A stretch of DNA of 64,000 nt from the NCBI GenBank assembly GCA_965261125.1, contig CBDHCS010000007.1, positions 254,343 to 318,342 of the forward strand, read 5' to 3'. The position numbers and the translations under genes are program-made. Positions 1 through 64,000 of the stretch are shown here, piece by piece. How positions within the stretch are numbered: the stretch's first letter is position 1; each line of letters opens with the position of its first letter. This stretch comes from Candidatus Poribacteria bacterium (GTDB lineage Bacteria > Poribacteria > WGA-4E > WGA-3G). The notes under the pieces were generated by a model. The model saw nothing but the letters and a program-made list of their open reading frames with translations, made no database searches and was not told the origin of the DNA.

Positions 1-90
1 AAGGTCGAGCATCAGAGCGTGAAAGCGGAACTTTACAACATATTGAACCTGGCGGCCGCCGCCACTATGAAGTCGAAATCAGTGTCCTGA
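1..90 (+). CDS. 3' end of a CDS that begins upstream of the window (unknown product)
   Basis: Frame 1 is open from base 1 to TGA at 88-90 (...LAAAATMKSKSVS*). It is too short for a functional call. Confidence 0.3.
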   Translation, partial: KVEHQSVKAELYNILNLAAAATMKSKSVS

Positions 91-198
91 CATCCAATGC
101 TGAGATTGACTCACTTGAAGCAAAAATCTCGCAAAACTAAAATAACGCCCCATTCGAAGCGGATATGCTTCGGCTATCTGACTCTAAGGAGAAATAAA

Positions 199-2091
199 AT
201 GAACAAACGTTTCACTTTACCACTTATCGTTGTCTCACTCTTGACAACTATTTTATTTGGCACTTATTTTGTAACCCAACCCATTAACGTTGCACAGGCT
301 GACGGGCACGAAGCTGGCGCGCCCACCCAAAAATCCGAGGTTACCCTTCTTGAAATTCCTAAAGACAGTGTCCTACATTTAATACCTGACACCACCTTAG
401 GTGTAATCTATTGTCCCAGTTTGCTTGATTTAGACGACAGAATTAACGCTGTAGCATTAGAACTTGTCCCGCAAGCTGGTCAATCACCAGAACTCCTTGC
501 CCAAATTTTGGCGAGTTCCTTCGGTGCCGGCTTTGAAAGTTTAGCCGAATTAGAAGAGATCGGCTTGGATTTAAACCAAGATTTTGCTGTTTTCCTAACG
601 AGTTTGGACCCGCTCAGTCTTTCCGCAACCGTACATCTAACTGACCCAGAGGCAATGAAACAGGTAATTGAGACTGAAGCGGAAGGCAGTGAGCCTATCC
701 AATATAACGGTGAAACCTATTGGAGTTCTCCCGAAGGCAGCGGCAGCTTTGCCATTTTGGAGAACACACTTGTCTTCTCACAACAACCTGAAATCTGTCA
801 AAACGTCATTGATATTAGTAAAGGGACAATGAAGTCTATCGTTGCCAATCAGGGTTATGCTTCATTCCTAACTAACATTATGAAGGGTACTGATCAGTTA
901 GCAGTTCACTTCGATTTGGAATCTGTCATTGCCCCCTTTAGTGAATCAATCAGAGAAGAATTATTCTCATCGATTGATACCGTTGAAAGCGATCCAGCAT
1001 CCATGGGTGCGGTGCCGATGATGGAAAATATGTTTAGCATGGTTATAGATTTTATTAAAGAGTTAAAATCTATCGGTGCAACACTTCAAGTTGAAGGGAC
1101 TGATGTGCAGCTTGCAACGTTCCTGCAATTCAAAACGGATGGGCAAATTCAAACAAAATTAAAGGAACTCACTCCAAATGAATTTGTACTACTCGATCAC
1201 TTGCCAAACGGTGCCTTCATTAACGGGGCATTCCAAGGCAACCAACAGTTACTGGCAGAAATGAGTTTGACTTGGATAAAGCCTTTTTTGAAAGATAATG
1301 CAGAACAGAATAAAGTTTTTGAGGATCTTCTCCAACAGATGAAAGGTGTTTATGAATCTATGGGAGATGAATGGAGTTTCTCCGCCAACTTTAAAGATAA
1401 TATTATCCCTGATTATCTCGTTATCTATTCATTGAAAGATGAGCAAAAGGTAAAAGATTATTATGAAAACCAGTTTCTGGATTTTCTCCAAAAAACAATG
1501 CAAATTATGAAAGATACACTGGGGGATATGCCGCAGCTTAGTATGTACGATGGTGTTTATGTTGGAGAACCAATAATGCATAACAATGTTGAAATTAAAA
1601 CCTTGGTTTTTCCCAATTTCGGTGCTGTTTTCGTAGATATGCCACCTGAAACTACGAATTTGATATCTCAGGAATGGCATTGGTCTTATGCTTTTTCAGA
1701 AGGGCATCTCTTTTTCGGTGTAGGTGGTCCTGAGATGGTTAAGGCAGCACTTGATAGCAAAGCGAAAATGGGTGAAAGTTTATCTGAAAGTATGAGTTAT
1801 CAGAAGCTTATTGAGAAGTTGGGAAAGGAAAACAACTTGTTTTTGGGAATTTCCCCCTTAGCCTTAGCGAAAAGTATTATGAATATGGCGGGAAAGACTG
1901 ATCCCAACGTTGCAGCACAAATGCAGATGTTCACAGCTATCATCGGAGGGATTCCCGAAGCCTATAGCATCGGTATTTCAGGGAAAGTCCAAGATGGCGG
2001 AATTGATGCTAAACTACTTTTGACCCTCGGTGACTTCAAGCAGTTGATTCAAACCTTTGCGATGATGTCTCAAATGGGACAGATGCAATAA
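199..2091 (+). CDS. Secreted or membrane-anchored hypothetical protein (~630 aa)
   Basis: Long ORF. The internal ATG at 199 follows an AAGGAG RBS (186-191) and opens with the signal-like N-terminus MNKRFTLPLIVVSLLTTILFGTYF. The 97-198 extension has no RBS. A strong terminator follows. Confidence 0.7.
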   Translation: MNKRFTLPLIVVSLLTTILFGTYFVTQPINVAQADGHEAGAPTQKSEVTLLEIPKDSVLHLIPDTTLGVIYCPSLLDLDDRINAVALELVPQAGQSPELLAQILASSFGAGFESLAELEEIGLDLNQDFAVFLTSLDPLSLSATVHLTDPEAMKQVIETEAEGSEPIQYNGETYWSSPEGSGSFAILENTLVFSQQPEICQNVIDISKGTMKSIVANQGYASFLTNIMKGTDQLAVHFDLESVIAPFSESIREELFSSIDTVESDPASMGAVPMMENMFSMVIDFIKELKSIGATLQVEGTDVQLATFLQFKTDGQIQTKLKELTPNEFVLLDHLPNGAFINGAFQGNQQLLAEMSLTWIKPFLKDNAEQNKVFEDLLQQMKGVYESMGDEWSFSANFKDNIIPDYLVIYSLKDEQKVKDYYENQFLDFLQKTMQIMKDTLGDMPQLSMYDGVYVGEPIMHNNVEIKTLVFPNFGAVFVDMPPETTNLISQEWHWSYAFSEGHLFFGVGGPEMVKAALDSKAKMGESLSESMSYQKLIEKLGKENNLFLGISPLALAKSIMNMAGKTDPNVAAQMQMFTAIIGGIPEAYSIGISGKVQDGGIDAKLLLTLGDFKQLIQTFAMMSQMGQMQ

Positions 2092-2100
2092 GACTTCGGA

Positions 2101-2133
2101 CTCGTCCACAACTTGGTTGTGGACGAGTTTTTT
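2101..2133 (+). terminator. Rho-independent terminator
   Basis: The perfect 12-bp stem ctcgtccacaac / gttgtggacgag (2101-2112 and 2116-2127) is followed by TTTTTT (2128-2133), 10 nt after the stop codon. Confidence 0.75.
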
Positions 2134-2270
2134 GTTTAACTTTTTTGGTGTTTATGGTATTATATCAAAATTGTTTGCAGTAGCGCGCGGTTGAGAGGGT
2201 TCGTCCGCTTCTGCATCGTTATTTAGGGAAAACCCTCTGAAAGAGTATTACTTACCTAAGGAGGTAAGCT

Positions 2271-3542
2271 GTGCATACACATAAAAGTTTCATAAACCGC
2301 TTTTTCATGAAAAAGCGGAAGTATCAATATTTCTTCGGGTTTGGCATGGTGTTTATGCTAATTTTTGCTTCATTCGCGATGGCTGGTACCTTTGAAAAAA
2401 CATTAGAAGCAGCTGAGGCAGCAGAACCCAAGAAAAGCCCTATAAAAATCGGCGGGGCGATGCGGGCCAATTACGTATACGGAACTTACACAGATGGCAG
2501 AGGGGATGATAATGGTGATGTCGATCTTGAGATTCTCCGTGTCAATGCTGACCTTGACTTTCATAACATCATTGGTAGACTGGAATACCGTTGGTATCCA
2601 AGGTGGTTCGGAGCTTCTAGCGGTTACAGTATGATACATACTGCATGGTTAGGATATAATTTTGAAGATTTAGGAACGCTTAAAGTAGGTATTGTCCGTG
2701 TTCCTTTTGGTCCAGGACCTTACGGTGTTTCTTCAAGCTGGTTTTTTGACCAGCATTTTTATGTCGGTCTCTCAGATGATCCTGATTTGGGTATCAGCTG
2801 GAGCGGTTCTCTTGATAATTTGATTTATGATGTCGCTTACTATTTACAAAGTGAATTCCAAACCGACGGGTCTAGTCTCAACAGCTCTCGATACGCTTAT
2901 GACGTTGTGAAACGTAAAGTTGAGAACGATGAGCACGGATATGATGAGCAACATCAATTTAACCTCCGTGCAATCTATGCAGTTGAGGACATCGCTGACG
3001 TAGGTGTGTCGCTTCAATACGGGTTACTCAAAGCAACAAATGTAGGGGACGATGAGAGCGGAAGTCACTACGCTCTTTCCGCACACATGAAAAACTCGTA
3101 TGCCAACTTTACTCTCTTTTCACAGTTCTCCTATTACGCCCATAATATCGCTGACGAAACGCCTTGGGGCACCGGAGACCTGATTCTCATGGGAGCTTAC
3201 GATTACGCATCCCCCGTCGCTTCAAAGGGAATAATACCCGCTATATCGCTGCGGTACAACGGTATAGATACATCAGGTATCTCCTGGCTTGACAGTGTCA
3301 CGCCTTATGTGGAATGGAGCTCTATCATTAAAACAGTGGAGCAATATAACCCAAGCACTCTTGTAACAATCGGAGCAAGTTGGACGCTCTACGGCGCACT
3401 ATATGTTTATAGCGATTTTGCACTTTCTGATGGCAACCCCTTTGTTGGGAACGATGGGGCTGGTGATCTTGCTGCAAACGAAGATAACGATGAGAAAAAG
3501 CAGAATTGGAGACTAAACCTTAACTTCGGGTACTATTTCTAA
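2271..3542 (+). CDS. Outer-membrane beta-barrel (porin-like) protein
   Basis: AGGAGG RBS precedes the GTG at 2271; an alternative ATG lies at 2307. Signal peptide MKKRKYQYFFGFGMVFMLIFASFAMA. The sequence has an alternating aromatic/Gly-rich beta-strand pattern and the C-terminal ...LNLNFGYYF with a terminal Phe, typical of OMP barrels. Confidence 0.6.
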   Translation: MHTHKSFINRFFMKKRKYQYFFGFGMVFMLIFASFAMAGTFEKTLEAAEAAEPKKSPIKIGGAMRANYVYGTYTDGRGDDNGDVDLEILRVNADLDFHNIIGRLEYRWYPRWFGASSGYSMIHTAWLGYNFEDLGTLKVGIVRVPFGPGPYGVSSSWFFDQHFYVGLSDDPDLGISWSGSLDNLIYDVAYYLQSEFQTDGSSLNSSRYAYDVVKRKVENDEHGYDEQHQFNLRAIYAVEDIADVGVSLQYGLLKATNVGDDESGSHYALSAHMKNSYANFTLFSQFSYYAHNIADETPWGTGDLILMGAYDYASPVASKGIIPAISLRYNGIDTSGISWLDSVTPYVEWSSIIKTVEQYNPSTLVTIGASWTLYGALYVYSDFALSDGNPFVGNDGAGDLAANEDNDEKKQNWRLNLNFGYYF

Positions 3543-3613
3543 TTGGTGTACGCCATTCTAAGGGGAGCGCGCTTTGTTAGCGCGCTTACCATTTCTAAAA
3601 GGAGAATCTTGAA

Positions 3614-5320
3614 ATGAACGAAGAAGGAAAACAACCCCAACAGATGCCACATCAGATTGATGAAGGCAGGTACAAAAAACTGTTCGGTTTAGATATTTAC
3701 TTAACACCTGTATTCGTAATTTCCAGTATCACTATTGTTGCTTTTATCGTCGGTTCTCTCATCTTCCAAGAAGGTGCTACAACACTCTTCGGAAATGTCC
3801 GAGTGTGGCTTACCACAAACCTTGATTGGCTGTTCATGATCACTGCTAACCTCGTCTTTCTCTTTTGTTTGGTTGTGGCACTCTCGCCACTCGGCAAGGT
3901 GCGGCTTGGGGGAGCAGATGCAAAACCGGAGTATTCCTACTTAACTTGGCTTGCTATGCTTTTTGCAGCAGGTGTGGGGATAGGGCTTCTGTTCTTTGGT
4001 GTGTCGGAGCCGGTTACCTATTTTCAGGGGGATAGTGGTGTTGTTAAATATTCGCCGCTTGGGACAGAAACGGTTTATGAAGCAAAGGCAATTTACAATG
4101 CTGAAGATATCCCTGCCATGGACGATCCCGCTTATGACCCTGAGGCAGATTACAGTGTAAAAGATGTTCCTGACATCATGGATCCCAAAGTTAAAACGGC
4201 GGCTTCCTTGAGTATCGCAACAACAGTTTTTCACTGGGGACTACAAGGATGGGCGATCTACGGTGTTGTTGGACTCGCCCTTGCATTTTTCGCCTATAAC
4301 CGCGGGCTTCCACTCCTCATCCGATCCGCGTTTTACCCTATATTTGGTGATAGAATATGGGGTTGGACAGGACACATCATTGATACGTTTGCTATTTTTG
4401 CTGGGATTTTTGGACTTGCTACTTCACTCGGTTTAGGGGTGCAACAGGTAACTTCCGGGCTTGACCATCTGTTTGGGATACCAGCAAACAACTGGACCAT
4501 GATCCTGCTGATTGTAGGGATTACCTGCATAGCACTCATATCAGTGATGACAGGTATTAACGTTGGTATCAAACGTCTCAGCCAATTCAACATAATTCTT
4601 GCGTTTGTTTTGCTGTTAACTATTTTTGTTCTGGGGCCAACACGTTACATTTTCCAAAGTATGTTCGCTGGACTTGGGACCTATGTCATGAAGATTGTAC
4701 CGCTCAGTAACTGGGTCGGACGCGAGGACACCGGCTTCTTTCACGATTGGACAACCTTCTATTGGGCATGGTGGATTGCCTGGGCACCATTCATCGGCAC
4801 ATTTATTGCCCGTATATCAAAGGGGAGAACCGTTCGCGAGTTCGTTATCTTCGTGTTGCTGCTACCCACATTGCTATGTTTAATCTGGTTTGGCGCATTC
4901 GGCGGCACTGCTATCCATCAATTCTTAACTGATAGCTACACCGGCGTAACTGAACAAGTTGAGAATTATAATTACCCAATCGCTCTGTTCGAAATGTTAG
5001 GCGAACTACCGTTGTCATTGCTTCTCTCATGTGCTGCAATGCTGTTGACAATCATCTTTTTCGTAACCTCATCCGACTCCGGCTCTCTGATTATCGACAT
5101 CATAGCAGCAGGTGGTAAGGTCGACGCGCCGGTTCCACAACGTGTGTTCTGGTGCACTGTAGAAGGATTAGTTGCTATAGCATTGCTACTTGGTGGAGGT
5201 TTAAAGGCATTGCAGGCTGCATCGCTCGCGACAGGTTTTCCCTTTGCAATTGTGCTGTTAGGCATGGGAGCTTGTGTCTTGGGTGGGCTCATTAAAGAAA
5301 GACGTGAATCCCAACATTGA
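3614..5320 (+). CDS. BCCT-family (betaine/carnitine/choline) transporter
   Basis: GGAG RBS. Multi-TM protein with hallmark BCCT segments FHWGLQGWAIYGVVGLALAFFAYNRGLPLLIRSAFYPIFG and WTTFYWAWWIAWAPFIGTFIARISKGRTVREF. Confidence 0.9.
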   Translation: MNEEGKQPQQMPHQIDEGRYKKLFGLDIYLTPVFVISSITIVAFIVGSLIFQEGATTLFGNVRVWLTTNLDWLFMITANLVFLFCLVVALSPLGKVRLGGADAKPEYSYLTWLAMLFAAGVGIGLLFFGVSEPVTYFQGDSGVVKYSPLGTETVYEAKAIYNAEDIPAMDDPAYDPEADYSVKDVPDIMDPKVKTAASLSIATTVFHWGLQGWAIYGVVGLALAFFAYNRGLPLLIRSAFYPIFGDRIWGWTGHIIDTFAIFAGIFGLATSLGLGVQQVTSGLDHLFGIPANNWTMILLIVGITCIALISVMTGINVGIKRLSQFNIILAFVLLLTIFVLGPTRYIFQSMFAGLGTYVMKIVPLSNWVGREDTGFFHDWTTFYWAWWIAWAPFIGTFIARISKGRTVREFVIFVLLLPTLLCLIWFGAFGGTAIHQFLTDSYTGVTEQVENYNYPIALFEMLGELPLSLLLSCAAMLLTIIFFVTSSDSGSLIIDIIAAGGKVDAPVPQRVFWCTVEGLVAIALLLGGGLKALQAASLATGFPFAIVLLGMGACVLGGLIKERRESQH

Positions 5321-5355
5321 AAATAAGAATTTGATGAGATAATTGTTATACACAG

Positions 5356-5401
5356 GGGCTATAGGTGCCGATGCTATGCGTATATTCAGCACCTATAGCC
5401 C
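5356..5401 (+). terminator. Stem-loop downstream of the BCCT gene (terminator-like, no clear U-tract)
   Basis: 13-bp perfect stem gggctataggtgc (5356-5368) / gcacctatagccc (5389-5401). Confidence 0.4.
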
Positions 5402-5448
5402 TCCCTTCTATAACCTTGTTTCACAAAAATTGGCGACTCGGATCCTTC

Positions 5449-5477
5449 TTGACTTTTACCAGCTTTTAACATACAAT
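5449..5477 (+). promoter_or_regulatory. Sigma70-like promoter
   Basis: TTGACT (5449-5454), a 17-nt spacer, then TACAAT (5472-5477). It lies ~30 nt upstream of the GGAGAG RBS and ATG at 5510. Confidence 0.5.
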
Positions 5478-5509
5478 ATTTATGTTGTTTACCAATTTCG
5501 GAGAGCGTA

Positions 5510-5698
5510 ATGTCAGACTCAAAGAATCACAATACTTCTACAAATCCAGAAGAATTTGTTCGTCTTGTAACTCAAATGGAGGAACGGGAGAAGGTTGAAT
5601 CACGCCTATATGAGCAGATCATAGAAGTCAAGAAAGACCTTAATGACAGAATGGACAGATTGGAAAACGTTTGCAATGGGTGGTTACAACTGCTATAG
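5510..5698 (+). CDS. Small coiled-coil protein; its C-terminal TM helix is encoded in the -1 frame (possible frameshift or pseudogene)
   Basis: GGAGAG RBS plus ATG. The ORF stops at 5696-5698, but the adjacent frame (5647-5742) encodes ...RLQWVVTTAIAVTGIVVAIIVKFL*. Confidence 0.45.
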   Translation: MSDSKNHNTSTNPEEFVRLVTQMEEREKVESRLYEQIIEVKKDLNDRMDRLENVCNGWLQLL

Positions 5699-5762
5699 CT
5701 GTCACAGGTATCGTTGTTGCCATAATTGTTAAGTTTCTGTAATTGTGCAAGGGAGAATAACA

Positions 5763-6050
5763 ATGTTAGAAAATTCACCAGGGTTGGAAAGATATACACC
5801 TACCCGCTTAGATTGGCTCTTAGTCTTGTTAAATGCACGTTTTCAGATTGAGCATCCGTTTCGCCTTTACTTCAAAACGGGCGATGATGGGAAAAGTATC
5901 TACGTGGTAGCAAGTTATTCCGCTGATGTGGATAAAGAACTCCTGGAGGAATGGATCCATAAAGCGAAAGATGTTGTTTTAGACGTGGCTGCGGGATACG
6001 GATGGGACTCTTGGCTTGAAGTTAAAGTGGATATTGATGAAAAAGAATAA
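5763..6050 (+). CDS. Hypothetical protein (~95 aa)
   Basis: ORF with a GGGAGA RBS before the ATG at 5763 (the track start at 5745 is GTG). No recognisable motif. Confidence 0.5.
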   Translation: MLENSPGLERYTPTRLDWLLVLLNARFQIEHPFRLYFKTGDDGKSIYVVASYSADVDKELLEEWIHKAKDVVLDVAAGYGWDSWLEVKVDIDEKE

Positions 6051-6164
6051 GTTTCAAAGGTTTACTATACGAACAAACCTACACCACAACAACCTACAAA
6101 TCCAATGCTAATTGATGACCATCGCCCACCTAATTGGCATTAACCCTTAGAATTAGGACGGAAC

Positions 6165-6452
6165 ATGTTTATGAGTAGTCCGTATAAATATGTTGGACTC
6201 CCTCTCACACCACTCATGGCGCAAGAACTTATCTTAGAGTTATTCATAGAACAGACTGTTCACAAGCAAGAGATGACAGATATTGTTGAGTCAACACATC
6301 TTGAACGTGGAGGAAATCCGCCGAGGTCTAAGCAAAACCCTATTACCCGATCACTGACTCTCCTGAAAGAAATGGGGCTTGCAGAGAATCCAATGCAAGG
6401 TGTCTGGTCTATTTCTCCAAATATCAAAAATAGTGTTGAAGATACTTCATAA
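6165..6452 (+). CDS. Hypothetical protein (95 aa)
   Basis: ORF only. A winged-helix-like feel is not supportable by eye. Confidence 0.4.
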   Translation: MFMSSPYKYVGLPLTPLMAQELILELFIEQTVHKQEMTDIVESTHLERGGNPPRSKQNPITRSLTLLKEMGLAENPMQGVWSISPNIKNSVEDTS

Positions 6453-6485
6453 TACCAAAAACCAGACTTATAAAAAGAAAAACTT

Positions 6486-7508
6486 GTGAAAATACTCGGA
6501 ATTGATACATCTTGTGATGAAACAGCCTCCGCAGTTGTTGCTGACGGGCGTGAAGTCCTATCAAATATAGTTGCTTCACAAATAAAAGCACATCAGGAAT
6601 ATGGTGGCGTTGTGCCAGAGTTGGCATCGCGTAAACACATTGAAGCAATCAACTATATCGTCAATAAAGCGTTGACTGAAGCAGAGGTGGCGTTTGATGA
6701 TATAGATGCTATAGCTGTGACAAATCGTCCCGGACTCATCGGGGCGTTGCTTGTCGGTGTTGCATCAGCAAAAAGCCTCGCCTATTGCCATAATCTCCCC
6801 TTACTTGGCATTAATCATATTGAAGGACATATCTATGCCAACTACATGGTGCATGATACATTGACTTTTCCCCATATCTGCCTCACTGTCTCTGGCGGAC
6901 ATACATTGCTTGTGGAAGTGCATGAAGGGTGGAAATATAAAGTCCTGGGAACGACACAGGACGATGCAGCAGGCGAAGTTTATGATAAGGTAGCAAAGTA
7001 TCTCGGACTCGGTTTCCCCGGCGGTAGAATTATTGACGAATTGGCACAAAAAGGCAATCCTACAGCGATAGACTTTCCACGTCCTATGCTCCGTAGCGGT
7101 GATTACCAATTCAGTTTTAGTGGTGTTAAAACGTCTGTCCGATATTTTGTGGAGAAGGCAGAACGTGCAGGAACAATCGCAAACGGAGAAATAAGCATTG
7201 AAGACATTGCTGCCAGTTTTCAGACAGCAGTCGTTGATGTGCTTGTGGCAAAAACCGTTCATGCTGCAAAAGCTACTGGCGCGCGTACTATAACGTTAAC
7301 TGGCGGAGTCGCAGCGAACAGCCACTTGCGATCTTCTCTCAAAGATGCTGCTAACGAAATCGGTGCAGATGTCTACTATCCACCGATTAATCTATGTACA
7401 GATAATGGCGCAATGATTGCTGGAATCGCTTACGAAAAATATCAGCAAGGACTTCGCGATGAACTTTCTCTCAATGCTGCTGCGAACGGTTCAATCGTTG
7501 ATGTTTAA
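6486..7508 (+). CDS. tsaD: tRNA N6-adenosine threonylcarbamoyltransferase TsaD (Kae1/Gcp family)
   Basis: GTG start. MKILGIDTSCDETASAVV..., HIEGHIYAN metal-binding motif, SGGHTLL, GGVAANSHLR. The match is full length. Confidence 0.95.
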   Translation: MKILGIDTSCDETASAVVADGREVLSNIVASQIKAHQEYGGVVPELASRKHIEAINYIVNKALTEAEVAFDDIDAIAVTNRPGLIGALLVGVASAKSLAYCHNLPLLGINHIEGHIYANYMVHDTLTFPHICLTVSGGHTLLVEVHEGWKYKVLGTTQDDAAGEVYDKVAKYLGLGFPGGRIIDELAQKGNPTAIDFPRPMLRSGDYQFSFSGVKTSVRYFVEKAERAGTIANGEISIEDIAASFQTAVVDVLVAKTVHAAKATGARTITLTGGVAANSHLRSSLKDAANEIGADVYYPPINLCTDNGAMIAGIAYEKYQQGLRDELSLNAAANGSIVDV

Positions 7509-7522
7509 ATGGAGTAAGACAC

Positions 7523-8149
7523 TTGGGATCGGATGTACGTATTAAATCAGCAGTAGATTGCCTAAAATCCGGGGGAATTATTGCTATTCCTACCGATACG
7601 GTCTACGGGATAGGCGCTGACCCATTTAATGTTGATGCAGTGCAAAAATTATATACGTTAAAAGGGAGACCGGAAGAAAAACCGATCCCCTTAGTTCTCG
7701 GTTCTGTTGAAAATGTCCAACAAGTTGCCCAAAACTTACCAGACTTCTTTTTTCATCTTACAAAAAAGTTTTGGCCTGGCGGACTAACAATCATTGTCCA
7801 GTCAAAAAACCTGCTTCCGCAGCTAACCGCTGGTGGAACCACCGTTGGATTACGTATTCCAAATCAACCGCTACTATTAGAGATACTTCAGGCATTTGGC
7901 GGACCGATCGCGATTACAAGTGCGAATCTTTCAGGACAACCCGCATCAACATCTCCTCAAGAATTTGGAAGCGAACTTTCTTCAAAAATTGATTTTATTG
8001 TAGACGATGGAAAGACACCCGGTCCCGTCCCATCAACAGTATATGATATATCCGTTTCACCCCCACAAGTTCGTAGAGAGGGGGTTATTCCCTCCGAAAC
8101 CCTTGCCAAGGAGTTGATGTGTTACAACAGACTTTTAAACAACTCCTAA
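7523..8149 (+). CDS. tsaC: L-threonylcarbamoyladenylate synthase (Sua5/YrdC/TsaC family)
   Basis: TTG start 8 nt after GGAG. IAIPTDTVYGIGADPFN, LKGRPEEKPIPL and ITSANLSGQP motifs. It lies adjacent to tsaD. Confidence 0.9.
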   Translation: MGSDVRIKSAVDCLKSGGIIAIPTDTVYGIGADPFNVDAVQKLYTLKGRPEEKPIPLVLGSVENVQQVAQNLPDFFFHLTKKFWPGGLTIIVQSKNLLPQLTAGGTTVGLRIPNQPLLLEILQAFGGPIAITSANLSGQPASTSPQEFGSELSSKIDFIVDDGKTPGPVPSTVYDISVSPPQVRREGVIPSETLAKELMCYNRLLNNS

Positions 8150-8703
8150 AATTTCTCACAACGCCAACCGGACATTGGGTCATCCTTGGGTTGGGATGTT
8201 TTATTATATTAGCGGTTGTTTACCACAGATGGCGGCAAATTCCAGGTTTAACGGTAGAGATAATACAAGATGGGACCTGGTTTATCAATCGTGATGATAA
8301 TAACCGCTTAGCGATTGTGGTTTCGCTCCACTTGATTAATAAATCTGGCGCACCAATTCAGTTTTGCAGATGTAAATTAAGTGGTTACGCCCCAAAATCA
8401 CCACCAGATCAACTATTTTTAGAAGGGTATGATAAAACCATTGAACTCACTTATCCGAACTATGACTCATTTTCAGAAATCGTTGGACAATCTGAAAACC
8501 TCAATTCCGCTTATGTTCTCAATCCCTATACGGAACAACGCATGTGGGTTTATTATGAGTCCGGTATCGTAACGTTGACCAACATGCTTCGCGCACCGAT
8601 TGTGCTAAGAGATATAAATCGAAAGCGGAAATCATTTCAAGTTGCTGTGCCTCGTAATATGGAACAGATTCAGTTGTATCGTGAAGCAGCAATGCGTTGG
8701 TAA
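8119..8703 (+). CDS. Hypothetical membrane-anchored protein
   Basis: ORF overlapping the tsaC end by 31 nt. It has one N-terminal TM helix (HWVILGLGCFIILAVVY). Confidence 0.5.
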   Translation: MLQQTFKQLLKFLTTPTGHWVILGLGCFIILAVVYHRWRQIPGLTVEIIQDGTWFINRDDNNRLAIVVSLHLINKSGAPIQFCRCKLSGYAPKSPPDQLFLEGYDKTIELTYPNYDSFSEIVGQSENLNSAYVLNPYTEQRMWVYYESGIVTLTNMLRAPIVLRDINRKRKSFQVAVPRNMEQIQLYREAAMRW

Positions 8704-8827
8704 GTTGATTGCAGTTAGTTAAATTAAGTGTCTATCCAATATTCCTTCCCCATTTCACTACTCCAATTTATTTGCCATTTTTCCATCTGTGTGGTATCCT
8801 ATATCTTCAAGGAGGGATATAGAACCT

Positions 8828-9586
8828 GTGGCATTTATAAATGACATCGCAAATGAATTTATTCGAGAAGAAATTGAAGAATATCTTGAACGTCCTGATG
8901 AAATTGAGTTTTTCATTGAAATGTTCTCCCAAGCAACGCCCGAAATGCAGGACATCGCCGCTGCACTGATTGATGGTGACCATCATACCGTTGATGAATT
9001 GACCGAAGAAGCACTTGCAGAAGGCACAGAAGCACTTGAAATTATGGATGATGGGTTAATCTTAGGGATGGGTATAGTTGGCATCAAGTTTCGCGAGAAC
9101 TTTATCTTTGTCCCCGAAGTTCTGGCATGTGCAAGAGCAATGAAGGCGGGCATGGCACATATTGAACCCATTCTCTCCGATTCGGGGATTGAACCTGTCG
9201 GGACGGTGATTATGGGTACCGTCAAAGGCGATCTCCATGATATTGGTAAAAACTTGTGCATTATGATGCTGCGCGGCGCAGGTTTTGTCGTCCACGATTT
9301 AGGTGTGGATACCTCCGAAGACGAATTCATTGAGGCAGTAGAAGAATTTGAAGCACCAATTTTAGGAATGTCCGCACTGCTAACGACAACAATGCCGAAT
9401 ATGGGCAAAACGATTGATGCTTTTATTGATGAAGACTTACGTGAAGAAGTGAAAATTATGGTCGGCGGTGCCCCTGTCACACAAACATTTGCAGATGATA
9501 TGGGGGCAGATGGATACGGTAAGGACGCTTTGGCATGTGTCGCATTAGCAAAACATTTTCTTGAAGAAACAGACGAAGAATGGTAA
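8828..9586 (+). CDS. Cobalamin-binding corrinoid protein (B12-binding cap plus Rossmann domain)
   Basis: DxHxxG motif (GDLHDIGKNL), then MSALLTTT and GGAP segments typical of MetH-type B12 domains. The likely start is the GTG at 8828, 11 nt after AAGGAGGG. The ORF track starts at 8789. Confidence 0.85.
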   Translation: MAFINDIANEFIREEIEEYLERPDEIEFFIEMFSQATPEMQDIAAALIDGDHHTVDELTEEALAEGTEALEIMDDGLILGMGIVGIKFRENFIFVPEVLACARAMKAGMAHIEPILSDSGIEPVGTVIMGTVKGDLHDIGKNLCIMMLRGAGFVVHDLGVDTSEDEFIEAVEEFEAPILGMSALLTTTMPNMGKTIDAFIDEDLREEVKIMVGGAPVTQTFADDMGADGYGKDALACVALAKHFLEETDEEW

Positions 9587-9604
9587 TCCTTCGTTGGATT
9601 GTAT

Positions 9605-11515
9605 ATGAAAAAAATAGACAAGAACGAATACGAAAAACGGCTCAATAAAATAACACAAATTTTTGAGGATTTAGTCGTCCACGCAGACGAACAGTCAACC
9701 TACCGCTGCCCTTACAAAAATCGGTTTGACCACTGCACCGCAAAATTTGGTTGCCGAAACCAACGCAAAATTGATGAAGGGACCGGTCTCCTTTGTGTTG
9801 GAGACGACAAATTAGATTATCGCAGTGCATGGGAAATAGATGAATCCGACGAGACGAGACAGACACACGAGAATGCAGAAGGCACAATCACCTGTGAAGG
9901 CAAGGTGTATCAACTCTCTCCGGGAAAAACCGTTTTTGATTATGCAGACGATTTAGCTGTACAAGTTCCTACCTCCTGCTTCCGCACAGGACAATGCCAC
10001 GAGTGTATTGTTGAGATCAAACAGGGCATGGAGAGCCTTCGTCCTCCCAACGAGGCAGAGGCATTCCTCCGAGACAACTATCGCCTCGCTTGCCAAGCCA
10101 TTGTTTTGGATGTAGATGAGCATATTGAATTCACACCGCTGCGACGCACACCAAAAATTCTGACACATACTGACACAGGAGACGATACCGCCCTATCTCT
10201 GAATCCGCTGGTCACACATCGTGATGGAATTGTCTATTACAACAACGAACCGATTGATCGATATAGAGGTCACCTCTATGGACTCGCTTTAGACATCGGC
10301 ACAACTACTGTGGTAGCAAATCTCGTAGATTTAGAAAATGGTGAGACTGTCTCTGTCAGTTCCTTTGAAAACCCGCAACGTTTCGGTGGCAGCGACATCA
10401 TGCACCGAATTTCCTATGATGGAGAGTTTGAGGGTGAGTTACGTAAATCACTGATAGCAGCGTTGAACAGCCAAATCATGGAAATGTGTGAAAGACATGA
10501 CTTTGTTCGGCAGGAAATATACGAAATCGTTGTTGCGGGTAACACAACAATGCGTGACATCTTTTTCAGACAGGATGTCCAGAGTATAGGACAAAAGCCG
10601 TATAAATCTGTCATTGAGCATGAATACCGTGAGGGCATCCGTTCAACGACATCATTAACCGAAAAATCCCGTAGACTCGGTATCCGTTCCAATCCGAAGG
10701 CGATGGTCCATAGTTTGCCGTTGATCGCAAGCCACGTTGGTGCGGATGTCGCAGCAGATTTAGTGGCAGTTGACATGCAATCCCAAGACGAAGTTATTAT
10801 GTTAGTTGATGTAGGCACGAATACGGAGGTTGTTGTTGGGAATGCAAAGCGGATGGTTGCGGCATCGTGTCCAGCCGGTCCTGCATTTGAAGGCGGCGGC
10901 ATAGAATACGGAATGCCCGCTTATCCCGGTGCAATTGAATCAGTGAAATGGGTTGACGGTAAGATTAACTACGAGACAATTGATGGAGAGAAACCACAAG
11001 GATTATGCGGTTCAGGACTTATTTCACTGCTTGCTGAGCTTCGCAGACATAATCAGATGAGTGCAAAAGGCGTTTTTGCTGATAGAAAACAGCGAATTAT
11101 GCCGCTTTTACCTGAACACGGCATTACCTTCTCACGCGATGATGCAAGTAACTTGGCACAAGCAAAGGCTGCAAACTACTGCGGGCAATACATTGTTCTC
11201 CGTCATTTCGGCTGCTCTCCACAAGACATCACTAAACTCTTTTTAGCAGGTGGATTTGCCAATTATGTTAACCTGCAAGATGCTATTGACATAGGTTTTC
11301 TCGCACCTGTACCTGAAGATCGGGTTGTCAAAATTGGGAACGCAGCAGTAGGCGGTGCAAAAGCAGTCCTACTTTCAAGAGAAAAACGTGCAGAGATTGA
11401 GGAATTTGTTAAAAACATTGAACATATAGAACTTGAGACGACTCCCGATTTCTTTGAAATTTTTGTTGAGGGATGCCAATTCAATCCAATGCCTGCAGAT
11501 ATAATGAAGACGTAA
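9605..11515 (+). CDS. RamA-like / RACE-type reductive activase of corrinoid enzymes (2Fe-2S ferredoxin plus ASKHA/DUF4445 ATPase)
   Basis: Plant-type ferredoxin Cys pattern (SCFRTGQCHECIV...LACQA) followed by ASKHA-like motifs (GLALDIGTTTV, VDVGTNTE, CPAGPAFEGGG). Confidence 0.85.
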   Translation: MKKIDKNEYEKRLNKITQIFEDLVVHADEQSTYRCPYKNRFDHCTAKFGCRNQRKIDEGTGLLCVGDDKLDYRSAWEIDESDETRQTHENAEGTITCEGKVYQLSPGKTVFDYADDLAVQVPTSCFRTGQCHECIVEIKQGMESLRPPNEAEAFLRDNYRLACQAIVLDVDEHIEFTPLRRTPKILTHTDTGDDTALSLNPLVTHRDGIVYYNNEPIDRYRGHLYGLALDIGTTTVVANLVDLENGETVSVSSFENPQRFGGSDIMHRISYDGEFEGELRKSLIAALNSQIMEMCERHDFVRQEIYEIVVAGNTTMRDIFFRQDVQSIGQKPYKSVIEHEYREGIRSTTSLTEKSRRLGIRSNPKAMVHSLPLIASHVGADVAADLVAVDMQSQDEVIMLVDVGTNTEVVVGNAKRMVAASCPAGPAFEGGGIEYGMPAYPGAIESVKWVDGKINYETIDGEKPQGLCGSGLISLLAELRRHNQMSAKGVFADRKQRIMPLLPEHGITFSRDDASNLAQAKAANYCGQYIVLRHFGCSPQDITKLFLAGGFANYVNLQDAIDIGFLAPVPEDRVVKIGNAAVGGAKAVLLSREKRAEIEEFVKNIEHIELETTPDFFEIFVEGCQFNPMPADIMKT

Positions 11516-11531
11516 GGAGAAAACACAAAGC

Positions 11532-12533
11532 GTGAAAACTTTTCGTGAACGTTTAAATTCTGAAAAACCAATACTATATGATGGCGGATTTGGATCACAA
11601 TTGTTTGCTCGCGATATAGTACTCGCAAACAGCGCGCTTGCTAACGAGTTGCATCCTGCTGATGTTGTTGATATCCATTCAGACTATATCAGTGCTGGGG
11701 CAGAGGCAGTCGGCACGAATACATTTGTCGTATCGCCACTTCACCTGCAAATGGCAGGGCAAGACAAATCAGATGCGCACCGACTTACACGCCTCGCCGT
11801 ACAGCATGCAAAAGATGCTGTAGCGGAGAGTGAAAGAGATATTTACATAGCAGGTTCAGTAGGTCCGTCACCGGGTGCCATTGAAGCGGACAGCGGCGAC
11901 ACAACATTCGGCATTCCAAATGATGAAGTTCGGGAAGCACATAAACTTGTTATCCGGACACTTGCAGAAGAAGGTGTAGATTTCCTCTGTCTTGAAACAA
12001 TGTTTTCCGCGAAAGAAGCTGCAATTGCTGTTGATATTGCCCGCGAGACAGAACTCCCTATAGCAGTGAATATGACATACAAATGGACAAAAGAACGCCG
12101 CACTGGTAAAGAAATCTATAAAACCGATTGGGGACATTCTGCTGCTGACCTACTTCAAATGCTTGCCAGCGGAGAGTTTTCGGGAGGGGACTCACTATTA
12201 GACTGCGTTGATATTATCGGTCTCAACTGTGGGGCAGAATCAAAGCGCACAGAACATTCGGGGATGCCTTACGCAATTACTGGAACACAACAATTGTATG
12301 CTGCCTTATCAGACATTGGAGTTAATGGTAAACGCATGATGGCATATCCAAACGCTGGCATGCCCCAGCTTGATGAAAACCATAAAACCGTCTATACACA
12401 AACACCGACTGAGATGGCAAGTCATGTTCCTGCGCTCCTTGAAGTGGGGGCATACTTAATTGGCGGATGTTGTGGCACAACGCCTGCACATATCAAGGCT
12501 TTCCGTGAGGCGATTGATGCGAACACGCGTTAA
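11532..12533 (+). CDS. Homocysteine S-methyltransferase domain protein (MetH Hcy-binding module, stand-alone)
   Basis: GTG start after AAGGAGA. ILYDGGFGSQL at the N-terminus; Zn-ligand cysteines in GLNCG and GGCCGTTPAHI. Confidence 0.85.
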   Translation: MKTFRERLNSEKPILYDGGFGSQLFARDIVLANSALANELHPADVVDIHSDYISAGAEAVGTNTFVVSPLHLQMAGQDKSDAHRLTRLAVQHAKDAVAESERDIYIAGSVGPSPGAIEADSGDTTFGIPNDEVREAHKLVIRTLAEEGVDFLCLETMFSAKEAAIAVDIARETELPIAVNMTYKWTKERRTGKEIYKTDWGHSAADLLQMLASGEFSGGDSLLDCVDIIGLNCGAESKRTEHSGMPYAITGTQQLYAALSDIGVNGKRMMAYPNAGMPQLDENHKTVYTQTPTEMASHVPALLEVGAYLIGGCCGTTPAHIKAFREAIDANTR

Positions 12534-13164
12534 AATTTGTGGTATCACCAATCTTACAGATGCAGAAACAACCATTGATGCAGGCGCGGATGCCCTCGGA
12601 TTTATCTTTGTGCCAGAAACACCACGTTACATTAAACCCGTTGATGCAGCTGAAATCATCCGAGCGTTACCTCCGTTTGTTACAACAGTTGGCGTCTTCA
12701 GAAATGCTGAACGCAAGGAGATTGAAGATATTGCCACGCAAACTGGGACCACATCTATTCAATTGCACGGCACGGAATCACCAGAATTTTGTACACAACT
12801 GTCATTACCTGTTATTAAGGTTTTTGAATTACAAAACGAAGAAGACTTACAAACCTTAGAAGATTACAATGTGAATGCCTGTCTCATAGATAAACCAAAA
12901 TCTATTTCGAAGGGCACTGTCAATTGGGAATTGGCAGAGAAAGCCAGACTTCACACCAAAAAGTTGATCCTTGCAGGCGGTTTAACTCCAGATAATGTAG
13001 CAGATGCTATCCGATATGTTAAACCTTACGCTGTTGACGTTGCCAGCGGTGTTGAATTAGAAAAACGCCGCAAAAATCACAGAAAAATTAAGGCGTTCAT
13101 CAAAGCAGTTAGACAAGCTGATGAAGTAAGAATCGAAAATGCAAACAATAACGTTAACCTATAA
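12517..13164 (+). CDS. trpF: Phosphoribosylanthranilate isomerase
   Basis: MRTRVKICGITNLTDAE...GADALGFIFVPETPRYI...LAGGLTPDNV. The ATG at 12517 overlaps the upstream stop. The track extension back to 12460 lies inside the upstream gene. Confidence 0.9.
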   Translation: MRTRVKICGITNLTDAETTIDAGADALGFIFVPETPRYIKPVDAAEIIRALPPFVTTVGVFRNAERKEIEDIATQTGTTSIQLHGTESPEFCTQLSLPVIKVFELQNEEDLQTLEDYNVNACLIDKPKSISKGTVNWELAEKARLHTKKLILAGGLTPDNVADAIRYVKPYAVDVASGVELEKRRKNHRKIKAFIKAVRQADEVRIENANNNVNL

Positions 13165-13636
13165 AAGACTCCCTGATAGAGTTAATTATTTTCAACAGCA
13201 ACTGCTTTATGAAGACGAAGACGTTATTGTCACGTCTCAAAAGATTAAACCTTCTTCACCAATCATTCTGAACGGAGAGACAGTTTTAGGGGACAACTTC
13301 ACAGCAATTTGGTTTGTATTTACTGGATTGTGGTACGACATCGGCAAAGTCTATAATCTTAACAACGAATGGACAGGATATTATTGCGATATTATGAAGC
13401 CAGTGAAGCGAAACTCAGACCAATTTGAAATTGTTGACCTATTCCTTGATTTGTGGGTCTCACCTGATGGTAGTTATGAAATTCAAGATGAAGACGAATT
13501 TGAAACTGCGCTTGAACAGGGGACTATAAGCACTGAATTGGCAGAAAAAGCGCGGAACGCGTTAGACGACTTAATCGGTGAAGTCGTGTCAGGAAAATTT
13601 CCACCCGAATTTGTAAAAAATTTCGGATATCAATAA
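13139..13636 (+). CDS. DUF402-like protein (FomD-type nucleotide phosphatase fold)
   Basis: Segment WYDIGKVYN...GYYCDIMKPV...DLFLDLWVSPDG resembles the DUF402 core. This is an assignment by eye. Confidence 0.55.
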   Translation: MQTITLTYKRLPDRVNYFQQQLLYEDEDVIVTSQKIKPSSPIILNGETVLGDNFTAIWFVFTGLWYDIGKVYNLNNEWTGYYCDIMKPVKRNSDQFEIVDLFLDLWVSPDGSYEIQDEDEFETALEQGTISTELAEKARNALDDLIGEVVSGKFPPEFVKNFGYQ

Positions 13637-13653
13637 ACAATTGGAGACTTGAC

Positions 13654-14865
13654 ATGTCTATTTTAGCAATAAATGGCGGTGAACCGACCCGAACTGAGCC
13701 TTATCCTACATGGCCTACTCTTGATCCAGCAGACATAGAAGCGTTTGAGAGTATCTATAACAGCAGACAGTGGGGTGTCGGCGGGACAAAAGTGCCTGAA
13801 TTTGCGAAACAATTCGCTGAATTCCAAGGAGCAAACTACGGTGTTTGTGTCAATAGCGGCACTACTGCCCTCTATATTGCCTTAAAAGCTGCGGAGGTTG
13901 GTCTGGGTGATGAAGTCATTGCCACCGCGTATACCTTTCAGGCAACAGTTGTCGCTATTCTGATGGCACATGCAGTACCTGTTTTTGTTGACACTGCGCC
14001 CGATAGTTTTCTGTTAGATGTCTCTAAAGTGGAAGATGCCATCACAGAAAAGACGAAAGCGATCCTGCCTGTCCACATCGCGGGTTATCCCGCTGATCTT
14101 GACGCACTTGTAGATATTGGCAATCGACATGACCTAAAAATTATAGAGGATTGCGCACAAGCACACGGGGCAGAATGGCGTGGCAGAGGTGTAGGGAGTT
14201 GGGGGGATTTCGGGTGCTTCAGTTTCCAGTCATCCAAAAATCTTTGTGCTGGTGAAGGCGGAATCGTTTTAATGAATGATCGTGAACTCTATGAACGCGC
14301 ATGGGCACTGCACAATTGTGGTAGAACACCACCGGATGCTGAATTCGGTAATATAGAACCTTTTGGGGGAAACTTCAGAATGACAGAATGGCAGGCTGGA
14401 CTTCTCCTCTCACGTTTGACACGGCTTGAGGAAGAGACAAACTACAGACACATGAATATGCGCTGGTTAGATGGTTGGTTTGGTGAAATTCCGGGTATTA
14501 AGGTAACACCACTGGATCCACGTGCAACACGATGCGGTTCTCACGGCTACAAAGCAATTTTCGATTCTGAAGAGTTTGAAGACATTTCACGTGGAACATT
14601 TATCAGTGCTATGCGCGCAGAAGGTATACCTATCGGATATTGGTATAACATGCCAATGTCCCGCGCATCGTTTCTAAAATCTAACTTGTTCGGTCAAAAC
14701 CTGGATTTTTCCGATGTTCATTGTCCCGAAACAGAAAAAATATGCCAATCAGGACTTGCCTTCAGTCAGAATGTTTTAATGGGAACAGAAGAGGACATGG
14801 AAGACATTATTAAGGCAGCAATAAAAATCAGACGTAATGTAGGAGAATTAAAGGAAAGTGGATAA
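13654..14865 (+). CDS. DegT/DnrJ/EryC1/StrS-family PLP-dependent aminotransferase
   Basis: GTTALYIALKA, IIEDCAQAHG and FSFQSSKNLCAGEGG (PLP lysine) motifs. Confidence 0.9.
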   Translation: MSILAINGGEPTRTEPYPTWPTLDPADIEAFESIYNSRQWGVGGTKVPEFAKQFAEFQGANYGVCVNSGTTALYIALKAAEVGLGDEVIATAYTFQATVVAILMAHAVPVFVDTAPDSFLLDVSKVEDAITEKTKAILPVHIAGYPADLDALVDIGNRHDLKIIEDCAQAHGAEWRGRGVGSWGDFGCFSFQSSKNLCAGEGGIVLMNDRELYERAWALHNCGRTPPDAEFGNIEPFGGNFRMTEWQAGLLLSRLTRLEEETNYRHMNMRWLDGWFGEIPGIKVTPLDPRATRCGSHGYKAIFDSEEFEDISRGTFISAMRAEGIPIGYWYNMPMSRASFLKSNLFGQNLDFSDVHCPETEKICQSGLAFSQNVLMGTEEDMEDIIKAAIKIRRNVGELKESG

Positions 14866-14879
14866 TTAAAATCTTATAA

Positions 14880-14988
14880 ATGAAGATTAATTTTTGATTC
14901 GGTAATTTTCTGTCCAATGCAGGTGTACCCCTTGCTGGCGAGGTTTCCTAACCTCGCCAAAGGACCGACTTATTTTATTAAACTTCAT
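14880..14988. mobile_element. MITE family B copy (B1), inverted relative to B2 and B3
   Basis: It starts atgaagattaatttttgattcggtaatttt and ends ...tattttattaaacttcat. It carries an internal ctggcgaggtttcctaacctcgccaa hairpin. It is near-identical to the reverse complement of 58097-58211. Confidence 0.7.
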
Positions 14989-15101
14989 ATAAAAGATGGC
15001 GGTTGACAACGAAAAAATTGTATTTTTTTACAATTTTACTATCCTTTTTATATATCAAAGACTCTATAATACCAAATACGTCCATAAAAGGAGATTTTAA
15101 A

Positions 15102-15644
15102 ATGAGTAACGAACGTGAGACCCAAAAGGAAATTCGGCGAATTGTCCGAATGTTAGAAGCGACAACAGGACATCTTGAAAAAGCTTCTATATTAGACGGT
15201 TTATCCAGCGGAGAAGCAAGGTGTATCCGACAATTCAACAATGCTTTGGCGCGACTATATGATTTAGAAGCACTGCCAGAAGGGTTGTTTGACCCCTTAG
15301 ACGAGGATGCGTCTGTCGGGGATATTGGACAGGCATATCATCAAGTTGCCACATACCTCAAAGAAGGGATGGGATTTGATTTCGACTTCGACTTTAAGAA
15401 AGAGACGGAAACGATCGGCAACGTCATGAAAGATGTTGGCGATGTTGTAGCTCGTAACATCTTCGGCGCAAGAGAAATGGATTCGGAAGATGTTGAATCT
15501 ACGATTGAAGTTGTTGAAGTAGAGGAAGATAAACCTGATCCCGTTGAACCGCGCCTCGACAAATTAGAGGAACAGATGGAAACTGTCGTTGAGATCCTTC
15601 AGGAACTTCGGTCCAAAAAGAGTAAAAAGGATGAGAAAAAGTAG
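15102..15644 (+). CDS. Acidic hypothetical protein
   Basis: AAAGGAG RBS plus ATG at 15102. The track start at 15003 lies in promoter-like AT-rich DNA. The C-terminus is Glu/Asp-rich. Confidence 0.55.
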   Translation: MSNERETQKEIRRIVRMLEATTGHLEKASILDGLSSGEARCIRQFNNALARLYDLEALPEGLFDPLDEDASVGDIGQAYHQVATYLKEGMGFDFDFDFKKETETIGNVMKDVGDVVARNIFGAREMDSEDVESTIEVVEVEEDKPDPVEPRLDKLEEQMETVVEILQELRSKKSKKDEKK

Positions 15645-15708
15645 GACAGACGGTACTCGCGCATGATGAAGTAAACAAAAGAGCGCTTCAATCTTATAGG
15701 AGAACACT

Positions 15709-16512
15709 ATGAAACGCACACAATACTGGGGGATTGCCGCCCTCCTTGTTCTATTGGCTGGAGTCACCATTTTATTGACTGGAGCCGCCGTGATGTGGTT
15801 TCGAAACGGACTAGATATCCGACAACTTGAACAAAAGGCTGCTGAAGCAACAAAAAAACTGGTAGAGGAAAGCAACAAGGAAAAAGAAACGCCAGTGGTG
15901 GTAAACGTCGGTAGTGTCAACACTGAGGAAGATAAAAAAGTAGAAGTCACTGATGCAGATATAGAGAAATTTCTCAAAGAACTTGCTGCAGAGGGAAAAG
16001 TCTCTGAGGCAGAGGTAGAGAAATTACTTGAGGATGTTGCTGCAGAGGTGGCAGAAAAGGCGAAGGGAACTCTCTCGCCTGAAGCGTTAGCAAAACAAGA
16101 AGATAGACGAAAGGCGCGGGAATTCTGGGACAAAATTCGCAATATAATTGGCGGGGGTATACACTCTTCTACGCATCCAGAAAAGATGCAAGAATTGGTT
16201 CGCCTTTTTGAAGAAGCCGCAGGAGGTCCCACTATACTTACCGACATGAATAATTTAGCAACGGTGCTCCATAAATATGTGGACACAAACGGTAATGTGC
16301 GTACTTCCGATCTCTTAAAAATTGCAGATTCCCATGAATCCGTACCCGGCGAATTTGGCGAATTCATGGCCTCCACTGCAACGTTTTATCGCAATTTGGC
16401 GCAATATGCTACTATTAAAGGTTACGATGAAATTAATATTTACGAGATAATTACAAATCCTCCTGATGACTTTGAAAAAGTTTTGAAGGAGTATTATGAG
16501 TCGACCAAATGA
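15709..16512 (+). CDS. Membrane-anchored hypothetical protein
   Basis: AGGAGA RBS. N-terminal TM helix (YWGIAALLVLLAGVTILLTGAAVMWF), then a Glu/Lys-rich helical region. Confidence 0.55.
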   Translation: MKRTQYWGIAALLVLLAGVTILLTGAAVMWFRNGLDIRQLEQKAAEATKKLVEESNKEKETPVVVNVGSVNTEEDKKVEVTDADIEKFLKELAAEGKVSEAEVEKLLEDVAAEVAEKAKGTLSPEALAKQEDRRKAREFWDKIRNIIGGGIHSSTHPEKMQELVRLFEEAAGGPTILTDMNNLATVLHKYVDTNGNVRTSDLLKIADSHESVPGEFGEFMASTATFYRNLAQYATIKGYDEINIYEIITNPPDDFEKVLKEYYESTK

Positions 16513-16583
16513 TGCCTAAGCCTCGCGGAGAGTTTACAACATTATAGTCCACCCCATAATTATGGACACACTACGAATCAACG

Positions 16584-16737
16584 CTGAATAAGCGTCCGGT
16601 ATTCAGCTGGTTCGGTTTCCTAACCGAACCAGTGTTTATTCAGACTTATAGTTCGGCAGAATACGCCAAATCAACGGTATGAATGCCATTTAGGCATTCC
16701 CCGTGTGGTATTCTGCATTGGTTAGGAAACCGCATCT
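16584..16737. repeat. Composite of palindromic repeat units (families C and E) between convergent genes
   Basis: Hairpins ctgaata...tattcag and ctggttcggtttcctaaccgaaccag, and gcagaatac..aatcaacggtatgaatgccatttaggcattcccc..gtattctgc (16656-16716). The C unit recurs at 29550-29583 and 52973-53035. Confidence 0.65.
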
Positions 16738-16778
16738 ACCGGAGGGTGTGCACATATTTTTTGGGTTTCACTATAATA

Positions 16779-18686
16779 TTACCAATGCTTGAATGAATAC
16801 ATCCGTTGCCCGAAAGATAAACCCAAAATTGCCCATAGACTCCCCATAACAAACTCACCGAGCATTGCACCAAAAAACAGGGGCAGTGCCTTCCGATACG
16901 CACCAATGCCGCCGTGTCGAACAAGTATGGACTTTATGCCCCATGCTAAAAACACAGGAAACCAAAGTCTACCGAAGTTCCAATTGCCAGCAAGCGGATA
17001 GGCGAGTGGGTGCAGTTGCCACCAAATAAACCTTAACCGCATAAAAAGTGTGCTTAAAGTCAGAACAATTCCGAATCCGAAGAAACCGAGATGTCGCCAT
17101 TCTGTGTCACTTGGAAATGTCAACCAACGTTGAAGGTCGTTAAATGCCTCTTGTCCGCGCCATGTCCCCAAACTGCCGTGTAGATAACCTGCATGGAGAA
17201 ATGCCACAAAACCGATAAGCAGTCCAATAACGGATGATCCCCACATCACCCAAAGCAGTTGACGACTGCTGATTGATCCTTTCTCAGCAAGTTTAAAACC
17301 TTCAAGTTGATTCGGCATCGGTTGCGAACGGTAGTTTCGGGTAAATCCATATAGGAAGGAGAAACCTGTTAACGTTTGTGCCCCTATCTTTCTGGACCCA
17401 AAGAGTGAGGTTAGGAAAAAACTGGGACCTGCCCTATAAAAATCCTGTGTCGGTGTGCCAAGTTCGGCGCGCATCCGAGTGAACGCTAAAACCAGTATGA
17501 AATGGATACTGAAGAATCCCAGGATCCCCCACCATGACATGCCTGCCTTCAGGCAAAATCCGAACACAATAGCAATACTAATCAGAAAACCGAAAAACGC
17601 ACTGCGATACCCTATCGGTTCACTTGACGAGTCAAGGTCAGTTTTCATACCGATAATATTTCGGAATACTTTCCATAAATGCTTATGCGTTATCCAGAGT
17701 GCAAAGAAGCACAACCCGAAGTATGCACCAAGCGATTGCATATCAATGTGAGGGTAACCGGGTGTCTGATTCAAACCTGACATAGACCCGAAAATGAGTT
17801 GCACCTTCCAAAATAGATAAAATACCCAACAAGATAACGACAAATCAAGCGGCATTAAAAAACCTATTCCTATGGCATAAGGATTCAGATGAATAGGGGT
17901 TGAACCGATAGCATTAAGCGGTTTTTCAGTGAACATCCGACCAATGTCATGCCGAATAGGAATGCCAGGGACAAAAGGAAATAGAAAATTGAGACCGTTT
18001 AGCAGATCAAGCCCAAATCCGACACCGAAACCGATCCAGAGGAGTCGGTTTTTATAGAAAACACTACCTTTCGTCATTTCAAAAGGGAGTAATATAATCG
18101 GGTAACTTAGCTTTTCGTGTTCGATCCACTGTTTGCGGAGAATCGCGCTCAGCATTATCATTGAAAAAGCGAGCGCAGAAAAGAAAAGCAACCAAAACAG
18201 TACAGGCGTGAGCCATGCCCGAATATGTTCTATTTCAAACAGATTAGATGTGCCTTCATAATAACCTGTCAAGGTGTGCCGATCCATCACAGCAATCCAG
18301 TCCGGAATGTATCGAAAAAAGAGGGATTGCCATTCATTTTCTGGCGTAGCAAACCAGCTGGCATGCCCAAGGATACACATAGTCGCTTGCAATAGATCAT
18401 GCCCACAGACAACACATGCAAGCGTTACCATGAGATATGTTGTAAGCATTTCTGCTTGTGTGAGCTGCCATTTGGGAAGGTATCGTGTTAGGAATAGGTT
18501 ACAGATTGCAACAAGGAAAAGCGTAAAGACGGCGTTGAAAAAGATCGCCATCGTGGTCGGATATTGTGTTGTCCATACGGTTTCCGTTTGAACAACAAGG
18601 TAGATATTGAGGGGAAGCGACAGCAGACCTATAATTATGGCACGCCACGTGATATTTTCAGTTGATAGACTTGGCGGTTTATCCAT
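16779..18686 (-). CDS. Large polytopic integral membrane protein (unknown family)
   Basis: 635-aa ORF with about 14 hydrophobic helices. It starts 24 nt downstream of the Omp85-like gene on the same strand. Confidence 0.7.
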   Translation of the reverse strand: MDKPPSLSTENITWRAIIIGLLSLPLNIYLVVQTETVWTTQYPTTMAIFFNAVFTLFLVAICNLFLTRYLPKWQLTQAEMLTTYLMVTLACVVCGHDLLQATMCILGHASWFATPENEWQSLFFRYIPDWIAVMDRHTLTGYYEGTSNLFEIEHIRAWLTPVLFWLLFFSALAFSMIMLSAILRKQWIEHEKLSYPIILLPFEMTKGSVFYKNRLLWIGFGVGFGLDLLNGLNFLFPFVPGIPIRHDIGRMFTEKPLNAIGSTPIHLNPYAIGIGFLMPLDLSLSCWVFYLFWKVQLIFGSMSGLNQTPGYPHIDMQSLGAYFGLCFFALWITHKHLWKVFRNIIGMKTDLDSSSEPIGYRSAFFGFLISIAIVFGFCLKAGMSWWGILGFFSIHFILVLAFTRMRAELGTPTQDFYRAGPSFFLTSLFGSRKIGAQTLTGFSFLYGFTRNYRSQPMPNQLEGFKLAEKGSISSRQLLWVMWGSSVIGLLIGFVAFLHAGYLHGSLGTWRGQEAFNDLQRWLTFPSDTEWRHLGFFGFGIVLTLSTLFMRLRFIWWQLHPLAYPLAGNWNFGRLWFPVFLAWGIKSILVRHGGIGAYRKALPLFFGAMLGEFVMGSLWAILGLSFGQRMYSFKHW

Positions 18687-18710
18687 ACGTTTGTATCGCT
18701 TTAATAGTGC

Positions 18711-20678
18711 TTAGAAAGATCGCTCAACGCCCAAAAATAGCTGCGGTTGTCCTGATGAGGTAGATAATGGGTCAAGTGGAAACGCGAGTTCAATCCGAAA
18801 AATACCTGCATCGCTTACTTTAGAAACACTACCGCGCACCCCAAACCCTACGCTCGGTTTGACTTCTTTTATATCAAATGTCCTATAACTATCCCAAATG
18901 TAACCAATATCCGTGAAAGCGGTCACACTTAAAACGAGGCCAAGGTCAACGATGCGGTTTTTAATAAAAGGTTTTGCAAAGAATGTCGCAACCTTGGTTA
19001 GACCGTCATTCATCTTTCTGAAGAAGTCACCACCGCAAAGGGTTCTACTTTCTAAACTTAGCACCATCATTTTTTCACCGTTAAACTGTCTCAGTCCGTA
19101 TCCACGCAAACCGTTGGCAGCCCCTAACGTAACTTGGCTTTCACCGCGCCATCCGAACTGCATCTCTGTTTTAAATTGCGCGACAAACGTCTGTTGCAAA
19201 TCAAATAAGCCGTTCTCACGAAATCCTGTATCTACTCTATATATGTCACCTGTGTTAAACACGTCACGGAAAAATAACGCGCTTCGTGCTTGCAGAACAG
19301 AACGTTCAACCTGATTAGTAAAACTTGTTGAAAAATCAATACGTGCTATGCCAAAAAAACGATCTCCACTTATCCAACCGCCATTAACACGGAGGGATGC
19401 ATAATATTCGGTGCGCTCAGAACCGTATAACGGAGAAGCATATCCAAAGGAAGTGCTGAAGTGAGAACCTGTACTAAAATCTTCCTCGCCCCCCATGCCT
19501 CTGAGGAATCGTGTTTGATGAAAGCCGACATTTCTCCGACCAACAGTAATGCCTATACGTTTGATGTCACGATTAGATGGTGACGCGTCTGAAACCCTAA
19601 TAGACTCAATTGGTAGGTAGGTTGTACGGTCTGAGTCAAACCCGAATCCTAAGTAGTTTTGATGATGACGGTCTCCAAAGTACTGTAGTATTTTGCCGGA
19701 TGTTTTGTGCAGCGTTTGCTCAAAAATATCTGTTTTTTTTCCGTTTTCGTACCAACGGACTTGATTTATCAATTCAGAGATGCTAAAACTTGCACTCCAA
19801 CGGCTTTTTAGGGTATATTGTGGGCGTTCCAATAAAACATGCCATGAATCACCTTCACGTTTCTGAACGTATTCACTATCAAAATTCCAATGAGAATTGA
19901 CAAGACGAGGCATCCTATATTTCCAAGTAAAAAGCCCGCGAGTTTTCTCTCCCGCTTCCGTAATCCGCTCATATTTAATTTGCCCCGCTTGCCCAGACCC
20001 AAATATATTAGCTTCTCTGACTTGGGCAAGAAAATATCCGCTCTGGTTGTTAATTCCGGGGTCAAGCGCACCGGTTATAGAAAAAAGTTCTGTAACGGTA
20101 GCATGAATTGAAACCTTTTCCGATTCTTCATCCCATTTGGACTCAATCTTTGCTGCACCGATATAACGTTTCTGTCTTAAAATCCGTTCACTCTCTTTTT
20201 TGTCTGCTTCAATGTATACATCATTCTTTTGAAAAAGTAGTTCACGTATAATAACATTATCTTTGGTTTTCGTATTTCCAGATACCGTGATTTCCCCAAT
20301 TCTCCCTTCATCAATCTTGATTCCAATATAAAAACCGTCGTCCAATTTTTTCGGATCTACGGTCACTCTTGCATAAACCAAACCTTTATTGTGTAAAAAA
20401 CGAGCGATCTTTTCAGAATCCTTTTTCAATATCTCAGCATCATAGGGTTTACTAACGCTTGTTTGCATCAGATTCTTAATTTGTTCTTCGGAAAATGAGC
20501 GATTTCCCTCTACTACAAGACTACGGACAACCTCCGCTTGATTGCCAAAAACGGGTTGTGGATTGAGACAAAATATCACAATCAAATATAAAAAAGGACA
20601 GTGTAGACAAGCAGCAAACAGGCGCATAGCAGGACAGACAAGACTGTAAAAACTGAAAAACCTCTTGCAATCTACCAT
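18711..20678 (-). CDS. Omp85/BamA-TamA-like outer-membrane protein (POTRA plus surface-antigen barrel)
   Basis: POTRA-like VVEGNRSFSEEQIKNLM...YDAEILKKDSEKIARFLHNKGLVYARV and ITVSGNTKTKDNVIRELLF. The C-terminal barrel ends ...LFLGVERSF. The ATG overlaps the upstream TAA (TAATG). An alternative start lies at 20627. Confidence 0.8.
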   Translation of the reverse strand: MVDCKRFFSFYSLVCPAMRLFAACLHCPFLYLIVIFCLNPQPVFGNQAEVVRSLVVEGNRSFSEEQIKNLMQTSVSKPYDAEILKKDSEKIARFLHNKGLVYARVTVDPKKLDDGFYIGIKIDEGRIGEITVSGNTKTKDNVIIRELLFQKNDVYIEADKKESERILRQKRYIGAAKIESKWDEESEKVSIHATVTELFSITGALDPGINNQSGYFLAQVREANIFGSGQAGQIKYERITEAGEKTRGLFTWKYRMPRLVNSHWNFDSEYVQKREGDSWHVLLERPQYTLKSRWSASFSISELINQVRWYENGKKTDIFEQTLHKTSGKILQYFGDRHHQNYLGFGFDSDRTTYLPIESIRVSDASPSNRDIKRIGITVGRRNVGFHQTRFLRGMGGEEDFSTGSHFSTSFGYASPLYGSERTEYYASLRVNGGWISGDRFFGIARIDFSTSFTNQVERSVLQARSALFFRDVFNTGDIYRVDTGFRENGLFDLQQTFVAQFKTEMQFGWRGESQVTLGAANGLRGYGLRQFNGEKMMVLSLESRTLCGGDFFRKMNDGLTKVATFFAKPFIKNRIVDLGLVLSVTAFTDIGYIWDSYRTFDIKEVKPSVGFGVRGSVSKVSDAGIFRIELAFPLDPLSTSSGQPQLFLGVERSF

Positions 20679-22744
20679 TATGTTTCACCTGCAGCGAATA
20701 CGCTTTGACGGTTAGAAAGAAAACCTTCAAGGAGTAAAAGACAAACGGCTAAAACAAGCAATTCACCCCAAATTTCTCTGCCGTGTCTTTTGATGTCTAA
20801 TGCTTCAGTATCCAATTCACCTACTTCATTCGTAGAACCGGTTTGGGCGTTGATGCGTTCAGATGCCCGCTGCAGAGAAATGGAACTCAAATCGGCTTCA
20901 GCAGATGAGATATTTACAGCAAAAAAGTCTCTGAATAGTCTATCTTGTGCTTTCACGTCTACTTGATAAATACCGGGGAGTCCTATAGACTCAAAACGTA
21001 TTTCTCCATCTTCATCAATTGGAACCGCTATCATAGCATCTTCATCTGGGGATTCAAGTCTTTTTATCCACGCTTGTCCCCCTGAATTATGAGGATAACT
21101 GGCAGTGTATGCCTCTCCTACATTTATATTTTTCTGAGTATCACTGTGCATTACATAAAGAATACTATGTTGAAGGAGCGGTAAGAAATATGGATTAACA
21201 AGCAATTCGCTACTATTAGGTTGCTGTTGGAGGCTACAGTTAAAAAATAGAATATGGCTTTTACCTTGACGACGTTCTATAAGGAACGGGGTTTCATCCC
21301 CAAAACGTGCAATAATAGTTGCATCGGGAGCAGGCGTTACCGTCGTCCCTTGATAAAATTGTGGTCCATATTGACCTGAAAGGACATTCTCTGGAAAAAT
21401 CTCAAAGATAGGATGTGTCTCCTCAAATTGACTTACTTGTTGCGGGACTTGCCAACTAATCGGTTGACCGAATTGCACAGGTGCCCACGATAGATTATAA
21501 TTGGCAGTACCGAAAACAATTATGTTTTTCCCTTGACGCATGAACTCACGTAACTGTACTGCTCCCCTTGTAGAAATCTCTGGCACATCTGCAAGAAGGA
21601 TGATGTGAAACTCTTCAAGTGGAAACGTATCAAATTCTGCAGGAGTACATGCAGTCGGTTGTATCATAGGTGCGCCCACAGTTTGCTTGCTTATCAAAGG
21701 ATTCAGTGCCAATTTTAGATATTCTGTTTGTTCACCGACACAAAGCACCCGAATTTCACCGAGTGTTTCAAGCGCAAAATATCGACGGTTATCTGCATTT
21801 AAGCGATCATCAGTTAACGCAAAGTATCCAATATGTGTCCCTGGTGCCGAAAATGTATGTGTTAAAGTCGTCGTTATTGATTCATCTGCTGTAGCAGAAA
21901 AAGTCTGTGTTTTCTTTTTCTCATCTCCCACATAAAATGTTAGTGTCGTTTGTGCTACTGGGGCATCAGAATTATTTTTTATTGTAGTGTTCAAATGGAA
22001 CGGCAAATCAACACCGATTAGTTGATGAGAAGGTAGAATTTCTTCAATATTTGTATTATGCGGAATCCTTTCGTTAACAGGTAACAGGACAATTCGAGAC
22101 CCAGATCGATTAGCAACCGTTTCCCAATTATTCCAACCGTTTTGGGCAAAATCGGAAATAAGATAGAGTTCTTTATTCTGTTGGGTTGAGTCAGAGAGGA
22201 TTTCATGCGCAAGTTCAACGCTTGATTGAACATTTGTAGCGCGATAGGATACCTCTGCGTTTTGTATTGCAGTAATCACACTTTCAACGTCAGGGGTCAG
22301 TTGTCGAAAGACAGGTTGTGGAATATCCGACATTAAAATCAGGCTGGCGGAATCTCCATGACGAAGAGAGCGAAGCACATCAGTTGCTAAGGTTTTGGCT
22401 TTCTCAAACCAGACACCATCAACGTCTTCATACCCCATACTGTAAGAATTATCCAAAACGATTACGACATCAGTTTTGGCGCGCACAGCAGCAAGCGGAA
22501 GACCCAGCGTTAGAAATGGACGTGCCAAAGCGAGGGCAATAAGACCTACAATTAACATCCGTAAAAGTAGGATCAGAAGTTGTTTAAGTTGTAGCCTGCG
22601 GACATTTTGGCGATGCGCTGCAACCAAAAACATCAAACTGCTAAAGTCTACAGTCACCGCTTGACGACGGCTCCATAGATGGATTAACAGCGGAATTCCA
22701 GCAGCCAATAAGCCGAAAAGAAAAAGTGGGTTAAGAAAAGCCAA
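20678..22744 (-). CDS. BatA-N-terminal-domain / vWA-domain membrane protein
   Basis: MAFLNPLFLFGLLAAGIPLLIHLW (aerotolerance-regulator N-terminal motif). vWA MIDAS-like DVVIVLDNSYSMG. C-terminal TM helix IWGELLVLAVCLLLLEGFL. Confidence 0.85.
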   Translation of the reverse strand: MAFLNPLFLFGLLAAGIPLLIHLWSRRQAVTVDFSSLMFLVAAHRQNVRRLQLKQLLILLLRMLIVGLIALALARPFLTLGLPLAAVRAKTDVVIVLDNSYSMGYEDVDGVWFEKAKTLATDVLRSLRHGDSASLILMSDIPQPVFRQLTPDVESVITAIQNAEVSYRATNVQSSVELAHEILSDSTQQNKELYLISDFAQNGWNNWETVANRSGSRIVLLPVNERIPHNTNIEEILPSHQLIGVDLPFHLNTTIKNNSDAPVAQTTLTFYVGDEKKKTQTFSATADESITTTLTHTFSAPGTHIGYFALTDDRLNADNRRYFALETLGEIRVLCVGEQTEYLKLALNPLISKQTVGAPMIQPTACTPAEFDTFPLEEFHIILLADVPEISTRGAVQLREFMRQGKNIIVFGTANYNLSWAPVQFGQPISWQVPQQVSQFEETHPIFEIFPENVLSGQYGPQFYQGTTVTPAPDATIIARFGDETPFLIERRQGKSHILFFNCSLQQQPNSSELLVNPYFLPLLQHSILYVMHSDTQKNINVGEAYTASYPHNSGGQAWIKRLESPDEDAMIAVPIDEDGEIRFESIGLPGIYQVDVKAQDRLFRDFFAVNISSAEADLSSISLQRASERINAQTGSTNEVGELDTEALDIKRHGREIWGELLVLAVCLLLLEGFLSNRQSVFAAGET

Positions 22745-22793
22745 TCGTAATTTGCTCCTGTTGCCTGTATTACCTGTAAAAGGGATTTTTATT

Positions 22794-22953
22794 TATAGTG
22801 AACTTTGAAATTATTGGGACACTTTGATAAACCTGTTTTGGAGACATAACGGATAAGAGAAGTTGTAGCACAACCTGTTAGGTTGTGCATATTCGTCCGC
22901 AACCTAACAGGTTGCTCTACAGAAATGTCCCATTAATTATAGTTTTTACTATA
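22794..22953. mobile_element. MITE family A copy (A1)
   Basis: Imperfect ~29-bp TIRs tatagtgaactttgaaattattgggacac ... gtgtcccattaattatagtttttactata. Internal tgtag-hairpin-hairpin-ctaca core. It is very similar to 26109-26268 over its full length, by eye. Confidence 0.75.
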
Positions 22954-22968
22954 AAACCCTTTAATCCC

Positions 22969-24462
22969 TTATTCAACAACATCTATTTCAAGTTGATTGA
23001 GAGTTCGAAAAACTCCTTCAGTGAATTCAACCATGGTGCCCGATTCTAAAATGCTTCCCTGAAGCTGAATGTGATTCGCATCGGCAATAATTTGTCCTAA
23101 TGTAGGATCCATTTGAACCCATGTTCCCACGTATACTTCTGGCCAGAAATGGTAGTAAAACGCATCTTTTGAAAAAACCAATCCTGAACAGATGCGTGCT
23201 GGAATGCCGACTGAACGTGCCATCGCTATCAGCAGCACAGTATGTTCCGTGCAATCTCCAGAGAGCGACTCAAGCGTTTTCAATGATGAATTAAAACCAC
23301 CACTTAATTTTTTTTGAGTGATAGATTTGTAAACCCATCTGCACAACTTCTTTGATGCACGCCAAGAATTCACCTCACCACCTATGATCTCCACTGCTTT
23401 TGCACGAATCTCCGGATGTGCTGCTTCAATAAATGCTGTTGCCGAAAGAAAAGTTTGCAGTTCAGGAACCTCAACCGGTAAATCAACACAATTTTCGTCT
23501 TCTACCTCTGGAATTTCAATAGAAAGCGTGCCAGATCGTTCAGAATCCAATACAAGTTTCTGATGGTCTCTGTCCACAATAGCTTCCTTGAGACTGCCTT
23601 CTGAGAGTTGTACACTGCCAACAAACCGTGATGCTCTCGGTTTTGGTTTCGGACCTGTGGGGATAATACGAGTCTTTAACACAAGATCAACTTCTTCAAC
23701 CGCCCCCAGGGCAGTTTCTCTATCTGTTTTCGTTGCCACCATAGACAATCCCATCATATCTGTTACAGATTTATACATTGTACCGTCACGTGTAACCGAC
23801 AAACGTGCAGTAATGCCGCCCATAATGTCCAGTTTTTGTGCCAAAATATAGACATGTTTTTCTTCGGATTGATATGTCAAAGTCGCTTCATCTACAACAC
23901 TAAGTTCGGTATTTATAGATTGAAGCAGGTCGAAGCTGAACGTGTTATAGTTGAGTTTTTCACCGATCTTCAACCGGTCTTTAGATAACAGATAGCTTAC
24001 TGCGACGGTATCGGAGATCGTATCATCAGGTACATCAATTTCTGATTTTGTAGTTTGACCGTTAAGAGTCGTCTCAATATGTGCTACGTTGTCTTTAATT
24101 TTTCCTTCAACTTTTTTCTCTCCGGATTCATTAGAGGTTAGGACAAAATAGCGAGGCATGAAATTGGAATCCGAATATTCAATACGGTTCATCTCAATTT
24201 TCATGTTGTTCCCGAGCCCTTTAAATTGCATCACCATATCTGTTCTACTTCGAATCATTTCCTCGCCTTGATACTCAGTTTTTTCGAGATATATATGCAT
24301 GTACCCTATTTTCATGCCCATCATGGTCAGGTCATACCAATGTTCCTGCGGCTGTTTTAACATTTCTTCAAATTTCAATTGGTCAGTCTCCGATGCTTCA
24401 CAAATCAAAACTATAGCTACCAACAGTAGCGCAGATATCCATACAAATTTTGATAATTTCAT
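22969..24462 (-). CDS. Secreted transglutaminase-like (Cys-His-Asp core) protein
   Basis: Signal peptide MKLSKFVWISALLLVAIVLICEA. C-terminal GDCTEHTVLLIAMARSVGIPAR...YHFWPEVYV...MDPT transglutaminase core. Confidence 0.8.
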   Translation of the reverse strand: MKLSKFVWISALLLVAIVLICEASETDQLKFEEMLKQPQEHWYDLTMMGMKIGYMHIYLEKTEYQGEEMIRSRTDMVMQFKGLGNNMKIEMNRIEYSDSNFMPRYFVLTSNESGEKKVEGKIKDNVAHIETTLNGQTTKSEIDVPDDTISDTVAVSYLLSKDRLKIGEKLNYNTFSFDLLQSINTELSVVDEATLTYQSEEKHVYILAQKLDIMGGITARLSVTRDGTMYKSVTDMMGLSMVATKTDRETALGAVEEVDLVLKTRIIPTGPKPKPRASRFVGSVQLSEGSLKEAIVDRDHQKLVLDSERSGTLSIEIPEVEDENCVDLPVEVPELQTFLSATAFIEAAHPEIRAKAVEIIGGEVNSWRASKKLCRWVYKSITQKKLSGGFNSSLKTLESLSGDCTEHTVLLIAMARSVGIPARICSGLVFSKDAFYYHFWPEVYVGTWVQMDPTLGQIIADANHIQLQGSILESGTMVEFTEGVFRTLNQLEIDVVE

Positions 24463-24522
24463 AGTTATACCTCATAAATAGATTGAATTTGGTTTTCAAA
24501 TTTATACCTATATTTCATTCAA

Positions 24523-25119
24523 TTAATCCAAAGTTGCCATTGCAACCGTATGTGTGTTCCTTTGTTTAACCTTCCGATAGTTTCCAAAAACTTTCAAAAA
24601 ATTGCGTTTGATAAATTCCCGTAACCCAGAAATTGTCACGACATATATTCTACCACCTTGTTTGAGATGCCGCTTTGCATCAATAAAAAATATCTGTAGG
24701 AGTTCTTTGCCAACATTAGCTGGCAGATTAGAAGCAATAACATCAAACTGAATATCAGGCAGATGGCTAAATCCATTGCTTAAAAGGATATGATAATTTG
24801 AGAGTTGATTCTGTTTCACGTTTTTGCGTGCATAGTCTACAGCGACAAAATCTTTGTCCACCATGTAGACATCTGCTGTTTGTGTACACTTTGCCATAGC
24901 CACACCAATAGCACCGTACCCACATCCAAGATCGAGACAAGTGTCACCTACTTCAATTTCCAACAACTCAATCAACAATTGTGTGCCTGCATCAACCGCT
25001 TTTGGCGAAAAAAGTCCCCACGTGGTGGTAAAGGTAAGGTCAAATCCGCGCAATTTTGTCTGAAAGGTAATTTCCGATTGTGTGTCTGGTGTCATACTAT
25101 AGAAATTCCGTTTTACCAC
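24523..25119 (-). CDS. Class I SAM-dependent methyltransferase (RsmC/RlmG-like small domain)
   Basis: CLDLGCGYGAIGVAMA (motif I) and FDVIASNLPANVG (NPPxH-like motif IV position). Confidence 0.75.
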   Translation of the reverse strand: MVKRNFYSMTPDTQSEITFQTKLRGFDLTFTTTWGLFSPKAVDAGTQLLIELLEIEVGDTCLDLGCGYGAIGVAMAKCTQTADVYMVDKDFVAVDYARKNVKQNQLSNYHILLSNGFSHLPDIQFDVIASNLPANVGKELLQIFFIDAKRHLKQGGRIYVVTISGLREFIKRNFLKVFGNYRKVKQRNTHTVAMATLD

Positions 25120-26072
25120 TTTATCAGGACACCGAGCGTATGCCCAGGTGTATTCCAGAGCAGATCAAACGCCGCCTTTGCTTCTGTCCAGTTAAACCGA
25201 TGCGTTATCATATCAGATGCGCGAATCTCATCGTCCTGTATTTTCTGCAACGCGCGGGCAGCGATATTAGCGCGTGGTTCATCAGTGAGAATGCCAGCAA
25301 CGAGACGTTTGCTCATCATCTTTGACGAATATAAAGGAAGCGGTTTTTGTTGGTAGAGTGCAATAAGTTGTATAATCCCATATTGACGCACCATATCCTG
25401 CGCTTGTTCAAAAGACTTTACGCCTGCATGCCCACCGACACAATCTATTACCAAATCCGCGCCTTTCCCATTGGTAAGCCTACGAACCGCTTGGACAGGG
25501 TCTTCCTCTTCCGCGTTTATTGATACATCCGCACCGAGTTGAAGTGATAGCTCACATCGGAACGATAACGCATCTATAGTAATAATCCGTTCAGGTGAAT
25601 AACTACGGACAACCTGCATCATCAAGCTGCCAACCAAGCCTTGCCCCAAAACAACGACTGTGTCACCGGTTTGGACACCAGATGAGTCTGCCCAAGCAAC
25701 AGCACTCGTAGCAAGGGGTAGAAAAGTTCCTTCTTCAAAACTAACATCTTCGGGAAGATGCACGATGCGTCCATCAGTCGCGTTAGGTTCAGCAACTACG
25801 TATTCGGCATGCGGCGCAACAACCATTATCCGATCACCAACATGATAATCGGCAACCTGACTCCCGATAGCATCCACAGTACCTGTGAGTGAATATCCCA
25901 TGATTGACGGTGAAACCGCCTCTTCAAGAATGTATCGCCTAAAAAGTTCGGATCCACGGCTAATTAAGGTTGTATCTGTCTTAACCCGAATCTGATTTGC
26001 GTTTGTTTCTGGAATCGGCACCTCTTCTAATTGGATATTGCCGAAGCCTTCTGGTTTGGTTACCCGAAACAT
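25113..26072 (-). CDS. MDR-superfamily (zinc-type alcohol dehydrogenase-like) oxidoreductase
   Basis: GDRIMV..., GDTVVVLGQGLVGSLMMQV Rossmann motif, GADLVIDCVGG. Confidence 0.8.
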   Translation of the reverse strand: MFRVTKPEGFGNIQLEEVPIPETNANQIRVKTDTTLISRGSELFRRYILEEAVSPSIMGYSLTGTVDAIGSQVADYHVGDRIMVVAPHAEYVVAEPNATDGRIVHLPEDVSFEEGTFLPLATSAVAWADSSGVQTGDTVVVLGQGLVGSLMMQVVRSYSPERIITIDALSFRCELSLQLGADVSINAEEEDPVQAVRRLTNGKGADLVIDCVGGHAGVKSFEQAQDMVRQYGIIQLIALYQQKPLPLYSSKMMSKRLVAGILTDEPRANIAARALQKIQDDEIRASDMITHRFNWTEAKAAFDLLWNTPGHTLGVLIKW

Positions 26073-26108
26073 GTTCTAACCTCCTCGTTGACCCTATTAG
26101 GGCACCGA

Positions 26109-26268
26109 ATAAAGTGAACTTTGAAAGTATTGGGACACTTTGATAAACCTGTTTTGGAACATAACGGACAATAGAAGTTGTAGCACAACCTGTTAGGTTG
26201 TGCATAATGAGACGCAAACTGACAGTTTGCTCTACAGAAGTGTCCCATTAATTGTAAGTGTTGCTATA
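26109..26268. mobile_element. MITE family A copy (A2)
   Basis: Collinear with A1: ...aagtgaactttgaaagtattgggacactttgataaacctgttttgga...tgtagcacaacctgttaggttgtgc...cgcaaactgacagtttgctctacagaagtgtcccattaattgtaagtgttgctata. Confidence 0.75.
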
Positions 26269-26274
26269 TTAAGT

Positions 26275-27624
26275 TTACCGTTGCAAACGTTTCACTAAAT
26301 CCTCACGCGTAACGGGTTTATTTAGATCCATTAAATAAATGTGAAAGTTATCGCTTCTATCGGAAACAAACGCGATGTAACGCCCATCAGGCGAAAAAGT
26401 GGGTTGGATAGATCTACCGATGTCGCTTGTGATCCTACGTTCATTTTTTCCATTAGCATCGATCAGGTAAATTTCCCAGTCGCTATCCCTGGCTGACACA
26501 TACGCAATTGTTTTTCCATTTGGTGACACTGTGGGACTGTAACAATCATAACGGTTTGGGTTGAAATGTTTTTCATTTTGGCCATTAATATTCATGGTAT
26601 AGAGTTGATGCACGTCATTCCGTGAGGAAACAAAAACAATACGTTTCCCATCTGGAAAGAAGGTAGGACTGCCTTCGTCTGTTTCATTATGTGTAATACG
26701 TTTCGGTTCGATTTTCTCTGGTGTGATTTGTGTGAGGTCGAGTCCGTTTAAATCAAGAAGATATAATTCCAGGTTCTTGTCAGTATTTGATTCATAAACT
26801 ATCTGGTTGCCTGAAGGAGAAGATCGCGGTACGCGTGCGCCAAAACTGATGGGTATAACGGAACGCGTAATTTTGCTGTGGATATGCGTTAGGTTAAAAC
26901 CTGTATAAATCGGGGTTGAGCCACTACTTTGAAGAACTATTTTGACTTCCCGTGACGCTTTCGGTTCACTGCTATAAAAAATATAATTAGGAGTCTTGAG
27001 GAATGCAGGCGAGCTGTCATTGAAATCTGTTGTAAAGGTTACACGGCGTTGAATCTGTCCCTCTAAATTCATCAAGTAAATATCACTATTATCAAGACGA
27101 AAAGAGGCAAACGCAATTTGAGTGCCATCTGGTGAGAAGATAGGCGAATAGTTATCAAAATTACCGCGTGTAAGTTGTTTTGTCTTATAACTATCGCCTA
27201 CAAGTTCAATAATTTTTTGCAATACTTTGGAGTCTGAAGTGCCTTTTTGGACGGTGTTAAGTATACGAAAAGCAGAATCTCTATCACCAAATATGAGATA
27301 TGTGCGTGCCAATTCCAGACGCGCAGTTATCCGTTTTTTGGGTTGTTCAGTGTAAAGCTGCGAGGCTTTTTGGAACTGCTCAATCGCATCATTATTACGT
27401 CCTATTTCATTATACGCTTTTCCAAGCAGCATCCGTGCTCTTGGGTTTTTGGGGTCTGTTTCTGTAAAATCCTCCAATTTTACCAGAGCCTCTCGCGCCA
27501 TTCCAGTCCGGATAAGTTCTTCAATTTTGTTCAGAGTGCTATTTTGACACCCCAGCATTATCAGTATAGCAAGAGATAAACTACAGCGAAAAATAAATGT
27601 GCAATACAGTTTTGCTCTTAACAT
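26275..27624 (-). CDS. Lipoprotein with N-terminal TPR and TolB-like PD40 beta-propeller repeats
   Basis: Lipobox LIMLGC. TPR-like ARMLLGKAYNEIGRNNDAIEQFQKA. Repeated PD40 units (FSPDGTQIAFAS, FFPDGKRIVFVS, VSPNGKTIAYVS, FSPDGRYIAFVSDR). Confidence 0.8.
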   Translation of the reverse strand: MLRAKLYCTFIFRCSLSLAILIMLGCQNSTLNKIEELIRTGMAREALVKLEDFTETDPKNPRARMLLGKAYNEIGRNNDAIEQFQKASQLYTEQPKKRITARLELARTYLIFGDRDSAFRILNTVQKGTSDSKVLQKIIELVGDSYKTKQLTRGNFDNYSPIFSPDGTQIAFASFRLDNSDIYLMNLEGQIQRRVTFTTDFNDSSPAFLKTPNYIFYSSEPKASREVKIVLQSSGSTPIYTGFNLTHIHSKITRSVIPISFGARVPRSSPSGNQIVYESNTDKNLELYLLDLNGLDLTQITPEKIEPKRITHNETDEGSPTFFPDGKRIVFVSSRNDVHQLYTMNINGQNEKHFNPNRYDCYSPTVSPNGKTIAYVSARDSDWEIYLIDANGKNERRITSDIGRSIQPTFSPDGRYIAFVSDRSDNFHIYLMDLNKPVTREDLVKRLQR

Positions 27625-27657
27625 ATCGAGCCAATCTATTGTGGTATAGCGTTACTT

Positions 27658-28137
27658 TCAATCCGTTTCTAATGGACCTATGTTGGAATTATGTCTACCG
27701 CGCCATCCGTCACTCACCGCATAGATCCAACATATTATCGCTTGAATTGATGAAGTAACTTTTAGAATCCAAGAAGGATGAAACATTAATTTTTTTCCAC
27801 TGTCAAGTGTCCAAAGATGAATTGAACGATCAGAATCTGTTTCAGCATCAACCGTATCATCCGTTGAAGTTTCAGATTGCGTATTGGGCCCAAAGGATAT
27901 TAAATCGCGCCAGCCTTGCACAGGATATGAATTGATATAGAAAATACTAAGTGCCGAAGCAAATATAAAAAAAATTATACACCCCTTCATGAATCGTCCT
28001 AAGTATATCTGTCCAAGTCCAGGAAGAAGTGCCGACAGGATCATCGCTATATAAGAACGCGATGGCGGAGGCTGACTTTGTCTATTGGCAGTTATGTTGA
28101 AGTCTGGATGAAAATCGGTAGCAGATTCTTGCATCAA
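27658..28137 (-). CDS. Hypothetical membrane protein
   Basis: ORF abutting the upstream gene. TM segments include ILSALLPGLGQIYLGRFMKGCIIFFIFA. Confidence 0.5.
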   Translation of the reverse strand: MMQESATDFHPDFNITANRQSQPPPSRSYIAMILSALLPGLGQIYLGRFMKGCIIFFIFASALSIFYINSYPVQGWRDLISFGPNTQSETSTDDTVDAETDSDRSIHLWTLDSGKKLMFHPSWILKVTSSIQAIICWIYAVSDGWRGRHNSNIGPLETD

Positions 28138-28503
28138 TTAAGCTTCTCCTTGTGCAACGAGATATACACCGATGCAGATAATAATAGCTCCGATTATACG
28201 CACTCTTGGAATTGATTCTTTGAAAAACAACCATGAAAATGGTATTGTCAGAACATATCCCAAACTCAACATCGGGTACGCTATACTCAGCTTAACACGT
28301 GAGAGAATGACAAGCCACACAAATGTTGTGAAACCGTAGATTGAAATGCCTCCGATAACATAAGGATTTAATATGACCTGTGTGAGTTTTGGCACTAATT
28401 CACGAAAGTTGATAACCCCGACCTTACTGACACCTTGTTTAAGCAAGATTTGCCCCATGACTGTTAATAAAACATTAAAAAATAGCAATATATAGTCTTT
28501 CAT
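28138..28503 (-). CDS. Small 4-TM DMT/EamA-like (SMR/ArnE-like) membrane transporter
   Basis: 121 aa with four hydrophobic helices. The N-terminal LLTVMGQILLKQG is typical of single EamA-domain proteins. Confidence 0.6.
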   Translation of the reverse strand: MKDYILLFFNVLLTVMGQILLKQGVSKVGVINFRELVPKLTQVILNPYVIGGISIYGFTTFVWLVILSRVKLSIAYPMLSLGYVLTIPFSWLFFKESIPRVRIIGAIIICIGVYLVAQGEA

Positions 28504-28623
28504 ATCATTATTATATCACATGTAGAAGTGTTTTGCAATTTTGCATATATAAAATCAGAACCATTCAAATTTCTGTTGCTTTTTGTTTAAGAAATCGTTA
28601 AAATTTTAGGCAAGGAGGAGATT

Positions 28624-29415
28624 ATGGTTGAACTGACATCAGAAGACATTGAATTTTTCAGAGACAACGGTTATTTGATCAAACGGAACGTACTGAACCC
28701 TGAACTCATGGAACAAGCACGGGCAAAGTTATGGGAAGGCGCGCCAGAGGGAAGACTGCGCGAAGACCCAGAAACTTGGGTTGGTCCCTTCAAACCGGAA
28801 GAAGAGAACGAAGATAATTCAAATCGGCGCAAAGGATTTCGCTGGAACTACCGTGAACCCGGCGGTGAAGAATGGATGGTCAAACTGCTTGCTACCGATC
28901 CAAACGTCTGGCACATGGCAGAACAGTTTCTTGGTGAAGGCAATTTGGTGCAACCCCAACGTGTACGTGGAATTTATTGCACACTACCTTACGGAGATGT
29001 GCCAAAAAAGTCAACTGGATGTCACGTAGATGCACATCCGTTTCATCTTGGCGTTGTCGGTTATATTGATGATGTCCCACCTGAAGGTGGTGGGTTTACC
29101 GTTTGGCCGGGAAGCCACAAAGTATTCTATTACGACTACAAATCGCAATATAAGAACGAGCCAACCCCACAATACGATGTTGATAGAGAACGTCTGAGTA
29201 GAGAATCGGGTGTTGATTGTCACGGCAATACGGGTGATATTGTCTTTTGGCATCATCGCATTGGGCATGCTGCTGGACACAACTATTCGTCCCAAATTCG
29301 CCAAGCAGTGCTATACGATTTCCGAAAAACGGAATTGTCAGAAACACAAGAGGAGCCTCCCAATGAAGATATGTGGCGGGATTGGCCCGGCATAAAAGCA
29401 TTGGAAAAATCTTAG
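28624..29415 (+). CDS. Phytanoyl-CoA dioxygenase (PhyH)-family Fe(II)/2-oxoglutarate oxygenase
   Basis: AGGAGG RBS. DIEFFRDNGYLIKRNVL N-terminal PhyH signature. HVDAH and HRIGHAAGHN metal-binding-like motifs. Confidence 0.8.
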   Translation: MVELTSEDIEFFRDNGYLIKRNVLNPELMEQARAKLWEGAPEGRLREDPETWVGPFKPEEENEDNSNRRKGFRWNYREPGGEEWMVKLLATDPNVWHMAEQFLGEGNLVQPQRVRGIYCTLPYGDVPKKSTGCHVDAHPFHLGVVGYIDDVPPEGGGFTVWPGSHKVFYYDYKSQYKNEPTPQYDVDRERLSRESGVDCHGNTGDIVFWHHRIGHAAGHNYSSQIRQAVLYDFRKTELSETQEEPPNEDMWRDWPGIKALEKS

Positions 29416-29448
29416 AATTAGAATGCATCACAATTATATGTCTCGGTA

Positions 29449-30038
29449 GGTGCGGTTCTTTAGCCGCACCTTATGTGTCAATTTAAGAAGATGAATCTGT
29501 TTTGTCTGTGTTAGACAATGTGATCCTGTCTGAACCAGGATTAGCAAATCAACGGTATGAATGCCATTTAGGCATTCCCCGGGATTACAAGGTTTACAAG
29601 ATTGAAGTCTCCACATAGGATTGGACTAATCCTGAAAATCCTATAATCTTGTCCATCTTGGTTCAGACAATTAACAATTCAGACAATACAACTGCTTAAT
29701 GGACACAAAAGCTGGGACAATTTTTCTTAAACAGGACTTACGTAATTCCCGATGTGGTTGGAAACGCGCCGTATGCATCAATTTTAGAAGATCTCTCTTG
29801 TTGGAAGTGTTTTCAACACCGAAAAGTACACATGCAAAGTAGTAGGCACACAGCGTGTGCCGTATCTCAAAGCATGCAAGACGGATGGCACACGGCCTGT
29901 GCCTACTACTTTTAAATCAACGCTAAATTGGCACCTACCGCGTAACAATAGGTGCAATTTCGTGATTTTGCGTAAGTCCTATTAAATTGACGCTTACGGT
30001 GCGGTTCTTTAGCCGCACCTTATGCATCAACTTAAGGA
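29449..30038. repeat. Non-coding composite repeat block bounded by ~40-bp direct repeats
   Basis: ggtgcggttctttagccgcaccttatg occurs at 29449-29475 and 29998-30024, with similarity extending ~14 nt further. The block encloses MITE F2 (29528-29668) and a palindrome with 15-bp perfect arms, aaagtagtaggcaca / tgtgcctactacttt (29836-29913). Confidence 0.7.
29528..29668. mobile_element. MITE family F copy (F2, degenerate) carrying a nested family C unit
   Basis: The ends gtctgaaccaggatt ... cttggttcagac match F1 termini. The interior contains aatcaacggtatgaatgccatttaggcattcccc. Confidence 0.6.
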
Positions 30039-30295
30039 ATTTTGATTTTGAATAATGCTTTATCTTCTCCTCTTTCTTTATCACATCCAGCTGTTGCTGA
30101 CTAAGTAAACAGGTGCCAAAAGGGCAGTTGCGTACGTGTTGATAGACTATTCGTTTTTCTTCAAGAAGTTGATCGCCTAAATACCGTTTCATTACCTTTG
30201 TTTTTGAGATGGAAGATCGCTGAGCAGTTCATCAAATACAGTTGGGTGAAGCCCTTCTTGCAAGACCTAAGCAATGAGAAATATGAGGAACATTT

Positions 30296-31345
30296 ATGAG
30301 TAAAACAAGAAAAGTTGTGATGCGAAATGATGCAGGACGTATTTGGACAGAAGAACAGGAAACCCCTGCTCCGAAACCTGGGCAGTTACTAATTGAAGTC
30401 CACGCATCAATGGTTAGTCCGGGGACAGAGCTTGGCGGTATCAAACGGAGACGGGAGAATCCGGGGGACGCATCACAGCAACGTCCATTTGGATATACGA
30501 ATGCTGGTGTTGTTATCGGCAAAGCGGGAGATTGTGACGAATTTGAGGTTGGCGATAGGGTGGCAGGCATGGGAGGTGGGTATGCGCTGCACGCCACGTA
30601 TGCTTGTGTACCGCATAACTTGTGTGCCAAAATTCCCAATAACGTCAAGTTTGAGGAAGCAGCGTCTATTCACCTTGCAGCAACAGCACTGCACGCTGTG
30701 CAACGCGGACGTATCCGCATCGGAGAAAACGTTGTCATTGCTGGGCTGGGTATTCTCGGACAATTTGCAAGCCAGGTTGCGAAAACTGCTGGTGCTTATG
30801 TCATCGGTTTAGACAGATTGTCGTTGCGGTTAGGGGTTGCCGAAAACGCGGGGATAGATCATGCAATAAATATCTCTGAAATGGATCCGATTCCGATTGC
30901 GAAAGAATTTACCCGTGGCTATGGCATGGATTGTGGGATTATCGCTTTCGGCGGAGATGCCACGAGTGCGTTTCAACAGATCCGCGCAATGTTGAAAACA
31001 GCACCCGATACACACAAAATGGGAAGGATTGTTATTGTGGGAGGCGCAAGTATCACACACGGCTTTGCAGCGGGGCTTGGAAACGTTGATGTAATCAGCG
31101 CGGCTCGAACCGGTCCTGGCTATCATGATGAAGATTATGAGCATGGCGCAGATTATCCGCCTGTGTTTGTACCGTGGCCGACGCAGCGCAACTTAGAATT
31201 ATCGCTGCGGTTAATGTCTGAAGGCAAAATCAATGTTCAAACCGTAATCACTGATATTGTGCCAATTGACCAAGCCGCTGAGGCGTGCGAAAAATTGATA
31301 CAAACACCAAATGAAGCGTTAGGTGTTGTCTTCTCAATGCAGTAA
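30296..31345 (+). CDS. MDR-superfamily zinc-binding dehydrogenase-like oxidoreductase
   Basis: PKPGQLLIEVHASMVSPGTE, GENVVIAGLGILGQFASQV Rossmann motif. The match is full length. Confidence 0.8.
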   Translation: MSKTRKVVMRNDAGRIWTEEQETPAPKPGQLLIEVHASMVSPGTELGGIKRRRENPGDASQQRPFGYTNAGVVIGKAGDCDEFEVGDRVAGMGGGYALHATYACVPHNLCAKIPNNVKFEEAASIHLAATALHAVQRGRIRIGENVVIAGLGILGQFASQVAKTAGAYVIGLDRLSLRLGVAENAGIDHAINISEMDPIPIAKEFTRGYGMDCGIIAFGGDATSAFQQIRAMLKTAPDTHKMGRIVIVGGASITHGFAAGLGNVDVISAARTGPGYHDEDYEHGADYPPVFVPWPTQRNLELSLRLMSEGKINVQTVITDIVPIDQAAEACEKLIQTPNEALGVVFSMQ

Positions 31346-31364
31346 CTTATGTTAGGAAAAAGAA

Positions 31365-32576
31365 ATGGAAATTAGAGCAGCACAAGAATCAGAATTAGAA
31401 CAGGTCATTGAACTGAACTGCATAGCGTTCAATCCGAACCAACATGAACGCTATTGGCAGTATGTGCAAGGTGATAGCAGCTACAGGCTTTCACAGACCC
31501 GAGTCGTTGTTGTGAACAATCGGGTTGTTTCAACTTTGCGCGTTTGGGAACGAAGGATGAGAGTTGGCGCTTCTCTCGTGACAATGGGTGGCATCGGAGG
31601 TGTCTGCACGGATCCAAAATATCGTGGGGTTGGGTATGCATCCGCGCTGATGCAAGACACAATCGGCTATCTGCAGACAATAGGGTGTGACCTTGGTGTG
31701 CTGTTTACGATTATACCGGTAGAATTTTACTGCAGATTCGGGTGGACATCTTTCCCTCTCCACGGTTTTGAGATAAAGTTTAACTCGGCAACGACAACTA
31801 AAAGACCATCGGATTGGCAAATTAGGACTTTCAAATTAGAAACGGATTTAGACACCGTAGCATCAATATATGACGCTGCTAACGCACAACAGAGCGGTAC
31901 CATTTCTCGGACACGCGCTTATTGGGATATGGCACCTTCACGTATACGTGGTATTCTGCCGAATGTTGTCGCACATCAAAATGGCAACATCGGTGGATAT
32001 CTCAACTATGAGATAGATGGTGCATGTGCAAAGGTGCACGAAGTAGGATACAAACCTAAAAACCCTGAAGTATTGGATGTCCTTATATTCCATCTTTTGC
32101 AAGTGTGTGCAGCAGATAAAGTTGAAAAGATAGAAGGGACATTCTCACCGCGACACCCGTTTGCAGAACGCGTTATCACAAGGAATAACGGAGAACAGAG
32201 TCAAATAACTGATACAGCAATGATGCTCTATGCTGTCCGTTTGCCAGTGCTGCTGCGGCACCTCGTAGTGGAATGGGAATCGCAGATTGCTGCTTCAGAG
32301 GAATCGTTTCCGCAACTTGCTGTCAAATTTCCTATTGTCAATGAACAACAAGTAGTGCTGCGTTATGATGGGAATAACACGATTCAAATTTTGGATAACG
32401 TGCCAGATGCGGTTAACTTGGAAATGAGCGAAAAAGATTTTTGGCAACTGCTGTTCGGTGAAATAGGGTGGGAGCAAGTGAATTCAGATGTTTCTGTGCC
32501 TCCAGAAGTTTCTGCATTTTTAGAGACGTTATTTCCAAAGCGCGATGTTATTTTTTGGTACCCAGATCGATATTAA
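31365..32576 (+). CDS. GNAT N-acetyltransferase with a C-terminal SCP2-like domain (Eis-like architecture)
   Basis: GGIGGVCTDPKYRGVGYASALMQD acetyl-CoA-binding motif. The ~400 aa length and three-part layout resemble Eis-type enzymes. Confidence 0.7.
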   Translation: MEIRAAQESELEQVIELNCIAFNPNQHERYWQYVQGDSSYRLSQTRVVVVNNRVVSTLRVWERRMRVGASLVTMGGIGGVCTDPKYRGVGYASALMQDTIGYLQTIGCDLGVLFTIIPVEFYCRFGWTSFPLHGFEIKFNSATTTKRPSDWQIRTFKLETDLDTVASIYDAANAQQSGTISRTRAYWDMAPSRIRGILPNVVAHQNGNIGGYLNYEIDGACAKVHEVGYKPKNPEVLDVLIFHLLQVCAADKVEKIEGTFSPRHPFAERVITRNNGEQSQITDTAMMLYAVRLPVLLRHLVVEWESQIAASEESFPQLAVKFPIVNEQQVVLRYDGNNTIQILDNVPDAVNLEMSEKDFWQLLFGEIGWEQVNSDVSVPPEVSAFLETLFPKRDVIFWYPDRY

Positions 32577-32590
32577 GATAGATAGAAGCT

Positions 32591-33508
32591 ATGGATAAAA
32601 CACACTCAAAATCTCAAAAACAAGGCACCCAGACAAGCGCGTTCGGCACACCTGGCAGAATTAATCACGACTCAAGTGAATTCTATAAAGGCAGGCTATA
32701 CACCAATCAGGAACCTTCAGAACCCGAAACGTGGGTAGAAAACCCAATTCCAACTGAAAACCTTAACCAACTCTATTGTACCTCAAGCGAACAGATGTCC
32801 GAAATTCCAGATGGCAGCATCCATCTGATGGTCACGTCACCGCCCTATAATGTCAAAAAGGAATACGATGACGATCTGTCGTTAGACGAATACAGAGAAC
32901 TCTTACGTAAAGTGTTTGCCGAAACTTACAAAAAATTGGTGACTGGGGGGCGGGCATGTATAAATATCGCAAATTTAGGGCGAAAACCGTATATCCCATT
33001 GCATAGCTACATCATAGAAGATATGTTGGAAATAGGTTACTATATGCGTGGAGAAATCATTTGGGACAAAGCCGCAAGTGCGGGAAGTTCTACGGCATGG
33101 GGGAGTTGGTTGTCGGCAGCAAACCCTGTGCTAAGAGACGTGCATGAATATATCCTCGTTTTCTCAAAAGATACCTTTTCTCGGCAGCGCAACGGTAAAG
33201 AAAATTCTATCTGCAAAGAGGGTTTCTTAGAGTGGACAAAAAGCGTTTGGACGTTTCCTTCTGTTTCTGCCAAACGTATCGGTCATCCCGCCCCTTTTCC
33301 TGAGGAGTTGCCACATCGATTAATTCAACTCTACACTTTCATAGGAGATGTGGTATTAGACCCATTTTGTGGGAGCGGAACAACCTGTTTGAGTGCCGTT
33401 AAATTAGATAGACACTACATCGGTTACGATATTGAAGAAGAGTATATAAAATTGGCAAACGAGCGGATCAGACAGTCCACTGAGCAACTCCGTTTGCCAA
33501 TAGGTTGA
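32591..33508 (+). CDS. DNA methyltransferase, N4/N6 beta-class (motif IV SPPY, then motif I)
   Basis: LMVTSPPYNV (motif IV), HPAPFPEELPHRLI, VLDPFCGSGTT (motif I). No adjacent endonuclease is recognisable. Confidence 0.85.
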   Translation: MDKTHSKSQKQGTQTSAFGTPGRINHDSSEFYKGRLYTNQEPSEPETWVENPIPTENLNQLYCTSSEQMSEIPDGSIHLMVTSPPYNVKKEYDDDLSLDEYRELLRKVFAETYKKLVTGGRACINIANLGRKPYIPLHSYIIEDMLEIGYYMRGEIIWDKAASAGSSTAWGSWLSAANPVLRDVHEYILVFSKDTFSRQRNGKENSICKEGFLEWTKSVWTFPSVSAKRIGHPAPFPEELPHRLIQLYTFIGDVVLDPFCGSGTTCLSAVKLDRHYIGYDIEEEYIKLANERIRQSTEQLRLPIG

Positions 33509-33510
33509 AT

Positions 33511-33754
33511 TATAGTAGAATTTGGAATTTATTGGACACCCTGCACCAGCGAGGTCAGGAAACCTCGCCTACCCAGGGGTGAAGGTGTCTGTTTATAGTA
33601 AAACCCATAATTATTTTCACGGGTACGATTTCGCACCTCCCTGCTGGCGAGGCGGGGAATCATGGCGAATACCATACGCGTATTCGCCATGATTCATACC
33701 GTTGATTTCTTCCTAACCTCGCCCTATGTCCAAGTAATTTTAGATTTTACTATA
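33511..33754. mobile_element. MITE family A-like composite (A5) with nested family E and C-type palindromes
   Basis: The ends are tatagtagaatttggaatttattggacac ... gtccaagtaattttagattttactata. The interior has gcgaggtcaggaaacctcgcc and catggcgaataccatacgcgtattcgccatg. Confidence 0.65.
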
Positions 33755-33778
33755 ATATATAATTTCTCCATAGTAATA

Positions 33779-36082
33779 CTATGGTGAAATTGTATACGTT
33801 TTGCCTGCTTCCGTGTGAAAGCTAACAACATCTCTTGACTGAGAATACTTAACTCGTTGACCATTGCATGTCACAGAGACAGTGCCAGGCGTTCTGACCC
33901 AACAATCATTCCCAAGAGTTGATAACAATTGCGCTTGGGTAAGTTTCCCATTTTCCCATGCCATATCCACTTCAAAACCGCCGCGGGCGCGTAATCCTTT
34001 GACATATCCTGTGTCCCAAGCTTGTGGAAGCGCAGGAAGCAAGTTAACTTCGCCAGCATGGCTCTGTAGCAACATTTCAGCGATACCCGCAGTTCCACCG
34101 AAATTACCATCAATCTGAAATGGCGGGTGCGTATCAAACAGGTTTGTCAAGGTACACCTCGCGAGAAGTGCTTGTAGATGGTTGTATGCCTCCTCTGCCT
34201 CCTCAAACCTTGCAAAGAAGTTGATGAGCCAAGCGCGACTCCATCCTGTTTGTCCGCCGCCGTGTTGCAACCGATATTCCAACGATTTCTTTGCCGCTGC
34301 CGCCAACTCTGGCGTACCGCGTAATGTTATCTGACAACTCGGATGCAGCCCATACATGTGTGACATGTGTCGGTGTCCAGGCTCCGGTTCGTCATAATCG
34401 AATACCCACTCCTGCAGTCGCCCTGTCTTCTCACTAATCTGCAGTGGCGCGAGCCGTTCAAGTGCAGAGACCAATTCTGCGCGGAAATCCGCTTCACCGC
34501 CAAGTACATCAATACAAGCGATGCAATTTGTGAAGAGTTCATGGATAATCTCCAAGTCCATCGTTGCAGCATAAGTAAAAAGGGAACGTTCGCCATCAGG
34601 CTTCAAAAAACTATTTTCGGGTGAGTGGGACGGATTTGTGACGAGTTTACCAGCAACGGGTGTGCCTTCGGGGGCTTCAACGAGGAAATCAAGTACAAAA
34701 CGGGCAGCACCCTTCATCAACGGGTATGCCTGTTTCTTAAGGAATTCCACATCTCCGCCAAAAAGGTAGTGTTCCCACACATGCTCACTCAACCATGCAG
34801 CACCCATCGGAGAGATACCCCAAATACCATCAGCAGGTGTTGTAAACCCCCACACATCGGAGAGATGATGGACAACCCATCCTCCAGCACCGTAGTGGCG
34901 TTTCGCTGTCTGATTACCCGGTTCAACGAGTGTGTCCATATAATCAAAAAGCGGTTTATGGCACTCTGGCAGATTACAGACTTCAGGGACCCAATAGTTC
35001 ATCTGTAGGTTGATGTTGGTATGAAAATCGCTGTTCCAAGGTGCCTTCATATGCTCGTTCCAAATCCCTTGCAGGTTTGCGGGGAGGCAACCCGGTCGCG
35101 AACTTCCCATTAATAGATAACGTCCATATTGAAAGTAGAGTGAAACGAGTCCTGGATCTGCTGCACCTTCTTTCACCGCTGCCAAACGTTCATTGGTCGG
35201 CAAATTTTCCGCATCGGTAGAACCGAGGTTTATGTCAACGCGTCTAAAGAGGGATTGATGTTCTGCGATGTGGTCTGCACGAATTGCTTCATAAGATTTT
35301 GTTTCAACAGCTGCAAGATAATTTTCACAAAGTTCATGTGGGTTTCCACTTGCATCTTTTTGATTAATGTAACTTGTCGCCCCAACGAGTAGAAGGGTAA
35401 CAGCATTCGCGTCATTCACAGAGATTCGGTCACCTTTCGACTGAACTTGCCCATCCTCAACGTTCAATTGTAAATATGCTGAAAACCGAACGATACCATC
35501 GCTGCACTGTCCGCTGAGTCTGAGAGTACTGTCAGAGATGGCTTCAACGGTGGCATCCTGTTCCCGTGTCATCGTAGCATCGAAAGTTATGTGGTTTGAT
35601 GGATCACATTCAATTCGGATGACGATGAGATTGTCTACTGCTGTTGCAAAAACTTCTCTGCTAAAATTGACATCTTCGCAGTGATAGGTCGTTTTCGCGA
35701 TGCCAGTGTCCAAATCCAGTTCTCGGCGATATTCTGTAACATCAGCCTCATGCGGAAATTCCAAGATGATATCTCCTAAAGACTGATACGATTTGACACG
35801 GGATGGTACTCCCAACATCGTTTCGCCTGCAAGTTTTGTTGCTTCGTCGTTTTTATCTTCAAAGAGCAATTGTTGCACTTTCGGGAGTGCTTCTAACGCC
35901 TTTGGGTTGTTAGTATCTTGCGGAGCGCCTTCCCAAAGCGTATCTTCGTTAAGTTGAATGCGTTCGCGTTCAACACCTCCGAACACCATCGCACCGAGTC
36001 GCCCGTTTCCGACTGGAAGTGCGTCTGTCCACTGTTCGGCAGGTTTGTTATACCATAAAACATAATCATTTATATTTTTCAT
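33779..36082 (-). CDS. Glycoside hydrolase family 95 (alpha-L-fucosidase-like)
   Basis: N-terminal [41 protein letters not shown] is the classic GH95 opening. The ~770 aa length fits, as does the NLQGIWN segment. Confidence 0.9.
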
Positions 36083-36158
36083 AGTTTACCTCTAATTTAA
36101 TAATTTAAACACTAAGAACTGCAGATATTAGAAACTTTTGGATTTGATTCTTAGCCTA

Positions 36159-36941
36159 TTATAGCGTTGAATTATTGAGTTCATGAAGTCGTCTCTCTAG
36201 GTAGGACATTAACTCAAAATGTCCCTGCTGTTTTGATAGGTTCAATGCAGTCTGAAAATCTAATATAGCTTCATCAATTCTACCCAAACCCCATTTTATT
36301 GTTCCACGAAGAGCGTGAGCTTTTGCATGAGTATTCTTCAAATCAATGGTTTTGCCTAAATCATCAATAGCGGCTTCATATTTATTTAGCATGACATTTA
36401 CATTTGCTCTACCCAAATAGGTTTCTGCATTTTCCCTATCAAAATGAATTGCCTTGTCATAATCCTTAAGGGCATCATCATATTTGCCAAGAGCAGTATT
36501 CGCATCACCTCGAAGTTTATATGTTATACCACTATCAGATTCTAGTTCAATTGCTTTATCACAATCCAATATGGCCTCATCATATTCTTCCAAAAAATAT
36601 TTCACCAAAGCAAGACCATGATAGGACCTTGCATTTTCACCTTTTAGTTCAATTGCCTTATTATAGTCATCGATCGCTTCATAATCTACATCTAATGAAA
36701 ATTTTACTGTCCCACGAAGATTGTAGGCATCCGCATAATCTGGTTTTAACTCAATTGCCTTGTCTAAAGCAGAAAGTGCCCGTGCCTTATTGAAATCGGA
36801 GATTGTCTGATTATTATCAAATTTTCTAAAATAGAGATCTCCTAAACAAGCCCCAAACCATTGCAGCAAGTTCATCATCTGTTTCTTTCGCAGTATCAGC
36901 GATAGCGCGCCACTTTTCAATAGCTTCATGGATTTTTCCAT
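36159..36941 (-). CDS. TPR-repeat protein (start uncertain; possibly the C-terminal part of the upstream gene)
   Basis: At least 5 canonical 34-aa TPR units (DKAIELKPDYADAYNLRG..., NKAIELKGENARSYHGLA..., etc.). The 5' end overlaps the 36826-37491 ORF in another frame. Confidence 0.7.
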   Translation of the reverse strand: MEKSMKLLKSGALSLILRKKQMMNLLQWFGACLGDLYFRKFDNNQTISDFNKARALSALDKAIELKPDYADAYNLRGTVKFSLDVDYEAIDDYNKAIELKGENARSYHGLALVKYFLEEYDEAILDCDKAIELESDSGITYKLRGDANTALGKYDDALKDYDKAIHFDRENAETYLGRANVNVMLNKYEAAIDDLGKTIDLKNTHAKAHALRGTIKWGLGRIDEAILDFQTALNLSKQQGHFELMSYLERRLHELNNSTL

Positions 36942-37491
36942 CCTGTTGCAACTTGTACGCTTCAGCTATATCCTTTTTGTTTATGTGAGACGAATCAGGC
37001 TTTTTAGAAATTTTTTCAATGATTTCAGCAGTTTCCTCCTCAGGGTTAGGAATAATTTTTGCAGAGGATTCATCCAGAAAATTGTTTACCAGAGACAATT
37101 TTTCTTTAATGGCTCCGCTATATTTTTCGGAGTCGGATAGGATTTTTCGCACATCGTTCTTAAATCTCTGTGCATCAGATTCAATTTTATCAATTATACT
37201 TCGCGCTTCGATTTCAAGTTTCTGGAATTTCTTTAAGCTAAATATAGTTGCCAATGTAATTAGAATAGGGATTACAACCCCGAAAAAGGCAACAACGATA
37301 CCAAGTACAGCTAACCATTGATCTATATGTTCAGCCCGTCGATCTAATCTTTCATTTCTTTCACGAATTTTATCGTCTACAAGTTTTTGGATTTCAGGTT
37401 CTGTCATCTGTGCAGACAATACCATCAACTCACTTGCAAGCATTACACCTAACAATAGGGCAATTACAACAATTCTCATTTTATTATGCAC
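36826..37491 (-). CDS. Membrane-anchored coiled-coil protein
   Basis: Signal/TM helix MRIVVIALLLGVMLASELMVLSA, second TM helix WLAVLGIVVAFFGVVIPILITLATIF, then a helical region. The C-terminus begins a TPR-like helix pair (AEAYKLQQDGKIHEAIEKWRAIA). Confidence 0.6.
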   Translation of the reverse strand: MHNKMRIVVIALLLGVMLASELMVLSAQMTEPEIQKLVDDKIRERNERLDRRAEHIDQWLAVLGIVVAFFGVVIPILITLATIFSLKKFQKLEIEARSIIDKIESDAQRFKNDVRKILSDSEKYSGAIKEKLSLVNNFLDESSAKIIPNPEEETAEIIEKISKKPDSSHINKKDIAEAYKLQQDGKIHEAIEKWRAIADTAKETDDELAAMVWGLFRRSLF

Positions 37492-37546
37492 ATTTTCCTC
37501 CAGGTAAATAGGTTCTTTGAATGAACAGGATTAATTTGAGAACACA

Positions 37547-40204
37547 CTACCACATCCAACGCTTCCTACCTCCGAAACTACGTATGAGCTTTGCAGAGCT
37601 ATATGAATGAGATCGATCTGCTATGCGTAAAGGTGTATGACCCCATTTATCCTTGGCATTGACATCCGCCCCGTTTTGTAATAAGATTTCAACCGCGTTA
37701 TGAGAATTGTCTTTGTCCGCAGATGCTGCCCAATGTAGCGGTGTCTTATCATCTTCATCTTTAGCGTTGATATGAGCACCCTTTTCTAAGAATAGCCCAA
37801 TTTTTTTATACGCATTTCCCCAGGCAGCACAATGCAAAGGTGTATAACCTCCTTCGTACTTGATGTTAACATCAGTGATATTGTTCAACAAGAGCTCCAG
37901 TGTCTCTTGTGCACTTTTACGGCGCATTTGATATTTTTCGTATAAATTAGAAAAACTTTGCATATTTGCGTTTTGTCTGGCTGCCCTGTACAGTGGGGTC
38001 TTACCAAATTGCCCTTTTGCGTTGAAGTCAGCTCTGTTTTCCAAAAAAACCGCCACCATTTCATATAGGCCTTTATCTGCAGCTAAGTGTAAAGGTGTAT
38101 CACCACTATTATCCTTTGCATTGACATCAGCTCCGTTTTTTAGTAACACTATCACAGCCTCACGTATATTTGTATGTACCATCGTCATGCTTTTATCTAC
38201 ATCAAACTCTCCATATAACCCTTGATCTACATCTGCGCTCGCAACCCAATGCAGCGGTGTTTGATTAATCTGGTCTTTTATATTAACATCGGCACCGTGT
38301 TGTAATAAAATAGACATTGCCTTGTAACCACGCGAGTATACCACGGATCGCATCGGAGCGTTGGGATCAGCACCATTTTCCAACAAGAAAGTCATTTTCT
38401 TAAGGAGTTTTTTCTCAGCTTCCTCATTATTCTTATATGCAGAAAATCTTGATATTCTACATAAGGAAGTTTCCCCATTCTTGGCTTTTTCGTTGATATT
38501 GACACCGTTTTTCAACAAAATCAACACTGTTTCACGTATATCTTCCACGGATTTGTCATTTACCACCGCACAGTGTAAAGGTGTATCACCGTTTCTATTC
38601 TTCACATTGATATCAATACCATTTTGCAGTAATACATTTATTGCTTCTGGAGAATTTGCGGTTGCAGCCCAGTGCAATGGCGCGTCATCATGACCACGGC
38701 GAATTGGGGTTACGCCATTATTGTTTCTTGCGTTAATATCAGCACCATTTTGCAGCAAAACCACCAATGTGTCTAACGTCTGTGCTCTCACTGCCCAGTG
38801 CAGTGGCGTGTCACCTTTATTGTCTCTTGCGTTGATATCCGCACCATTTTGTAGCAACATCAGCATCTGATGTGTATTTTTTTTACTCACAGCCTGGTGG
38901 AGTGGGGAGGCACCATTATTATCTCTTGCATCAACATCAATATAATCAACAATATAGTTGTTAGGTAAAGTTCCAACTGTTCTTGCAGCAACATTACAAG
39001 AAATGGGAACTGTCAAATTACCTCCACTCGTATTGATGATTAGTGATGTTTGATGTGTCTTGTTAGATATAAGAAGACTCGTATCCAATTCAACGATAAC
39101 AACGGTATCACCGCGGATATTAGGCGGTGAAATATTAAGACCTGATATTTTGTTAGTCAATTCTACATTACCATAAAGAAATCCACGGTTGACGTTCTTA
39201 ATCTCTAAATGCATGATTTTCCGGGTTTCTGCATGGACTTCACCGAAATTAATGTGGGTATGATTGACCTCTAGCTTGGGTTTCTCAATCTTCGGGTTAA
39301 GGTATTGAACAAATTCCTCCAAACCGATGTCCTGTTCGGTATTATAACGATTGATTATGTTTTTAGCTGCATTTGCTAATTGTCCTTTTTTAGTGTGCTC
39401 AAACCAGAGATCAAGGAAGCCATTGTAAAGCAATTCCTTTGCTTGTTCCCAATTCTCATCAATCAAACATGTTATTTCATGAGGTGTTTCAGCTTCATTT
39501 CCTCGTATCTGAAATTTCAATTTTCCCTGAAGGATTTGCACCATCGCGAGAAACCCCATATTCTGATTATCAGGAAATTTACTTATAATCGTCCCTGCTG
39601 CTTTGGCAAAATTCATCTCACCTGCTTCATTGAAGTATTGTTCCAAACTACCTGAATAAAGTATTTCAACCGCATCAAGGTGATTCTTCTCCATCAAGGT
39701 TGCTAACTGCTGGATGGTAGTGGCTTCATCACCGTTAGGGAATTTGAAGATGGGACGCGTATCTTCTTCTAAAGTCTGACTATTCTCATCATATTGGAAC
39801 ACGGCAATGTGTTCACTTCGCTTTTGTGGGTTTTTTAGAGTATCACGCGCTTGGTTCAAAACTGCTCGCCACTGTTCCTCTGTTCTACCATCAGGACGCA
39901 CACGACCACCAGCATTCAGAGATTCACGGTAAAGTTTTTTATGTGCAGCATCAACTTTAGATGTAATAGTAGATTCATTTTGATTCTGAAAATCTTCTAT
40001 AGAAAATCCCAATACCTCAAAATAGTTTTCCTTTTCCCCGATGACCAATGCTGCGGCTTTCAGGATTTCAACAGCATCATCAACGGAAAGATCATGCTGT
40101 TGTACTGCCCTGCGTAGAAGACCCTTGCGTTGTTCCTCTGTGATAGTTGCTGAAACCGATTTTAAATCATCTATGAATGCAATAAATTCATCGCGTTTAG
40201 ACAT
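37547..40204 (-). CDS. J-like (HPD-less) N-module protein with a central unknown region, a beta-sandwich-like segment and a long ankyrin-repeat array
   Basis: N-terminal MSKRDEFIAFI...NYFEVLGFS...[43 protein letters not shown]. More than 10 ankyrin units (GASPLHQAV..LLQNGADINARDNKGDTPLHWAV...). Confidence 0.85.
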   Translation of the reverse strand: MSKRDEFIAFIDDLKSVSATITEEQRKGLLRRAVQQHDLSVDDAVEILKAAALVIGEKENYFEVLGFSIEDFQNQNESTITSKVDAAHKKLYRESLNAGGRVRPDGRTEEQWRAVLNQARDTLKNPQKRSEHIAVFQYDENSQTLEEDTRPIFKFPNGDEATTIQQLATLMEKNHLDAVEILYSGSLEQYFNEAGEMNFAKAAGTIISKFPDNQNMGFLAMVQILQGKLKFQIRGNEAETPHEITCLIDENWEQAKELLYNGFLDLWFEHTKKGQLANAAKNIINRYNTEQDIGLEEFVQYLNPKIEKPKLEVNHTHINFGEVHAETRKIMHLEIKNVNRGFLYGNVELTNKISGLNISPPNIRGDTVVIVELDTSLLISNKTHQTSLIINTSGGNLTVPISCNVAARTVGTLPNNYIVDYIDVDARDNNGASPLHQAVSKKNTHQMLMLLQNGADINARDNKGDTPLHWAVRAQTLDTLVVLLQNGADINARNNNGVTPIRRGHDDAPLHWAATANSPEAINVLLQNGIDINVKNRNGDTPLHCAVVNDKSVEDIRETVLILLKNGVNINEKAKNGETSLCRISRFSAYKNNEEAEKKLLKKMTFLLENGADPNAPMRSVVYSRGYKAMSILLQHGADVNIKDQINQTPLHWVASADVDQGLYGEFDVDKSMTMVHTNIREAVIVLLKNGADVNAKDNSGDTPLHLAADKGLYEMVAVFLENRADFNAKGQFGKTPLYRAARQNANMQSFSNLYEKYQMRRKSAQETLELLLNNITDVNIKYEGGYTPLHCAAWGNAYKKIGLFLEKGAHINAKDEDDKTPLHWAASADKDNSHNAVEILLQNGADVNAKDKWGHTPLRIADRSHSYSSAKLIRSFGGRKRWMW

Positions 40205-40265
40205 CTATTCGTTTCTCTTCAAAATTAGCGTGTTTACACTATACCCAAATGTTGTCAGATAAGAA

Positions 40266-41486
40266 TTATAACAATACAGATTTAACACAACGAAAGCCAA
40301 TCTCAGGGTTCGTGAGTCGAGGGTGGTTGGGACAGCGGTTAGAGATACCCACGTCTTGAACTGTAGTGACCCAAGAGCCACCCCGCAAAACACGGGGTTT
40401 TTTAATACTTTTGAAATTGTTTGTCACACTTATGATATTTTCATCTGATAACAGATTCCGGCGTGGAAAACTCCCATAAAATCCATACTCATCAAGACAC
40501 CATTCCCACACGTTTCCCACCATATCGTATAAATCGTACCCGTTCGGAGGATAATTCCCTATGGGTGTAGTTGAACCGACATTTTTGCCATAGTTTGCCT
40601 TATTAGTATCTATCAAATCGCCCCATGGATATTTTTGATCTACCAATCCACCACGTGCTGCCTTTTCCCATTCTGCCTCTATCGGTAAACGCTTGCCTAA
40701 CCACTCGGCATAAGCCATCGCCGCATACCAACTAATATGGACAACTGGATGCTCAGCTTTGTCCTCCGGGTAATCGTTCCCATTCCAGTGGTGAAGGTAG
40801 TAACTATCGTGGTACGCGGCGGAAAGAAATTTTGTAACTCCTTTCGGTTTCCTCCATCGTGGGTTAGCATCAACAAATGTCTTGTATTGTGCATTGGTTA
40901 CCGGATACTTGTCCATATAGAATGCGTCTACAAAAACGGTATGTATTGGCTGTTCATCACTAAATGATTCATTATCATTACTACCCATTTGCATTTGGAA
41001 CTCACCTGCTGAAATAAGCTCCATGTTATCAAGATATAATGGAGCTAATGGTGTTTCTACCGATTCTTCACCATGCTGGTAAATCTCAAGGTGCGCGCGT
41101 CGTTTTTGTGGGTCTATTAGCGCATCACGCGCTTGATTCAGAATTGTTCTCCACTGTTCTTCTGTCCTACCATCGGCGCGGGGACGACCACCTGCCCTTA
41201 ACGATTCACTGTAAAGTTTTTTGTGTGCTGTCTCAACGCGATTTGCAATGACCGATTCGCTTTGGTTTTCAAACTCTGGAGCAGATAAACCCAAGACCTC
41301 AAAATAATCAATCTGCTCACCGACAACTAATCCTGATGCATCAAGAATATCATTCGCCTCTTCAACAGTAAGATCATGCTGCTGGACCGCTTGTCGGAGA
41401 AATCCTTTGCGTTGTTCGTTAGAAATAGATGGTGAAGCATTTCTAACCGCCTGAATAATTGTAATAAATTCATCGCGTTTGGACAT
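40266..41486 (-). CDS. J-like (HPD-less) N-module protein fused to an FGE-sulfatase (SUMF1/formylglycine-generating-enzyme-like) domain
   Basis: It has the same N-module as its neighbours. C-terminal FYMDKYPVTNAQYKTFV...HPVVHISWYAAMAYAEWLGKRLPIEAEWEKAARGG...GNVWEWCLDEY...RVLRGGSW...GFRCV. Confidence 0.85.
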   Translation of the reverse strand: MSKRDEFITIIQAVRNASPSISNEQRKGFLRQAVQQHDLTVEEANDILDASGLVVGEQIDYFEVLGLSAPEFENQSESVIANRVETAHKKLYSESLRAGGRPRADGRTEEQWRTILNQARDALIDPQKRRAHLEIYQHGEESVETPLAPLYLDNMELISAGEFQMQMGSNDNESFSDEQPIHTVFVDAFYMDKYPVTNAQYKTFVDANPRWRKPKGVTKFLSAAYHDSYYLHHWNGNDYPEDKAEHPVVHISWYAAMAYAEWLGKRLPIEAEWEKAARGGLVDQKYPWGDLIDTNKANYGKNVGSTTPIGNYPPNGYDLYDMVGNVWEWCLDEYGFYGSFPRRNLLSDENIISVTNNFKSIKKPRVLRGGSWVTTVQDVGISNRCPNHPRLTNPEIGFRCVKSVLL

Positions 41487-41584
41487 TCGGTATGCCTCTT
41501 TCTAAAAATTGATACAAACAAATATGTATTGTTGCTGTTTCTCAGAAATTTATCTGAGCCAATAAGCATCGTATAATCTTAACC

Positions 41585-42958
41585 TTAACTACTGGGTGTG
41601 AGATTCCACAGACGTACATCTTTGTCCGTACTACAAGTAGCAAGAGTCCTGCCATCAGGCGAATACGCAAGCGATTTAACCAAAGATGAGTGCCCTGTAA
41701 GAGTATCTTTAGGTTGTCCAGTAACAGCATCTAACAAATAAACTGTTCCAAAAAAACTTCCATAGGCGAGAGTGAGATTATCGGGGGAATACGCTACTGA
41801 ACTAACCCAAGATAAGTATCCAGAGAGAGGGATTTTGGGTTCTCCAGTAGTAGCACTCCACTCAAGAACTTTTCCATAGATACAAGTACTCGTAACTACT
41901 TTACTATCAGGTGAATACACTACAAAACTTGCGCTATGCTTATGACCTGTAAGCGTGTGTATATTTTGACATGTAATAGCATCCCATAAACGAACTGTCC
42001 TATCATAACCTGCACTTACGATCATCTTACCATCGGGCGAATACGCTACTGAACTAATCCAATTCTTATGTCCTCTGAGATCGTATTTGAATTGTCCTGT
42101 GGCAGCATCCCACAAACGAACTGTCCTATCATAACTTGCACTTGCGATCATCTTACCATCGGGCGAATACGCTACTGAACTAATGTTGTCCTTATGTCCA
42201 CTCAGGGCGTTTTTGAGTTTTCCAGTGGTAGTGTCCCACAAACACACTATGCTGTCATAACTCACACTGACGAGTGTCTTACCATCAGGTGAATATGCTA
42301 TTGAACTGACGGTGTCTTTGTGTCCAGTGAGAGTATTTTTAGATTTTCCTGTGACAGCATCCCATAGATATATTGTCTTGTCTGCACCGCCACTTGCAAC
42401 GGTAGTCCCATCAGGTGAAAACGCAACGGAATAGACAATGTCCTCATGTGCTGTAAAAACTACATTTCTTGCTTGAATTGGAGGTTTCACGGTAGCACCG
42501 TTTGAATTTAGAAAAATATCTTCGTTAGATTCTCTACCTTCCGTGTCATTCAGCTCCGCAATATGTTCATATCTTTTTTTCGGATCACTAAGAATATCTC
42601 GCGCTTGATTCAGAATTGTTCGCCACTGCTCCTCTGTTCTACCATCAGCGCGAGGTCGACCGCCTGCTCTCAATGACTCAGCATACAGTTTTTTGTGCGC
42701 CGCTTCAACGCGGGATGTAACGTCCGATTCGCTTCGGTTTTTAAGTTTAGAAAATGATAAACCCAGAACCTCAAAATAATCAACTTGCTCACCGATAGCC
42801 AATCCCGATGCATTGAGGATATTAGATGCTTCATCAAAGGTAAGACCGTGCTGCTGAATCCCTAATCGCAGAAAACCTTTGCGTTGTTCATCGGTAATTG
42901 TTGGGGAAGCAGTTTTGAGGGTATTGATAAATGATATAAATTCCTCACGTTTGGACAT
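41585..42958 (-). CDS. J-like (HPD-less) N-module protein fused to a 7-bladed WD40 propeller
   Basis: By homology with the two paralogs, the start is the [11 protein letters not shown] at 42958 (the track starts at 42979). There are seven units of the type [24 protein letters not shown]....L.GH. Confidence 0.85.
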
Positions 42959-43049
42959 ACGTTTGTTCCTTCTGTTCAAACTTAGGAGATTATAGAAATC
43001 GCACCATAAATTGTTTCTGTCAAAAAGTGGTTATTTTAAGAATCCATGC

Positions 43050-44645
43050 CTATTCAACTACGAGGTCTTGTAGATCAGTTTTTGCTTGTGCCACTTCCTC
43101 TTCATTGAGCGTTGGTCGATCAATAATCGAAAAAATGTCATAAATAGCCGTTGCACCTTCGTTAGAGAGAGATGTGGCAGTGACCTCAAGATTCTGGTCC
43201 AAGTTATACTTGTAGATGACTTCAATTGGAGACCCTTGAGGTAAACCTGGGGGCAGTTTGAGCGTACATTCACCCAATTTATATTCATCAAATAGGTCAA
43301 TTTCGTCCTTGAGTTGTTCCTGTTCAAGCCCTTGTACCACCTCAATTAAAACGGAAGGTTGATTGTGATCCACCGTCAAAAACTTATCCGCTATTTCGCA
43401 CGGAACAGCAGTCATTTTAGGAATCATCACGTGAATAATATGCTCGCGTTGAGAGTTGAGAACGACGAGTCCGAGATTATGTGTAGCACCATCGGTTACA
43501 GTCACTTTCGGAGCGCCGTCTGGTCCAATAAACCGTTCAATGACAGCGTCCGGCATATCTGTTGTTTCGGTGCTTCCTTCGGATATTTGGCGGAGTGTTC
43601 CCTGAATTGCTGCACCGATGGCGACAACTTCGTCCGGATTGACTTCATACGGGTTGATCTCTTTACCACTAATTGTGGCAATCATCTGCTGCACCATAGG
43701 CATCCGAGTTGAGCCACCTACCAGCAGGATTTTGTCAATATCTGTCCACGTCATTTCTGCTTCGGAAAGGACAACATCACACAAAACTCGGCATCTTTCA
43801 AGGAGATTATCAGTCAATTCCTCGAACTTTCCGCGCTCCAGTTCCACACGGGTTGTTTTCCCGTTGTAACCACAAACGATCAATGCTCGCTGCCGCTGCG
43901 ACAAAGATTCTTTCGCAGCAATCGCATCAAGTTGAAGGTCTTGGTACGTATGAAGGTCTTCTAACGGATTTTCTCCGTGTTCAATTTCAAACATCTCAGC
44001 GACGTGCGTGATGATTTTATCGTCCCAATCCTTACCGCCGAGCCGATGGTCACCATTCGTTGCGAGCATCTGAATTTCTGATTCGGAAACTTTCATGATG
44101 GTTACGTCAAACGTTCCGCCTCCAAGGTCAAATACGAACACATTTTGGTTACTGCCCAATTGATCAATACCGTAGGCAAGCGCAGCGGCTGTAGGTTCGT
44201 TCAGCACTTGCAGCACATTCAAACCAGCGATTTTTCCAGCGTTGCGAGTCGCTTCACGTTCAGCATCATGAAAATAGGCAGGGACAGTGATAACCGCATC
44301 CGTAATTTCTTCATTCAGATATGCCTCTGCATCCTGCTTGAGTTTTGTCATAATAAGTGCTGAGAGTTCTTCGGGGGAGTAGTCTTTCCCATCAAATGAA
44401 CGAAAGAATTCCGACTTGGATTTACCCATTTCACGTTTCACGAATTCTACGATCTGTTCAGGAACTGCTCTGGCGTTCTGCTTGGCGATTTTCCCGACAG
44501 TTACGAGATTGTCCTCAAACAGGACTACCGATGGCGTAATACGATCACTTTCTAAATTCGGAATAATCTCTGGTTGACCATGCTCATTGATATGTGCTAT
44601 CACAGAGAATGTCGTGCCAAGATCAATCCCAACAACTTTACCCAT
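43050..44645 (-). CDS. Hsp70-family ATPase, short (about 531 aa), lacking most of the helical lid
   Basis: Strong AGGAAGGAGG RBS 7 nt before the ATG at 44645. VVGIDLGTTFSV, DLGGGTFDVTIM and ILLVGGSTRMPMV actin-fold motifs. A beta-sandwich SBD is followed by only ~25 residues. Confidence 0.9.
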   Translation of the reverse strand: MGKVVGIDLGTTFSVIAHINEHGQPEIIPNLESDRITPSVVLFEDNLVTVGKIAKQNARAVPEQIVEFVKREMGKSKSEFFRSFDGKDYSPEELSALIMTKLKQDAEAYLNEEITDAVITVPAYFHDAEREATRNAGKIAGLNVLQVLNEPTAAALAYGIDQLGSNQNVFVFDLGGGTFDVTIMKVSESEIQMLATNGDHRLGGKDWDDKIITHVAEMFEIEHGENPLEDLHTYQDLQLDAIAAKESLSQRQRALIVCGYNGKTTRVELERGKFEELTDNLLERCRVLCDVVLSEAEMTWTDIDKILLVGGSTRMPMVQQMIATISGKEINPYEVNPDEVVAIGAAIQGTLRQISEGSTETTDMPDAVIERFIGPDGAPKVTVTDGATHNLGLVVLNSQREHIIHVMIPKMTAVPCEIADKFLTVDHNQPSVLIEVVQGLEQEQLKDEIDLFDEYKLGECTLKLPPGLPQGSPIEVIYKYNLDQNLEVTATSLSNEGATAIYDIFSIIDRPTLNEEEVAQAKTDLQDLVVE

Positions 44646-45342
44646 TGGCGTTACCTCCTTCCTCATTTAAAGGAGATTCATCTGCGGCAGATGTATAACG
44701 AAAAATTGTCACCTCTTCTGGTCGGAACACTTTATCTCGCCAGTTAAACCCGACTTTGTGAACTTCCGCCACTTTTCCATCCTGTTTTGGATCATCGGAT
44801 GATATTACTTTGCGCGTTTTGTGTAACTGCCGATCAAGTGTCTCCAGGGATTCCTTATAGGGTGTTACATCCATGCGGTATAACACTTCTTCCAGTTTAA
44901 ACCGGAAGTTTTCTAAATTCTTCCTATATTGTGACAGTTCTTCTAAGAGCATGCTCTCCTCTTTATCAGTGAGGATGTCATCAAGTTGAGATTCTATAGA
45001 TAGAAAACTATCGTAAAGTTGGATGAGATTGTGGATAATCGGTTTGTGAAGCACCTCAAGCAGAAAACTCTCTTTATAGTCCTTCATTTCAGTGTACATT
45101 TTGTCAAACATCTGGGTTTGATTCTGGTTGCGGGCAATTTGTTTTTCAAATAAGTCTTGCAACGCAGCCAAAGTCTGATTTATTTCTATGAGTGCATTTG
45201 CTTGCGGTATTTCTAAGTCATCCGTATCCGTTTGCGGATCAGTCTCAACAGGACCTGTGTTTTCTTCCAAATATAAATCTTCATCTGTATTCACATCAGT
45301 CTGGACACTGATATCGTTATTTCCATTCACTTGCTTACTCAA
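44638..45342 (-). CDS. GrpE-like nucleotide exchange factor (divergent)
   Basis: The C-terminal KVAEVHKVGFNWRDKVFRPEEVTIF matches the GrpE beta-domain pattern (V..V...G......v.RPa.V.v), with a long helical region upstream. The proposed TTG start at 45342 lies 7 nt after AAGGAGAG. The stop overlaps the Hsp70 start by 8 nt. Confidence 0.65.
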   Translation of the reverse strand: MSKQVNGNNDISVQTDVNTDEDLYLEENTGPVETDPQTDTDDLEIPQANALIEINQTLAALQDLFEKQIARNQNQTQMFDKMYTEMKDYKESFLLEVLHKPIIHNLIQLYDSFLSIESQLDDILTDKEESMLLEELSQYRKNLENFRFKLEEVLYRMDVTPYKESLETLDRQLHKTRKVISSDDPKQDGKVAEVHKVGFNWRDKVFRPEEVTIFRYTSAADESPLNEEGGNANG

Positions 45343-45406
45343 AATTGAACTCTCCTTGCAACAAAGGTTTTCTTGGAGGCGGTACTGTTTAGTAAAGTCT
45401 CTTTTG

Positions 45407-45435
45407 ATTATACAATGGATTAGGTGGAATGTCAA
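45407..45435 (-). promoter_or_regulatory. Consensus sigma70 promoter of the GrpE-Hsp70 operon
   Basis: On the minus strand: TTGACA (45435-45430), a 17-nt spacer, TATAAT (45412-45407). The -35 element coincides with the ORF-track start codon, which argues for the downstream TTG start. Confidence 0.6.
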
Positions 45436-45807
45436 CTATAGCAATGTCTCAATTACAAAGATTATAGTAGCATCCACAATTAAGTTCACACATGAAAAGC
45501 AGATATAGCGTGATTTTGAACGCCACATCTGCTGGACTTCACTATAAAACTATACTTTTTTTGAGGTGAAGCATGACAAGAAAACTATCTTGCCACTTGA
45601 TAAATATGTTAGCAGAAGTGCCAGACTCACGCAACAATAACCCTGCTAAAAATGGTATAACCTTGACTTTTGCCCTGAAATGTGATAAAATTCCAGACAA
45701 AATAAAACGGTATTGCCACATAAAGGAGACACCGAATTTTGGCGTTGTAGGGTGAGATTTGTGGATCTATTTTAAAGTACAAGCCAAAACTTACTGTTTG
45801 ACATAAC

Positions 45808-47379
45808 ATGGTTGAATTTTACGATACAACACTCAGGGACGGTAGCCAAGCCGAGGGCGTAGCATTCTCGGTTGAAGATAAACTTATCATCATAGAAGTG
45901 TTGGATGAATTGGGTATCCGCTATATTGAAGGTGGCTACCCTGGTTCTAATCCGAAAGATATAGAGTTCTTCAAACGAGCGAAAGACATGGCGTTAAAAA
46001 CGGCAGCAATTGTGCCTTTCGGCAGTACACGCTATCCTACTTATGCTCCCGATGCTGATCCCAATTTGTCTGCTTTGCTTGATACAGGTGCAAGAACTGT
46101 TACGATTTTTGGTAAAAGTTGGCGGCTTCATGCAACAGATGTGTTACGTGTAACAGCAAATGAGAACTTAGAATTAATTGAGAGTTCTGTTAAATATCTT
46201 GTCGAAAATGGGCGTGAAGTGATTTACGATGCAGAACACTTTTTTGATGGTTATGCTGACGATTTGGAATATGCAGTTGAGACGCTTCGTGCGGCGGCTG
46301 CAGGTGGTGCGAAATGTCTTGTTCTTTGTGATACTAACGGCGGTCGGTTGCCTTTAGAAATTCAGCAAGGCATCAAAGCAGCAATGTCCGCGCTGCCTTT
46401 ACCTATCGGTATCCATGCACATAACGACGCAGGTATGGGGGCAGCGAACTCTGTGTTAGCTGTTCAAGCTGGTGCAAACCATGTGCAAGGAACATTCAAC
46501 GGCTATGGTGAGCGGTGTGGAAATGCTAATCTCGCCGCTATCATTCCTACAATTCAGTTAAAGTTAGGTATTGCGTGTATCAGCGATACGCAGCTGCAAG
46601 AAATTACCAGGGTATCTCGGTTAATCAGTGAGTTGGCAAATCTGCCGCATGATGAACGTCAACCTTATGTTGGGCGTTCCGCTTTTGCGCACAAAGGTGG
46701 CTTACACACCGATGCCATCCGTAAGAACCGCTTTACTTATGAACATATTGAACCAGAAAAGGTCGGCAATACACAGCGGATCCTTGTCTCCGACCAAGCA
46801 GGTCGGGGCACCATCATGAAAAAAATTGAGAAGGAATATCCCAATTACGATAAAAACTCACCACAAGTGCTTGAGCTTTTCAATCGCGTCAAAGAAGCCG
46901 AGAGTGAAGGGTATCAGTATGAAGCCGCTGAAGCATCTTTTGAACTCTTGACGCGCAAAGTCTTTAATGGGTATGAATCCTTTTTTGAACGACTCGGTTT
47001 TCGTGTCATTATTGAGAAGTTCACTGACCATACTATGCGTTCAGAGGCAACAGTAAAGGTCACTACACCCGATGGTGCCACAACCCACACCGCGGCGGAT
47101 GGAGACGGACCTGTCAACGCTCTGGATACCGCACTCAGAAAGGCGCTTGAACAGTTCTATCCAGTCTTACAGACAGTCAGATTGATAGATTACAAAGTTC
47201 GGGTATTAGATACCAAAGCAGGAACCGGTTCAAAAGTGCGTGTGCTTATTGAGGCGAGTGATGGTGAAATGAGTTGGGGAACCGTCGGAGTTTCAGAAAA
47301 CATCATATCCGCAAGTTACGAAGCACTCATTGATAGTTTTGAATACAAATTGTATAAAGAAGAAGATTCGATCAAGTAA
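45808..47379 (+). CDS. cimA: Citramalate synthase / 2-isopropylmalate synthase family enzyme with a LeuA-dimer regulatory domain
   Basis: MVEFYDTTLRDGSQAEGVAFS..., HAHNDAGMGAANS, GERCGNANL. The C-terminal ACT-like LeuA_dimer region and the ~520 aa length fit CimA-type enzymes. CimA and LeuA cannot be separated by eye. Confidence 0.8.
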   Translation: MVEFYDTTLRDGSQAEGVAFSVEDKLIIIEVLDELGIRYIEGGYPGSNPKDIEFFKRAKDMALKTAAIVPFGSTRYPTYAPDADPNLSALLDTGARTVTIFGKSWRLHATDVLRVTANENLELIESSVKYLVENGREVIYDAEHFFDGYADDLEYAVETLRAAAAGGAKCLVLCDTNGGRLPLEIQQGIKAAMSALPLPIGIHAHNDAGMGAANSVLAVQAGANHVQGTFNGYGERCGNANLAAIIPTIQLKLGIACISDTQLQEITRVSRLISELANLPHDERQPYVGRSAFAHKGGLHTDAIRKNRFTYEHIEPEKVGNTQRILVSDQAGRGTIMKKIEKEYPNYDKNSPQVLELFNRVKEAESEGYQYEAAEASFELLTRKVFNGYESFFERLGFRVIIEKFTDHTMRSEATVKVTTPDGATTHTAADGDGPVNALDTALRKALEQFYPVLQTVRLIDYKVRVLDTKAGTGSKVRVLIEASDGEMSWGTVGVSENIISASYEALIDSFEYKLYKEEDSIK

Positions 47380-47413
47380 GTCCAACCGACTGGTTAACAA
47401 CTCAAAATTTTCT

Positions 47414-47456
47414 TTGACATTAACTTATATAAATGTTATACTAATAATAACATTTA
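47414..47456 (+). promoter_or_regulatory. Sigma70-like promoter overlapped by a perfect 11-bp inverted repeat (candidate operator)
   Basis: TTGACA (47414-47419), a 17-nt spacer, TATACT (47437-47442). The inverted repeat ataaatgttat (47428-47438) / ataacatttat (47446-47456) brackets the -10 element. Confidence 0.5.
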
Positions 47457-47469
47457 TTGGAGGTATGAC

Positions 47470-48033
47470 ATGGGAAATTTAGATCAAATTGAGAAAGCAG
47501 CGCAGAAACTCATCGCGTTGTGTCAAAAAGAAAAACCGACAAAGACCGATAAGCAAAAGATGTTAGTGCTAAACGCCGACATCCTTTCTGGTATTGAAAA
47601 CCTTACGGAATGTGAACTCTGTGGAGCAATCAGTGAAGTGATCGTAACAATGACATTGGTTGATATAACGGCGAAATTGTGCAAGGAGTGTGGTTTTAAA
47701 GCGTTGGACGCAGGAAAAATTCAGAAGACGACACCTCGCAAACGTACTCGCACTGTGAAAACTCGGAATACTGATTCAAAGAAGACGACATCAAAACCTA
47801 ATAAAATCCCTCAAGAACCAGAGTCCCCTGCGGCATTGCATACTCGTGTGGAAGAACAGACTGGGATTAAGAAAACTGATGTTAAACGTTTACACAAAAT
47901 CGTGCAGGAAATTGCAACGCCCATGAGTTTGGCAAACACCTTGACTTACGTAAAACGCGAGGTAGAAAACGCTAAACTAAAGGTGGATGGAGAAGCGTTG
48001 GAAAAAGCAGTAGAAATCTTGATGGCTGCTTAA
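47470..48033 (+). CDS. Hypothetical protein with a CxxC...CxxC zinc-ribbon-like motif and a basic linker
   Basis: GGAGG RBS. CELCGA...CKECGF. A Lys/Arg/Thr-rich segment (TTPRKRTRTVKTRNTDSKKTTSKPNK). Confidence 0.55.
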   Translation: MGNLDQIEKAAQKLIALCQKEKPTKTDKQKMLVLNADILSGIENLTECELCGAISEVIVTMTLVDITAKLCKECGFKALDAGKIQKTTPRKRTRTVKTRNTDSKKTTSKPNKIPQEPESPAALHTRVEEQTGIKKTDVKRLHKIVQEIATPMSLANTLTYVKREVENAKLKVDGEALEKAVEILMAA

Positions 48034-48064
48034 GAAATAAGGAAAAACCGATGTTTGTTAAAAC

Positions 48065-48538
48065 GTGATTAGAGCAGAGGACATTTTGAAGAAACTTGGT
48101 AGTTTCTGGCAAGCCGTTAGAGACTTTTGGAAAACGGGAAAGACAGGGACTGCCCTCTTTCTAATTTCCCTTTTTACCCTCATATACGGGTATGTCGCAC
48201 TGGATTTTGAAATCACACAAGGTTGGAAGGGGCACGTATCTGTTCAAAATGTCATGAAAGATATTTCGGCGTTTATTCCCGTTGGTGGAACATGCGTCGC
48301 AATGATAATCGGAGGTATAGATCTAACCATGTTATTATCAGACTTTATTCAAGCAAGACGTGAAAAGCAGATAGAAGCTGCCAAAGCCGAAGGTAAAATA
48401 GAAGGTAAGGCAGAAGCTTATCAGGAGATCCAAGAGTGGGATCGCCGCCGAAGGGAAGCGGAAGCGCGGGGCGAAGAATTCACAGAACCCCTGCCAACAC
48501 AACAACAGGAAATATCGCCGGAGAACTCAAAAGAATAA
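48065..48538 (+). CDS. Hypothetical membrane protein
   Basis: GTG-start ORF with two TM helices and a charged C-terminal tail. Confidence 0.45.
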   Translation: MIRAEDILKKLGSFWQAVRDFWKTGKTGTALFLISLFTLIYGYVALDFEITQGWKGHVSVQNVMKDISAFIPVGGTCVAMIIGGIDLTMLLSDFIQARREKQIEAAKAEGKIEGKAEAYQEIQEWDRRRREAEARGEEFTEPLPTQQQEISPENSKE

Positions 48539-48551
48539 CAGTATCACAAAA

Positions 48552-48574
48552 GGGCATCAGCCAAATTGATGCCC
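48552..48574. terminator. Short hairpin between convergent genes (weak terminator candidate)
   Basis: gggcatca (48552-48559) / tgatgccc (48567-48574). The U-tract is poor. Confidence 0.3.
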
Positions 48575-48712
48575 CTCTCCGTTTACAGTTCCGGGTGATC
48601 TGCATATAATATCGTGGATATTTTTTCAGTTGCTTAGAGTCGTCAGTCAAATCTGAGACTGGAGCGTGAACTCTGTTTGCGTGCTATTATAACAAATACA
48701 CTCCACTATCTG

Positions 48713-49684
48713 TTACCCAGTTGGAATATCCTTTACCCAATCACGATGTTCTTGATACCATTCAACAAGTGCAGTGATCCCTTCACGAAAAGTTACCTGT
48801 GGCCGCCATCCTAAAAGTTGCTCTGCTTTCTGGATGTTTGCCCACGTAGCGCGCACGTCGGCAGGATGGAACGGTTGATGTGATAGTTCAGCCTTCTTGC
48901 CGACAAGTTCCTCTATCAGTCTAATCGTATCAATTAACACAATCGGACTATCTGAGCCGAGGTTTATCACCGAATACCCAATTGGTTTCAGTCCTGCTAT
49001 TACGCCGCGCGCAATATCTTCAACATACGTATAATCGCGTGAGGATTGTTTTCCATCACCGTAAACGATAACCGGTTTGCCTTCACTAATCCATTGGACA
49101 AAACGGAACGCACTCATATCAGGACGACCTGCGGGTCCATAGACAGTAAAAAAACGAAATATCGTCATGTCAATATCGTAAAGATGGTGGTAGCTATGAC
49201 AGAGTGCTTCTGCCCCCTTTTTTGAGGCAGCATAGGGAGAGAGCGGTCCATCTGTGTTCGCCTCTTCACTGAATGGAAGCGGATTATTAGCACCGTATAA
49301 ACTGGAAGTAGAGGCTAATACGAATTTTTTTACTTCAGTTTCGCGACAGAGTTCCAGTAGGTTTAACGTGCCGGTGACGTTTGTATCAATGTAAACCCAC
49401 GGATCTTCAACAGATTGCCGAACACCTGCCCGTGCTGCAAGGTTAATCACAGCATCATAGTGCTTGTCAAATATCGGTTTTAACGAAGCACGATTACAAA
49501 TATCTACACGGTGGTAATGAAATTCGGGTAATGCTTGGAGTTGTGATAGTCGCCACTTTTTTACTGTCACATCATAAGCATCGTTTAAATTGTCAATACC
49601 TACTACGGTATGTCCATCTGAGATGAGGAATTCCGTGGCTTTCCACCCTATAAATCCAGCACATCCCGTGACAAGATATTTCAT
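48713..49684 (-). CDS. NAD-dependent sugar-nucleotide epimerase (UDP-glucuronate 4-epimerase-like, extended SDR)
   Basis: MKYLVTGCAGFIGWK (GxxGxxG), YAASKKGAE (YxxxK), VRATWANIQKA C-terminal pattern. Confidence 0.88.
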   Translation of the reverse strand: MKYLVTGCAGFIGWKATEFLISDGHTVVGIDNLNDAYDVTVKKWRLSQLQALPEFHYHRVDICNRASLKPIFDKHYDAVINLAARAGVRQSVEDPWVYIDTNVTGTLNLLELCRETEVKKFVLASTSSLYGANNPLPFSEEANTDGPLSPYAASKKGAEALCHSYHHLYDIDMTIFRFFTVYGPAGRPDMSAFRFVQWISEGKPVIVYGDGKQSSRDYTYVEDIARGVIAGLKPIGYSVINLGSDSPIVLIDTIRLIEELVGKKAELSHQPFHPADVRATWANIQKAEQLLGWRPQVTFREGITALVEWYQEHRDWVKDIPTG

Positions 49685-49765
49685 ACCAACCCTTTCAATT
49701 CATTCTGCTTAAACAAATTAAACAGAGTTCTTTTTCTTTTGGAGCAACTAAAAACATCCTCTACC

Positions 49766-49856
49766 TATAGCACAAACTTTAGTTTGGGTTTCCGATAAGA
49801 CGCAAACTGACAGTTTGCTCTACAGAAGTGTCCCATTAATTATAGGTTTTACTATA
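49766..49856. mobile_element. MITE family A copy (A3, shortened); its right TIR overlaps the 3' end of the methyltransferase gene
   Basis: agacgcaaactgacagtttgctctacagaagtgtcccattaattataggttttactata is near-identical to the right half of A2. Confidence 0.65.
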
Positions 49857-50795
49857 AAAAGTTGTCTTTATTCTCTCTTGTGCGCGACCTGCCATCTCAG
49901 CCTCAATCTCATACCCGATAAAATTCCTGCCTTCAAGTATCGCCGCGACTCCAGTTGATCCTGACCCCGCGAAAGAATCAAGAACGAGGGCGCGGGGTGC
50001 AGAAAAAATGCGGATGAGGTGTTGCAGTAAATCAACAGGTTTTGCGGTCATGTGTCCATATCGCTCTTTTGGTTTATTTGATGGAATGACAGTTCCCGGA
50101 AATTGAGATGTGTTGATCAAAGGGTTGTTCACGTCAATTAGTCCAGTTTCCCACTTATCCCAGTTATCAACAAAAGTTCCTTCTCTGGGGGCTTGTCCGA
50201 GAATTATCATTTCCCCTTGTGGCTTTAGTTGTGGTGTTTTCCGTCCGCCTATTTTTTGAATAAGCCGGTCTTTTTCTTTTGTTGGAATCTTTCGTTTACG
50301 GATAAAATGATCTTGTGAGAATGCTTTTGCTTGTCCTTCATATCGCCATATCAAAATGTCCCGTATTTCAAAACCCGCGTCTTCTAATGCAATAGCGGTT
50401 CTATGTGCGAGTCGGTTTTGGCTAAAAACGAGGCAAAATCCGCCGGGGCGAATAACGCGCATCCATTCTTCAGCAATAGGTGAAAGAAAACGTTGCAACT
50501 CTCGTCCCTGTTCGACAGAAAACTTCATCCCCGCTGGTAGTGAACCGATAACGCCTGGTTTCACTCGTGCATTTAACTTTCGTGTGTCCCAATCATCCCC
50601 CATGCCATCAATGAAATAGGGGGGATCTGTAAGCACAAGAGAGACAGAATTCTCATCGAGTTGTTTCATTCCAATCCGACAATCTTCATTTTCTATTATT
50701 GCGGATAAATCCTCATGAGTTGCTGGCGAACGGAATAACTTTTGCTGATATAGTGAGAATTTGTCTGGACCATCATCAATATTTTCGTTTTTCAA
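49836..50795 (-). CDS. DNA methyltransferase, beta-class N6-adenine type (DPPY)
   Basis: LVLTDPPYFI (motif IV), GHMTAKPVDLLQHLI, VLDSFAGSGSTGVAA (motif I). No endonuclease gene is adjacent. Confidence 0.85.
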   Translation of the reverse strand: MKNENIDDGPDKFSLYQQKLFRSPATHEDLSAIIENEDCRIGMKQLDENSVSLVLTDPPYFIDGMGDDWDTRKLNARVKPGVIGSLPAGMKFSVEQGRELQRFLSPIAEEWMRVIRPGGFCLVFSQNRLAHRTAIALEDAGFEIRDILIWRYEGQAKAFSQDHFIRKRKIPTKEKDRLIQKIGGRKTPQLKPQGEMIILGQAPREGTFVDNWDKWETGLIDVNNPLINTSQFPGTVIPSNKPKERYGHMTAKPVDLLQHLIRIFSAPRALVLDSFAGSGSTGVAAILEGRNFIGYEIEAEMAGRAQERIKTTFYSKTYN

Positions 50796-50951
50796 AGTGA
50801 ATATCTCTGTCAGGTAATTGTAGAGTGAACTGCCTGCTATATTTTCTCATTTACTAAATAGGAGATAGTTTATGCGAAAGTGTTAGTAAAACAAACGTGA
50901 GTTAACGAGATACGTTCTGGTTAACGCTTTGGTTTCTGCTATCTTCAAGGA

Positions 50952-51836
50952 TTACTCGCATTCATCATCTACATGGAAATCATCAAGTTGCTCTTGAAAA
51001 AGTGCCAACTCCATTTTTGCCTCTTCAAATTTTACCTCTATTTCGGTTTCAAGTTCCTGCAATCGGGTTTGCTGCTGGATTATCAAATTGTCCACCTTAT
51101 CAACTTTCTGCTTCACACTTATAATACTGTCATAATTAGCGTCTGATAGATTACAAAGTATCATTAACTTACGATAATATTTTATACCGTGGTCTAATAA
51201 GGTCAACCCACCACTGATATGTGTGAGTTCTACGCGATACCGCTCTAAGTCTGCTCCTGTTAGAAGATCGGAAAGTTTCTTTAATGCTTCGTTCAATTGG
51301 GTAAGCTGAATTTGCTTTTCGGACCAGAGTATCTTTTTCGCGATGCCATCTGGGGTATTGTCGTCAATGACTGCGGCATGATTTTTAAGATGTGCCTGAA
51401 GTTGTTTATCTAAGTTAGCTAACTCTGATCGCTGAGTCCTTACTTCTTGTCTAAAATCATCACAATAAGTCCGAATTTTAGATAATTTTCCGTGAAGTTC
51501 TTGATACTTCTGTTTCAATTTTTCTACTTTTATAATAAAAGTCGGATACTGAATCTTAAGATTCTTTGAAATTTCAAACTTGAGTTTTCGTAATTTAGTT
51601 GGATTAGGAGATGTTCTTTCCATGCTCATGAGACCGCATAAAGTTGCCATTGAACCTGAAAAGGAGAGAAGTGCTGAACCGGCAAAAAATAAGATACTTT
51701 CTGCTGCTTGAGCCAATCCCAACCATCCGATTACACCGACAAATGAACCGCTGCCTATGAGGAACATCGGAAAGGACAAATATTTTTTGATTTCATCTTT
51801 GGCTTTGGTATCCATATTTATCTCCATGTATAGCAT
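50952..51836 (-). CDS. Hypothetical membrane protein with a long C-terminal coiled coil
   Basis: 2-3 N-terminal TM helices, then heptad-like Gln/Leu/Lys-rich sequence. Confidence 0.5.
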   Translation of the reverse strand: MLYMEINMDTKAKDEIKKYLSFPMFLIGSGSFVGVIGWLGLAQAAESILFFAGSALLSFSGSMATLCGLMSMERTSPNPTKLRKLKFEISKNLKIQYPTFIIKVEKLKQKYQELHGKLSKIRTYCDDFRQEVRTQRSELANLDKQLQAHLKNHAAVIDDNTPDGIAKKILWSEKQIQLTQLNEALKKLSDLLTGADLERYRVELTHISGGLTLLDHGIKYYRKLMILCNLSDANYDSIISVKQKVDKVDNLIIQQQTRLQELETEIEVKFEEAKMELALFQEQLDDFHVDDECE

Positions 51837-51867
51837 AATATCTCAAGCCGCCAGATGCAATCGCAGC

Positions 51868-52398
51868 TTAAGGTTTTTCAATTAATAGCGTATCAATTTG
51901 TTTTTTGAGCTCTGCGTAAATTTCTGGTTTGAAATTTGCTTTGCGATGAAACACAATCTTTCCTTGCGATGAAATCAGATATAGGTTCGGTTTCTTTTTT
52001 TCTGTCCGATAACGTTGATGTACCTCCCCTTTCCAATCGAACAAGAATGTGACAGGTGGCGGACTTTTTTTTAGCCGGGACCGAATGAATCCTTTCGGTA
52101 TAAATCCGGGGACACTCCGCATGTCAGCAACAATATAAGCAGTAACCCGTTTATCTTTCTTATAGTCTTTTTGGAATGCTTCTGCCCATTTGTCATCTTC
52201 CTTCCGAATCTTCCGATTACCCATAATCAGAAAAACAAGTTTTCCACGCAGCTTCTTTAAATTGTGTTCCTTCTTTTCAGCATCTTGAAGTGTAAAAGTA
52301 GGTGCTGCATCGCCTACTTTTGGTGGTTTTTCCATTGCAAAGCTGGCAATACCTACTAATATAACGCAGATGAACAGATATGTGGTTATTCTCATCAT
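51868..52398 (-). CDS. Secreted thioredoxin-fold (redoxin/AhpC-TSA-like) protein lacking the CxxC motif
   Basis: Signal peptide. APTFTLQDAEKKEHNLKKLRGKLVFL resembles the redoxin N-terminal strand, but no Cys sits at the active-site position. Confidence 0.5.
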   Translation of the reverse strand: MMRITTYLFICVILVGIASFAMEKPPKVGDAAPTFTLQDAEKKEHNLKKLRGKLVFLIMGNRKIRKEDDKWAEAFQKDYKKDKRVTAYIVADMRSVPGFIPKGFIRSRLKKSPPPVTFLFDWKGEVHQRYRTEKKKPNLYLISSQGKIVFHRKANFKPEIYAELKKQIDTLLIEKP

Positions 52399-52539
52399 AT
52401 TTGCATTTTAGCACAAATGGTTAATAGATGTCAAGCAGTCAGGGTTATTTAGTTTTAAAAACTTTCAGTTATCAAGTTAACTGCGAGTTTAGGTTTTGAA
52501 GCAGAATGGACATAAGTTTTAGGTGCATCATTGTTTAGT

Positions 52540-52704
52540 GTCTGAACCATGATTTTCAAGATTATCAGATTTTCAGGATTTTTGAGTGTTATCCATCAAC
52601 CGCTATCCTACGTCCAAAAGCGGACGATAAACATGTTCATAGACACTAAATCCACAAAAAACCCATCTTGATAATCCGATAATCTTGAAAATCATGGTTC
52701 AGAC
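52540..52704. mobile_element. MITE family F copy (F1) with perfect 27-bp terminal inverted repeats
   Basis: gtctgaaccatgattttcaagattatc (52540-52566) is the exact reverse complement of 52678-52704. Confidence 0.8.
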
Positions 52705-52873
52705 AATAAGTGATTCAGGACGGACAATAAGTCCATTGATGTATTAACGTCTGTGATAAAATCTGCCAGGTAGTAGGTGGTATCACCATAGTGTACATTA
52801 GTAAATAGGCTTCTGGATCAATAGTTAAAGTCAAGAAGGTGTCTGCATATCTAAAATCTTATAGGTGAAATAT

Positions 52874-53119
52874 TGTAGAGCAAACTGTCAGTTTGCGGAC
52901 GAATATGCACAATCTAAATGAAGTTTAAGAAAATAAATCGGTAATTTGACGAGGTTAGGAAGAAATCAAGAAATCAACGGTATGAATGACATTTAGTCAT
53001 TCCCCGGGTATGAATGCCATTTAGGCATTCCCCGCCTCGCCAGCGGGGGAGTACACCTGTCTCGTACGGATAGAAAATTACCGAATTAATAAATTAATCT
53101 TCATACAGATTGTGCTACA
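52874..53119. repeat. Family D double-hairpin palindrome (tgtag...ctaca) interrupted by MITE B2
   Basis: tgtagagcaaactgtcagtttgc...gcacaatctaa[B2]acagattgtgctaca. The uninterrupted form is seen at 57924-57980. Confidence 0.7.
52918..53104. mobile_element. MITE family B copy (B2) carrying two tandem family C units
   Basis: atgaagtttaagaaaataaatcggtaattt ... aaattaccgaattaataaattaatcttcat. The interior has ggtatgaatgacatttagtcattcccc followed by ggtatgaatgccatttaggcattcccc. Confidence 0.75.
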
Positions 53120-53272
53120 TAAGTAGCAACTTGGGTATTTAAGTATAATGAGGTATATTGAGTCCAGTATATTTTGATAATTCTAATTAGCAAAGTTTTA
53201 GTTGAAAAACCGCATATTAATCTGATACACTGTATATACTATAGTCAAATTCACAATTACTAAAGGGGCGAT

Positions 53273-54595
53273 ATGCAACAACTTTACGATACACAAGCAC
53301 CGAATCCACCCTCTCGTGCAATTCTTGTCGGTGTAAAACTGCGCGATACCTTAATGCACGAAACAGAGGAATCGCTGCAGGAACTCCGACAACTGACTGA
53401 AACTGCAGGAATTGAAGTCGTGTGTGAGACAATTCAGGCGCGCAACGTGCCGAATCCGACCTATTTTATCGGAGAAGGTAAGGTTGAAGAGCTAAAGGAT
53501 GTGGTTGCCGAACTTGAAGCGGACGCGCTCATCTTTGACGAAGAGTTATCACCTGCCCAGACGCGAAATATCGAAAACATGCTTGATATTGCGACCGTTG
53601 ACAGAACAGGGCTTATCCTGCAGGTGTTTGCACAACGCGCATTAACCAGTGAAGCGCGCTTACAAGTCGCCTTAGCACAATTGGAATATGCGCTCCCGCG
53701 ACTCACTCGGATGTGGACACACCTTTCACGGATTGCAACCAGTGGCGGTAGCGGTAGTGGTGCCTTACGTGGTCCCGGTGAAACGCAGCTTGAAATGGAC
53801 CGTCGGTGGGTTCGCAGGCAAATTTCTCAAGTCAAAAAAGCATTAGAAACGGTTGAAAAGCGGCGACAAGTGCAACGGCAAAACCGCTCAGAAAAAATCA
53901 AAGTCTCTCTTGTAGGATATACCAACGCAGGGAAATCAACGCTTTTTAATACATTAACAGGTGAAAACGTCTTAGCAGAAGACAAACTATTTGCTACCTT
54001 AGATTCAACAACACGGCGGGTGAGTTTGCCAGAAAATCAAAACATTCTGTTGAGCGATACCGTCGGTTTTATCAAAAAATTACCGCATCAACTTGTTGCT
54101 GCATTCAAAGCAACGTTAGAAGAGGTTACAGAGGCTGACCTATTGTTGCATGTTGTTGATATTAGTCATCCAGAAGCGGAAGCACAAATCGCTGCGGTAG
54201 ATACGGTACTGCAGGAATTGGATGCGTCCGATATTCCGATGGTCATGGCGTTCAATAAAATAGACCAGCTTGAAAAGGAAGACCAACTGCATATTCTTAA
54301 AGCCCGTTACCCAGAGGCGATACCGATTTCGGCACAATGTGGAGACGGTATTGAAGTACTGATGGAGACGTTAGCACAACGTTTTGCTTCGCACAGTACA
54401 ATGATCGATCTGAGTATCCCTTATACGGAGGGAAAAGCATTAGACATGCTATATAAGCATGGGACGGTGTTAGGCACAGAATATGCCGAAGATGCTGTTC
54501 ATGTCAAGGCACGTCTGCCAAGTCGATATCTCAAATCTGTATCGCAATTTACGATTAGAGATACAGAAACCCCGCCGAATGCCGGACACGCATGA
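53273..54595 (+). CDS. hflX: GTPase HflX
   Basis: HflX N-terminal domain (YFIGEGKVEEL), GPGETQLEMDRR, G1 motif GYTNAGKSTLFN, DTVGFI, NKID. Confidence 0.92.
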   Translation: MQQLYDTQAPNPPSRAILVGVKLRDTLMHETEESLQELRQLTETAGIEVVCETIQARNVPNPTYFIGEGKVEELKDVVAELEADALIFDEELSPAQTRNIENMLDIATVDRTGLILQVFAQRALTSEARLQVALAQLEYALPRLTRMWTHLSRIATSGGSGSGALRGPGETQLEMDRRWVRRQISQVKKALETVEKRRQVQRQNRSEKIKVSLVGYTNAGKSTLFNTLTGENVLAEDKLFATLDSTTRRVSLPENQNILLSDTVGFIKKLPHQLVAAFKATLEEVTEADLLLHVVDISHPEAEAQIAAVDTVLQELDASDIPMVMAFNKIDQLEKEDQLHILKARYPEAIPISAQCGDGIEVLMETLAQRFASHSTMIDLSIPYTEGKALDMLYKHGTVLGTEYAEDAVHVKARLPSRYLKSVSQFTIRDTETPPNAGHA

Positions 54596-54631
54596 GGTGT
54601 TGATGAAGACCCATAATGGTCGCGGAATTGT

Positions 54632-54895
54632 GTGGTAATCATGGGATGGTTAAACAGTATTGAGATCGGACACGATTTGCAAATCTGTCCAGATTGTAAT
54701 CGTGAATATGAAGTGCTTGAACACTTTTTAGGAGCAACTCAAAATAAACTAACAAACTGGATTGATGCTGTATTTAACGATGCATATTATATCCAACTTC
54801 GGTGTCCACAATGTCTTGAAATGCGTTACTTATGTATACAAGCGTTAACATCGACACAGTTCTATACTGAAAAGGAGAAGAATAACAAAAAATGA
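54632..54895 (+). CDS. Small Cys-rich hypothetical protein
   Basis: ORF (GTG at 54632 or ATG at 54641) with CPDC...CPQC pairs. Its stop overlaps the start of the next gene. Confidence 0.4.
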   Translation: MVIMGWLNSIEIGHDLQICPDCNREYEVLEHFLGATQNKLTNWIDAVFNDAYYIQLRCPQCLEMRYLCIQALTSTQFYTEKEKNNKK

Positions 54896-55683
54896 AGATA
54901 GGCGTTACCCAAATAATTCTCGGTAATATGTCACTTGATGATACCCTCACACTCTGCCAAGATGCTGGCTACGATGCAGTTGAACTTACTTTTGGTGAAG
55001 GGAAAGACACAGATATAAATATGAGTGATACTGAACTCAAAGGTATTGCTGCGAAGTGTGAAGTTGCTGGTATTGAGATCGCCAGCATAACAGCGGGATA
55101 TGCGAACCGTGGTAACCTGCTTAGCCCGGATGCAGAGCAGCGTAAGAACGGTGCAAAATCGCTTGCGCGTGGGTTAGAAGTTGCAGGCGCGCTTGGGGTC
55201 GGTGGAATCTTGCTACACCCCGGACAACTCTCCGTTGAAGGCACATACCAACAAGTGTGGGATAACCTCGTCGGAATTCTAAAAGACCTTGCGCCTTCTG
55301 CTGAAGCTCACACAGTTGCTATCGGTCTGGAAAACGTATGGAACAAATTCCTGCTTAGTCCGAAGGAGATGCGCGAGATTGTAGATGAAGTCGATAGTGA
55401 CTGGGTCGGAACGTATCTTGATACGGCAAACATGATGGCGTATGGCTACCCTGAACACTGGATCCGTGAGCTTGGGCATCGGATCAAGCGTGTACACTTC
55501 AAGGATTTCTCGCGTGGTCAACATCGCTTTGTCAACCTATTAGATGGTGACACAGATTGGGCAGCGGTTATGGAAGCGTTTCGCGCTGTCGGTTATGATG
55601 GTTACGTGGTTCACGAAGTTGGTGGAGATAGGGAAGCACAAATTGATCTTGCGCAACGGATGCGCAAGATTGTTGCGATGTAG
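54892..55683 (+). CDS. Sugar phosphate isomerase/epimerase (xylose-isomerase-like TIM barrel)
   Basis: GYDAVEL..., LGVGGILLHPG, IGLEN, HFKD motifs typical of the AP_endonuc_2 / TIM-barrel family. Confidence 0.8.
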   Translation: MKIGVTQIILGNMSLDDTLTLCQDAGYDAVELTFGEGKDTDINMSDTELKGIAAKCEVAGIEIASITAGYANRGNLLSPDAEQRKNGAKSLARGLEVAGALGVGGILLHPGQLSVEGTYQQVWDNLVGILKDLAPSAEAHTVAIGLENVWNKFLLSPKEMREIVDEVDSDWVGTYLDTANMMAYGYPEHWIRELGHRIKRVHFKDFSRGQHRFVNLLDGDTDWAAVMEAFRAVGYDGYVVHEVGGDREAQIDLAQRMRKIVAM

Positions 55684-55696
55684 GGACTAAAAGGAG

Positions 55697-55723
55697 AGGC
55701 GATGGCTTTTTGAACCATCGCCT
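55697..55723. terminator. Hairpin between a + strand CDS and the minus-strand tRNA (possible bidirectional terminator)
   Basis: aggcgatgg (55697-55705) / ccatcgcct (55715-55723), with a 9-nt loop. On the minus strand it is followed by ctcctttt. Confidence 0.4.
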
Positions 55724-55725
55724 GA

Positions 55726-55810
55726 TGCCGGAGGTCGGACTCGAACCGACATGGACCTAGGGCCCGCTGGATTTTGAGTCCAGTGCGTCTACCAATTTCA
55801 CCACTCCGGC
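55726..55810 (-). tRNA. tRNA-Leu (anticodon CAA)
   Basis: The reverse complement gccggag-tg-...-ctgga-CTCAAAA-tccag-long variable arm-gtcgg-ttcgagt-ccgac-ctccggc-a folds as a class II cloverleaf. The 7-bp acceptor stem, TPsiC loop and 85-nt length fit. CCA is not encoded. Confidence 0.9.
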
Positions 55811-55817
55811 AGTTATC

Positions 55818-55966
55818 ATAAACAAAAACAATTAAAATATACCATTGTAAAGCAACCTGTTAGGTTGCGTCCTCACATAGGCACAATCTAACAGATTATG
55901 CTACTATGCACAATCTAACAGATTATGCTACAGTTAATATAAACGAAAACAATTAAAATATACCAT
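55818..55966. repeat. 93-bp family D palindromic element flanked by 28-bp direct repeats
   Basis: ataaacaaaaacaattaaaatataccat (55818-55845) and ataaacgaaaacaattaaaatataccat (55939-55966) differ at one position. They flank tgtaaagcaacctgttaggttgc...gcacaatctaacagattatgctac (x2). Confidence 0.7.
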
Positions 55967-55991
55967 ATTTCAGGAGAAAAGTCAAAAAATT

Positions 55992-56843
55992 ATGGCGAAC
56001 CAACAAAGAGGGCTTGCATCTGAAAGTATCTTTAAACGGGCTTTTAATGCCGTGAAAGCGTTTTTGTCACTACTGATTGAAAAGGAGACATGGCAAGCAT
56101 TGGTCCGGTGGGGATTGTGGCGCGTTTTGCCGAAACGCCGGCGTATCCTAAAATTAGTACAGGAACTGAAACCGCTGGCTGAAAACGCTGCCCCGGAGAT
56201 GCTGGCTTTACGTGATGAAGTCTTTTCAAAAAGTTGTCTTGAGCTGCGTCAACCGCAAGACGAACAAATCCTATTGGAAATTCTCAACCATGTAGAACAA
56301 CCGCTCGGATTAGAACAGATATTTTTCGCTGCGCTGTACCCAATTTTAGCCAAGCGGGATTTGGCGGCAATTCCGATCCCAACTGAGACACCGCATCGAC
56401 TTGAAGTGGAAATCGGTTATCTTGCACACAACGAAGATTACTTTTTCTGGGTGTTCGAAATTGACAGTAACAGGCGGATGTCCCTTAAAACACCACTTGA
56501 GGTTCGGGAAGCACAACGTGATGACAAACGTTATGTCATCTATACACTCGGTTGTACGGGACTCGTTGAAACAGATTTCGCGGCGTATGCGGAACAGTGG
56601 CTGCTTAATACCCAGCGTTTAACAATTGCGTTGCCACTTCTTGCCACGGCGTATGCGGAACAGTGGATCCTTAACACACGGATATACTTTGCGCACATTT
56701 TGAAAGATTTGAAGAAGCGAAATTACAAAGTTACAGCAGAGGCAATACCTGATTTTGAACGGGCGCGGTTGTCAATACTACGCCATCTCTCCCTGCTCCG
56801 GCTAAAAAAACGTCAATTTCAGTCCGAACGCCGAAATCGGTAA
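55992..56843 (+). CDS. Hypothetical protein (3' end overlaps the convergent peptidase gene)
   Basis: The ORF has an internal duplicated segment (AAYAEQWLLNTQ / TAYAEQWILNTR). The last 113 nt overlap the 3' end of the M24 peptidase, so the true stop or coding status is uncertain. Confidence 0.4.
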   Translation: MANQQRGLASESIFKRAFNAVKAFLSLLIEKETWQALVRWGLWRVLPKRRRILKLVQELKPLAENAAPEMLALRDEVFSKSCLELRQPQDEQILLEILNHVEQPLGLEQIFFAALYPILAKRDLAAIPIPTETPHRLEVEIGYLAHNEDYFFWVFEIDSNRRMSLKTPLEVREAQRDDKRYVIYTLGCTGLVETDFAAYAEQWLLNTQRLTIALPLLATAYAEQWILNTRIYFAHILKDLKKRNYKVTAEAIPDFERARLSILRHLSLLRLKKRQFQSERRNR

Positions 56844-57912
56844 GATAGATCCCCGGTTCTATTGAGAAACAGATACCGGGAATAAGTAACCGGGCATCTT
56901 GCGTTTCCAGATTGTCCAAATTTACACCGTTTCCATGTATAACAGTGCCGATATTGTGACCGGTACGGTGGATAAAATATTGTCCATATCCTTTTTCGGT
57001 GATATACCCGCGCACACAATCGTCAACGGCGTAACCCGGAATCGGCTCGTTTGCTGCCCATTTTTCACGGATGAACGCCACTGCCCGATCTCGCGCTTCC
57101 CTTACGATTTCAAATATTTCAACATACTTGTCGGGAACTGTTCTCCCCGCGTAAGCCACCCACGTTGTATCTGCGAAAACAGCGTCTAAGTCTTTCTGCT
57201 TTGCCCATAAATCTATTAAGATAAAGTCTCCCGCTTTAATCTGTTGTGTGCGCGTTGCGATAGGGGCGTAATGCGGGTCGCCACTGTTCGCGTTAACAGC
57301 AACGATTGGCGGATGATCGGCTACCAACTCCATTTCATCAAACTGGTTGAGAATCTGTTGCTGAACGTCGTATTCAGTTATTTTATTCCCTGCTTTAAGT
57401 TGTTCACCAATCCAAGCGAAGGCATAGTCTTTTGCCTGAAGGACTAAATTGGCAGATTTTTGATGCCCTTTGTACTGTGCTTCGCTTAAACGTGCCTCAA
57501 TGTATTGAGCAAGTTCTGCTGAAGAATGTACCTCAATTTCGAAAGAGCGGATCCACTCCAATGTCCCAGCGTCTATGCGTGAAATGTAGGGAATTGAGGC
57601 GTTAGGCGAATACTCCATCGCAACCGATTTGACATCACCGAGAAAAGAGTTCATCTCTTCGTTGAGTTCCTGCCATCCGGCGTAAAGCGAGATAGTTCCC
57701 GGCACATCGGTGAAATTTGATGTTTCTATACGGTGAATTAACCATTTTGGTTCTCCTTCCACGGGAATGAGGCAGAACCAACGCCGGGTAATGTTTGCAC
57801 CAGCCAAACCTGCTACGTTCTGTGAAATTGGGTTGATGCCGCGAAAATCGTAAAGGAGCCAGGCATCAAGGTCTAATGTTGCTAAAGCGGTTTGTATTTC
57901 AGGTATTTTCAT
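56731..57912 (-). CDS. M24-family metallopeptidase (Xaa-Pro aminopeptidase/dipeptidase-like)
   Basis: DFILIDLWA, HRTGHNIGTVIHG, FSIEPGIY, VRTEIDV metal-ligand-containing motifs in the pita-bread fold order. Confidence 0.85.
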   Translation of the reverse strand: MKIPEIQTALATLDLDAWLLYDFRGINPISQNVAGLAGANITRRWFCLIPVEGEPKWLIHRIETSNFTDVPGTISLYAGWQELNEEMNSFLGDVKSVAMEYSPNASIPYISRIDAGTLEWIRSFEIEVHSSAELAQYIEARLSEAQYKGHQKSANLVLQAKDYAFAWIGEQLKAGNKITEYDVQQQILNQFDEMELVADHPPIVAVNANSGDPHYAPIATRTQQIKAGDFILIDLWAKQKDLDAVFADTTWVAYAGRTVPDKYVEIFEIVREARDRAVAFIREKWAANEPIPGYAVDDCVRGYITEKGYGQYFIHRTGHNIGTVIHGNGVNLDNLETQDARLLIPGICFSIEPGIYLTDFGVRTEIDVFLAGAGRDGVVLTTAPVQNQVLPLL

Positions 57913-57923
57913 ATTTTAGTTTC

Positions 57924-57980
57924 GTAGCGCAAACTGTCAGTTTGCGTCGTTTTATGCACAATCTAACAGATTATGCTACA
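57924..57980. repeat. Family D double-hairpin palindrome, uninterrupted copy
   Basis: gtagcgcaaactgtcagtttgcgtcgttttatgcacaatctaacagattatgctaca. Confidence 0.7.
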
Positions 57981-58086
57981 AAAGTTGCAACTTATGTTAA
58001 TATAACTCAAGTTGCTACCTATAAGTTTTAGACATGCAAACACCGTTTTTTATAGAGAATAATGCATATTTCGCGAGTTTTCGTCC

Positions 58087-58258
58087 CGCAAACTGTATGA
58101 AGTTTAAGAAAATAAATCGGTAATTTGGCGAGGTTAGGAAACCTCGCCAGCGGGGAAGTACAACTGCCTCGTACGGATAGAAAATTACCGAATTAATAAA
58201 TTAATCTTCATTCAGTTTGCGCACTTATAGGAAACCCAATCTAACAGATTATGCTACA
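58087..58258. repeat. Family D palindrome interrupted by MITE B3
   Basis: cgcaaactgt[B3 58097-58211]tcagtttgcg...caatctaacagattatgctaca. Confidence 0.7.
58097..58211. mobile_element. MITE family B copy (B3)
   Basis: atgaagtttaagaaaataaatcggtaatttggcgaggttaggaaacctcgccagcgggg...gatagaaaattaccgaattaataaattaatcttcat. It is collinear with B2 minus the C units. Confidence 0.75.
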
Positions 58259-58407
58259 AAGGTGGCAATTTAGGTTAATACAATAGAATCCACAAATATT
58301 TTGATGATTCTAATTTGTCCCAAACCCTGTAAGTAAGAAGAAAAACTCTCTACTCTCTATCTGCAACTGTGTTGCTGAACTTTTTGTCACATAAGAGAAG
58401 ATAATCT

Positions 58408-59661
58408 TCAATCCGTTCTCTGACAAATAACGATATTTTCTTCGTTCATCGTTGTGGCGGTTTGGCCTGCAACATTGGAAGGGCTATTTTTAATAGGCAT
58501 CCGTTTATTGGGAATGTTCCTAACGATGGTTTCTTTATGTGTAAAACCATGTTTGCCAAAGGCAAAAACAACAAATTCGTCTGTTGGCAGCGTAACATCT
58601 TTAACCCGACGGTTCCCGACAACATAGCAGATTGTAGAGCTCGACGAAACCGTCTTCACCACTGAATTGATGCTACGTTCTAAGTGAATATAAAAAGCGG
58701 AAACCTCACGCGCCCGTTTTTCATCAATTGAGCGAATTTTATCTATAGCAGACGAAACAGGAGTCCCCGCTAATGTATCACCTGAATATTGCCCGCCCAT
58801 TGCAAGTCTGTCAATTTTTCGTGCGTTTGGCAAACCGAGCCATTCTGCAGATAGCCGAGAAAATTGCCCATACGCGACCGTAGTGTGTGAATCGCCGTAG
58901 GGTGGAGAGGTAATCACCAAATTATAGCCTCCAAGTGGCCGTGGCATTGGCAGTTCACCATCAACTGTATTTGCATCGCAAATTGATGCTTCCACATCTT
59001 TACGTTTTTCCATATATGCTGCCAAACCTTCTCTATTCCTATTCAGTTTTTTGCGAAAGGTCCCAAAGACATCAGGATTAAAGTTTTCAAGTTTTTCTGC
59101 TGGCATTCTATGCAGTTTAAATGTGCTTGTTCTTGTCCAAGACACCTCGCGCACCGTCTCTGAAAATGCGACCGTTATGAAATTCCGAACTGCTTGATCC
59201 GCTATCTTGTTAATACAATCTAATAGGTACGCGATACTTATGATAATCTCTTCAGAAAACCAATAGTCCAAATTCGGAATTTTCGGAATTGGTGCTTCAG
59301 GTAACTTGTCAACTCCAAATTCAACTTGAAAGAGAGCATCGTTTAACTTATTTAGTTCACTGTCCAACGTTTTCAAAGGAATTGGGGTCAATTTAGTTGT
59401 AGCGATCAGACGCACAAGGGGATTGATGTCGCAACCAACGCTGTGCATACCGAACAAAGATGCCTCAACAAGAGAAGTGCCAGTACCACAATACGGATCA
59501 AGAAGCCATTCGCCTTCTACACCATACTGATTTAGCAGCCTTCTTGCGATTTGCGGAATCATCATCGCTGGGTAAGTATGGAAGCAGTGGGTATATTCTT
59601 TTGTATCTACCGTTCGGTAGTCCCATGATTCGTCTTTGCGTTTCAAGTTTCCCATATACAT
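58408..59661 (-). CDS. DNA methyltransferase (motif I N-terminal, long variable region, motif IV SPPY; alpha-like order)
   Basis: FHTYPAMMIPQIARRLL, LLDPYCGTGTSLVEA (motif I), then VITSPPYGDS (motif IV) ~190 residues later. An RNA-methylase (UPF0020-like) alternative cannot be excluded by eye. Confidence 0.7.
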   Translation of the reverse strand: MYMGNLKRKDESWDYRTVDTKEYTHCFHTYPAMMIPQIARRLLNQYGVEGEWLLDPYCGTGTSLVEASLFGMHSVGCDINPLVRLIATTKLTPIPLKTLDSELNKLNDALFQVEFGVDKLPEAPIPKIPNLDYWFSEEIIISIAYLLDCINKIADQAVRNFITVAFSETVREVSWTRTSTFKLHRMPAEKLENFNPDVFGTFRKKLNRNREGLAAYMEKRKDVEASICDANTVDGELPMPRPLGGYNLVITSPPYGDSHTTVAYGQFSRLSAEWLGLPNARKIDRLAMGGQYSGDTLAGTPVSSAIDKIRSIDEKRAREVSAFYIHLERSINSVVKTVSSSSTICYVVGNRRVKDVTLPTDEFVVFAFGKHGFTHKETIVRNIPNKRMPIKNSPSNVAGQTATTMNEENIVICQRTD

Positions 59662-59729
59662 TTCTGCAGATTTTCTGCTAATCTGTTAACAACTCCTGCA
59701 TCAAAATCTGATTTACACGTTGTTGCCAT

Positions 59730-60491
59730 TTATGCTACCAAGTCACATCCAATAAAATTGCGCCCTTTTGAGAGTGCTGCTTCCATCACAGAAAAGGATC
59801 CCGCTGCAGGATCAATCACATAATCGCCTTCATTACTGACAGCAGTAATAAGCTCAGCCTGTAAACCGATAGGTTTTTGATGGGGATGTTCCTTTGTTTT
59901 TGTTCTCTCAAGCCAGACATCGCGGATATTGTGGACTTTCCAAACCCCCTTAGCCCTTTTGGGATGCTTCTGTAGCACAACACAATATTCACTCACCCGT
60001 CTGGATCTATACCCCATGCCAAATCTATCTTTATTCCAGACGATCAAATCAACGATGTCTAACTGTGTCCCATCAAACCATGTTTTAAACCCTTGGCAAA
60101 GGTGAAACTTATCCATCCACAGAAAGAGATGTCCAGAGGGGATAAGCACGTTGCCTATACCTTGAATGAATTCTCCAATCATTTCTTCAGGCATTTGCAT
60201 CAGTGAACTTCTGCGTTTCTCTCTGCTTTTCCCTTCATTCCCATAATTCATTTTGTCAAGTACACCCCTATATTGTGGGTCAAGGAATGCTATCGGTATA
60301 GAATCAGACGGCAGAAGAGATAAAAACTTTAGACCATCCATCTTCAACCTCGTATTAGGTTTCAATATATCTGGTAAATCTATATGCGGAGATTGTACAG
60401 TCCGTTCAGTGGAGAAAACGTTGTTTTTGTCCCCATCAGTCGGATCAGAAAAAAGACTCAGATTTTCATCCGCAGGGGGCAAATTTTTCAT
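59730..60491 (-). CDS. DNA methyltransferase, beta-class with the atypical motif IV DPQY
   Basis: IAFLDPQYRG (motif IV position), HPHQKPIGLQAELI, VIDPAAGSFSVMEAAL (motif I-like), GRNFIGCD. Confidence 0.75.
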   Translation of the reverse strand: MKNLPPADENLSLFSDPTDGDKNNVFSTERTVQSPHIDLPDILKPNTRLKMDGLKFLSLLPSDSIPIAFLDPQYRGVLDKMNYGNEGKSREKRRSSLMQMPEEMIGEFIQGIGNVLIPSGHLFLWMDKFHLCQGFKTWFDGTQLDIVDLIVWNKDRFGMGYRSRRVSEYCVVLQKHPKRAKGVWKVHNIRDVWLERTKTKEHPHQKPIGLQAELITAVSNEGDYVIDPAAGSFSVMEAALSKGRNFIGCDLVA

Positions 60492-60525
60492 AATTCTCCT
60501 TGTTTCATATCTCGGTTTGGATACT

Positions 60526-61971
60526 CTAATTTTCTGACAAAACCCGCGTCAAAATCTGATTTACCAATTGTGGATTCGCCTTCCCACGAGTTGCCTTCAT
60601 CACCTGACCAACCAAAAAGCCAATAGCTTTCTTCGTGCCATCACGATAATCTTGGGCGGGACCGGGGTTTTCCGCAATGACCTGTAGCACAATTGCCTCA
60701 ATTTCGGAGGTATCGGTAATCTGGGACAACCCTTTTTCTTCCACAATCTGTTTCGGCATCTTCCCAGTTTCAAAAGACTCATCCAACACAGATTTGGCAA
60801 TTTTGCCGCTGATAGTATTATTATTTATCAACTGAATAAGTTCACTGAGATGCGCTGGAGTAACTTTGGAATTCTGTATTTCAATTTCTGCAGTGTTCAG
60901 TAGACGGGTAAGGTCGCCCATAATCCAGTTTGCGCAGGTTGTCGGTTCGCCACTGAGTTGTGCAGCTTCGTCAAAGAAGTCTGCTATTTGTCGGGTAGTG
61001 GTTAGGAATTCGGCGTTTTCAGGAGAGATGTCATAGTCTGCAATAAACCTCTTGCGGCGAGTAGCGGGGAGTTCTGGCAGTGTCGGTTGTATTTCATCAA
61101 TCCATTCATCATCAATCTGAACGTGAACGAGATCGGGTTCAGGAAAATAGCGGTAGTCGTCTGCTTCTTCCTTGCTACGCATCGCAACTGTCTTCCCTGT
61201 CCTTGCATCAAACAACAATGTTTCTTGTACCACCTCACCACCTGAATCAAGGATACGTGCCTGCCGTTTTACTTCATAATCCATTGCATCAAGCAGCTCT
61301 TGAAACGAGTTTTTGTTCTTAATTTCAGTGCGCGTTCCCAATTCTTGGCTGCCTCGCGGACGTAGCGATATATTCGGTTCACAGCGCAGGCTACCCTCCT
61401 CCATGTTACAATCGCTCACCTCAATGTATTCTAAAATCTCTTTGACTGCGCGACAGTAGGCGATCGCTTCTTCAGGAGAATGGATTTCAGGTTCGCTTAC
61501 AATTTCCATGAGAGGTACGCCCGCACGATTAAAATCCATAAAACTTCGGGTGGGGTCATTTGTAACTTCGGCATGAATGGATTTTCCTGCATCTTCTTCA
61601 AGATGAATTCGACGGAGTGCAACGGTTTTAGGTTGTCCATCAAGTTCAAACGTTACCTCACCATTTTTACACAACGGGAGATCATACTGTGAAATCTGAT
61701 AGTTTTTGGGGAGATCCGGGTAGAAATAGTTTTTCCGATCAAATTTACTATAAGTTGTTATTTCACAATTCATTGCCAAACCCGCACGAACAGCAAACTC
61801 CAACGCGCGTTGATTGATGACTGGTAGTGTTCCCGGCATACCTAAACAGATTGGACATGTGCAGTCGTTGGCAGATGCACCGAAGGTATAAGCGCAGTTG
61901 CAAAATAACTTACTTTCTGTGCATAATTCTGCATGGATTTCCAAACCGATGACTATTTCATATTTTTCCAT
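60526..61971 (-). CDS. gatB: Asp-tRNA(Asn)/Glu-tRNA(Gln) amidotransferase subunit B
   Basis: MEKYEIVIGLEIHAELCTESKLFCNC..., GMPGTLPV, HLEEDAGK, and a C-terminal YqeY-like tail. The match is full length. Confidence 0.95.
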   Translation of the reverse strand: MEKYEIVIGLEIHAELCTESKLFCNCAYTFGASANDCTCPICLGMPGTLPVINQRALEFAVRAGLAMNCEITTYSKFDRKNYFYPDLPKNYQISQYDLPLCKNGEVTFELDGQPKTVALRRIHLEEDAGKSIHAEVTNDPTRSFMDFNRAGVPLMEIVSEPEIHSPEEAIAYCRAVKEILEYIEVSDCNMEEGSLRCEPNISLRPRGSQELGTRTEIKNKNSFQELLDAMDYEVKRQARILDSGGEVVQETLLFDARTGKTVAMRSKEEADDYRYFPEPDLVHVQIDDEWIDEIQPTLPELPATRRKRFIADYDISPENAEFLTTTRQIADFFDEAAQLSGEPTTCANWIMGDLTRLLNTAEIEIQNSKVTPAHLSELIQLINNNTISGKIAKSVLDESFETGKMPKQIVEEKGLSQITDTSEIEAIVLQVIAENPGPAQDYRDGTKKAIGFLVGQVMKATRGKANPQLVNQILTRVLSEN

Positions 61972-61987
61972 GAATTCACTCTTGTTT

Positions 61988-62122
61988 TATAATAGTTTTA
62001 GAATTAGCAAAGTGCTCTGAACAAGCGAGGTTAGGAAACCTCGCCTACCGAAAGAGATTTTCCGTGCCTGTAGAGGCACAACACATCTATTTTTTATAAT
62101 TTGCGACAGTTGAAAGTTATAA
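61988..62122. mobile_element. Probable degenerate MITE family A-like element (A6) with a family E hairpin
   Basis: tataatagttttagaattagcaaag... resembles the A4 left end. The interior has gcgaggttaggaaacctcgcc. The right end is ...cagttgaaagttataa. Confidence 0.4.
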
Positions 62123-62191
62123 GAAACAGCGCGAGTATCCGCCTTAAGGATACAAGGCAGGACATCTCGCGCTACAATAAATAACAATTTG

Positions 62192-62968
62192 TTATAAGCC
62201 TTTCTCCGACAGTTCATTAACAACAGCTACGTTTGCTTCCACCTCAGTCCGAGAAGTCATGCCGATAGTCATGGCGTGGACACATGGCAATCCCATCACA
62301 AATTCGATTGCCTCGCGCTGATCATCTGCATCTTTTGCCAACTTCCCCATGCCTAAGACTTTCATGCCGTAGATACCTTTCCCAACAAACGCCATCTGTT
62401 CCATTGTTCGGATAACATCGGCAGGGGATGCGTCCATTGAAACTCCCGAATGATTAATCCGTGCCAATACAACTTCAACCCATTCTGTCATAGCGGATGT
62501 TTGGAACGCGCCGAAATCGTGGCAAGATACCCCATGTGCGCGAATTAATCCTTGCTCCTTACAACGTGTGAGTGCCTCCATCGCATCCGGATAACGGCTC
62601 GGCCAGTCTACCTGTGTGAGACAGTGCAGCAACACGATGTCTACATAATCAGAGCCTATCTCTTTGAGAAACCGCTTCACATCTGCTTCCACAGTTTCAC
62701 GAGTACGAGAAACCGTCTTTGTCGTAATAGTGACACTACTCCGAGGTACATGTTTCAGCGTCTCTTTAATATGCGGATGGCTACCATACTGGTCAGCAGA
62801 ATCCCAAAAAGTAACCCCGTTTTCATGTGCAAACAAAAGTAAATCCCGCAGAGCTTCAAACCCTAAATCTGTTTGATTTGAACGCCCGTTCCAACCGTTC
62901 GACCCTGTCCCAATTGAGAGCCGCGAAACATCTAAACCTGTTTTCCCAAGTGCTACAATTTCCATCAC
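62192..62968 (-). CDS. Aldo/keto reductase family oxidoreductase (short form)
   Basis: LGKTGLDVSRLSIGTG, FWDSADQYG, VDIVLLHC motifs. Confidence 0.8.
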   Translation of the reverse strand: MMEIVALGKTGLDVSRLSIGTGSNGWNGRSNQTDLGFEALRDLLLFAHENGVTFWDSADQYGSHPHIKETLKHVPRSSVTITTKTVSRTRETVEADVKRFLKEIGSDYVDIVLLHCLTQVDWPSRYPDAMEALTRCKEQGLIRAHGVSCHDFGAFQTSAMTEWVEVVLARINHSGVSMDASPADVIRTMEQMAFVGKGIYGMKVLGMGKLAKDADDQREAIEFVMGLPCVHAMTIGMTSRTEVEANVAVVNELSEKGL

Positions 62969-63065
62969 AATTCTCCTCTATCATTGAAATTAAAGTAAGT
63001 ATATCATATTCTTTCAAATCTGGCAAACAAAATCTGTTACTACTGTAACGTGCATAACCTGCAAT

Positions 63066-63201
63066 TATAGTAAACTTTAGAATTAACTGGACATTTGAGT
63101 TGTAGGAGGGAACTCCGATTCCCGACTACTCTTATGTTCAGTCGCGATTCGGAGATCGCTCCTACAGAAAATGTGTCCCATTATTTTCAAAGTTCACTAT
63201 A
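63066..63201. mobile_element. MITE family A copy (A4) with a different internal palindrome
   Basis: tatagtaaactttagaattaactggacat ... aaatgtgtcccattattttcaaagttcactata. The interior is tgtaggagggaactccgattcccgac...gtcgcgattcggagatcgctcctaca. Confidence 0.6.
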
Positions 63202-63245
63202 ATAATGCTATAAATCCAAAATGACGTTTTGGGTTATAGATTTGA

Positions 63246-64000
63246 TTACGAGAGGACTCGCTGGAAAAAGTGATTTAAAAAGGTATTTGCCTCAACTTGG
63301 ACACAGACGCTGGTATTCAGGGTTGTCGTTTGACGTTCGCGCCGCAGGTCCGCAACCGTCATACCACTTGTCAAATTACCCTCGGTTTCAACTTGTACAT
63401 AAACATCAACACTTTCAAAAAAGGCTGGATGTGTCAACATGCCGACAGGGAGTGCATCGTGGATATGCAATCCGTAGAAACCTATATGCTCACCGTAAAA
63501 TTCCATGCAGGCTTGGGTGGACTCCTTAAGAAAGCAGGATATTTTATCATTTCGTCCTTCGAGTTCTGCATTCAGTCGTTCACCTGTTAAAACCACCTGA
63601 TGTGTTAGATCTAACGGGGCAATGTGAATAGGGATACCGAAATCAAAGACCTCCTGCGCAGCATGTGGGTCGACGAAGATATTGAATTCTGCAGTAGTTG
63701 TAACGTTCCCATATTCTCTAAACACACCCCCCATCAAGACGATGCGCCGAAGTTTCTGCATGCTTTCTGCGTCTTTTTGGATTGCTCTTGAAATATTTGT
63801 TAAGGGCCCCAAAGCAACTACAACTAACTCATTAGGATAACGATCTACCATTTCAAGTATCAAGTCAACACCAGCAAGTGTTGAAATTTCACAGTTCGCC
63901 AATGGATAACGTAGACTTCTGTCAGGGTTGGGCAGTTTGCTGATATTGCCTAATCCATCTTCACCGTGGACATGTTCTGCCTTCACAAGTGGTTTTACAA
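63246..64000 (-). CDS. Nucleoside hydrolase (IUNH family), N-terminus beyond the window end
   Basis: AEHVHGEDGLGN, LGPLTN and HDALPV motifs. The reading frame stays open to base 64000, and the N-terminal DxDxxxDD motif is not in the window. Confidence 0.8.
   Translation of the reverse strand, partial: VKPLVKAEHVHGEDGLGNISKLPNPDRSLRYPLANCEISTLAGVDLILEMVDRYPNELVVVALGPLTNISRAIQKDAESMQKLRRIVLMGGVFREYGNVTTTAEFNIFVDPHAAQEVFDFGIPIHIAPLDLTHQVVLTGERLNAELEGRNDKISCFLKESTQACMEFYGEHIGFYGLHIHDALPVGMLTHPAFFESVDVYVQVETEGNLTSGMTVADLRRERQTTTLNTSVCVQVEANTFLNHFFQRVLS

Follow-up and report, generated by a model that had tools for sequence, protein, structure and literature searches.

[quoted passage not shown] The canonical system combines DnaK and GrpE with one DnaJ, which carries the HPD tripeptide, a G/F region, a zinc finger and the DnaJ C-terminal domain (CTD). 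J-like proteins that lack HPD and do not stimulate Hsp70 are also known, e.g., mitochondrial Pam16/Tim16, which has the J fold and regulates the true J-protein Pam18 but does not itself drive Hsp70. In the GAP1-N2 GTPase conflict systems, which occur chiefly in actinobacteria and firmicutes, HSP70 and GrpE are associated with a J-type fusion bearing repeat/TPR modules, and the DnaJ domains are canonical (Kaur, Burroughs, Iyer, Aravind 2020-2021). Finally, the FGE-sulfatase ("FGS") fold serves as a lectin-like sensor in FGS-domain proteins, and it occurs without the catalytic Cys pair in SUMF2/pFGE and in the DGR variable protein TvpA.

The locus described here resembles the HscC-DjlB/DjlC arrangement in that a specialised Hsp70 stands beside tandem paralogous J-like partners, some relatives of which are likewise membrane-anchored; its Hsp70 also shares the deletions of HscC (DnaK 76-101, the D211 loop and the GrpE-signature loop) and the insertion in L1,2. 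In contrast to HscC, which keeps Arg167 and a shortened lid, this Hsp70 has Gln at that position and no lid; it is only 34% identical to HscC, close to the 35% found for DnaK. Its GrpE is translationally coupled, and up to 10 partners, equipped with FGE, WD40 or ankyrin domains, stand in one array, with AGG...RxDG[RK]T in place of HPE. The canonical system is matched in the NBD catalytic residues, linker Asp393, SBD-beta, a GrpE-family NEF and a J-fold partner, whereas the DnaK equivalog cut-off, the lid and tail, Arg167 and CIRCE are not; the partners lack HPD, G/F region, zinc finger and DnaJ CTD, and many alternatives stand in for one DnaJ. With Pam16 the partners share a J fold without HPD; no HPD partner is encoded at the locus. 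Unlike the GAP1-N2 systems, the Poribacteria loci have no GAP1-N2 GTPase, tubulin, FNIII protein, MoxR/vWA or effector-associated domain; unlike TvpA and other DGR proteins, they have no reverse transcriptase or template repeat, their diversity residing in fixed paralogues; and unlike SUMF2/pFGE and TvpA, the FGE domain is part of one polypeptide with a J-like module, and its gene is linked to that of an Hsp70. The system as a whole seems to be undescribed. From its sequence features, the locus is probably, with considerable room for doubt, a specialised Hsp70 machine that is separate from the housekeeping DnaK and is served by a family of substrate-receptor co-chaperones.

Gene order and junctions

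The window (the whole stretch of DNA analysed, 64,000 nucleotides of a Candidatus Poribacteria genome) contains seven minus-strand open reading frames at exactly the coordinates first assigned to them, together with a promoter and a downstream neighbour:

45407..45435, minus strand: sigma-70 consensus promoter TTGACA-17-TATAAT 5' of grpE (direct reading)
44638..45342, minus strand: GrpE-like nucleotide exchange factor, 234 aa, TTG start (Pfam GrpE)
43050..44645, minus strand: short non-canonical Hsp70, 531 aa (PF00012, 1.5e-122)
41585..42958, minus strand: J-like adaptor 1, N-module (aa 1-~140) and 7-blade WD40 propeller, 457 aa (Pfam WD40, 1.4e-69)
40266..41486, minus strand: J-like adaptor 2, N-module and predicted non-catalytic FGE-sulfatase (C-type-lectin-like) fold, 406 aa (PF03781, 1.5e-62)
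37547..40204, minus strand: J-like adaptor 3, N-module, mid-domain and ~12 ankyrin repeats, 885 aa (Pfam Ank, about 1e-60)
36159..37491, minus strand: TM/coiled-coil (CC) ORF (36826-37491) and TPR ORF (36159-36941), probably one frameshifted TM-CC-TPR gene
33779..36082, minus strand: GH95 alpha-L-fucosidase-family gene (Pfam GH95, 4.4e-176), downstream syntenic context and not a shown component

The gene coordinates, the grpE/hsp70 overlap, the ribosome-binding site, the perfect promoter and every domain call of the first-pass annotation were confirmed, and Pfam profile searches of the seven products recovered GrpE, HSP70, WD40, FGE-sulfatase, Ank and TPR. The promoter is the sole 12/12 match within 33.5-46 kb; both hexamers and their spacing are kept in five related genomes (L003-L007), in which the sequence farther 5' diverges and does not align. 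No CIRCE element was found at the grpE-hsp70 operon, which together with the consensus sigma-70 promoter argues that the system is not heat-shock wired. The stop of grpE and the start of hsp70 overlap by 8 nt (reading ATGGGTAA), and the overlap is preceded by the hsp70 ribosome-binding site GAAGGAGGT. The intergenic gaps after hsp70 measure 91, 98, 61 and 55 nt, and no terminator-like site was found in any of these four; the sequence is consistent with a single transcription unit for all seven reading frames.

The last two reading frames, originally counted as part of the system, have to be set apart from it. They overlap by 116 nt in different frames, and homologues pass through the corresponding stretch ("...DLAAxAWFSxGNLFSK") in a single frame; most probably they represent one gene split by a frameshift near 36860-36880. 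Homologues of this gene are absent from 58 related loci; one found elsewhere adjoins a Type ISP restriction enzyme. The TPR product is well recognised (Pfam TPR, 7.5e-31); a match to SLATT_1 is weak (E 0.0064).

The short Hsp70, its GrpE and the J-like module

The GrpE-like protein matches PF01025 at 2.7e-12 (47.1 bits against a gathering cut-off of 25.8; model positions 19-163 of 165) and scores under the NCBIfam GrpE equivalog cut-offs, and it is thus a divergent member of the family. Among the 42 Hsp70 loci that the genome scan found in Poribacteria, 28 have an orthologue with 59-77% identity directly 5' of the Hsp70 gene, as do L001, L059 and L061-L063; in the other 14 scanned loci GrpE is absent or replaced by a 299-aa ankyrin protein. 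Once L001 and L059-L062 are counted, GrpE is missing in 15/47 Hsp70 loci, about a third, which indicates that the triad of GrpE, Hsp70 and J-like protein is not obligatory.

The Hsp70 belongs to its superfamily (PF00012, 410 bits) and fails the DnaK equivalog models (NF001413/TIGR02350; 425 bits against 648, and 411 against 823); NCBI labels its orthologues "Hsp70 family protein", not DnaK. In alignment with E. coli DnaK and HscC, residues D8, K70, E171, D194, T199, D201 and D393 are kept; with its NBD catalytic residues intact, the protein is predicted to be ATPase-competent. The interdomain linker is altered to VTVTD, and the alignment shows deletions at DnaK positions 76-98, in the D211 loop and at 286-291. 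The SBD-beta, which aligns with DnaK 400-508, bears an insertion in L1,2, and the protein terminates near helix A, without alpha-helical lid or C-terminal tail. DnaK R167 reportedly pairs with D35 of DnaJ, the aspartate of HPD (Suh 1998; Kityk 2018); at this position the Hsp70 family has Q in 117 of the 119 clusters with a readable motif, H in two and R in none. The deleted loop includes D211, a named J-contact (PMC8215388). The equivalog scores, the missing lid and the Gln at the Arg167 position support the original view of a dedicated GrpE/Hsp70 unit and not a housekeeping one.

The N-modules of the three adaptors are pairwise 58-69% identical across about 135-158 aa (tblastn E 1e-57 to 1e-63), and tblastn found no fourth copy within the window. 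Each consists of a 3-helix subdomain and a J-domain fold: for the AF2 model (pLDDT 86) Foldseek ranked only J-domains among the top 20 PDB fold matches, at a probability of about 1 and a TM (target) as high as 0.72, and hhalign against the E. coli DnaJ J-domain gave a probability of 78.6% (E 1.7e-5), placing the HPD of DnaJ opposite A-G-G. Sequence profiles respond weakly; the Pfam DnaJ score (PF00226) is 12.8 bits, under the gathering cut-off of 27.8, and Pam16 matches at E 0.0034. The HPD tripeptide is absent from all 246 family members searched (0/246). In its place 241/246 carry an RxDG[RK][TS] loop (consensus A-G-G-R-P-R-x-D-G-[RK]-T), and conservation over all paralogues peaks in residues 91-120, which comprise this loop and helix III. 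Models and profile alignments thus bear out the early description of these proteins as HPD-less and J-like; the N-module is predicted to belong to the J-domain fold without its HPD tripeptide. The strong conservation of the replacement loop coincides with the change in the cognate Hsp70 at the matching contact, the R167 position.

Partner repertoire and genomic setting

The N-module plus WD40 architecture of adaptor 1, whose closest orthologue is 65% identical, recurs in 17/251 family members in other Poribacteria, often as the first gene after Hsp70. Adaptor 2 (orthologues in L003-L006 82-83% identical) has a clear FGE-sulfatase fold (PF03781, 212 bits) that matches human SUMF1/SUMF2 and bacterial FGE structures in PDB (E about 1e-28 to 1e-30) as well as TvpA (PDB 2y3c, E 4.7e-15). 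In alignment with S. coelicolor FGE 2Q17, it lacks the catalytic Cys pair (human C336/C341; GGSYxCHxSYC); a CxxxxC after GGSW was found in none of the 225 FGE-type members (0/225), and the FGE domains of the family are predicted to be catalytically dead. Adaptor 3 has, between N-module and ankyrin repeats, a mid-domain (aa ~146-410) of two 5-helix repeats and an ASH/PapD-like Ig sandwich (AF2 pLDDT 92.4; Foldseek matches to PapD/ASH-like domains), which also occurs in L040, L026, L059, L060, L061 and about 25 representatives. In L003-L006 the third gene ends in an FGE domain, but its N-module shares 81-85% identity with that of adaptor 3; this orthology points to a swap of the C-terminal domain in adaptor 3, and the proposed interchangeability of these modules is thereby upheld. 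The WD40, FGE and ankyrin trio itself is atypical: 85% of the partner family is FGE-type, WD40 and ankyrin being minority variants, where the partner genes of other loci were classed by BLAST against the window's own domains only. Some partners and relatives carry a membrane anchor.

The genome scan comprised 56 loci in the genomes of 43 Poribacteria species, and a short Hsp70 (82-96% identity) lies immediately 5' of 1-10 tandem N-module genes in 42/56. This linkage supports the proposal that the Hsp70 is shared by several alternative J-like partners, and the neighbourhood, whose conservation was an open question of the first-pass annotation, also recurs in unrelated, high-GC bacteria outside the Poribacteria. 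In L063, from an organism of 65% GC, the triad of GrpE, short Hsp70 and J-like protein has a TM+PG_binding+PEGA+TPR module at the C-terminus of its J-like partner; in L061/62 the partner combines N-module, mid-domain, TM and HEAT. Most loci occupy one syntenic site, flanked by a sulfatase and GH95. In 38 related loci the array is followed by the GH95 gene in the same orientation, and methylase, GNAT and ADH genes come next; since the order sulfatase-...-GH95-methylase-GNAT-ADH is kept in about 40 loci, the locus is not a mobile island. It is a vertically inherited, syntenic core site across the phylum.

The paralogues within a locus are far less alike than their counterparts across species (best identity, median 55% within a locus and 89% across species), and clustering at 70% identity yields 74 groups, most of which draw a single member from each locus. 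The binding loops 171-180, 211-245, 291-310, 341-360 and 371-395 differ between groups (entropy about 2.3 bits) and are fixed inside them (0.14-0.5); the region of the catalytic Cys pair is the most variable among paralogues. The specificity-determining variation spans the RGGSW to GFRC motifs of the FGE fold, the same stretch that holds the DGR variable regions of TvpA-type proteins. No reverse transcriptase was found among the scanned flanking ORFs, and no TR/VR-type direct repeat involving the FGE gene in the 64 kb; this gene does not qualify as a DGR target. The paralogues form ancient 1:1 orthogroups with binding loops under purifying selection.

Alternative readings and a model of the machine

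The first-pass annotation had raised a conflict or defence system like STAND/NLR. In such a system J-like sensors would detect invaders, and the Hsp70/GrpE cycle would act as the switch, or else as an effector that sequesters or unfolds the invader protein once it is bound. This is an unlikely reading of the locus. FGS, WD40, ankyrin and TPR are sensor modules of counter-invader systems (PMC7159879, PMC8195603), HSP70+GrpE+DnaJ-fusion themes occur in GAP1-N2 conflict systems, and an Hsp70-vWA fusion gene joins the triad in L061, L062 and L067. The tandem arrays with their C-terminal domain swaps, a copy number of 1-10, 20 fragmentary copies in the family of 251, an IS insertion in L001 and array turnover between genomes with 95% identical Hsp70s would also match an immune-type repertoire. 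No positive evidence emerged, however: Pfam and PADLOC identified no nuclease, protease, TIR, pore or other effector domain in the window operon products, PADLOC matching generic repeats only, and neither a STAND NTPase (NACHT/NB-ARC/AP-ATPase) nor an effector domain was found in the seven products and flanks. The sole candidate membrane effector, the TM/coiled-coil ORF, is frameshifted, window-specific and in unrelated contexts elsewhere. A vertical core site is also not a variable island, and ancient 1:1 orthogroups with conserved loops and no DGR or template repeat are not lineage-specific, fast-evolving expansions.

A broader form would be Hsp70-based surveillance, a chaperone counterpart of NLR/STAND immunity kept across the phylum in these sponge symbionts, with a germline panel of J-like receptors, an HPD-independent interface and an Hsp70 that neutralises or signals the target; we regard it as improbable. 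It is similarly doubtful that the receptors (lectin-fold, WD40, ankyrin, or TM with periplasmic sensors) recognise foreign or host molecules in such a scheme, with the private GrpE as nucleotide switch.

A chaperone centred on sulfatases has a slim chance of being correct. SUMF2/pFGE-like FGE folds would pick up Cys-type sulfatases in the unfolded state, or else related enzymes of the cytoplasm or destined for export, and hand them to the Hsp70, keeping the client competent for formylglycine modification or folding in the service of the large sulfatase repertoire of the Poribacteria, which are sulfatase-rich (PMC7081726). In about 40 loci a 426-aa cytoplasmic Cys-type sulfatase (no signal peptide; CSPSR; 81-98% identity) lies immediately 5' on the same strand, ending 14 nt ahead of the Hsp70 start in L032; a GH95 fucosidase lies downstream, and the partner domain adopts the fold of sulfatase-modifying factors, the enzymes among which bind CxPxR peptides in unfolded form. 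Yet the adjacency may be plain synteny, as gene order around the locus is generally conserved, and a conserved promoter dedicated to grpE lies 3' of the sulfatase gene. The window itself has no upstream sulfatase, nor do L060-L063 outside the core clade, whereas L059 retains one with a single J-like partner that lacks FGE. Maximal variability in the Cys-pair region is unexpected if all partners recognised an invariant CxPxR, and the WD40, ankyrin and HEAT variants would be left unexplained.

Far less probable is a role in host interaction, in which the N-module would be a chaperone-binding or trafficking tag and the Hsp70 would keep repeat proteins export-competent for the sponge host. Ankyrin and other eukaryote-like domains are enriched in the Poribacteria, which live as sponge symbionts, and polymorphic secreted proteins likewise join variable C-terminal cargo to a constant N-terminal module; but neither a signal peptide nor a secretion-system gene was found in the operon, the J fold and matching changes in the J-face of the Hsp70 point to co-chaperone docking and not trafficking, and homologous triads with membrane-anchored partners are also present in high-GC bacteria outside the Poribacteria. 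It is barely credible that the locus is a common housekeeping grpE-dnaK operon and that the repeat-protein genes behind it are unrelated, for although gene order and translational coupling resemble classical dnaK operons, the Hsp70 falls below the DnaK cut-offs and is not called DnaK by NCBI, lacks lid and tail as well as the J-contact and GrpE-signature loops and has Q at R167, there is no HPD-bearing DnaJ or CIRCE element, and linkage to N-module genes spans phyla.

As a specialised Hsp70 machine, the locus would consist of four kinds of parts: a lidless Hsp70, usually its own GrpE, tandem receptors, and in these a conserved N-module joined to a variable C-terminal domain. The C-terminal domain, usually a dead FGE/C-type-lectin fold, would capture a specific ligand or client, and the J-like module would dock at the NBD/linker face of the ATP-bound Hsp70, a face that may have been re-tooled by the change from Arg167 to Gln and the D211-loop deletion. 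Docking would trigger hydrolysis, upon which the SBD could clamp a segment of the captured protein, and GrpE would reset the cycle; the logic would be akin to that of F-box or BTB substrate receptors serving one engine. The group-fixed binding loops and the vertical core site suggest that the targets are conserved molecules more likely than fast-evolving phage proteins, and endogenous proteins or stable host or environmental ligands are the more likely candidates. If this model is correct, sponge symbionts would possess a private Hsp70 with exchangeable receptors and an altered mode of J-domain docking.

Gene order, promoter and flanking features

The seven minus-strand open reading frames of the first-pass annotation, running from 45435 to 36159, were recovered with unchanged coordinates, behind a TTGACA-17-TATAAT promoter that can be read directly at 45435-45407; this is the sole 12/12 promoter match within 33.5-46 kb, and its hexamers and spacing are kept at the same site 5' of grpE in five related genomes, where the sequence farther upstream is unalignable. 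The overlap of the grpE stop with the hsp70 start, also annotated previously, reads ATGGGTAA and is preceded by GAAGGAGGT; the four intergenic gaps measure 91, 98, 61 and 55 nt, and none of them contains a terminator-like site on the coding strand. Heat-shock control of the operon was considered and rejected, as CIRCE and Rfam elements are both absent. Pfam searches upheld the domain assignments of the operon products: GrpE (above gathering), HSP70 (1.5e-122), WD40, FGE-sulfatase, ankyrin (about 12 repeats in the window ankyrin protein) and TPR.

The last two reading frames of the string, a TM/coiled-coil protein and a TPR protein, were located as annotated, but do not stand as separate genes. 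They overlap by 116 nt (window 36826-36941) in different frames, and homologues cross the junction in one frame ('...DLAAxAWFSxGNLFSK'), which indicates a single frameshifted TM-coiled-coil-TPR gene that is not counted in the system. The junction near 36860-36880 lies beside a T3/G4 run and probably represents a frameshift, through either pseudogene formation or assembly error. The few homologues occur in other contexts, for example adjoining a Type ISP restriction enzyme, and no counterpart was found in 58 related loci; this absence, the frameshift and a sub-threshold SLATT score of 16.5 bits vs. 41 led us to reject the TM/coiled-coil frame as a SLATT-type pore effector.

Short interspersed intergenic repeat families, in many of which palindromic units occur (GCAAACTGTCAGTTTGC and GAATGCCATTTAGGCATTC, for example), look like REP/MITE-type elements. 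The window also contains two DNA methylase genes with no obvious restriction partner close by, the first of which belongs to the gene order conserved 3' of the GH95 gene that adjoins the array.

Further features of the window
16651-16706, 22794-22960, 26110-26275, 29529-29682, 49795-49863, 52665-53144, 55911-55957, 57924-58283: intergenic repeats
32591-33508 (+): N6/N4 DNA methylase gene (PF01555)
49836-50795 (-): N6/N4 DNA methylase gene (PF01555)

The short Hsp70 and its J-like partners

Bacterial Hsp70s are usually sorted into three types, DnaK, HscA and HscC. The window Hsp70 (531 aa), beside which no second Hsp70 was found within the 64-kb window, is 35% identical to DnaK and 34% to HscC, and its score against the NCBI DnaK equivalog (425 bits) is under the cut-off of 648. 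In alignment with E. coli DnaK, residues D8, K70, E171, D194, T199, D201 and linker D393 are all kept; DnaK 76-98, the D211-containing loop and the six residues 286-291 are missing, and L1,2 of SBD-beta bears an insertion. Since the protein terminates near helix A, the alpha-helical lid and the tail are missing as well. HscC is described with the same NBD deletions and L1,2 insertion, D211 as a J-domain contact and residues 290-295 as the GrpE signature (PMC8215388). Where DnaK has Arg167, the 119 family clusters with a readable motif have Gln (117) or His (2) and in no case Arg, the residue that HscC has here. The aspartate of the HPD motif reportedly pairs with Arg167 of DnaK (Suh 1998; Kityk 2018).

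J-proteins are defined by this HPD motif, the trigger of the Hsp70 ATPase. The three genes downstream of the window Hsp70 had been described as sharing a J-like N-terminal module without HPD, and this description is borne out: their N-modules are 58-69% identical (tblastn E 1e-57 to 1e-63), HPD occurs in 0 of 246 family members, and the J fold emerges from both structure prediction and profile alignment. All top 20 PDB matches of the AF2 model (pLDDT 86) are J-domains, with a probability of about 1 and a TM score on the target of at most 0.72; hhalign against the J-domain of E. coli DnaJ gave a probability of 78.6% (E 1.7e-5) and placed the A-G-G of the N-module on the H-P-D of DnaJ. Pfam matches are all sub-threshold (Pam16 0.0034, DnaJ 0.13). 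Of the 246 members, 241 carry the motif R-x-D-G-[RK]-[TS], and the best-conserved stretch over all paralogues, residues 91-120, comprises the HPD-replacing loop and helix III. Searched as a profile against 1.8 billion representative proteins, the N-module resolved into a helical subdomain (residues 1-58) and a second part (residues 59-137) that other proteins often carry on its own at their N-terminus. The 64-kb window holds no further N-module copy. An apparent fusion of Hsp70 NBD and N-module (P0104), a potential Rosetta-stone protein, comes from a 1x-coverage long-read contig and was set aside as a probable artefact of assembly or frameshift.

Distribution and evolution of the arrays

The N-module profile matched 73 proteins, and all those with an organism name belong to Candidatus Poribacteria, a dominant uncultured sponge-symbiont phylum. 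When 185,579 species were scanned, each represented by one genome, 120 relatives in 56 loci, or 43 genomes by accession-prefix count, were recovered, a sample biased to the Poribacteria clade because the scan pattern was family-specific; 52 of these loci are labelled Poribacteria, 51 of them as 'Candidatus Poribacteria' and one as 'uncultured Poribacteria', and the four from an 'uncultured bacterium' (L029, L033, L041, L046) have Poribacteria synteny. With the N-module as query the neighbourhood proved to be conserved: a short Hsp70 (82-96% identity) lies directly 5' of one to ten tandem N-module genes in 42 of the 56 loci. GrpE is found directly 5' of Hsp70 in 28 of these 42, and L001, L059 and L061-L063 have it there too; its place is taken by a 299-aa ankyrin protein in nine of the 42, and a sulfatase abuts Hsp70 in five. 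Upstream, on the same strand, about 40 loci share a 426-aa Cys-type sulfatase (CSPSR; 81-98% identity) that is predicted to be cytoplasmic, since a signal peptide is absent; the array is followed by GH95, DNA methylase, GNAT and ADH genes. The window keeps this downstream synteny and has a divergent LeuA-like gene in the sulfatase place, with the breakpoint just 5' of the promoter. The stand-alone ankyrin protein, situated between sulfatase and Hsp70, occurs in one Poribacteria subclade (69-91% identity, nine loci); in one locus (L032) the sulfatase ends 14 nt 5' of the Hsp70 start.

Features of the compared loci
Loci among L003-L059, e.g. L059:7944-9230, L001:1254-2534, L032:7070-8341; not in the window: 426-aa sulfatase
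L036:5903-6802; equivalents in L031, L037, L041, L043, L044, L048, L050, L056: 299-aa ankyrin protein
L061:2582-4753; L062:2626-4797; L067:1-954: Hsp70-vWA fusion, GC about 50%, different neighbours

More distant loci repeat the association. A GC-65% contig (L063) encodes GrpE and a 523-aa Hsp70 (62% identity, likewise with Gln at R167), plus a J-like protein whose head consists of a TM segment with PG-binding, PEGA and TPR domains; in another lineage (L061/62), an Hsp70-vWA fusion and GrpE are accompanied by a 521-aa Hsp70 and an N+mid+TM+HEAT protein. The fusion (723 aa) has kept Arg167 and lies directly 5' of the GrpE/short-Hsp70/J-like triad, and on a 1x-coverage contig (L067) several tandem Hsp70 paralogues are interspersed with J-like proteins. 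Other representatives are J-like+TM+FGE proteins with a predicted extracytoplasmic FGE domain. At L060:11709-14667, an N-module+mid+TM frame (532 aa) precedes a separate TM+FGE frame (373 aa); this pair resembles the single J-like+mid+multi-TM+FGE proteins P0144/P0145 and may be a transmembrane receptor-like form that is split or frameshifted.

The annotated WD40, FGE and ankyrin trio is real in the window but atypical: the 251 N-module ORFs comprise 212 N+FGE, 17 N+WD40, one N+mid+ankyrin, one N+mid+FGE and 20 fragments, so that FGE dominates the family and the window trio is an unusual selection. The FGE fold of the window protein is clear (PF03781, 1.5e-62; PDB FGEs, about 1e-30); as the catalytic Cys pair is absent from it and from 225 of 225 relatives, a formylglycine-generating function is ruled out. 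The 270-aa mid-domain between N-module and repeats of the window ankyrin protein, which many relatives also carry, is predicted (pLDDT 92.4) to form two repeats of five helices each together with an ASH/PapD-like Ig sandwich; its fold search returned generic ASH/PapD-like Ig matches only, with no lead on function.

The C-terminal domains have a median best identity of 55% to a same-locus paralogue and 89% to other species, and clustering at 70% identity gives 74 groups, mostly with one member per locus and extending over up to 19 loci. Loops 171-180, 211-245, 291-310, 341-360 and 371-395 vary by about 2.3 bits between groups and by 0.14-0.5 within them. The last of these, between the RGGSW and GFRC motifs, spans the FGE catalytic loop position and corresponds to the site of DGR variable regions in TvpA-type proteins; DGR diversification was rejected, as no template/variable repeat was found in the 64 kb. 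Modules are exchanged: the N-module of the window ankyrin gene is 81-85% identical to that of the third array gene of L003-L006, which there has an FGE C-terminus. This replacement is recent (window 37547-40204 vs. L003:10542-11804 and L005:11295-12635; the Hsp70s are 95% identical). Conserved targets are suggested by the ancient 1:1 orthologue groups, by their conserved binding loops and by the vertical inheritance of the core site.

Proposed mechanism, alternatives and significance

We argue that the N-module is a docking element for its own Hsp70, based on the tight, cross-phylum linkage of the two genes, the J fold with the HPD-replacing loop as its best-conserved feature, and the R167Q exchange and D211-loop deletion on the J-binding face. 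The J fold would dock on this face of the Hsp70, the variable heads would confer specificity, and docking may trigger the ATPase. Docking by a common module and specificity by variable heads together lead to the reading that we consider somewhat probable, in which a set of related substrate receptors serves one dedicated Hsp70 engine.

Chaperoning centred on the sulfatase would fit the cytoplasmic sulfatase adjoining the locus and the SUMF-like fold of the heads; yet the window and the distant relatives lack a sulfatase, L059 has one next to a partner without FGE domain, synteny is general over the region, and the loop expected to bind the motif is hypervariable, which makes this alternative rather doubtful. 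The role in defence or conflict that the first-pass annotation had envisaged appears comparably improbable. The head domains are typical sensors (PMC7159879; PMC8195603), and the arrays gain, lose and swap members; however, no effector-type domain was detected by Pfam or PADLOC in the window operon products, the context is not island-like, and purifying selection acts on the loops. PADLOC produced generic WD40/Ank/TPR matches and none for the FGE protein, and a known defence system was rejected on this basis. Delivery to the host and a plain housekeeping operon are unlikely.

Among known systems, HscC with DjlB/DjlC comes closest: it too is a specialised Hsp70, has paralogous J-partners encoded next to it and shows the same NBD deletions; the window system differs by the lost lid, the change of Arg167 to Gln, the coupling to GrpE and the arrangement of partners in arrays, and its partners lack HPD/HPE whereas DjlB/DjlC carry HPE. 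The E. coli K-12 hscC locus (L065, 676000-688000) contains two tandem DUF1266-Djl pairs, ybeR-djlB and ybeU-djlC, and the Sel1-repeat genes ybeQ and ybeT, a small-scale parallel to the Poribacteria array. Full-text literature searches found no description of the architecture; the nearest mention is an HSP70/GrpE/DnaJ-FNIII theme in GAP1-N2 GTPase systems (PMC7159879).

The window Hsp70 looks like a fourth lineage beside DnaK, HscA and HscC, in which both partners have other residues at the HPD/Arg167 contact, the lid is lost, GrpE is retained despite the deleted GrpE-signature loop, and the co-chaperone has become an array of as many as ten putative receptors whose heads are lectin-like, WD40 or ankyrin domains. 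Provided that the two partners do interact, they would constitute a natural experiment on HPD-free J-domain triggering of Hsp70, and a bacterial case of 'one engine, many substrate receptors'. For Poribacteria, the system is a conserved and apparently unannotated trait, which may be relevant to how they metabolise sulfated glycans or associate with their host.

Follow-up and report, generated by a model that had tools for sequence, protein, structure and literature searches.

To our knowledge, the His-Pro-Asp (HPD) motif is regarded as a universal and indispensable signature of J-domains. DnaK residue R167, together with Q378, binds D35 of this motif, and H33 touches linker residue L391; a His to Gln substitution at H33 kills DnaJ, and no tested system retains stimulation when H33 or D35 is substituted (PMC8215388). 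HPE is the sole rare natural variant of HPD in large surveys and is the J motif of DjlB and DjlC (PMC10410713). HscC with DjlB/DjlC and HscA with HscB exemplify non-DnaK Hsp70s that have co-evolved with J proteins of their own; HscA and HscC retain the helical lid; the GrpE signature is missing from both, and they are predicted (HscA: reported) to work without GrpE (PMC8215388). Pam16/Tim16 has a J fold without HPD, and forms a pair with Pam18, a true J protein whose action it dampens. In NTPase-centred conflict systems (Kaur et al. 2020, 2021; defence STANDs), paralogs carry a common small N-terminal module on FGS, WD40, Ank and TPR domains, and fast turnover and diversification take place beside a conserved NTPase. 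The Hsp70–GrpE theme of Kaur et al. (2020) is bound to GAP1-N2 GTPases and employs a DnaJ domain.

The locus described here lies in a window of 64,000 nucleotides from the genome of a sponge-symbiont Poribacteria bacterium. Three neighbouring minus-strand genes open with the identical type of N-terminal module (N-module), and genes for GrpE and Hsp70 are located directly upstream on the same strand (Table 1). The arrangement resembles that of the conflict systems in its paralogs with one small module on different domains and in its diversification beside a conserved NTPase. The NTPase, however, is an Hsp70 with GrpE and not a STAND, MoxR or GTPase, and the adaptor is a J-domain derivative. The N-module is probably the constant docking end of exchangeable adaptors for a private Hsp70/GrpE machine. 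Specific names for the components were found in none of Pfam, NCBIfam and PADLOC; the source annotation has only 'Hsp70 family protein' and 'hypothetical protein'.

Table 1. Features of the adaptor locus and its surroundings (window coordinates).
Feature	Coordinates	Strand	Evidence
Adaptor paralog 1: N-module and WD40 propeller	41585..42958	-	WD40 E 1.4e-69
Paralog 1 N-module: head residues 1-57, J-like 58-136	42550..42958	-	
Paralog 1 helix II-III loop, holds R103 and D105	42635..42664	-	
Adaptor paralog 2: N-module and FGE-sulfatase-fold domain without catalytic Cys pair	40266..41486	-	Pfam FGE-sulfatase 1.5e-62
Paralog 2 N-module (sequence used for modelling)	41078..41486	-	AF2 pLDDT 82.9
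Paralog 2 helix II-III loop	41163..41192	-	translation
Adaptor paralog 3: N-module, conserved ~260-aa middle module (family unassigned), ankyrin repeats	37547..40204	-	
Paralog 3 N-module	39796..40204	-	
Paralog 3 helix II-III loop GGRVRPDGRT, contains R-P-D	39881..39910	-	translation
Short Hsp70, 538 aa	43050..44666	-	Pfam HSP70 1.6e-122
GrpE-like nucleotide exchange factor, putative N-terminal boundary	44638..45435	-	Pfam GrpE E 3.9e-12, residues 85-244
Sigma-70-type promoter TTGACA-17-TATAAT before GrpE gene, 12/12 consensus matches	45407..45435	-	
Two-TM protein, possible operon tail, 55 nt downstream of adaptor genes	36826..37491	-	weak NCBIfam SLATT_1, E 0.0064
TPR protein, possible operon tail	36159..36941	-	

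The N-module common to the WD40, FGE-like and ankyrin proteins has about 135 residues, which align without gaps at 61–68% identity; its DNA forms a 300-nt three-copy repeat with 71–75% identity. The shared module had been recognised in an earlier note made from the sequence alone, and every motif quoted there is present: MSKR(D/E)EFI, EQRKG(F/L)LR, (D/N)YFEVLG(L/F)S, AHKKLY.ESL and RTEEQWR..LNQARD.L.(D/N)P.KR. The interval 39794–42958, to which that note assigned the module, begins where the ankyrin paralog's N-module ends, finishes at the WD40 gene start and so spans whole intervening genes, not the N-modules alone. A 28-residue stretch is identical in the WD40 and FGE paralogs, which had been attributed to recent duplication or gene conversion. 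This explanation is refuted by the nucleotide sequence, as the stretch has 0 non-synonymous and 13 synonymous changes at 21 synonymous sites; its pS of 0.62 is as saturated as that of the rest of the module, and its identity is therefore due to purifying selection. Across the N-modules, dN/dS, which the earlier note had proposed to compare, is 0.13–0.23. Eight residues (Y92, S95, L96, G99, R103, D105, W112 and L116) are invariant in all 230 N-modules collected from 55 Poribacteria loci of about 20 kb each. Within the module, constraint is strongest in the loop and helix III of the J-like part and weaker in the head; the loop and helix III have an entropy of 0.6–0.9 bits, as low as that of the FGE core outside its most invariant stretch. 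The loop is under strong purifying selection.

Judging by structure prediction and profile comparison, residues ~58–137 represent a true, strongly diverged J-domain, in line with the J-domain fold first noticed in the sequence. The AF2 model contains helices 61–64/69–72, 77–98, 109–124 and 126–139, which gives a J fold of four helices, II and III forming a hairpin. The matches ranked 1–7 by Foldseek for the paralog 2 model are all J-domains, including Tid1, Ydj1 and DNAJB1 (probability 0.98–1.0); the TM-score on the target is 0.56–0.73, or about 0.15 for two matches to a 400-residue DnaJ–kinase fusion, and the E-values are weak (0.3) because the head makes up half of the query. In a profile search of the PDB, the five best matches, and seven of eight overall, are J proteins (Jac1, HscB, mL77). 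Alignment with eight canonical J-domains by hhalign gives a probability of 94.3% (E 9.7e-8), the adaptors having about 5 additional residues between the first two helices and about 7 more where helix II ends; the family profile also detects the HPD-bearing J proteins P0155 and P0163 (E 4e-6 and 4e-4; 1.84 billion proteins searched). The Pfam threshold for DnaJ (PF00226) is not reached (best 13.2 bits vs a cut-off of 27.8), any match at E below 1 being found in only 4 of 24 members tested; nor is that for Pam16 (17.8 bits vs 30.3, E 0.0035, a single paralog).

The four-helix topology, the antiparallel helix II/III hairpin, the YFEVLG start of helix I and the LNQARD.L.DP.KR end of helices III/IV are shared with canonical J-domains (PF00226; DnaJ, CbpA, HscB, DjlA), as are the N-terminal position on variable client-binding proteins and the genetic pairing with Hsp70 and GrpE. 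Unlike these, the adaptors have P-R-x-D-G in a longer loop and no His-Pro-Asp, a lengthened helix II and a 57-residue head in front, and they score under the Pfam cut-off. The head (residues 1–57) is confidently predicted to be a three-helix bundle, apparently a separate, portable unit; it had been left unassigned, and searches with it gave no known relative.

The literal HPD motif is missing from all 230 N-modules of the 55 Poribacteria loci and from all 89 clustered relatives. In its place, P-R-x-D-G occurs in each of the 230 N-modules, about half of them having the Arg-Pro-Asp version, and the relatives clustered at 50% keep it as well (R in 70/89, D in 74/89). By hhalign, R-x-D falls on the H-P-D columns after an insertion of about 7 residues. 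The HMM alignment to P0155 sets HPD three residues earlier, making the loop register ambiguous, and AF2 confidence in the helix II–III loop is lower, about 75. The earlier note had proposed a basic loop in place of HPD and a Pam16-like regulator. The loss of the literal motif holds; the regulatory role is put in doubt by the invariant Arg-x-Asp, since a possible HPD equivalent in the loop is indicated by one profile alignment and shifted in register in the other. P-R-x-D-G more probably represents a variation on the motif than its loss.

The Hsp70 of the window consists of an NBD, an insertion of about 22 aa, the linker VTVTD and SBD-beta, without a helical lid. When it is aligned to the DnaK structure, Gln takes the place of R167 (lnvlQvlneptaa vs levlRiineptaa). 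Among 51 partner Hsp70s (45 from the clusters and six further), this position is Q in 46, H in 4 and gapped in 1; all 51 are lidless, with only 19 residues after SBD-beta. Their linker is VTVTD or V(K/R)VID, overall V(T/K/R)V(T/I)D, vs VLLLD in DnaK. The features of the DnaK, HscA and HscC types, namely Arg167, the hydrophobic VLLLD linker and the helical lid, are absent from the partner Hsp70, while a neighbouring Hsp70–vWA fusion retains R at position 167. As the loop Asp is invariant while its usual partner R167 is gone, the contact must have a different geometry. In a pattern search, the ORFs of the window and of the 55 loci yielded no canonical HPD J protein; together with the loss of R167, this points to a re-coded but working interface, not a dead one. 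The pairing recalls HscC–DjlB/DjlC and HscA–HscB; in contrast to HscA and HscC, the partner Hsp70 is lidless (521–538 aa), has Q/H167 and the VTVTD linker, and is usually encoded with GrpE. The family joins three traits, namely Arg in place of His, a longer loop, and an Hsp70 without the HPD-Asp-binding Arg, hydrophobic linker and lid. Such a natural pair could serve to test which contacts Hsp70 ATP hydrolysis really requires, and what insulates orthogonal J/Hsp70 pairs from each other.

Gene linkage confirms that the module is tightly tied to its own Hsp70 and GrpE. Of the 55 Poribacteria loci fetched, 44 contain the Hsp70, and in these the N-module arrays are directly downstream of it; GrpE is directly upstream of Hsp70 in 28 of these 44 loci, as in the window, an ankyrin protein takes its place in 9 and it is absent in 5. 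In 4/4 distant relatives looked up, the module directly follows GrpE and an Hsp70 of 521–535 aa.

The arrays of relatives contain 1–10 tandem adaptors, mostly with FGE-like domains lacking catalytic cysteines; across species, the Hsp70s are 78–96% identical while array size ranges from 1 to 10. In close relatives, orthologous N-modules bear FGE domains and not WD40 or Ank, with breakpoints at residues ~128–139. The homology of paralog 1 to the orthologous N+FGE genes of loci L002–L005 stops at ~42575–42595, and that of paralog 3 to the third N+FGE gene of L001–L004 at ~39785–39804. The C-terminal domain swapping suggested by the earlier note is thereby borne out. The C-domain of paralog 2 matches the FGE-sulfatase fold in Pfam and in PDB FGE chains; its nearest solved relatives are genuine FGEs and SUMF2 (E 1e-29 to 1e-31). 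The catalytic copper-binding Cys pair of S. coelicolor FGE (LCHDSYC) aligns to V-T-T-gap in paralog 2 and is found in none of 148 scorable FGE-like paralogs, a further 65 being unreadable, without a recognisable RGGS motif. After RGGSW, the FGE-like paralogs have a hypervariable groove segment, and diversification of the corresponding region is known from lectin-fold sensor domains (PMC8195603). Among defence STAND NTPases, FGE-like and WD40 domains are established as sensors (PMC13581612). Searches for effector enzymes, DGRs and known defence genes were negative.

It is most likely that the N-module plugs different binding domains into the dedicated Hsp70 encoded upstream, and the J-domain/Hsp70/GrpE set is best read as a private, co-evolved machine. 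The J-like domain would dock on the NBD/linker/SBD-beta junction of this lidless Hsp70, which appears to have changed where it meets the J-like domain (R167 replaced by Gln/His, linker VLLLD by VTVTD). It would then set off ATP hydrolysis, whereupon the Hsp70 would clamp whatever client the C-terminal domain holds, the holding domain being an inactive FGE/lectin-like fold, a WD40 propeller or ankyrin repeats. GrpE would reset the Hsp70 cycle.

The absence of HPD and the weak Pam16 match, taken with the loss of stimulation on substituting H33 or D35 (PMC8215388), are also compatible with a Pam16-like J domain devoid of the stimulatory motif, a passive tether or negative regulator, the ATPase being stimulated by a canonical J protein encoded elsewhere. 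This is unlikely, given that conservation within the module peaks in the loop with the R-x-D placed on HPD by hhalign, and that the Hsp70 interface has changed in step. Pam16 acts as a heterodimer with Pam18, and neither such a partner nor an HPD protein was found at these loci; moreover, an Hsp70 without R167 and the hydrophobic linker used by canonical J-domains makes housekeeping DnaJ an unlikely activator. Another view is that the N-module, chiefly its head, is an assembly unit of the effector-associated-domain (EAD) type that gathers the paralogs by homotypic contacts, as in the NTPase conflict systems of Kaur et al., the J-like part being a structural relic and the Hsp70 a mere neighbour. 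One short helical N-terminal module on FGS, WD40 and Ank in one locus fits the 'EAD principle' (PMC8195603); relatives carry the head alone, repeated or C-terminal to the J-like part, and in L043 and L049 the N-module follows an SNF2–Mrr nuclease ORF in frame. This is very improbable: constraint is strongest outside the head, and in many relatives a J-like part that has no head is still joined to GrpE–Hsp70. The partner Hsp70 itself lacks a head, the one apparent NBD fusion being on a 1x-coverage contig.

Poribacteria are rich in sulfatases, and the arrays of relatives usually adjoin a cytoplasmic one: in about 40 loci, the gene for an orthologous Cys-type sulfatase (CSPSR) without a signal peptide stands immediately upstream in the same orientation, and at some of them it overlaps the Hsp70 start. 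The adaptors may accordingly be imagined as sulfatase-specific co-chaperones, whose inactive pFGE/SUMF2-like FGE domains would recognise CxPxR of unfolded sulfatases and pass them to Hsp70, and not as sensors of foreign molecules; the FGE and SUMF2 kinship of the C-domain fits this. Such a role is possible, if rather doubtful: no sulfatase is encoded in the window or in the distant relatives examined, WD40 and Ank domains ride on the identical N-module type, and the missing catalytic Cys, the hypervariable groove and the use of FGE-like and WD40 domains as defence sensors speak against it. Under the adaptor reading, tandem arrays in which as many as ten adaptors, their lectin-like domains diversified, share one conserved chaperone suggest that this uncultured sponge symbiont couples the recognition of ligands to an ATPase in a new way. 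Tentatively, the system could even rank as a fourth type of Hsp70 machine in prokaryotes, besides DnaK, HscA and HscC. Its own P-R-x-D-G / Gln167+VTVTD code would insulate it from housekeeping chaperones, and it would drive expandable, fast-turnover lectin-like, WD40 and ankyrin receptors in Poribacteria, as an Hsp70-based counterpart of STAND/NLR or in client-coded sulfatase handling.

The GrpE-like protein scores 46.6 bits in Pfam vs a cut-off of 25.8, and its ORF overlaps the Hsp70 start by 29 nt. The sequence TTGACA-17-TATAAT is a probable operon promoter; as the GrpE ORF with its mechanical TTG start overlaps this element, the real GrpE start lies farther downstream. Homology of the window to loci L001–L005 stops exactly at 45436. 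The WD40 paralog begins with MSKREEF at 42958, its mechanical TTG ORF start being at 42979. No counterpart of the two-TM protein was found in the other Poribacteria loci, and the TPR gene of relatives is located upstream of the cluster instead of downstream.

The first ~135 residues of the WD40, ankyrin (Ank) and FGE-fold (formylglycine-generating-enzyme, or FGE-sulfatase, fold) proteins align without gaps at 61–68% identity. This shared N-module consists of a head (residues 1–57) and a J-like part (residues 58–137) and contains all the motifs previously quoted for it, including a 28-residue stretch identical in the WD40 and FGE paralogs. The earlier note took that identity for gene conversion or recent duplication; this explanation is refuted, since the synonymous sites of the stretch are saturated. 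Between the two genes, 13 of its 21 synonymous sites differ (pS 0.62, equal to the rest of the module), with 0 non-synonymous changes; dN/dS for the whole N-module is 0.13–0.23, and no identical nucleotide run exceeds 22 nt. The 28-residue identity thus reflects selection, not recency.

Residues 58–137 are a J-domain by fold and remote homology, as had been proposed, and not by curated definition: the Pfam DnaJ model scores at most 13.2 bits against the N-module, below its cut-off of 27.8. The AlphaFold2 (AF2) model of the N-module, built with 29 family sequences (pLDDT 82.9), contains short helices 61–64 and 69–72, a long helix 77–98, a loop 99–108 and helices 109–124 and 126–139. In a Foldseek search of the PDB with this model, ranks 1–7 are all J-domains (Tid1, Ydj1, DNAJB1, Plasmodium Hsp40), with a probability of 0.98–1.0, ~75 aligned columns and a TM-score on the target of 0.56–0.73 for isolated J-domains; the E-values are only ~0.3 because the query also includes the head. 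J proteins are the best five and seven of the eight matches of the family profile to PDB sequences (Jac1 0.014, HscB 0.033, mL77), and an hhalign comparison between the family (230 sequences) and eight canonical J-domains gives a probability of 94.3% and an E-value of 9.7e-8. When 1.84 billion representative proteins were searched with the family profile, just 133 had an E-value of 1e-3 or lower; at the weak end of that search stand J proteins bearing the canonical His-Pro-Asp (HPD) motif (P0155 at 4e-6, P0163 at 4e-4).

Modelled alone, the head folds with very high confidence (pLDDT 93.5) into a bundle of three helices with a β bridge of two residues. Foldseek with this model found only generic three-helix bundles and homeodomains (best E 1.3), and there was no match in Pfam and NCBIfam. 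An apparent relationship to TAL effectors (PDB profile, 1.2e-10) was rejected as an artefact, the sum of 23 insignificant matches to ‘GLT.D..’. In more distant relatives the head is missing, follows the J-like part, stands alone or is repeated; head and J-like part are therefore separate modules. No copies of either were found in the GrpE, Ank, TPR or sulfatase neighbours of the loci.

In agreement with the earlier note, HPD occurs in none of the 230 distinct N-modules taken from the loci. The loop consensus is G-G-(R/L)-P-R-x-D-G-(R/K)-T, where x is Pro in 110 modules, Ala in 58 and Ser in 22; residues Y92, S95, L96, G99, R103, D105, W112 and L116 are invariant. In the wider family, clustered at 50%, the part preceding the proline varies (AGG(R/L) or (A/S)YAN(V/I)), and P-R-x-D-G is kept (R in 70/89, D in 74/89). 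The hhalign register places R103-x104-D105 on H33-P34-D35, after an insertion of ~7 residues at the end of helix II; it is backed by the canonical J protein P0163, where 11 residues likewise separate LN(D/Q)ARD from the aspartate of HPD. HMM alignment to P0155 sets D-G-R-T opposite E-G-T-T, which puts HPD three residues earlier than in the hhalign register; in the AF2 model the entire segment lies inside the helix II–III loop. The literal HPD is gone, and an invariant Arg-(Pro)-Asp stands at its place or no more than three residues from it, so that mere replacement by a basic loop, as first described, probably understates the case. The loop looks like a variant motif that co-evolved with a variant Hsp70.

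In the canonical J/Hsp70 interface, D35 of the HPD motif forms hydrogen bonds with R167 and Q378, H33 meets the linker at the backbone of L391, and P34 is in contact with P419 (review, PMC8215388). The partner Hsp70, encoded just upstream of the adaptor genes, has Gln at R167 when aligned to a DnaK structure (‘lnvlQvlneptaa’ versus ‘levlRiineptaa’). Column counts for 45 Poribacteria cluster Hsp70s give Q in 40, H in 4 and one gap at R167; the DnaK linker VLLLD is replaced by VTVTD, E217 by Q and D477 mostly by K. An insertion of ~22 residues precedes the linker, and only ~19 residues follow SBD-β, hence these Hsp70s have no helical lid. Six more Hsp70s from distant loci share this state; a neighbouring Hsp70–vWA fusion retains Arg. 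Three types of prokaryotic Hsp70 are recognised, DnaK, HscA and HscC, of which HscA and HscC possess the lid, lack the GrpE signature motif and are expected not to use GrpE (PMC8215388). In the aligned sequences, both sides of the canonical J/Hsp70 interface are changed together in the N-module/partner-Hsp70 family, and this joint change is the chief reason to prefer a re-coded, working contact to a dead J-like domain. The family is of real interest for Hsp70 mechanism and sponge-symbiont biology.

At locus L062, protein P0079 comprises an apparent Hsp70 nucleotide-binding domain fused to a head and a degenerate J-like module. This fusion was set aside as Rosetta-stone evidence: the contig has 1x long-read coverage and three tandem Hsp70 genes, and a frameshift artefact is therefore possible.

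In the window, a run of seven minus-strand genes with short gaps or overlaps spans 45435 to 36159. A perfect sigma-70 promoter consensus, TTGACA-17-TATAAT, overlaps the TTG start assigned mechanically to the GrpE ORF; that start is consequently too far upstream. Synteny with the closest relatives, loci L001–L005, breaks exactly at 45436; upstream of the break those loci have TPR and sulfatase genes, in place of which a LeuA-like gene lies on the opposite strand in the window. The two-TM protein was not found beside the cluster in other loci. PADLOC gave repeat-domain matches only and no known defence system for the cluster, and no description of the N-module family or the cluster, in Poribacteria or elsewhere, was found in the protein-family libraries or literature searched. 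Two ORFs flanking the cluster on either side are DNA methyltransferase-like by motifs (SPPY / DPPY ... DPF.GSG.T). The middle of the Ank paralog is a conserved module of ~260 residues with no Pfam match, in which two helical repeats precede a β-rich part; it recurs in many relatives (P0096, P0117, P0122, P0137, P0145, P0147, P0159), where transmembrane segments usually follow.

Features of the window and of the loci compared with it (L numbers, loci fetched for comparison)
Feature	Sequence	Positions	Strand	Comment
GrpE-like protein	window	44638-45435	-	Pfam GrpE 3.9e-12
Hsp70, 538 aa	window	43050-44666	-	Pfam HSP70 1.6e-122
WD40 protein	window	41585-42958	-	
FGE-sulfatase-fold protein	window	40266-41486	-	
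Ankyrin protein	window	37547-40204	-	
Two-TM protein	window	36826-37491	-	downstream of Ank gene; weak NCBIfam SLATT_1 match, E 0.0064
TPR protein	window	36159-36941	-	
Promoter consensus	window	45435-45407		
Ank-paralog middle module	window	39004-39784		residues ~140-400
Methyltransferase-like ORF	window	32591-33508		
Methyltransferase-like ORF	window	49836-50795		
Ankyrin in GrpE place	L036	5675-6667		also L027, L038, L040, L044, L045, L047, L052, L054
Upstream sulfatase	L009	6032-7360		example
Upstream sulfatase	L029	7016-8359		example
P0079	L062	6001-7611		
SNF2-Mrr ORF with N-module	L043	6599-10411		
SNF2-Mrr ORF with N-module	L049	6605-10411		

All 55 recovered genome loci and every named relative belong to Candidatus Poribacteria, like the organism of the window. 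Local HMM and phmmer surveys of these loci gave 248 matches to the N-module, arranged as tandem arrays of 1–10 genes; by C-terminal domain there are 213 FGE, 18 WD40 and 3 Ank-type modules and 13 fragments. The array lies directly downstream of Hsp70 in 44/44 Hsp70-bearing loci, which upholds the idea of a private Hsp70 and GrpE. GrpE is directly upstream of Hsp70 in 28 of these 44 loci and in the window; an ankyrin-repeat protein of ~300–330 aa takes its place in nine loci. The Hsp70s are 78–96% identical across species, whereas the size and content of the arrays vary widely. All four distant relatives looked up are encoded immediately after GrpE and a 521–535-aa Hsp70, and their C-terminal parts include TM segments and PG-binding, FGE, HEAT or TPR domains. 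Immediately upstream of the distant GrpE–Hsp70–J-like triads of L057–L059 are FHA and vWA genes, or an Hsp70–vWA fusion retaining Arg167; the J-like proteins there span the membrane, and their PG-binding, SH3 or FGE domains are predicted outside the cytoplasm.

The window locus is orthologous to L001–L005, with 84–87% nucleotide identity in GrpE–Hsp70 and 84–88% in the downstream GH95 gene (87–88% in four of the five loci). In L001–L005, the orthologues of the N-modules of the window WD40 and Ank genes are joined to FGE domains instead. N-module nucleotide identity to these loci is 79–80% for the WD40 gene, and that of the Ank gene lies inside a continuous alignment of ~81–83%; homology ends at residues ~128–139, the C-terminal edge of the N-module. 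These breakpoints support the C-terminal domain swapping that had been suspected from the paralogs.

The FGE-fold domain is closest to genuine FGEs and SUMF2 (E 1e-29 to 1e-31). The catalytic Cys pair is missing in the window protein and in all 148 scorable paralogs (65 others have no recognisable RGGS motif), and an active FGE, or sulfatase-maturation catalyst, was rejected for this reason. Inactive SUMF2-like domains may instead recognise sulfatase clients, as is suggested by an orthologous cytoplasmic Cys-type sulfatase (~440 aa, Pfam Sulfatase 2e-64, CSPSR motif, no signal peptide) encoded directly upstream of the cluster on the same strand in ~40 loci and overlapping the Hsp70 start in five; the sulfatase is absent from the window and from the distant relatives. 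Alternatively, the FGE-like and WD40 domains would fit a diversifying repertoire of receptors. NTPase-based conflict systems use FGE-like (FGS) and WD40 domains as sensors (PMC8195603, PMC13581612), and rapid array turnover, binding-groove variation and domain swapping match such a repertoire: within the protein, variability is highest in the segment that follows RGGSW (~2.4 bits, versus 0.6–0.9 bits for the J-like loop and helix III). No effector enzyme was found at the cluster. Diversification driven by a DGR was discarded: the only repeats found within 36000–46000 of the window were those of the N-module, WD40 and Ank, and none of them copies the FGE 3′ end as a template would.

In L043 and L049, from which Hsp70 is absent, a helicase of the SNF2 family, which also has an Mrr-type restriction endonuclease domain, continues in frame, with no intervening stop, into a complete terminal N-module; this ORF may be a fusion or a two-gene read-through. 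In the databases, relatives of the N-module and of the C-terminal part of Hsp70 (P0001–P0037, P0164–P0188) are mostly fragments, short or frameshifted, that lie on long contigs; this suggests assembly errors, or pseudogenes inside the arrays.
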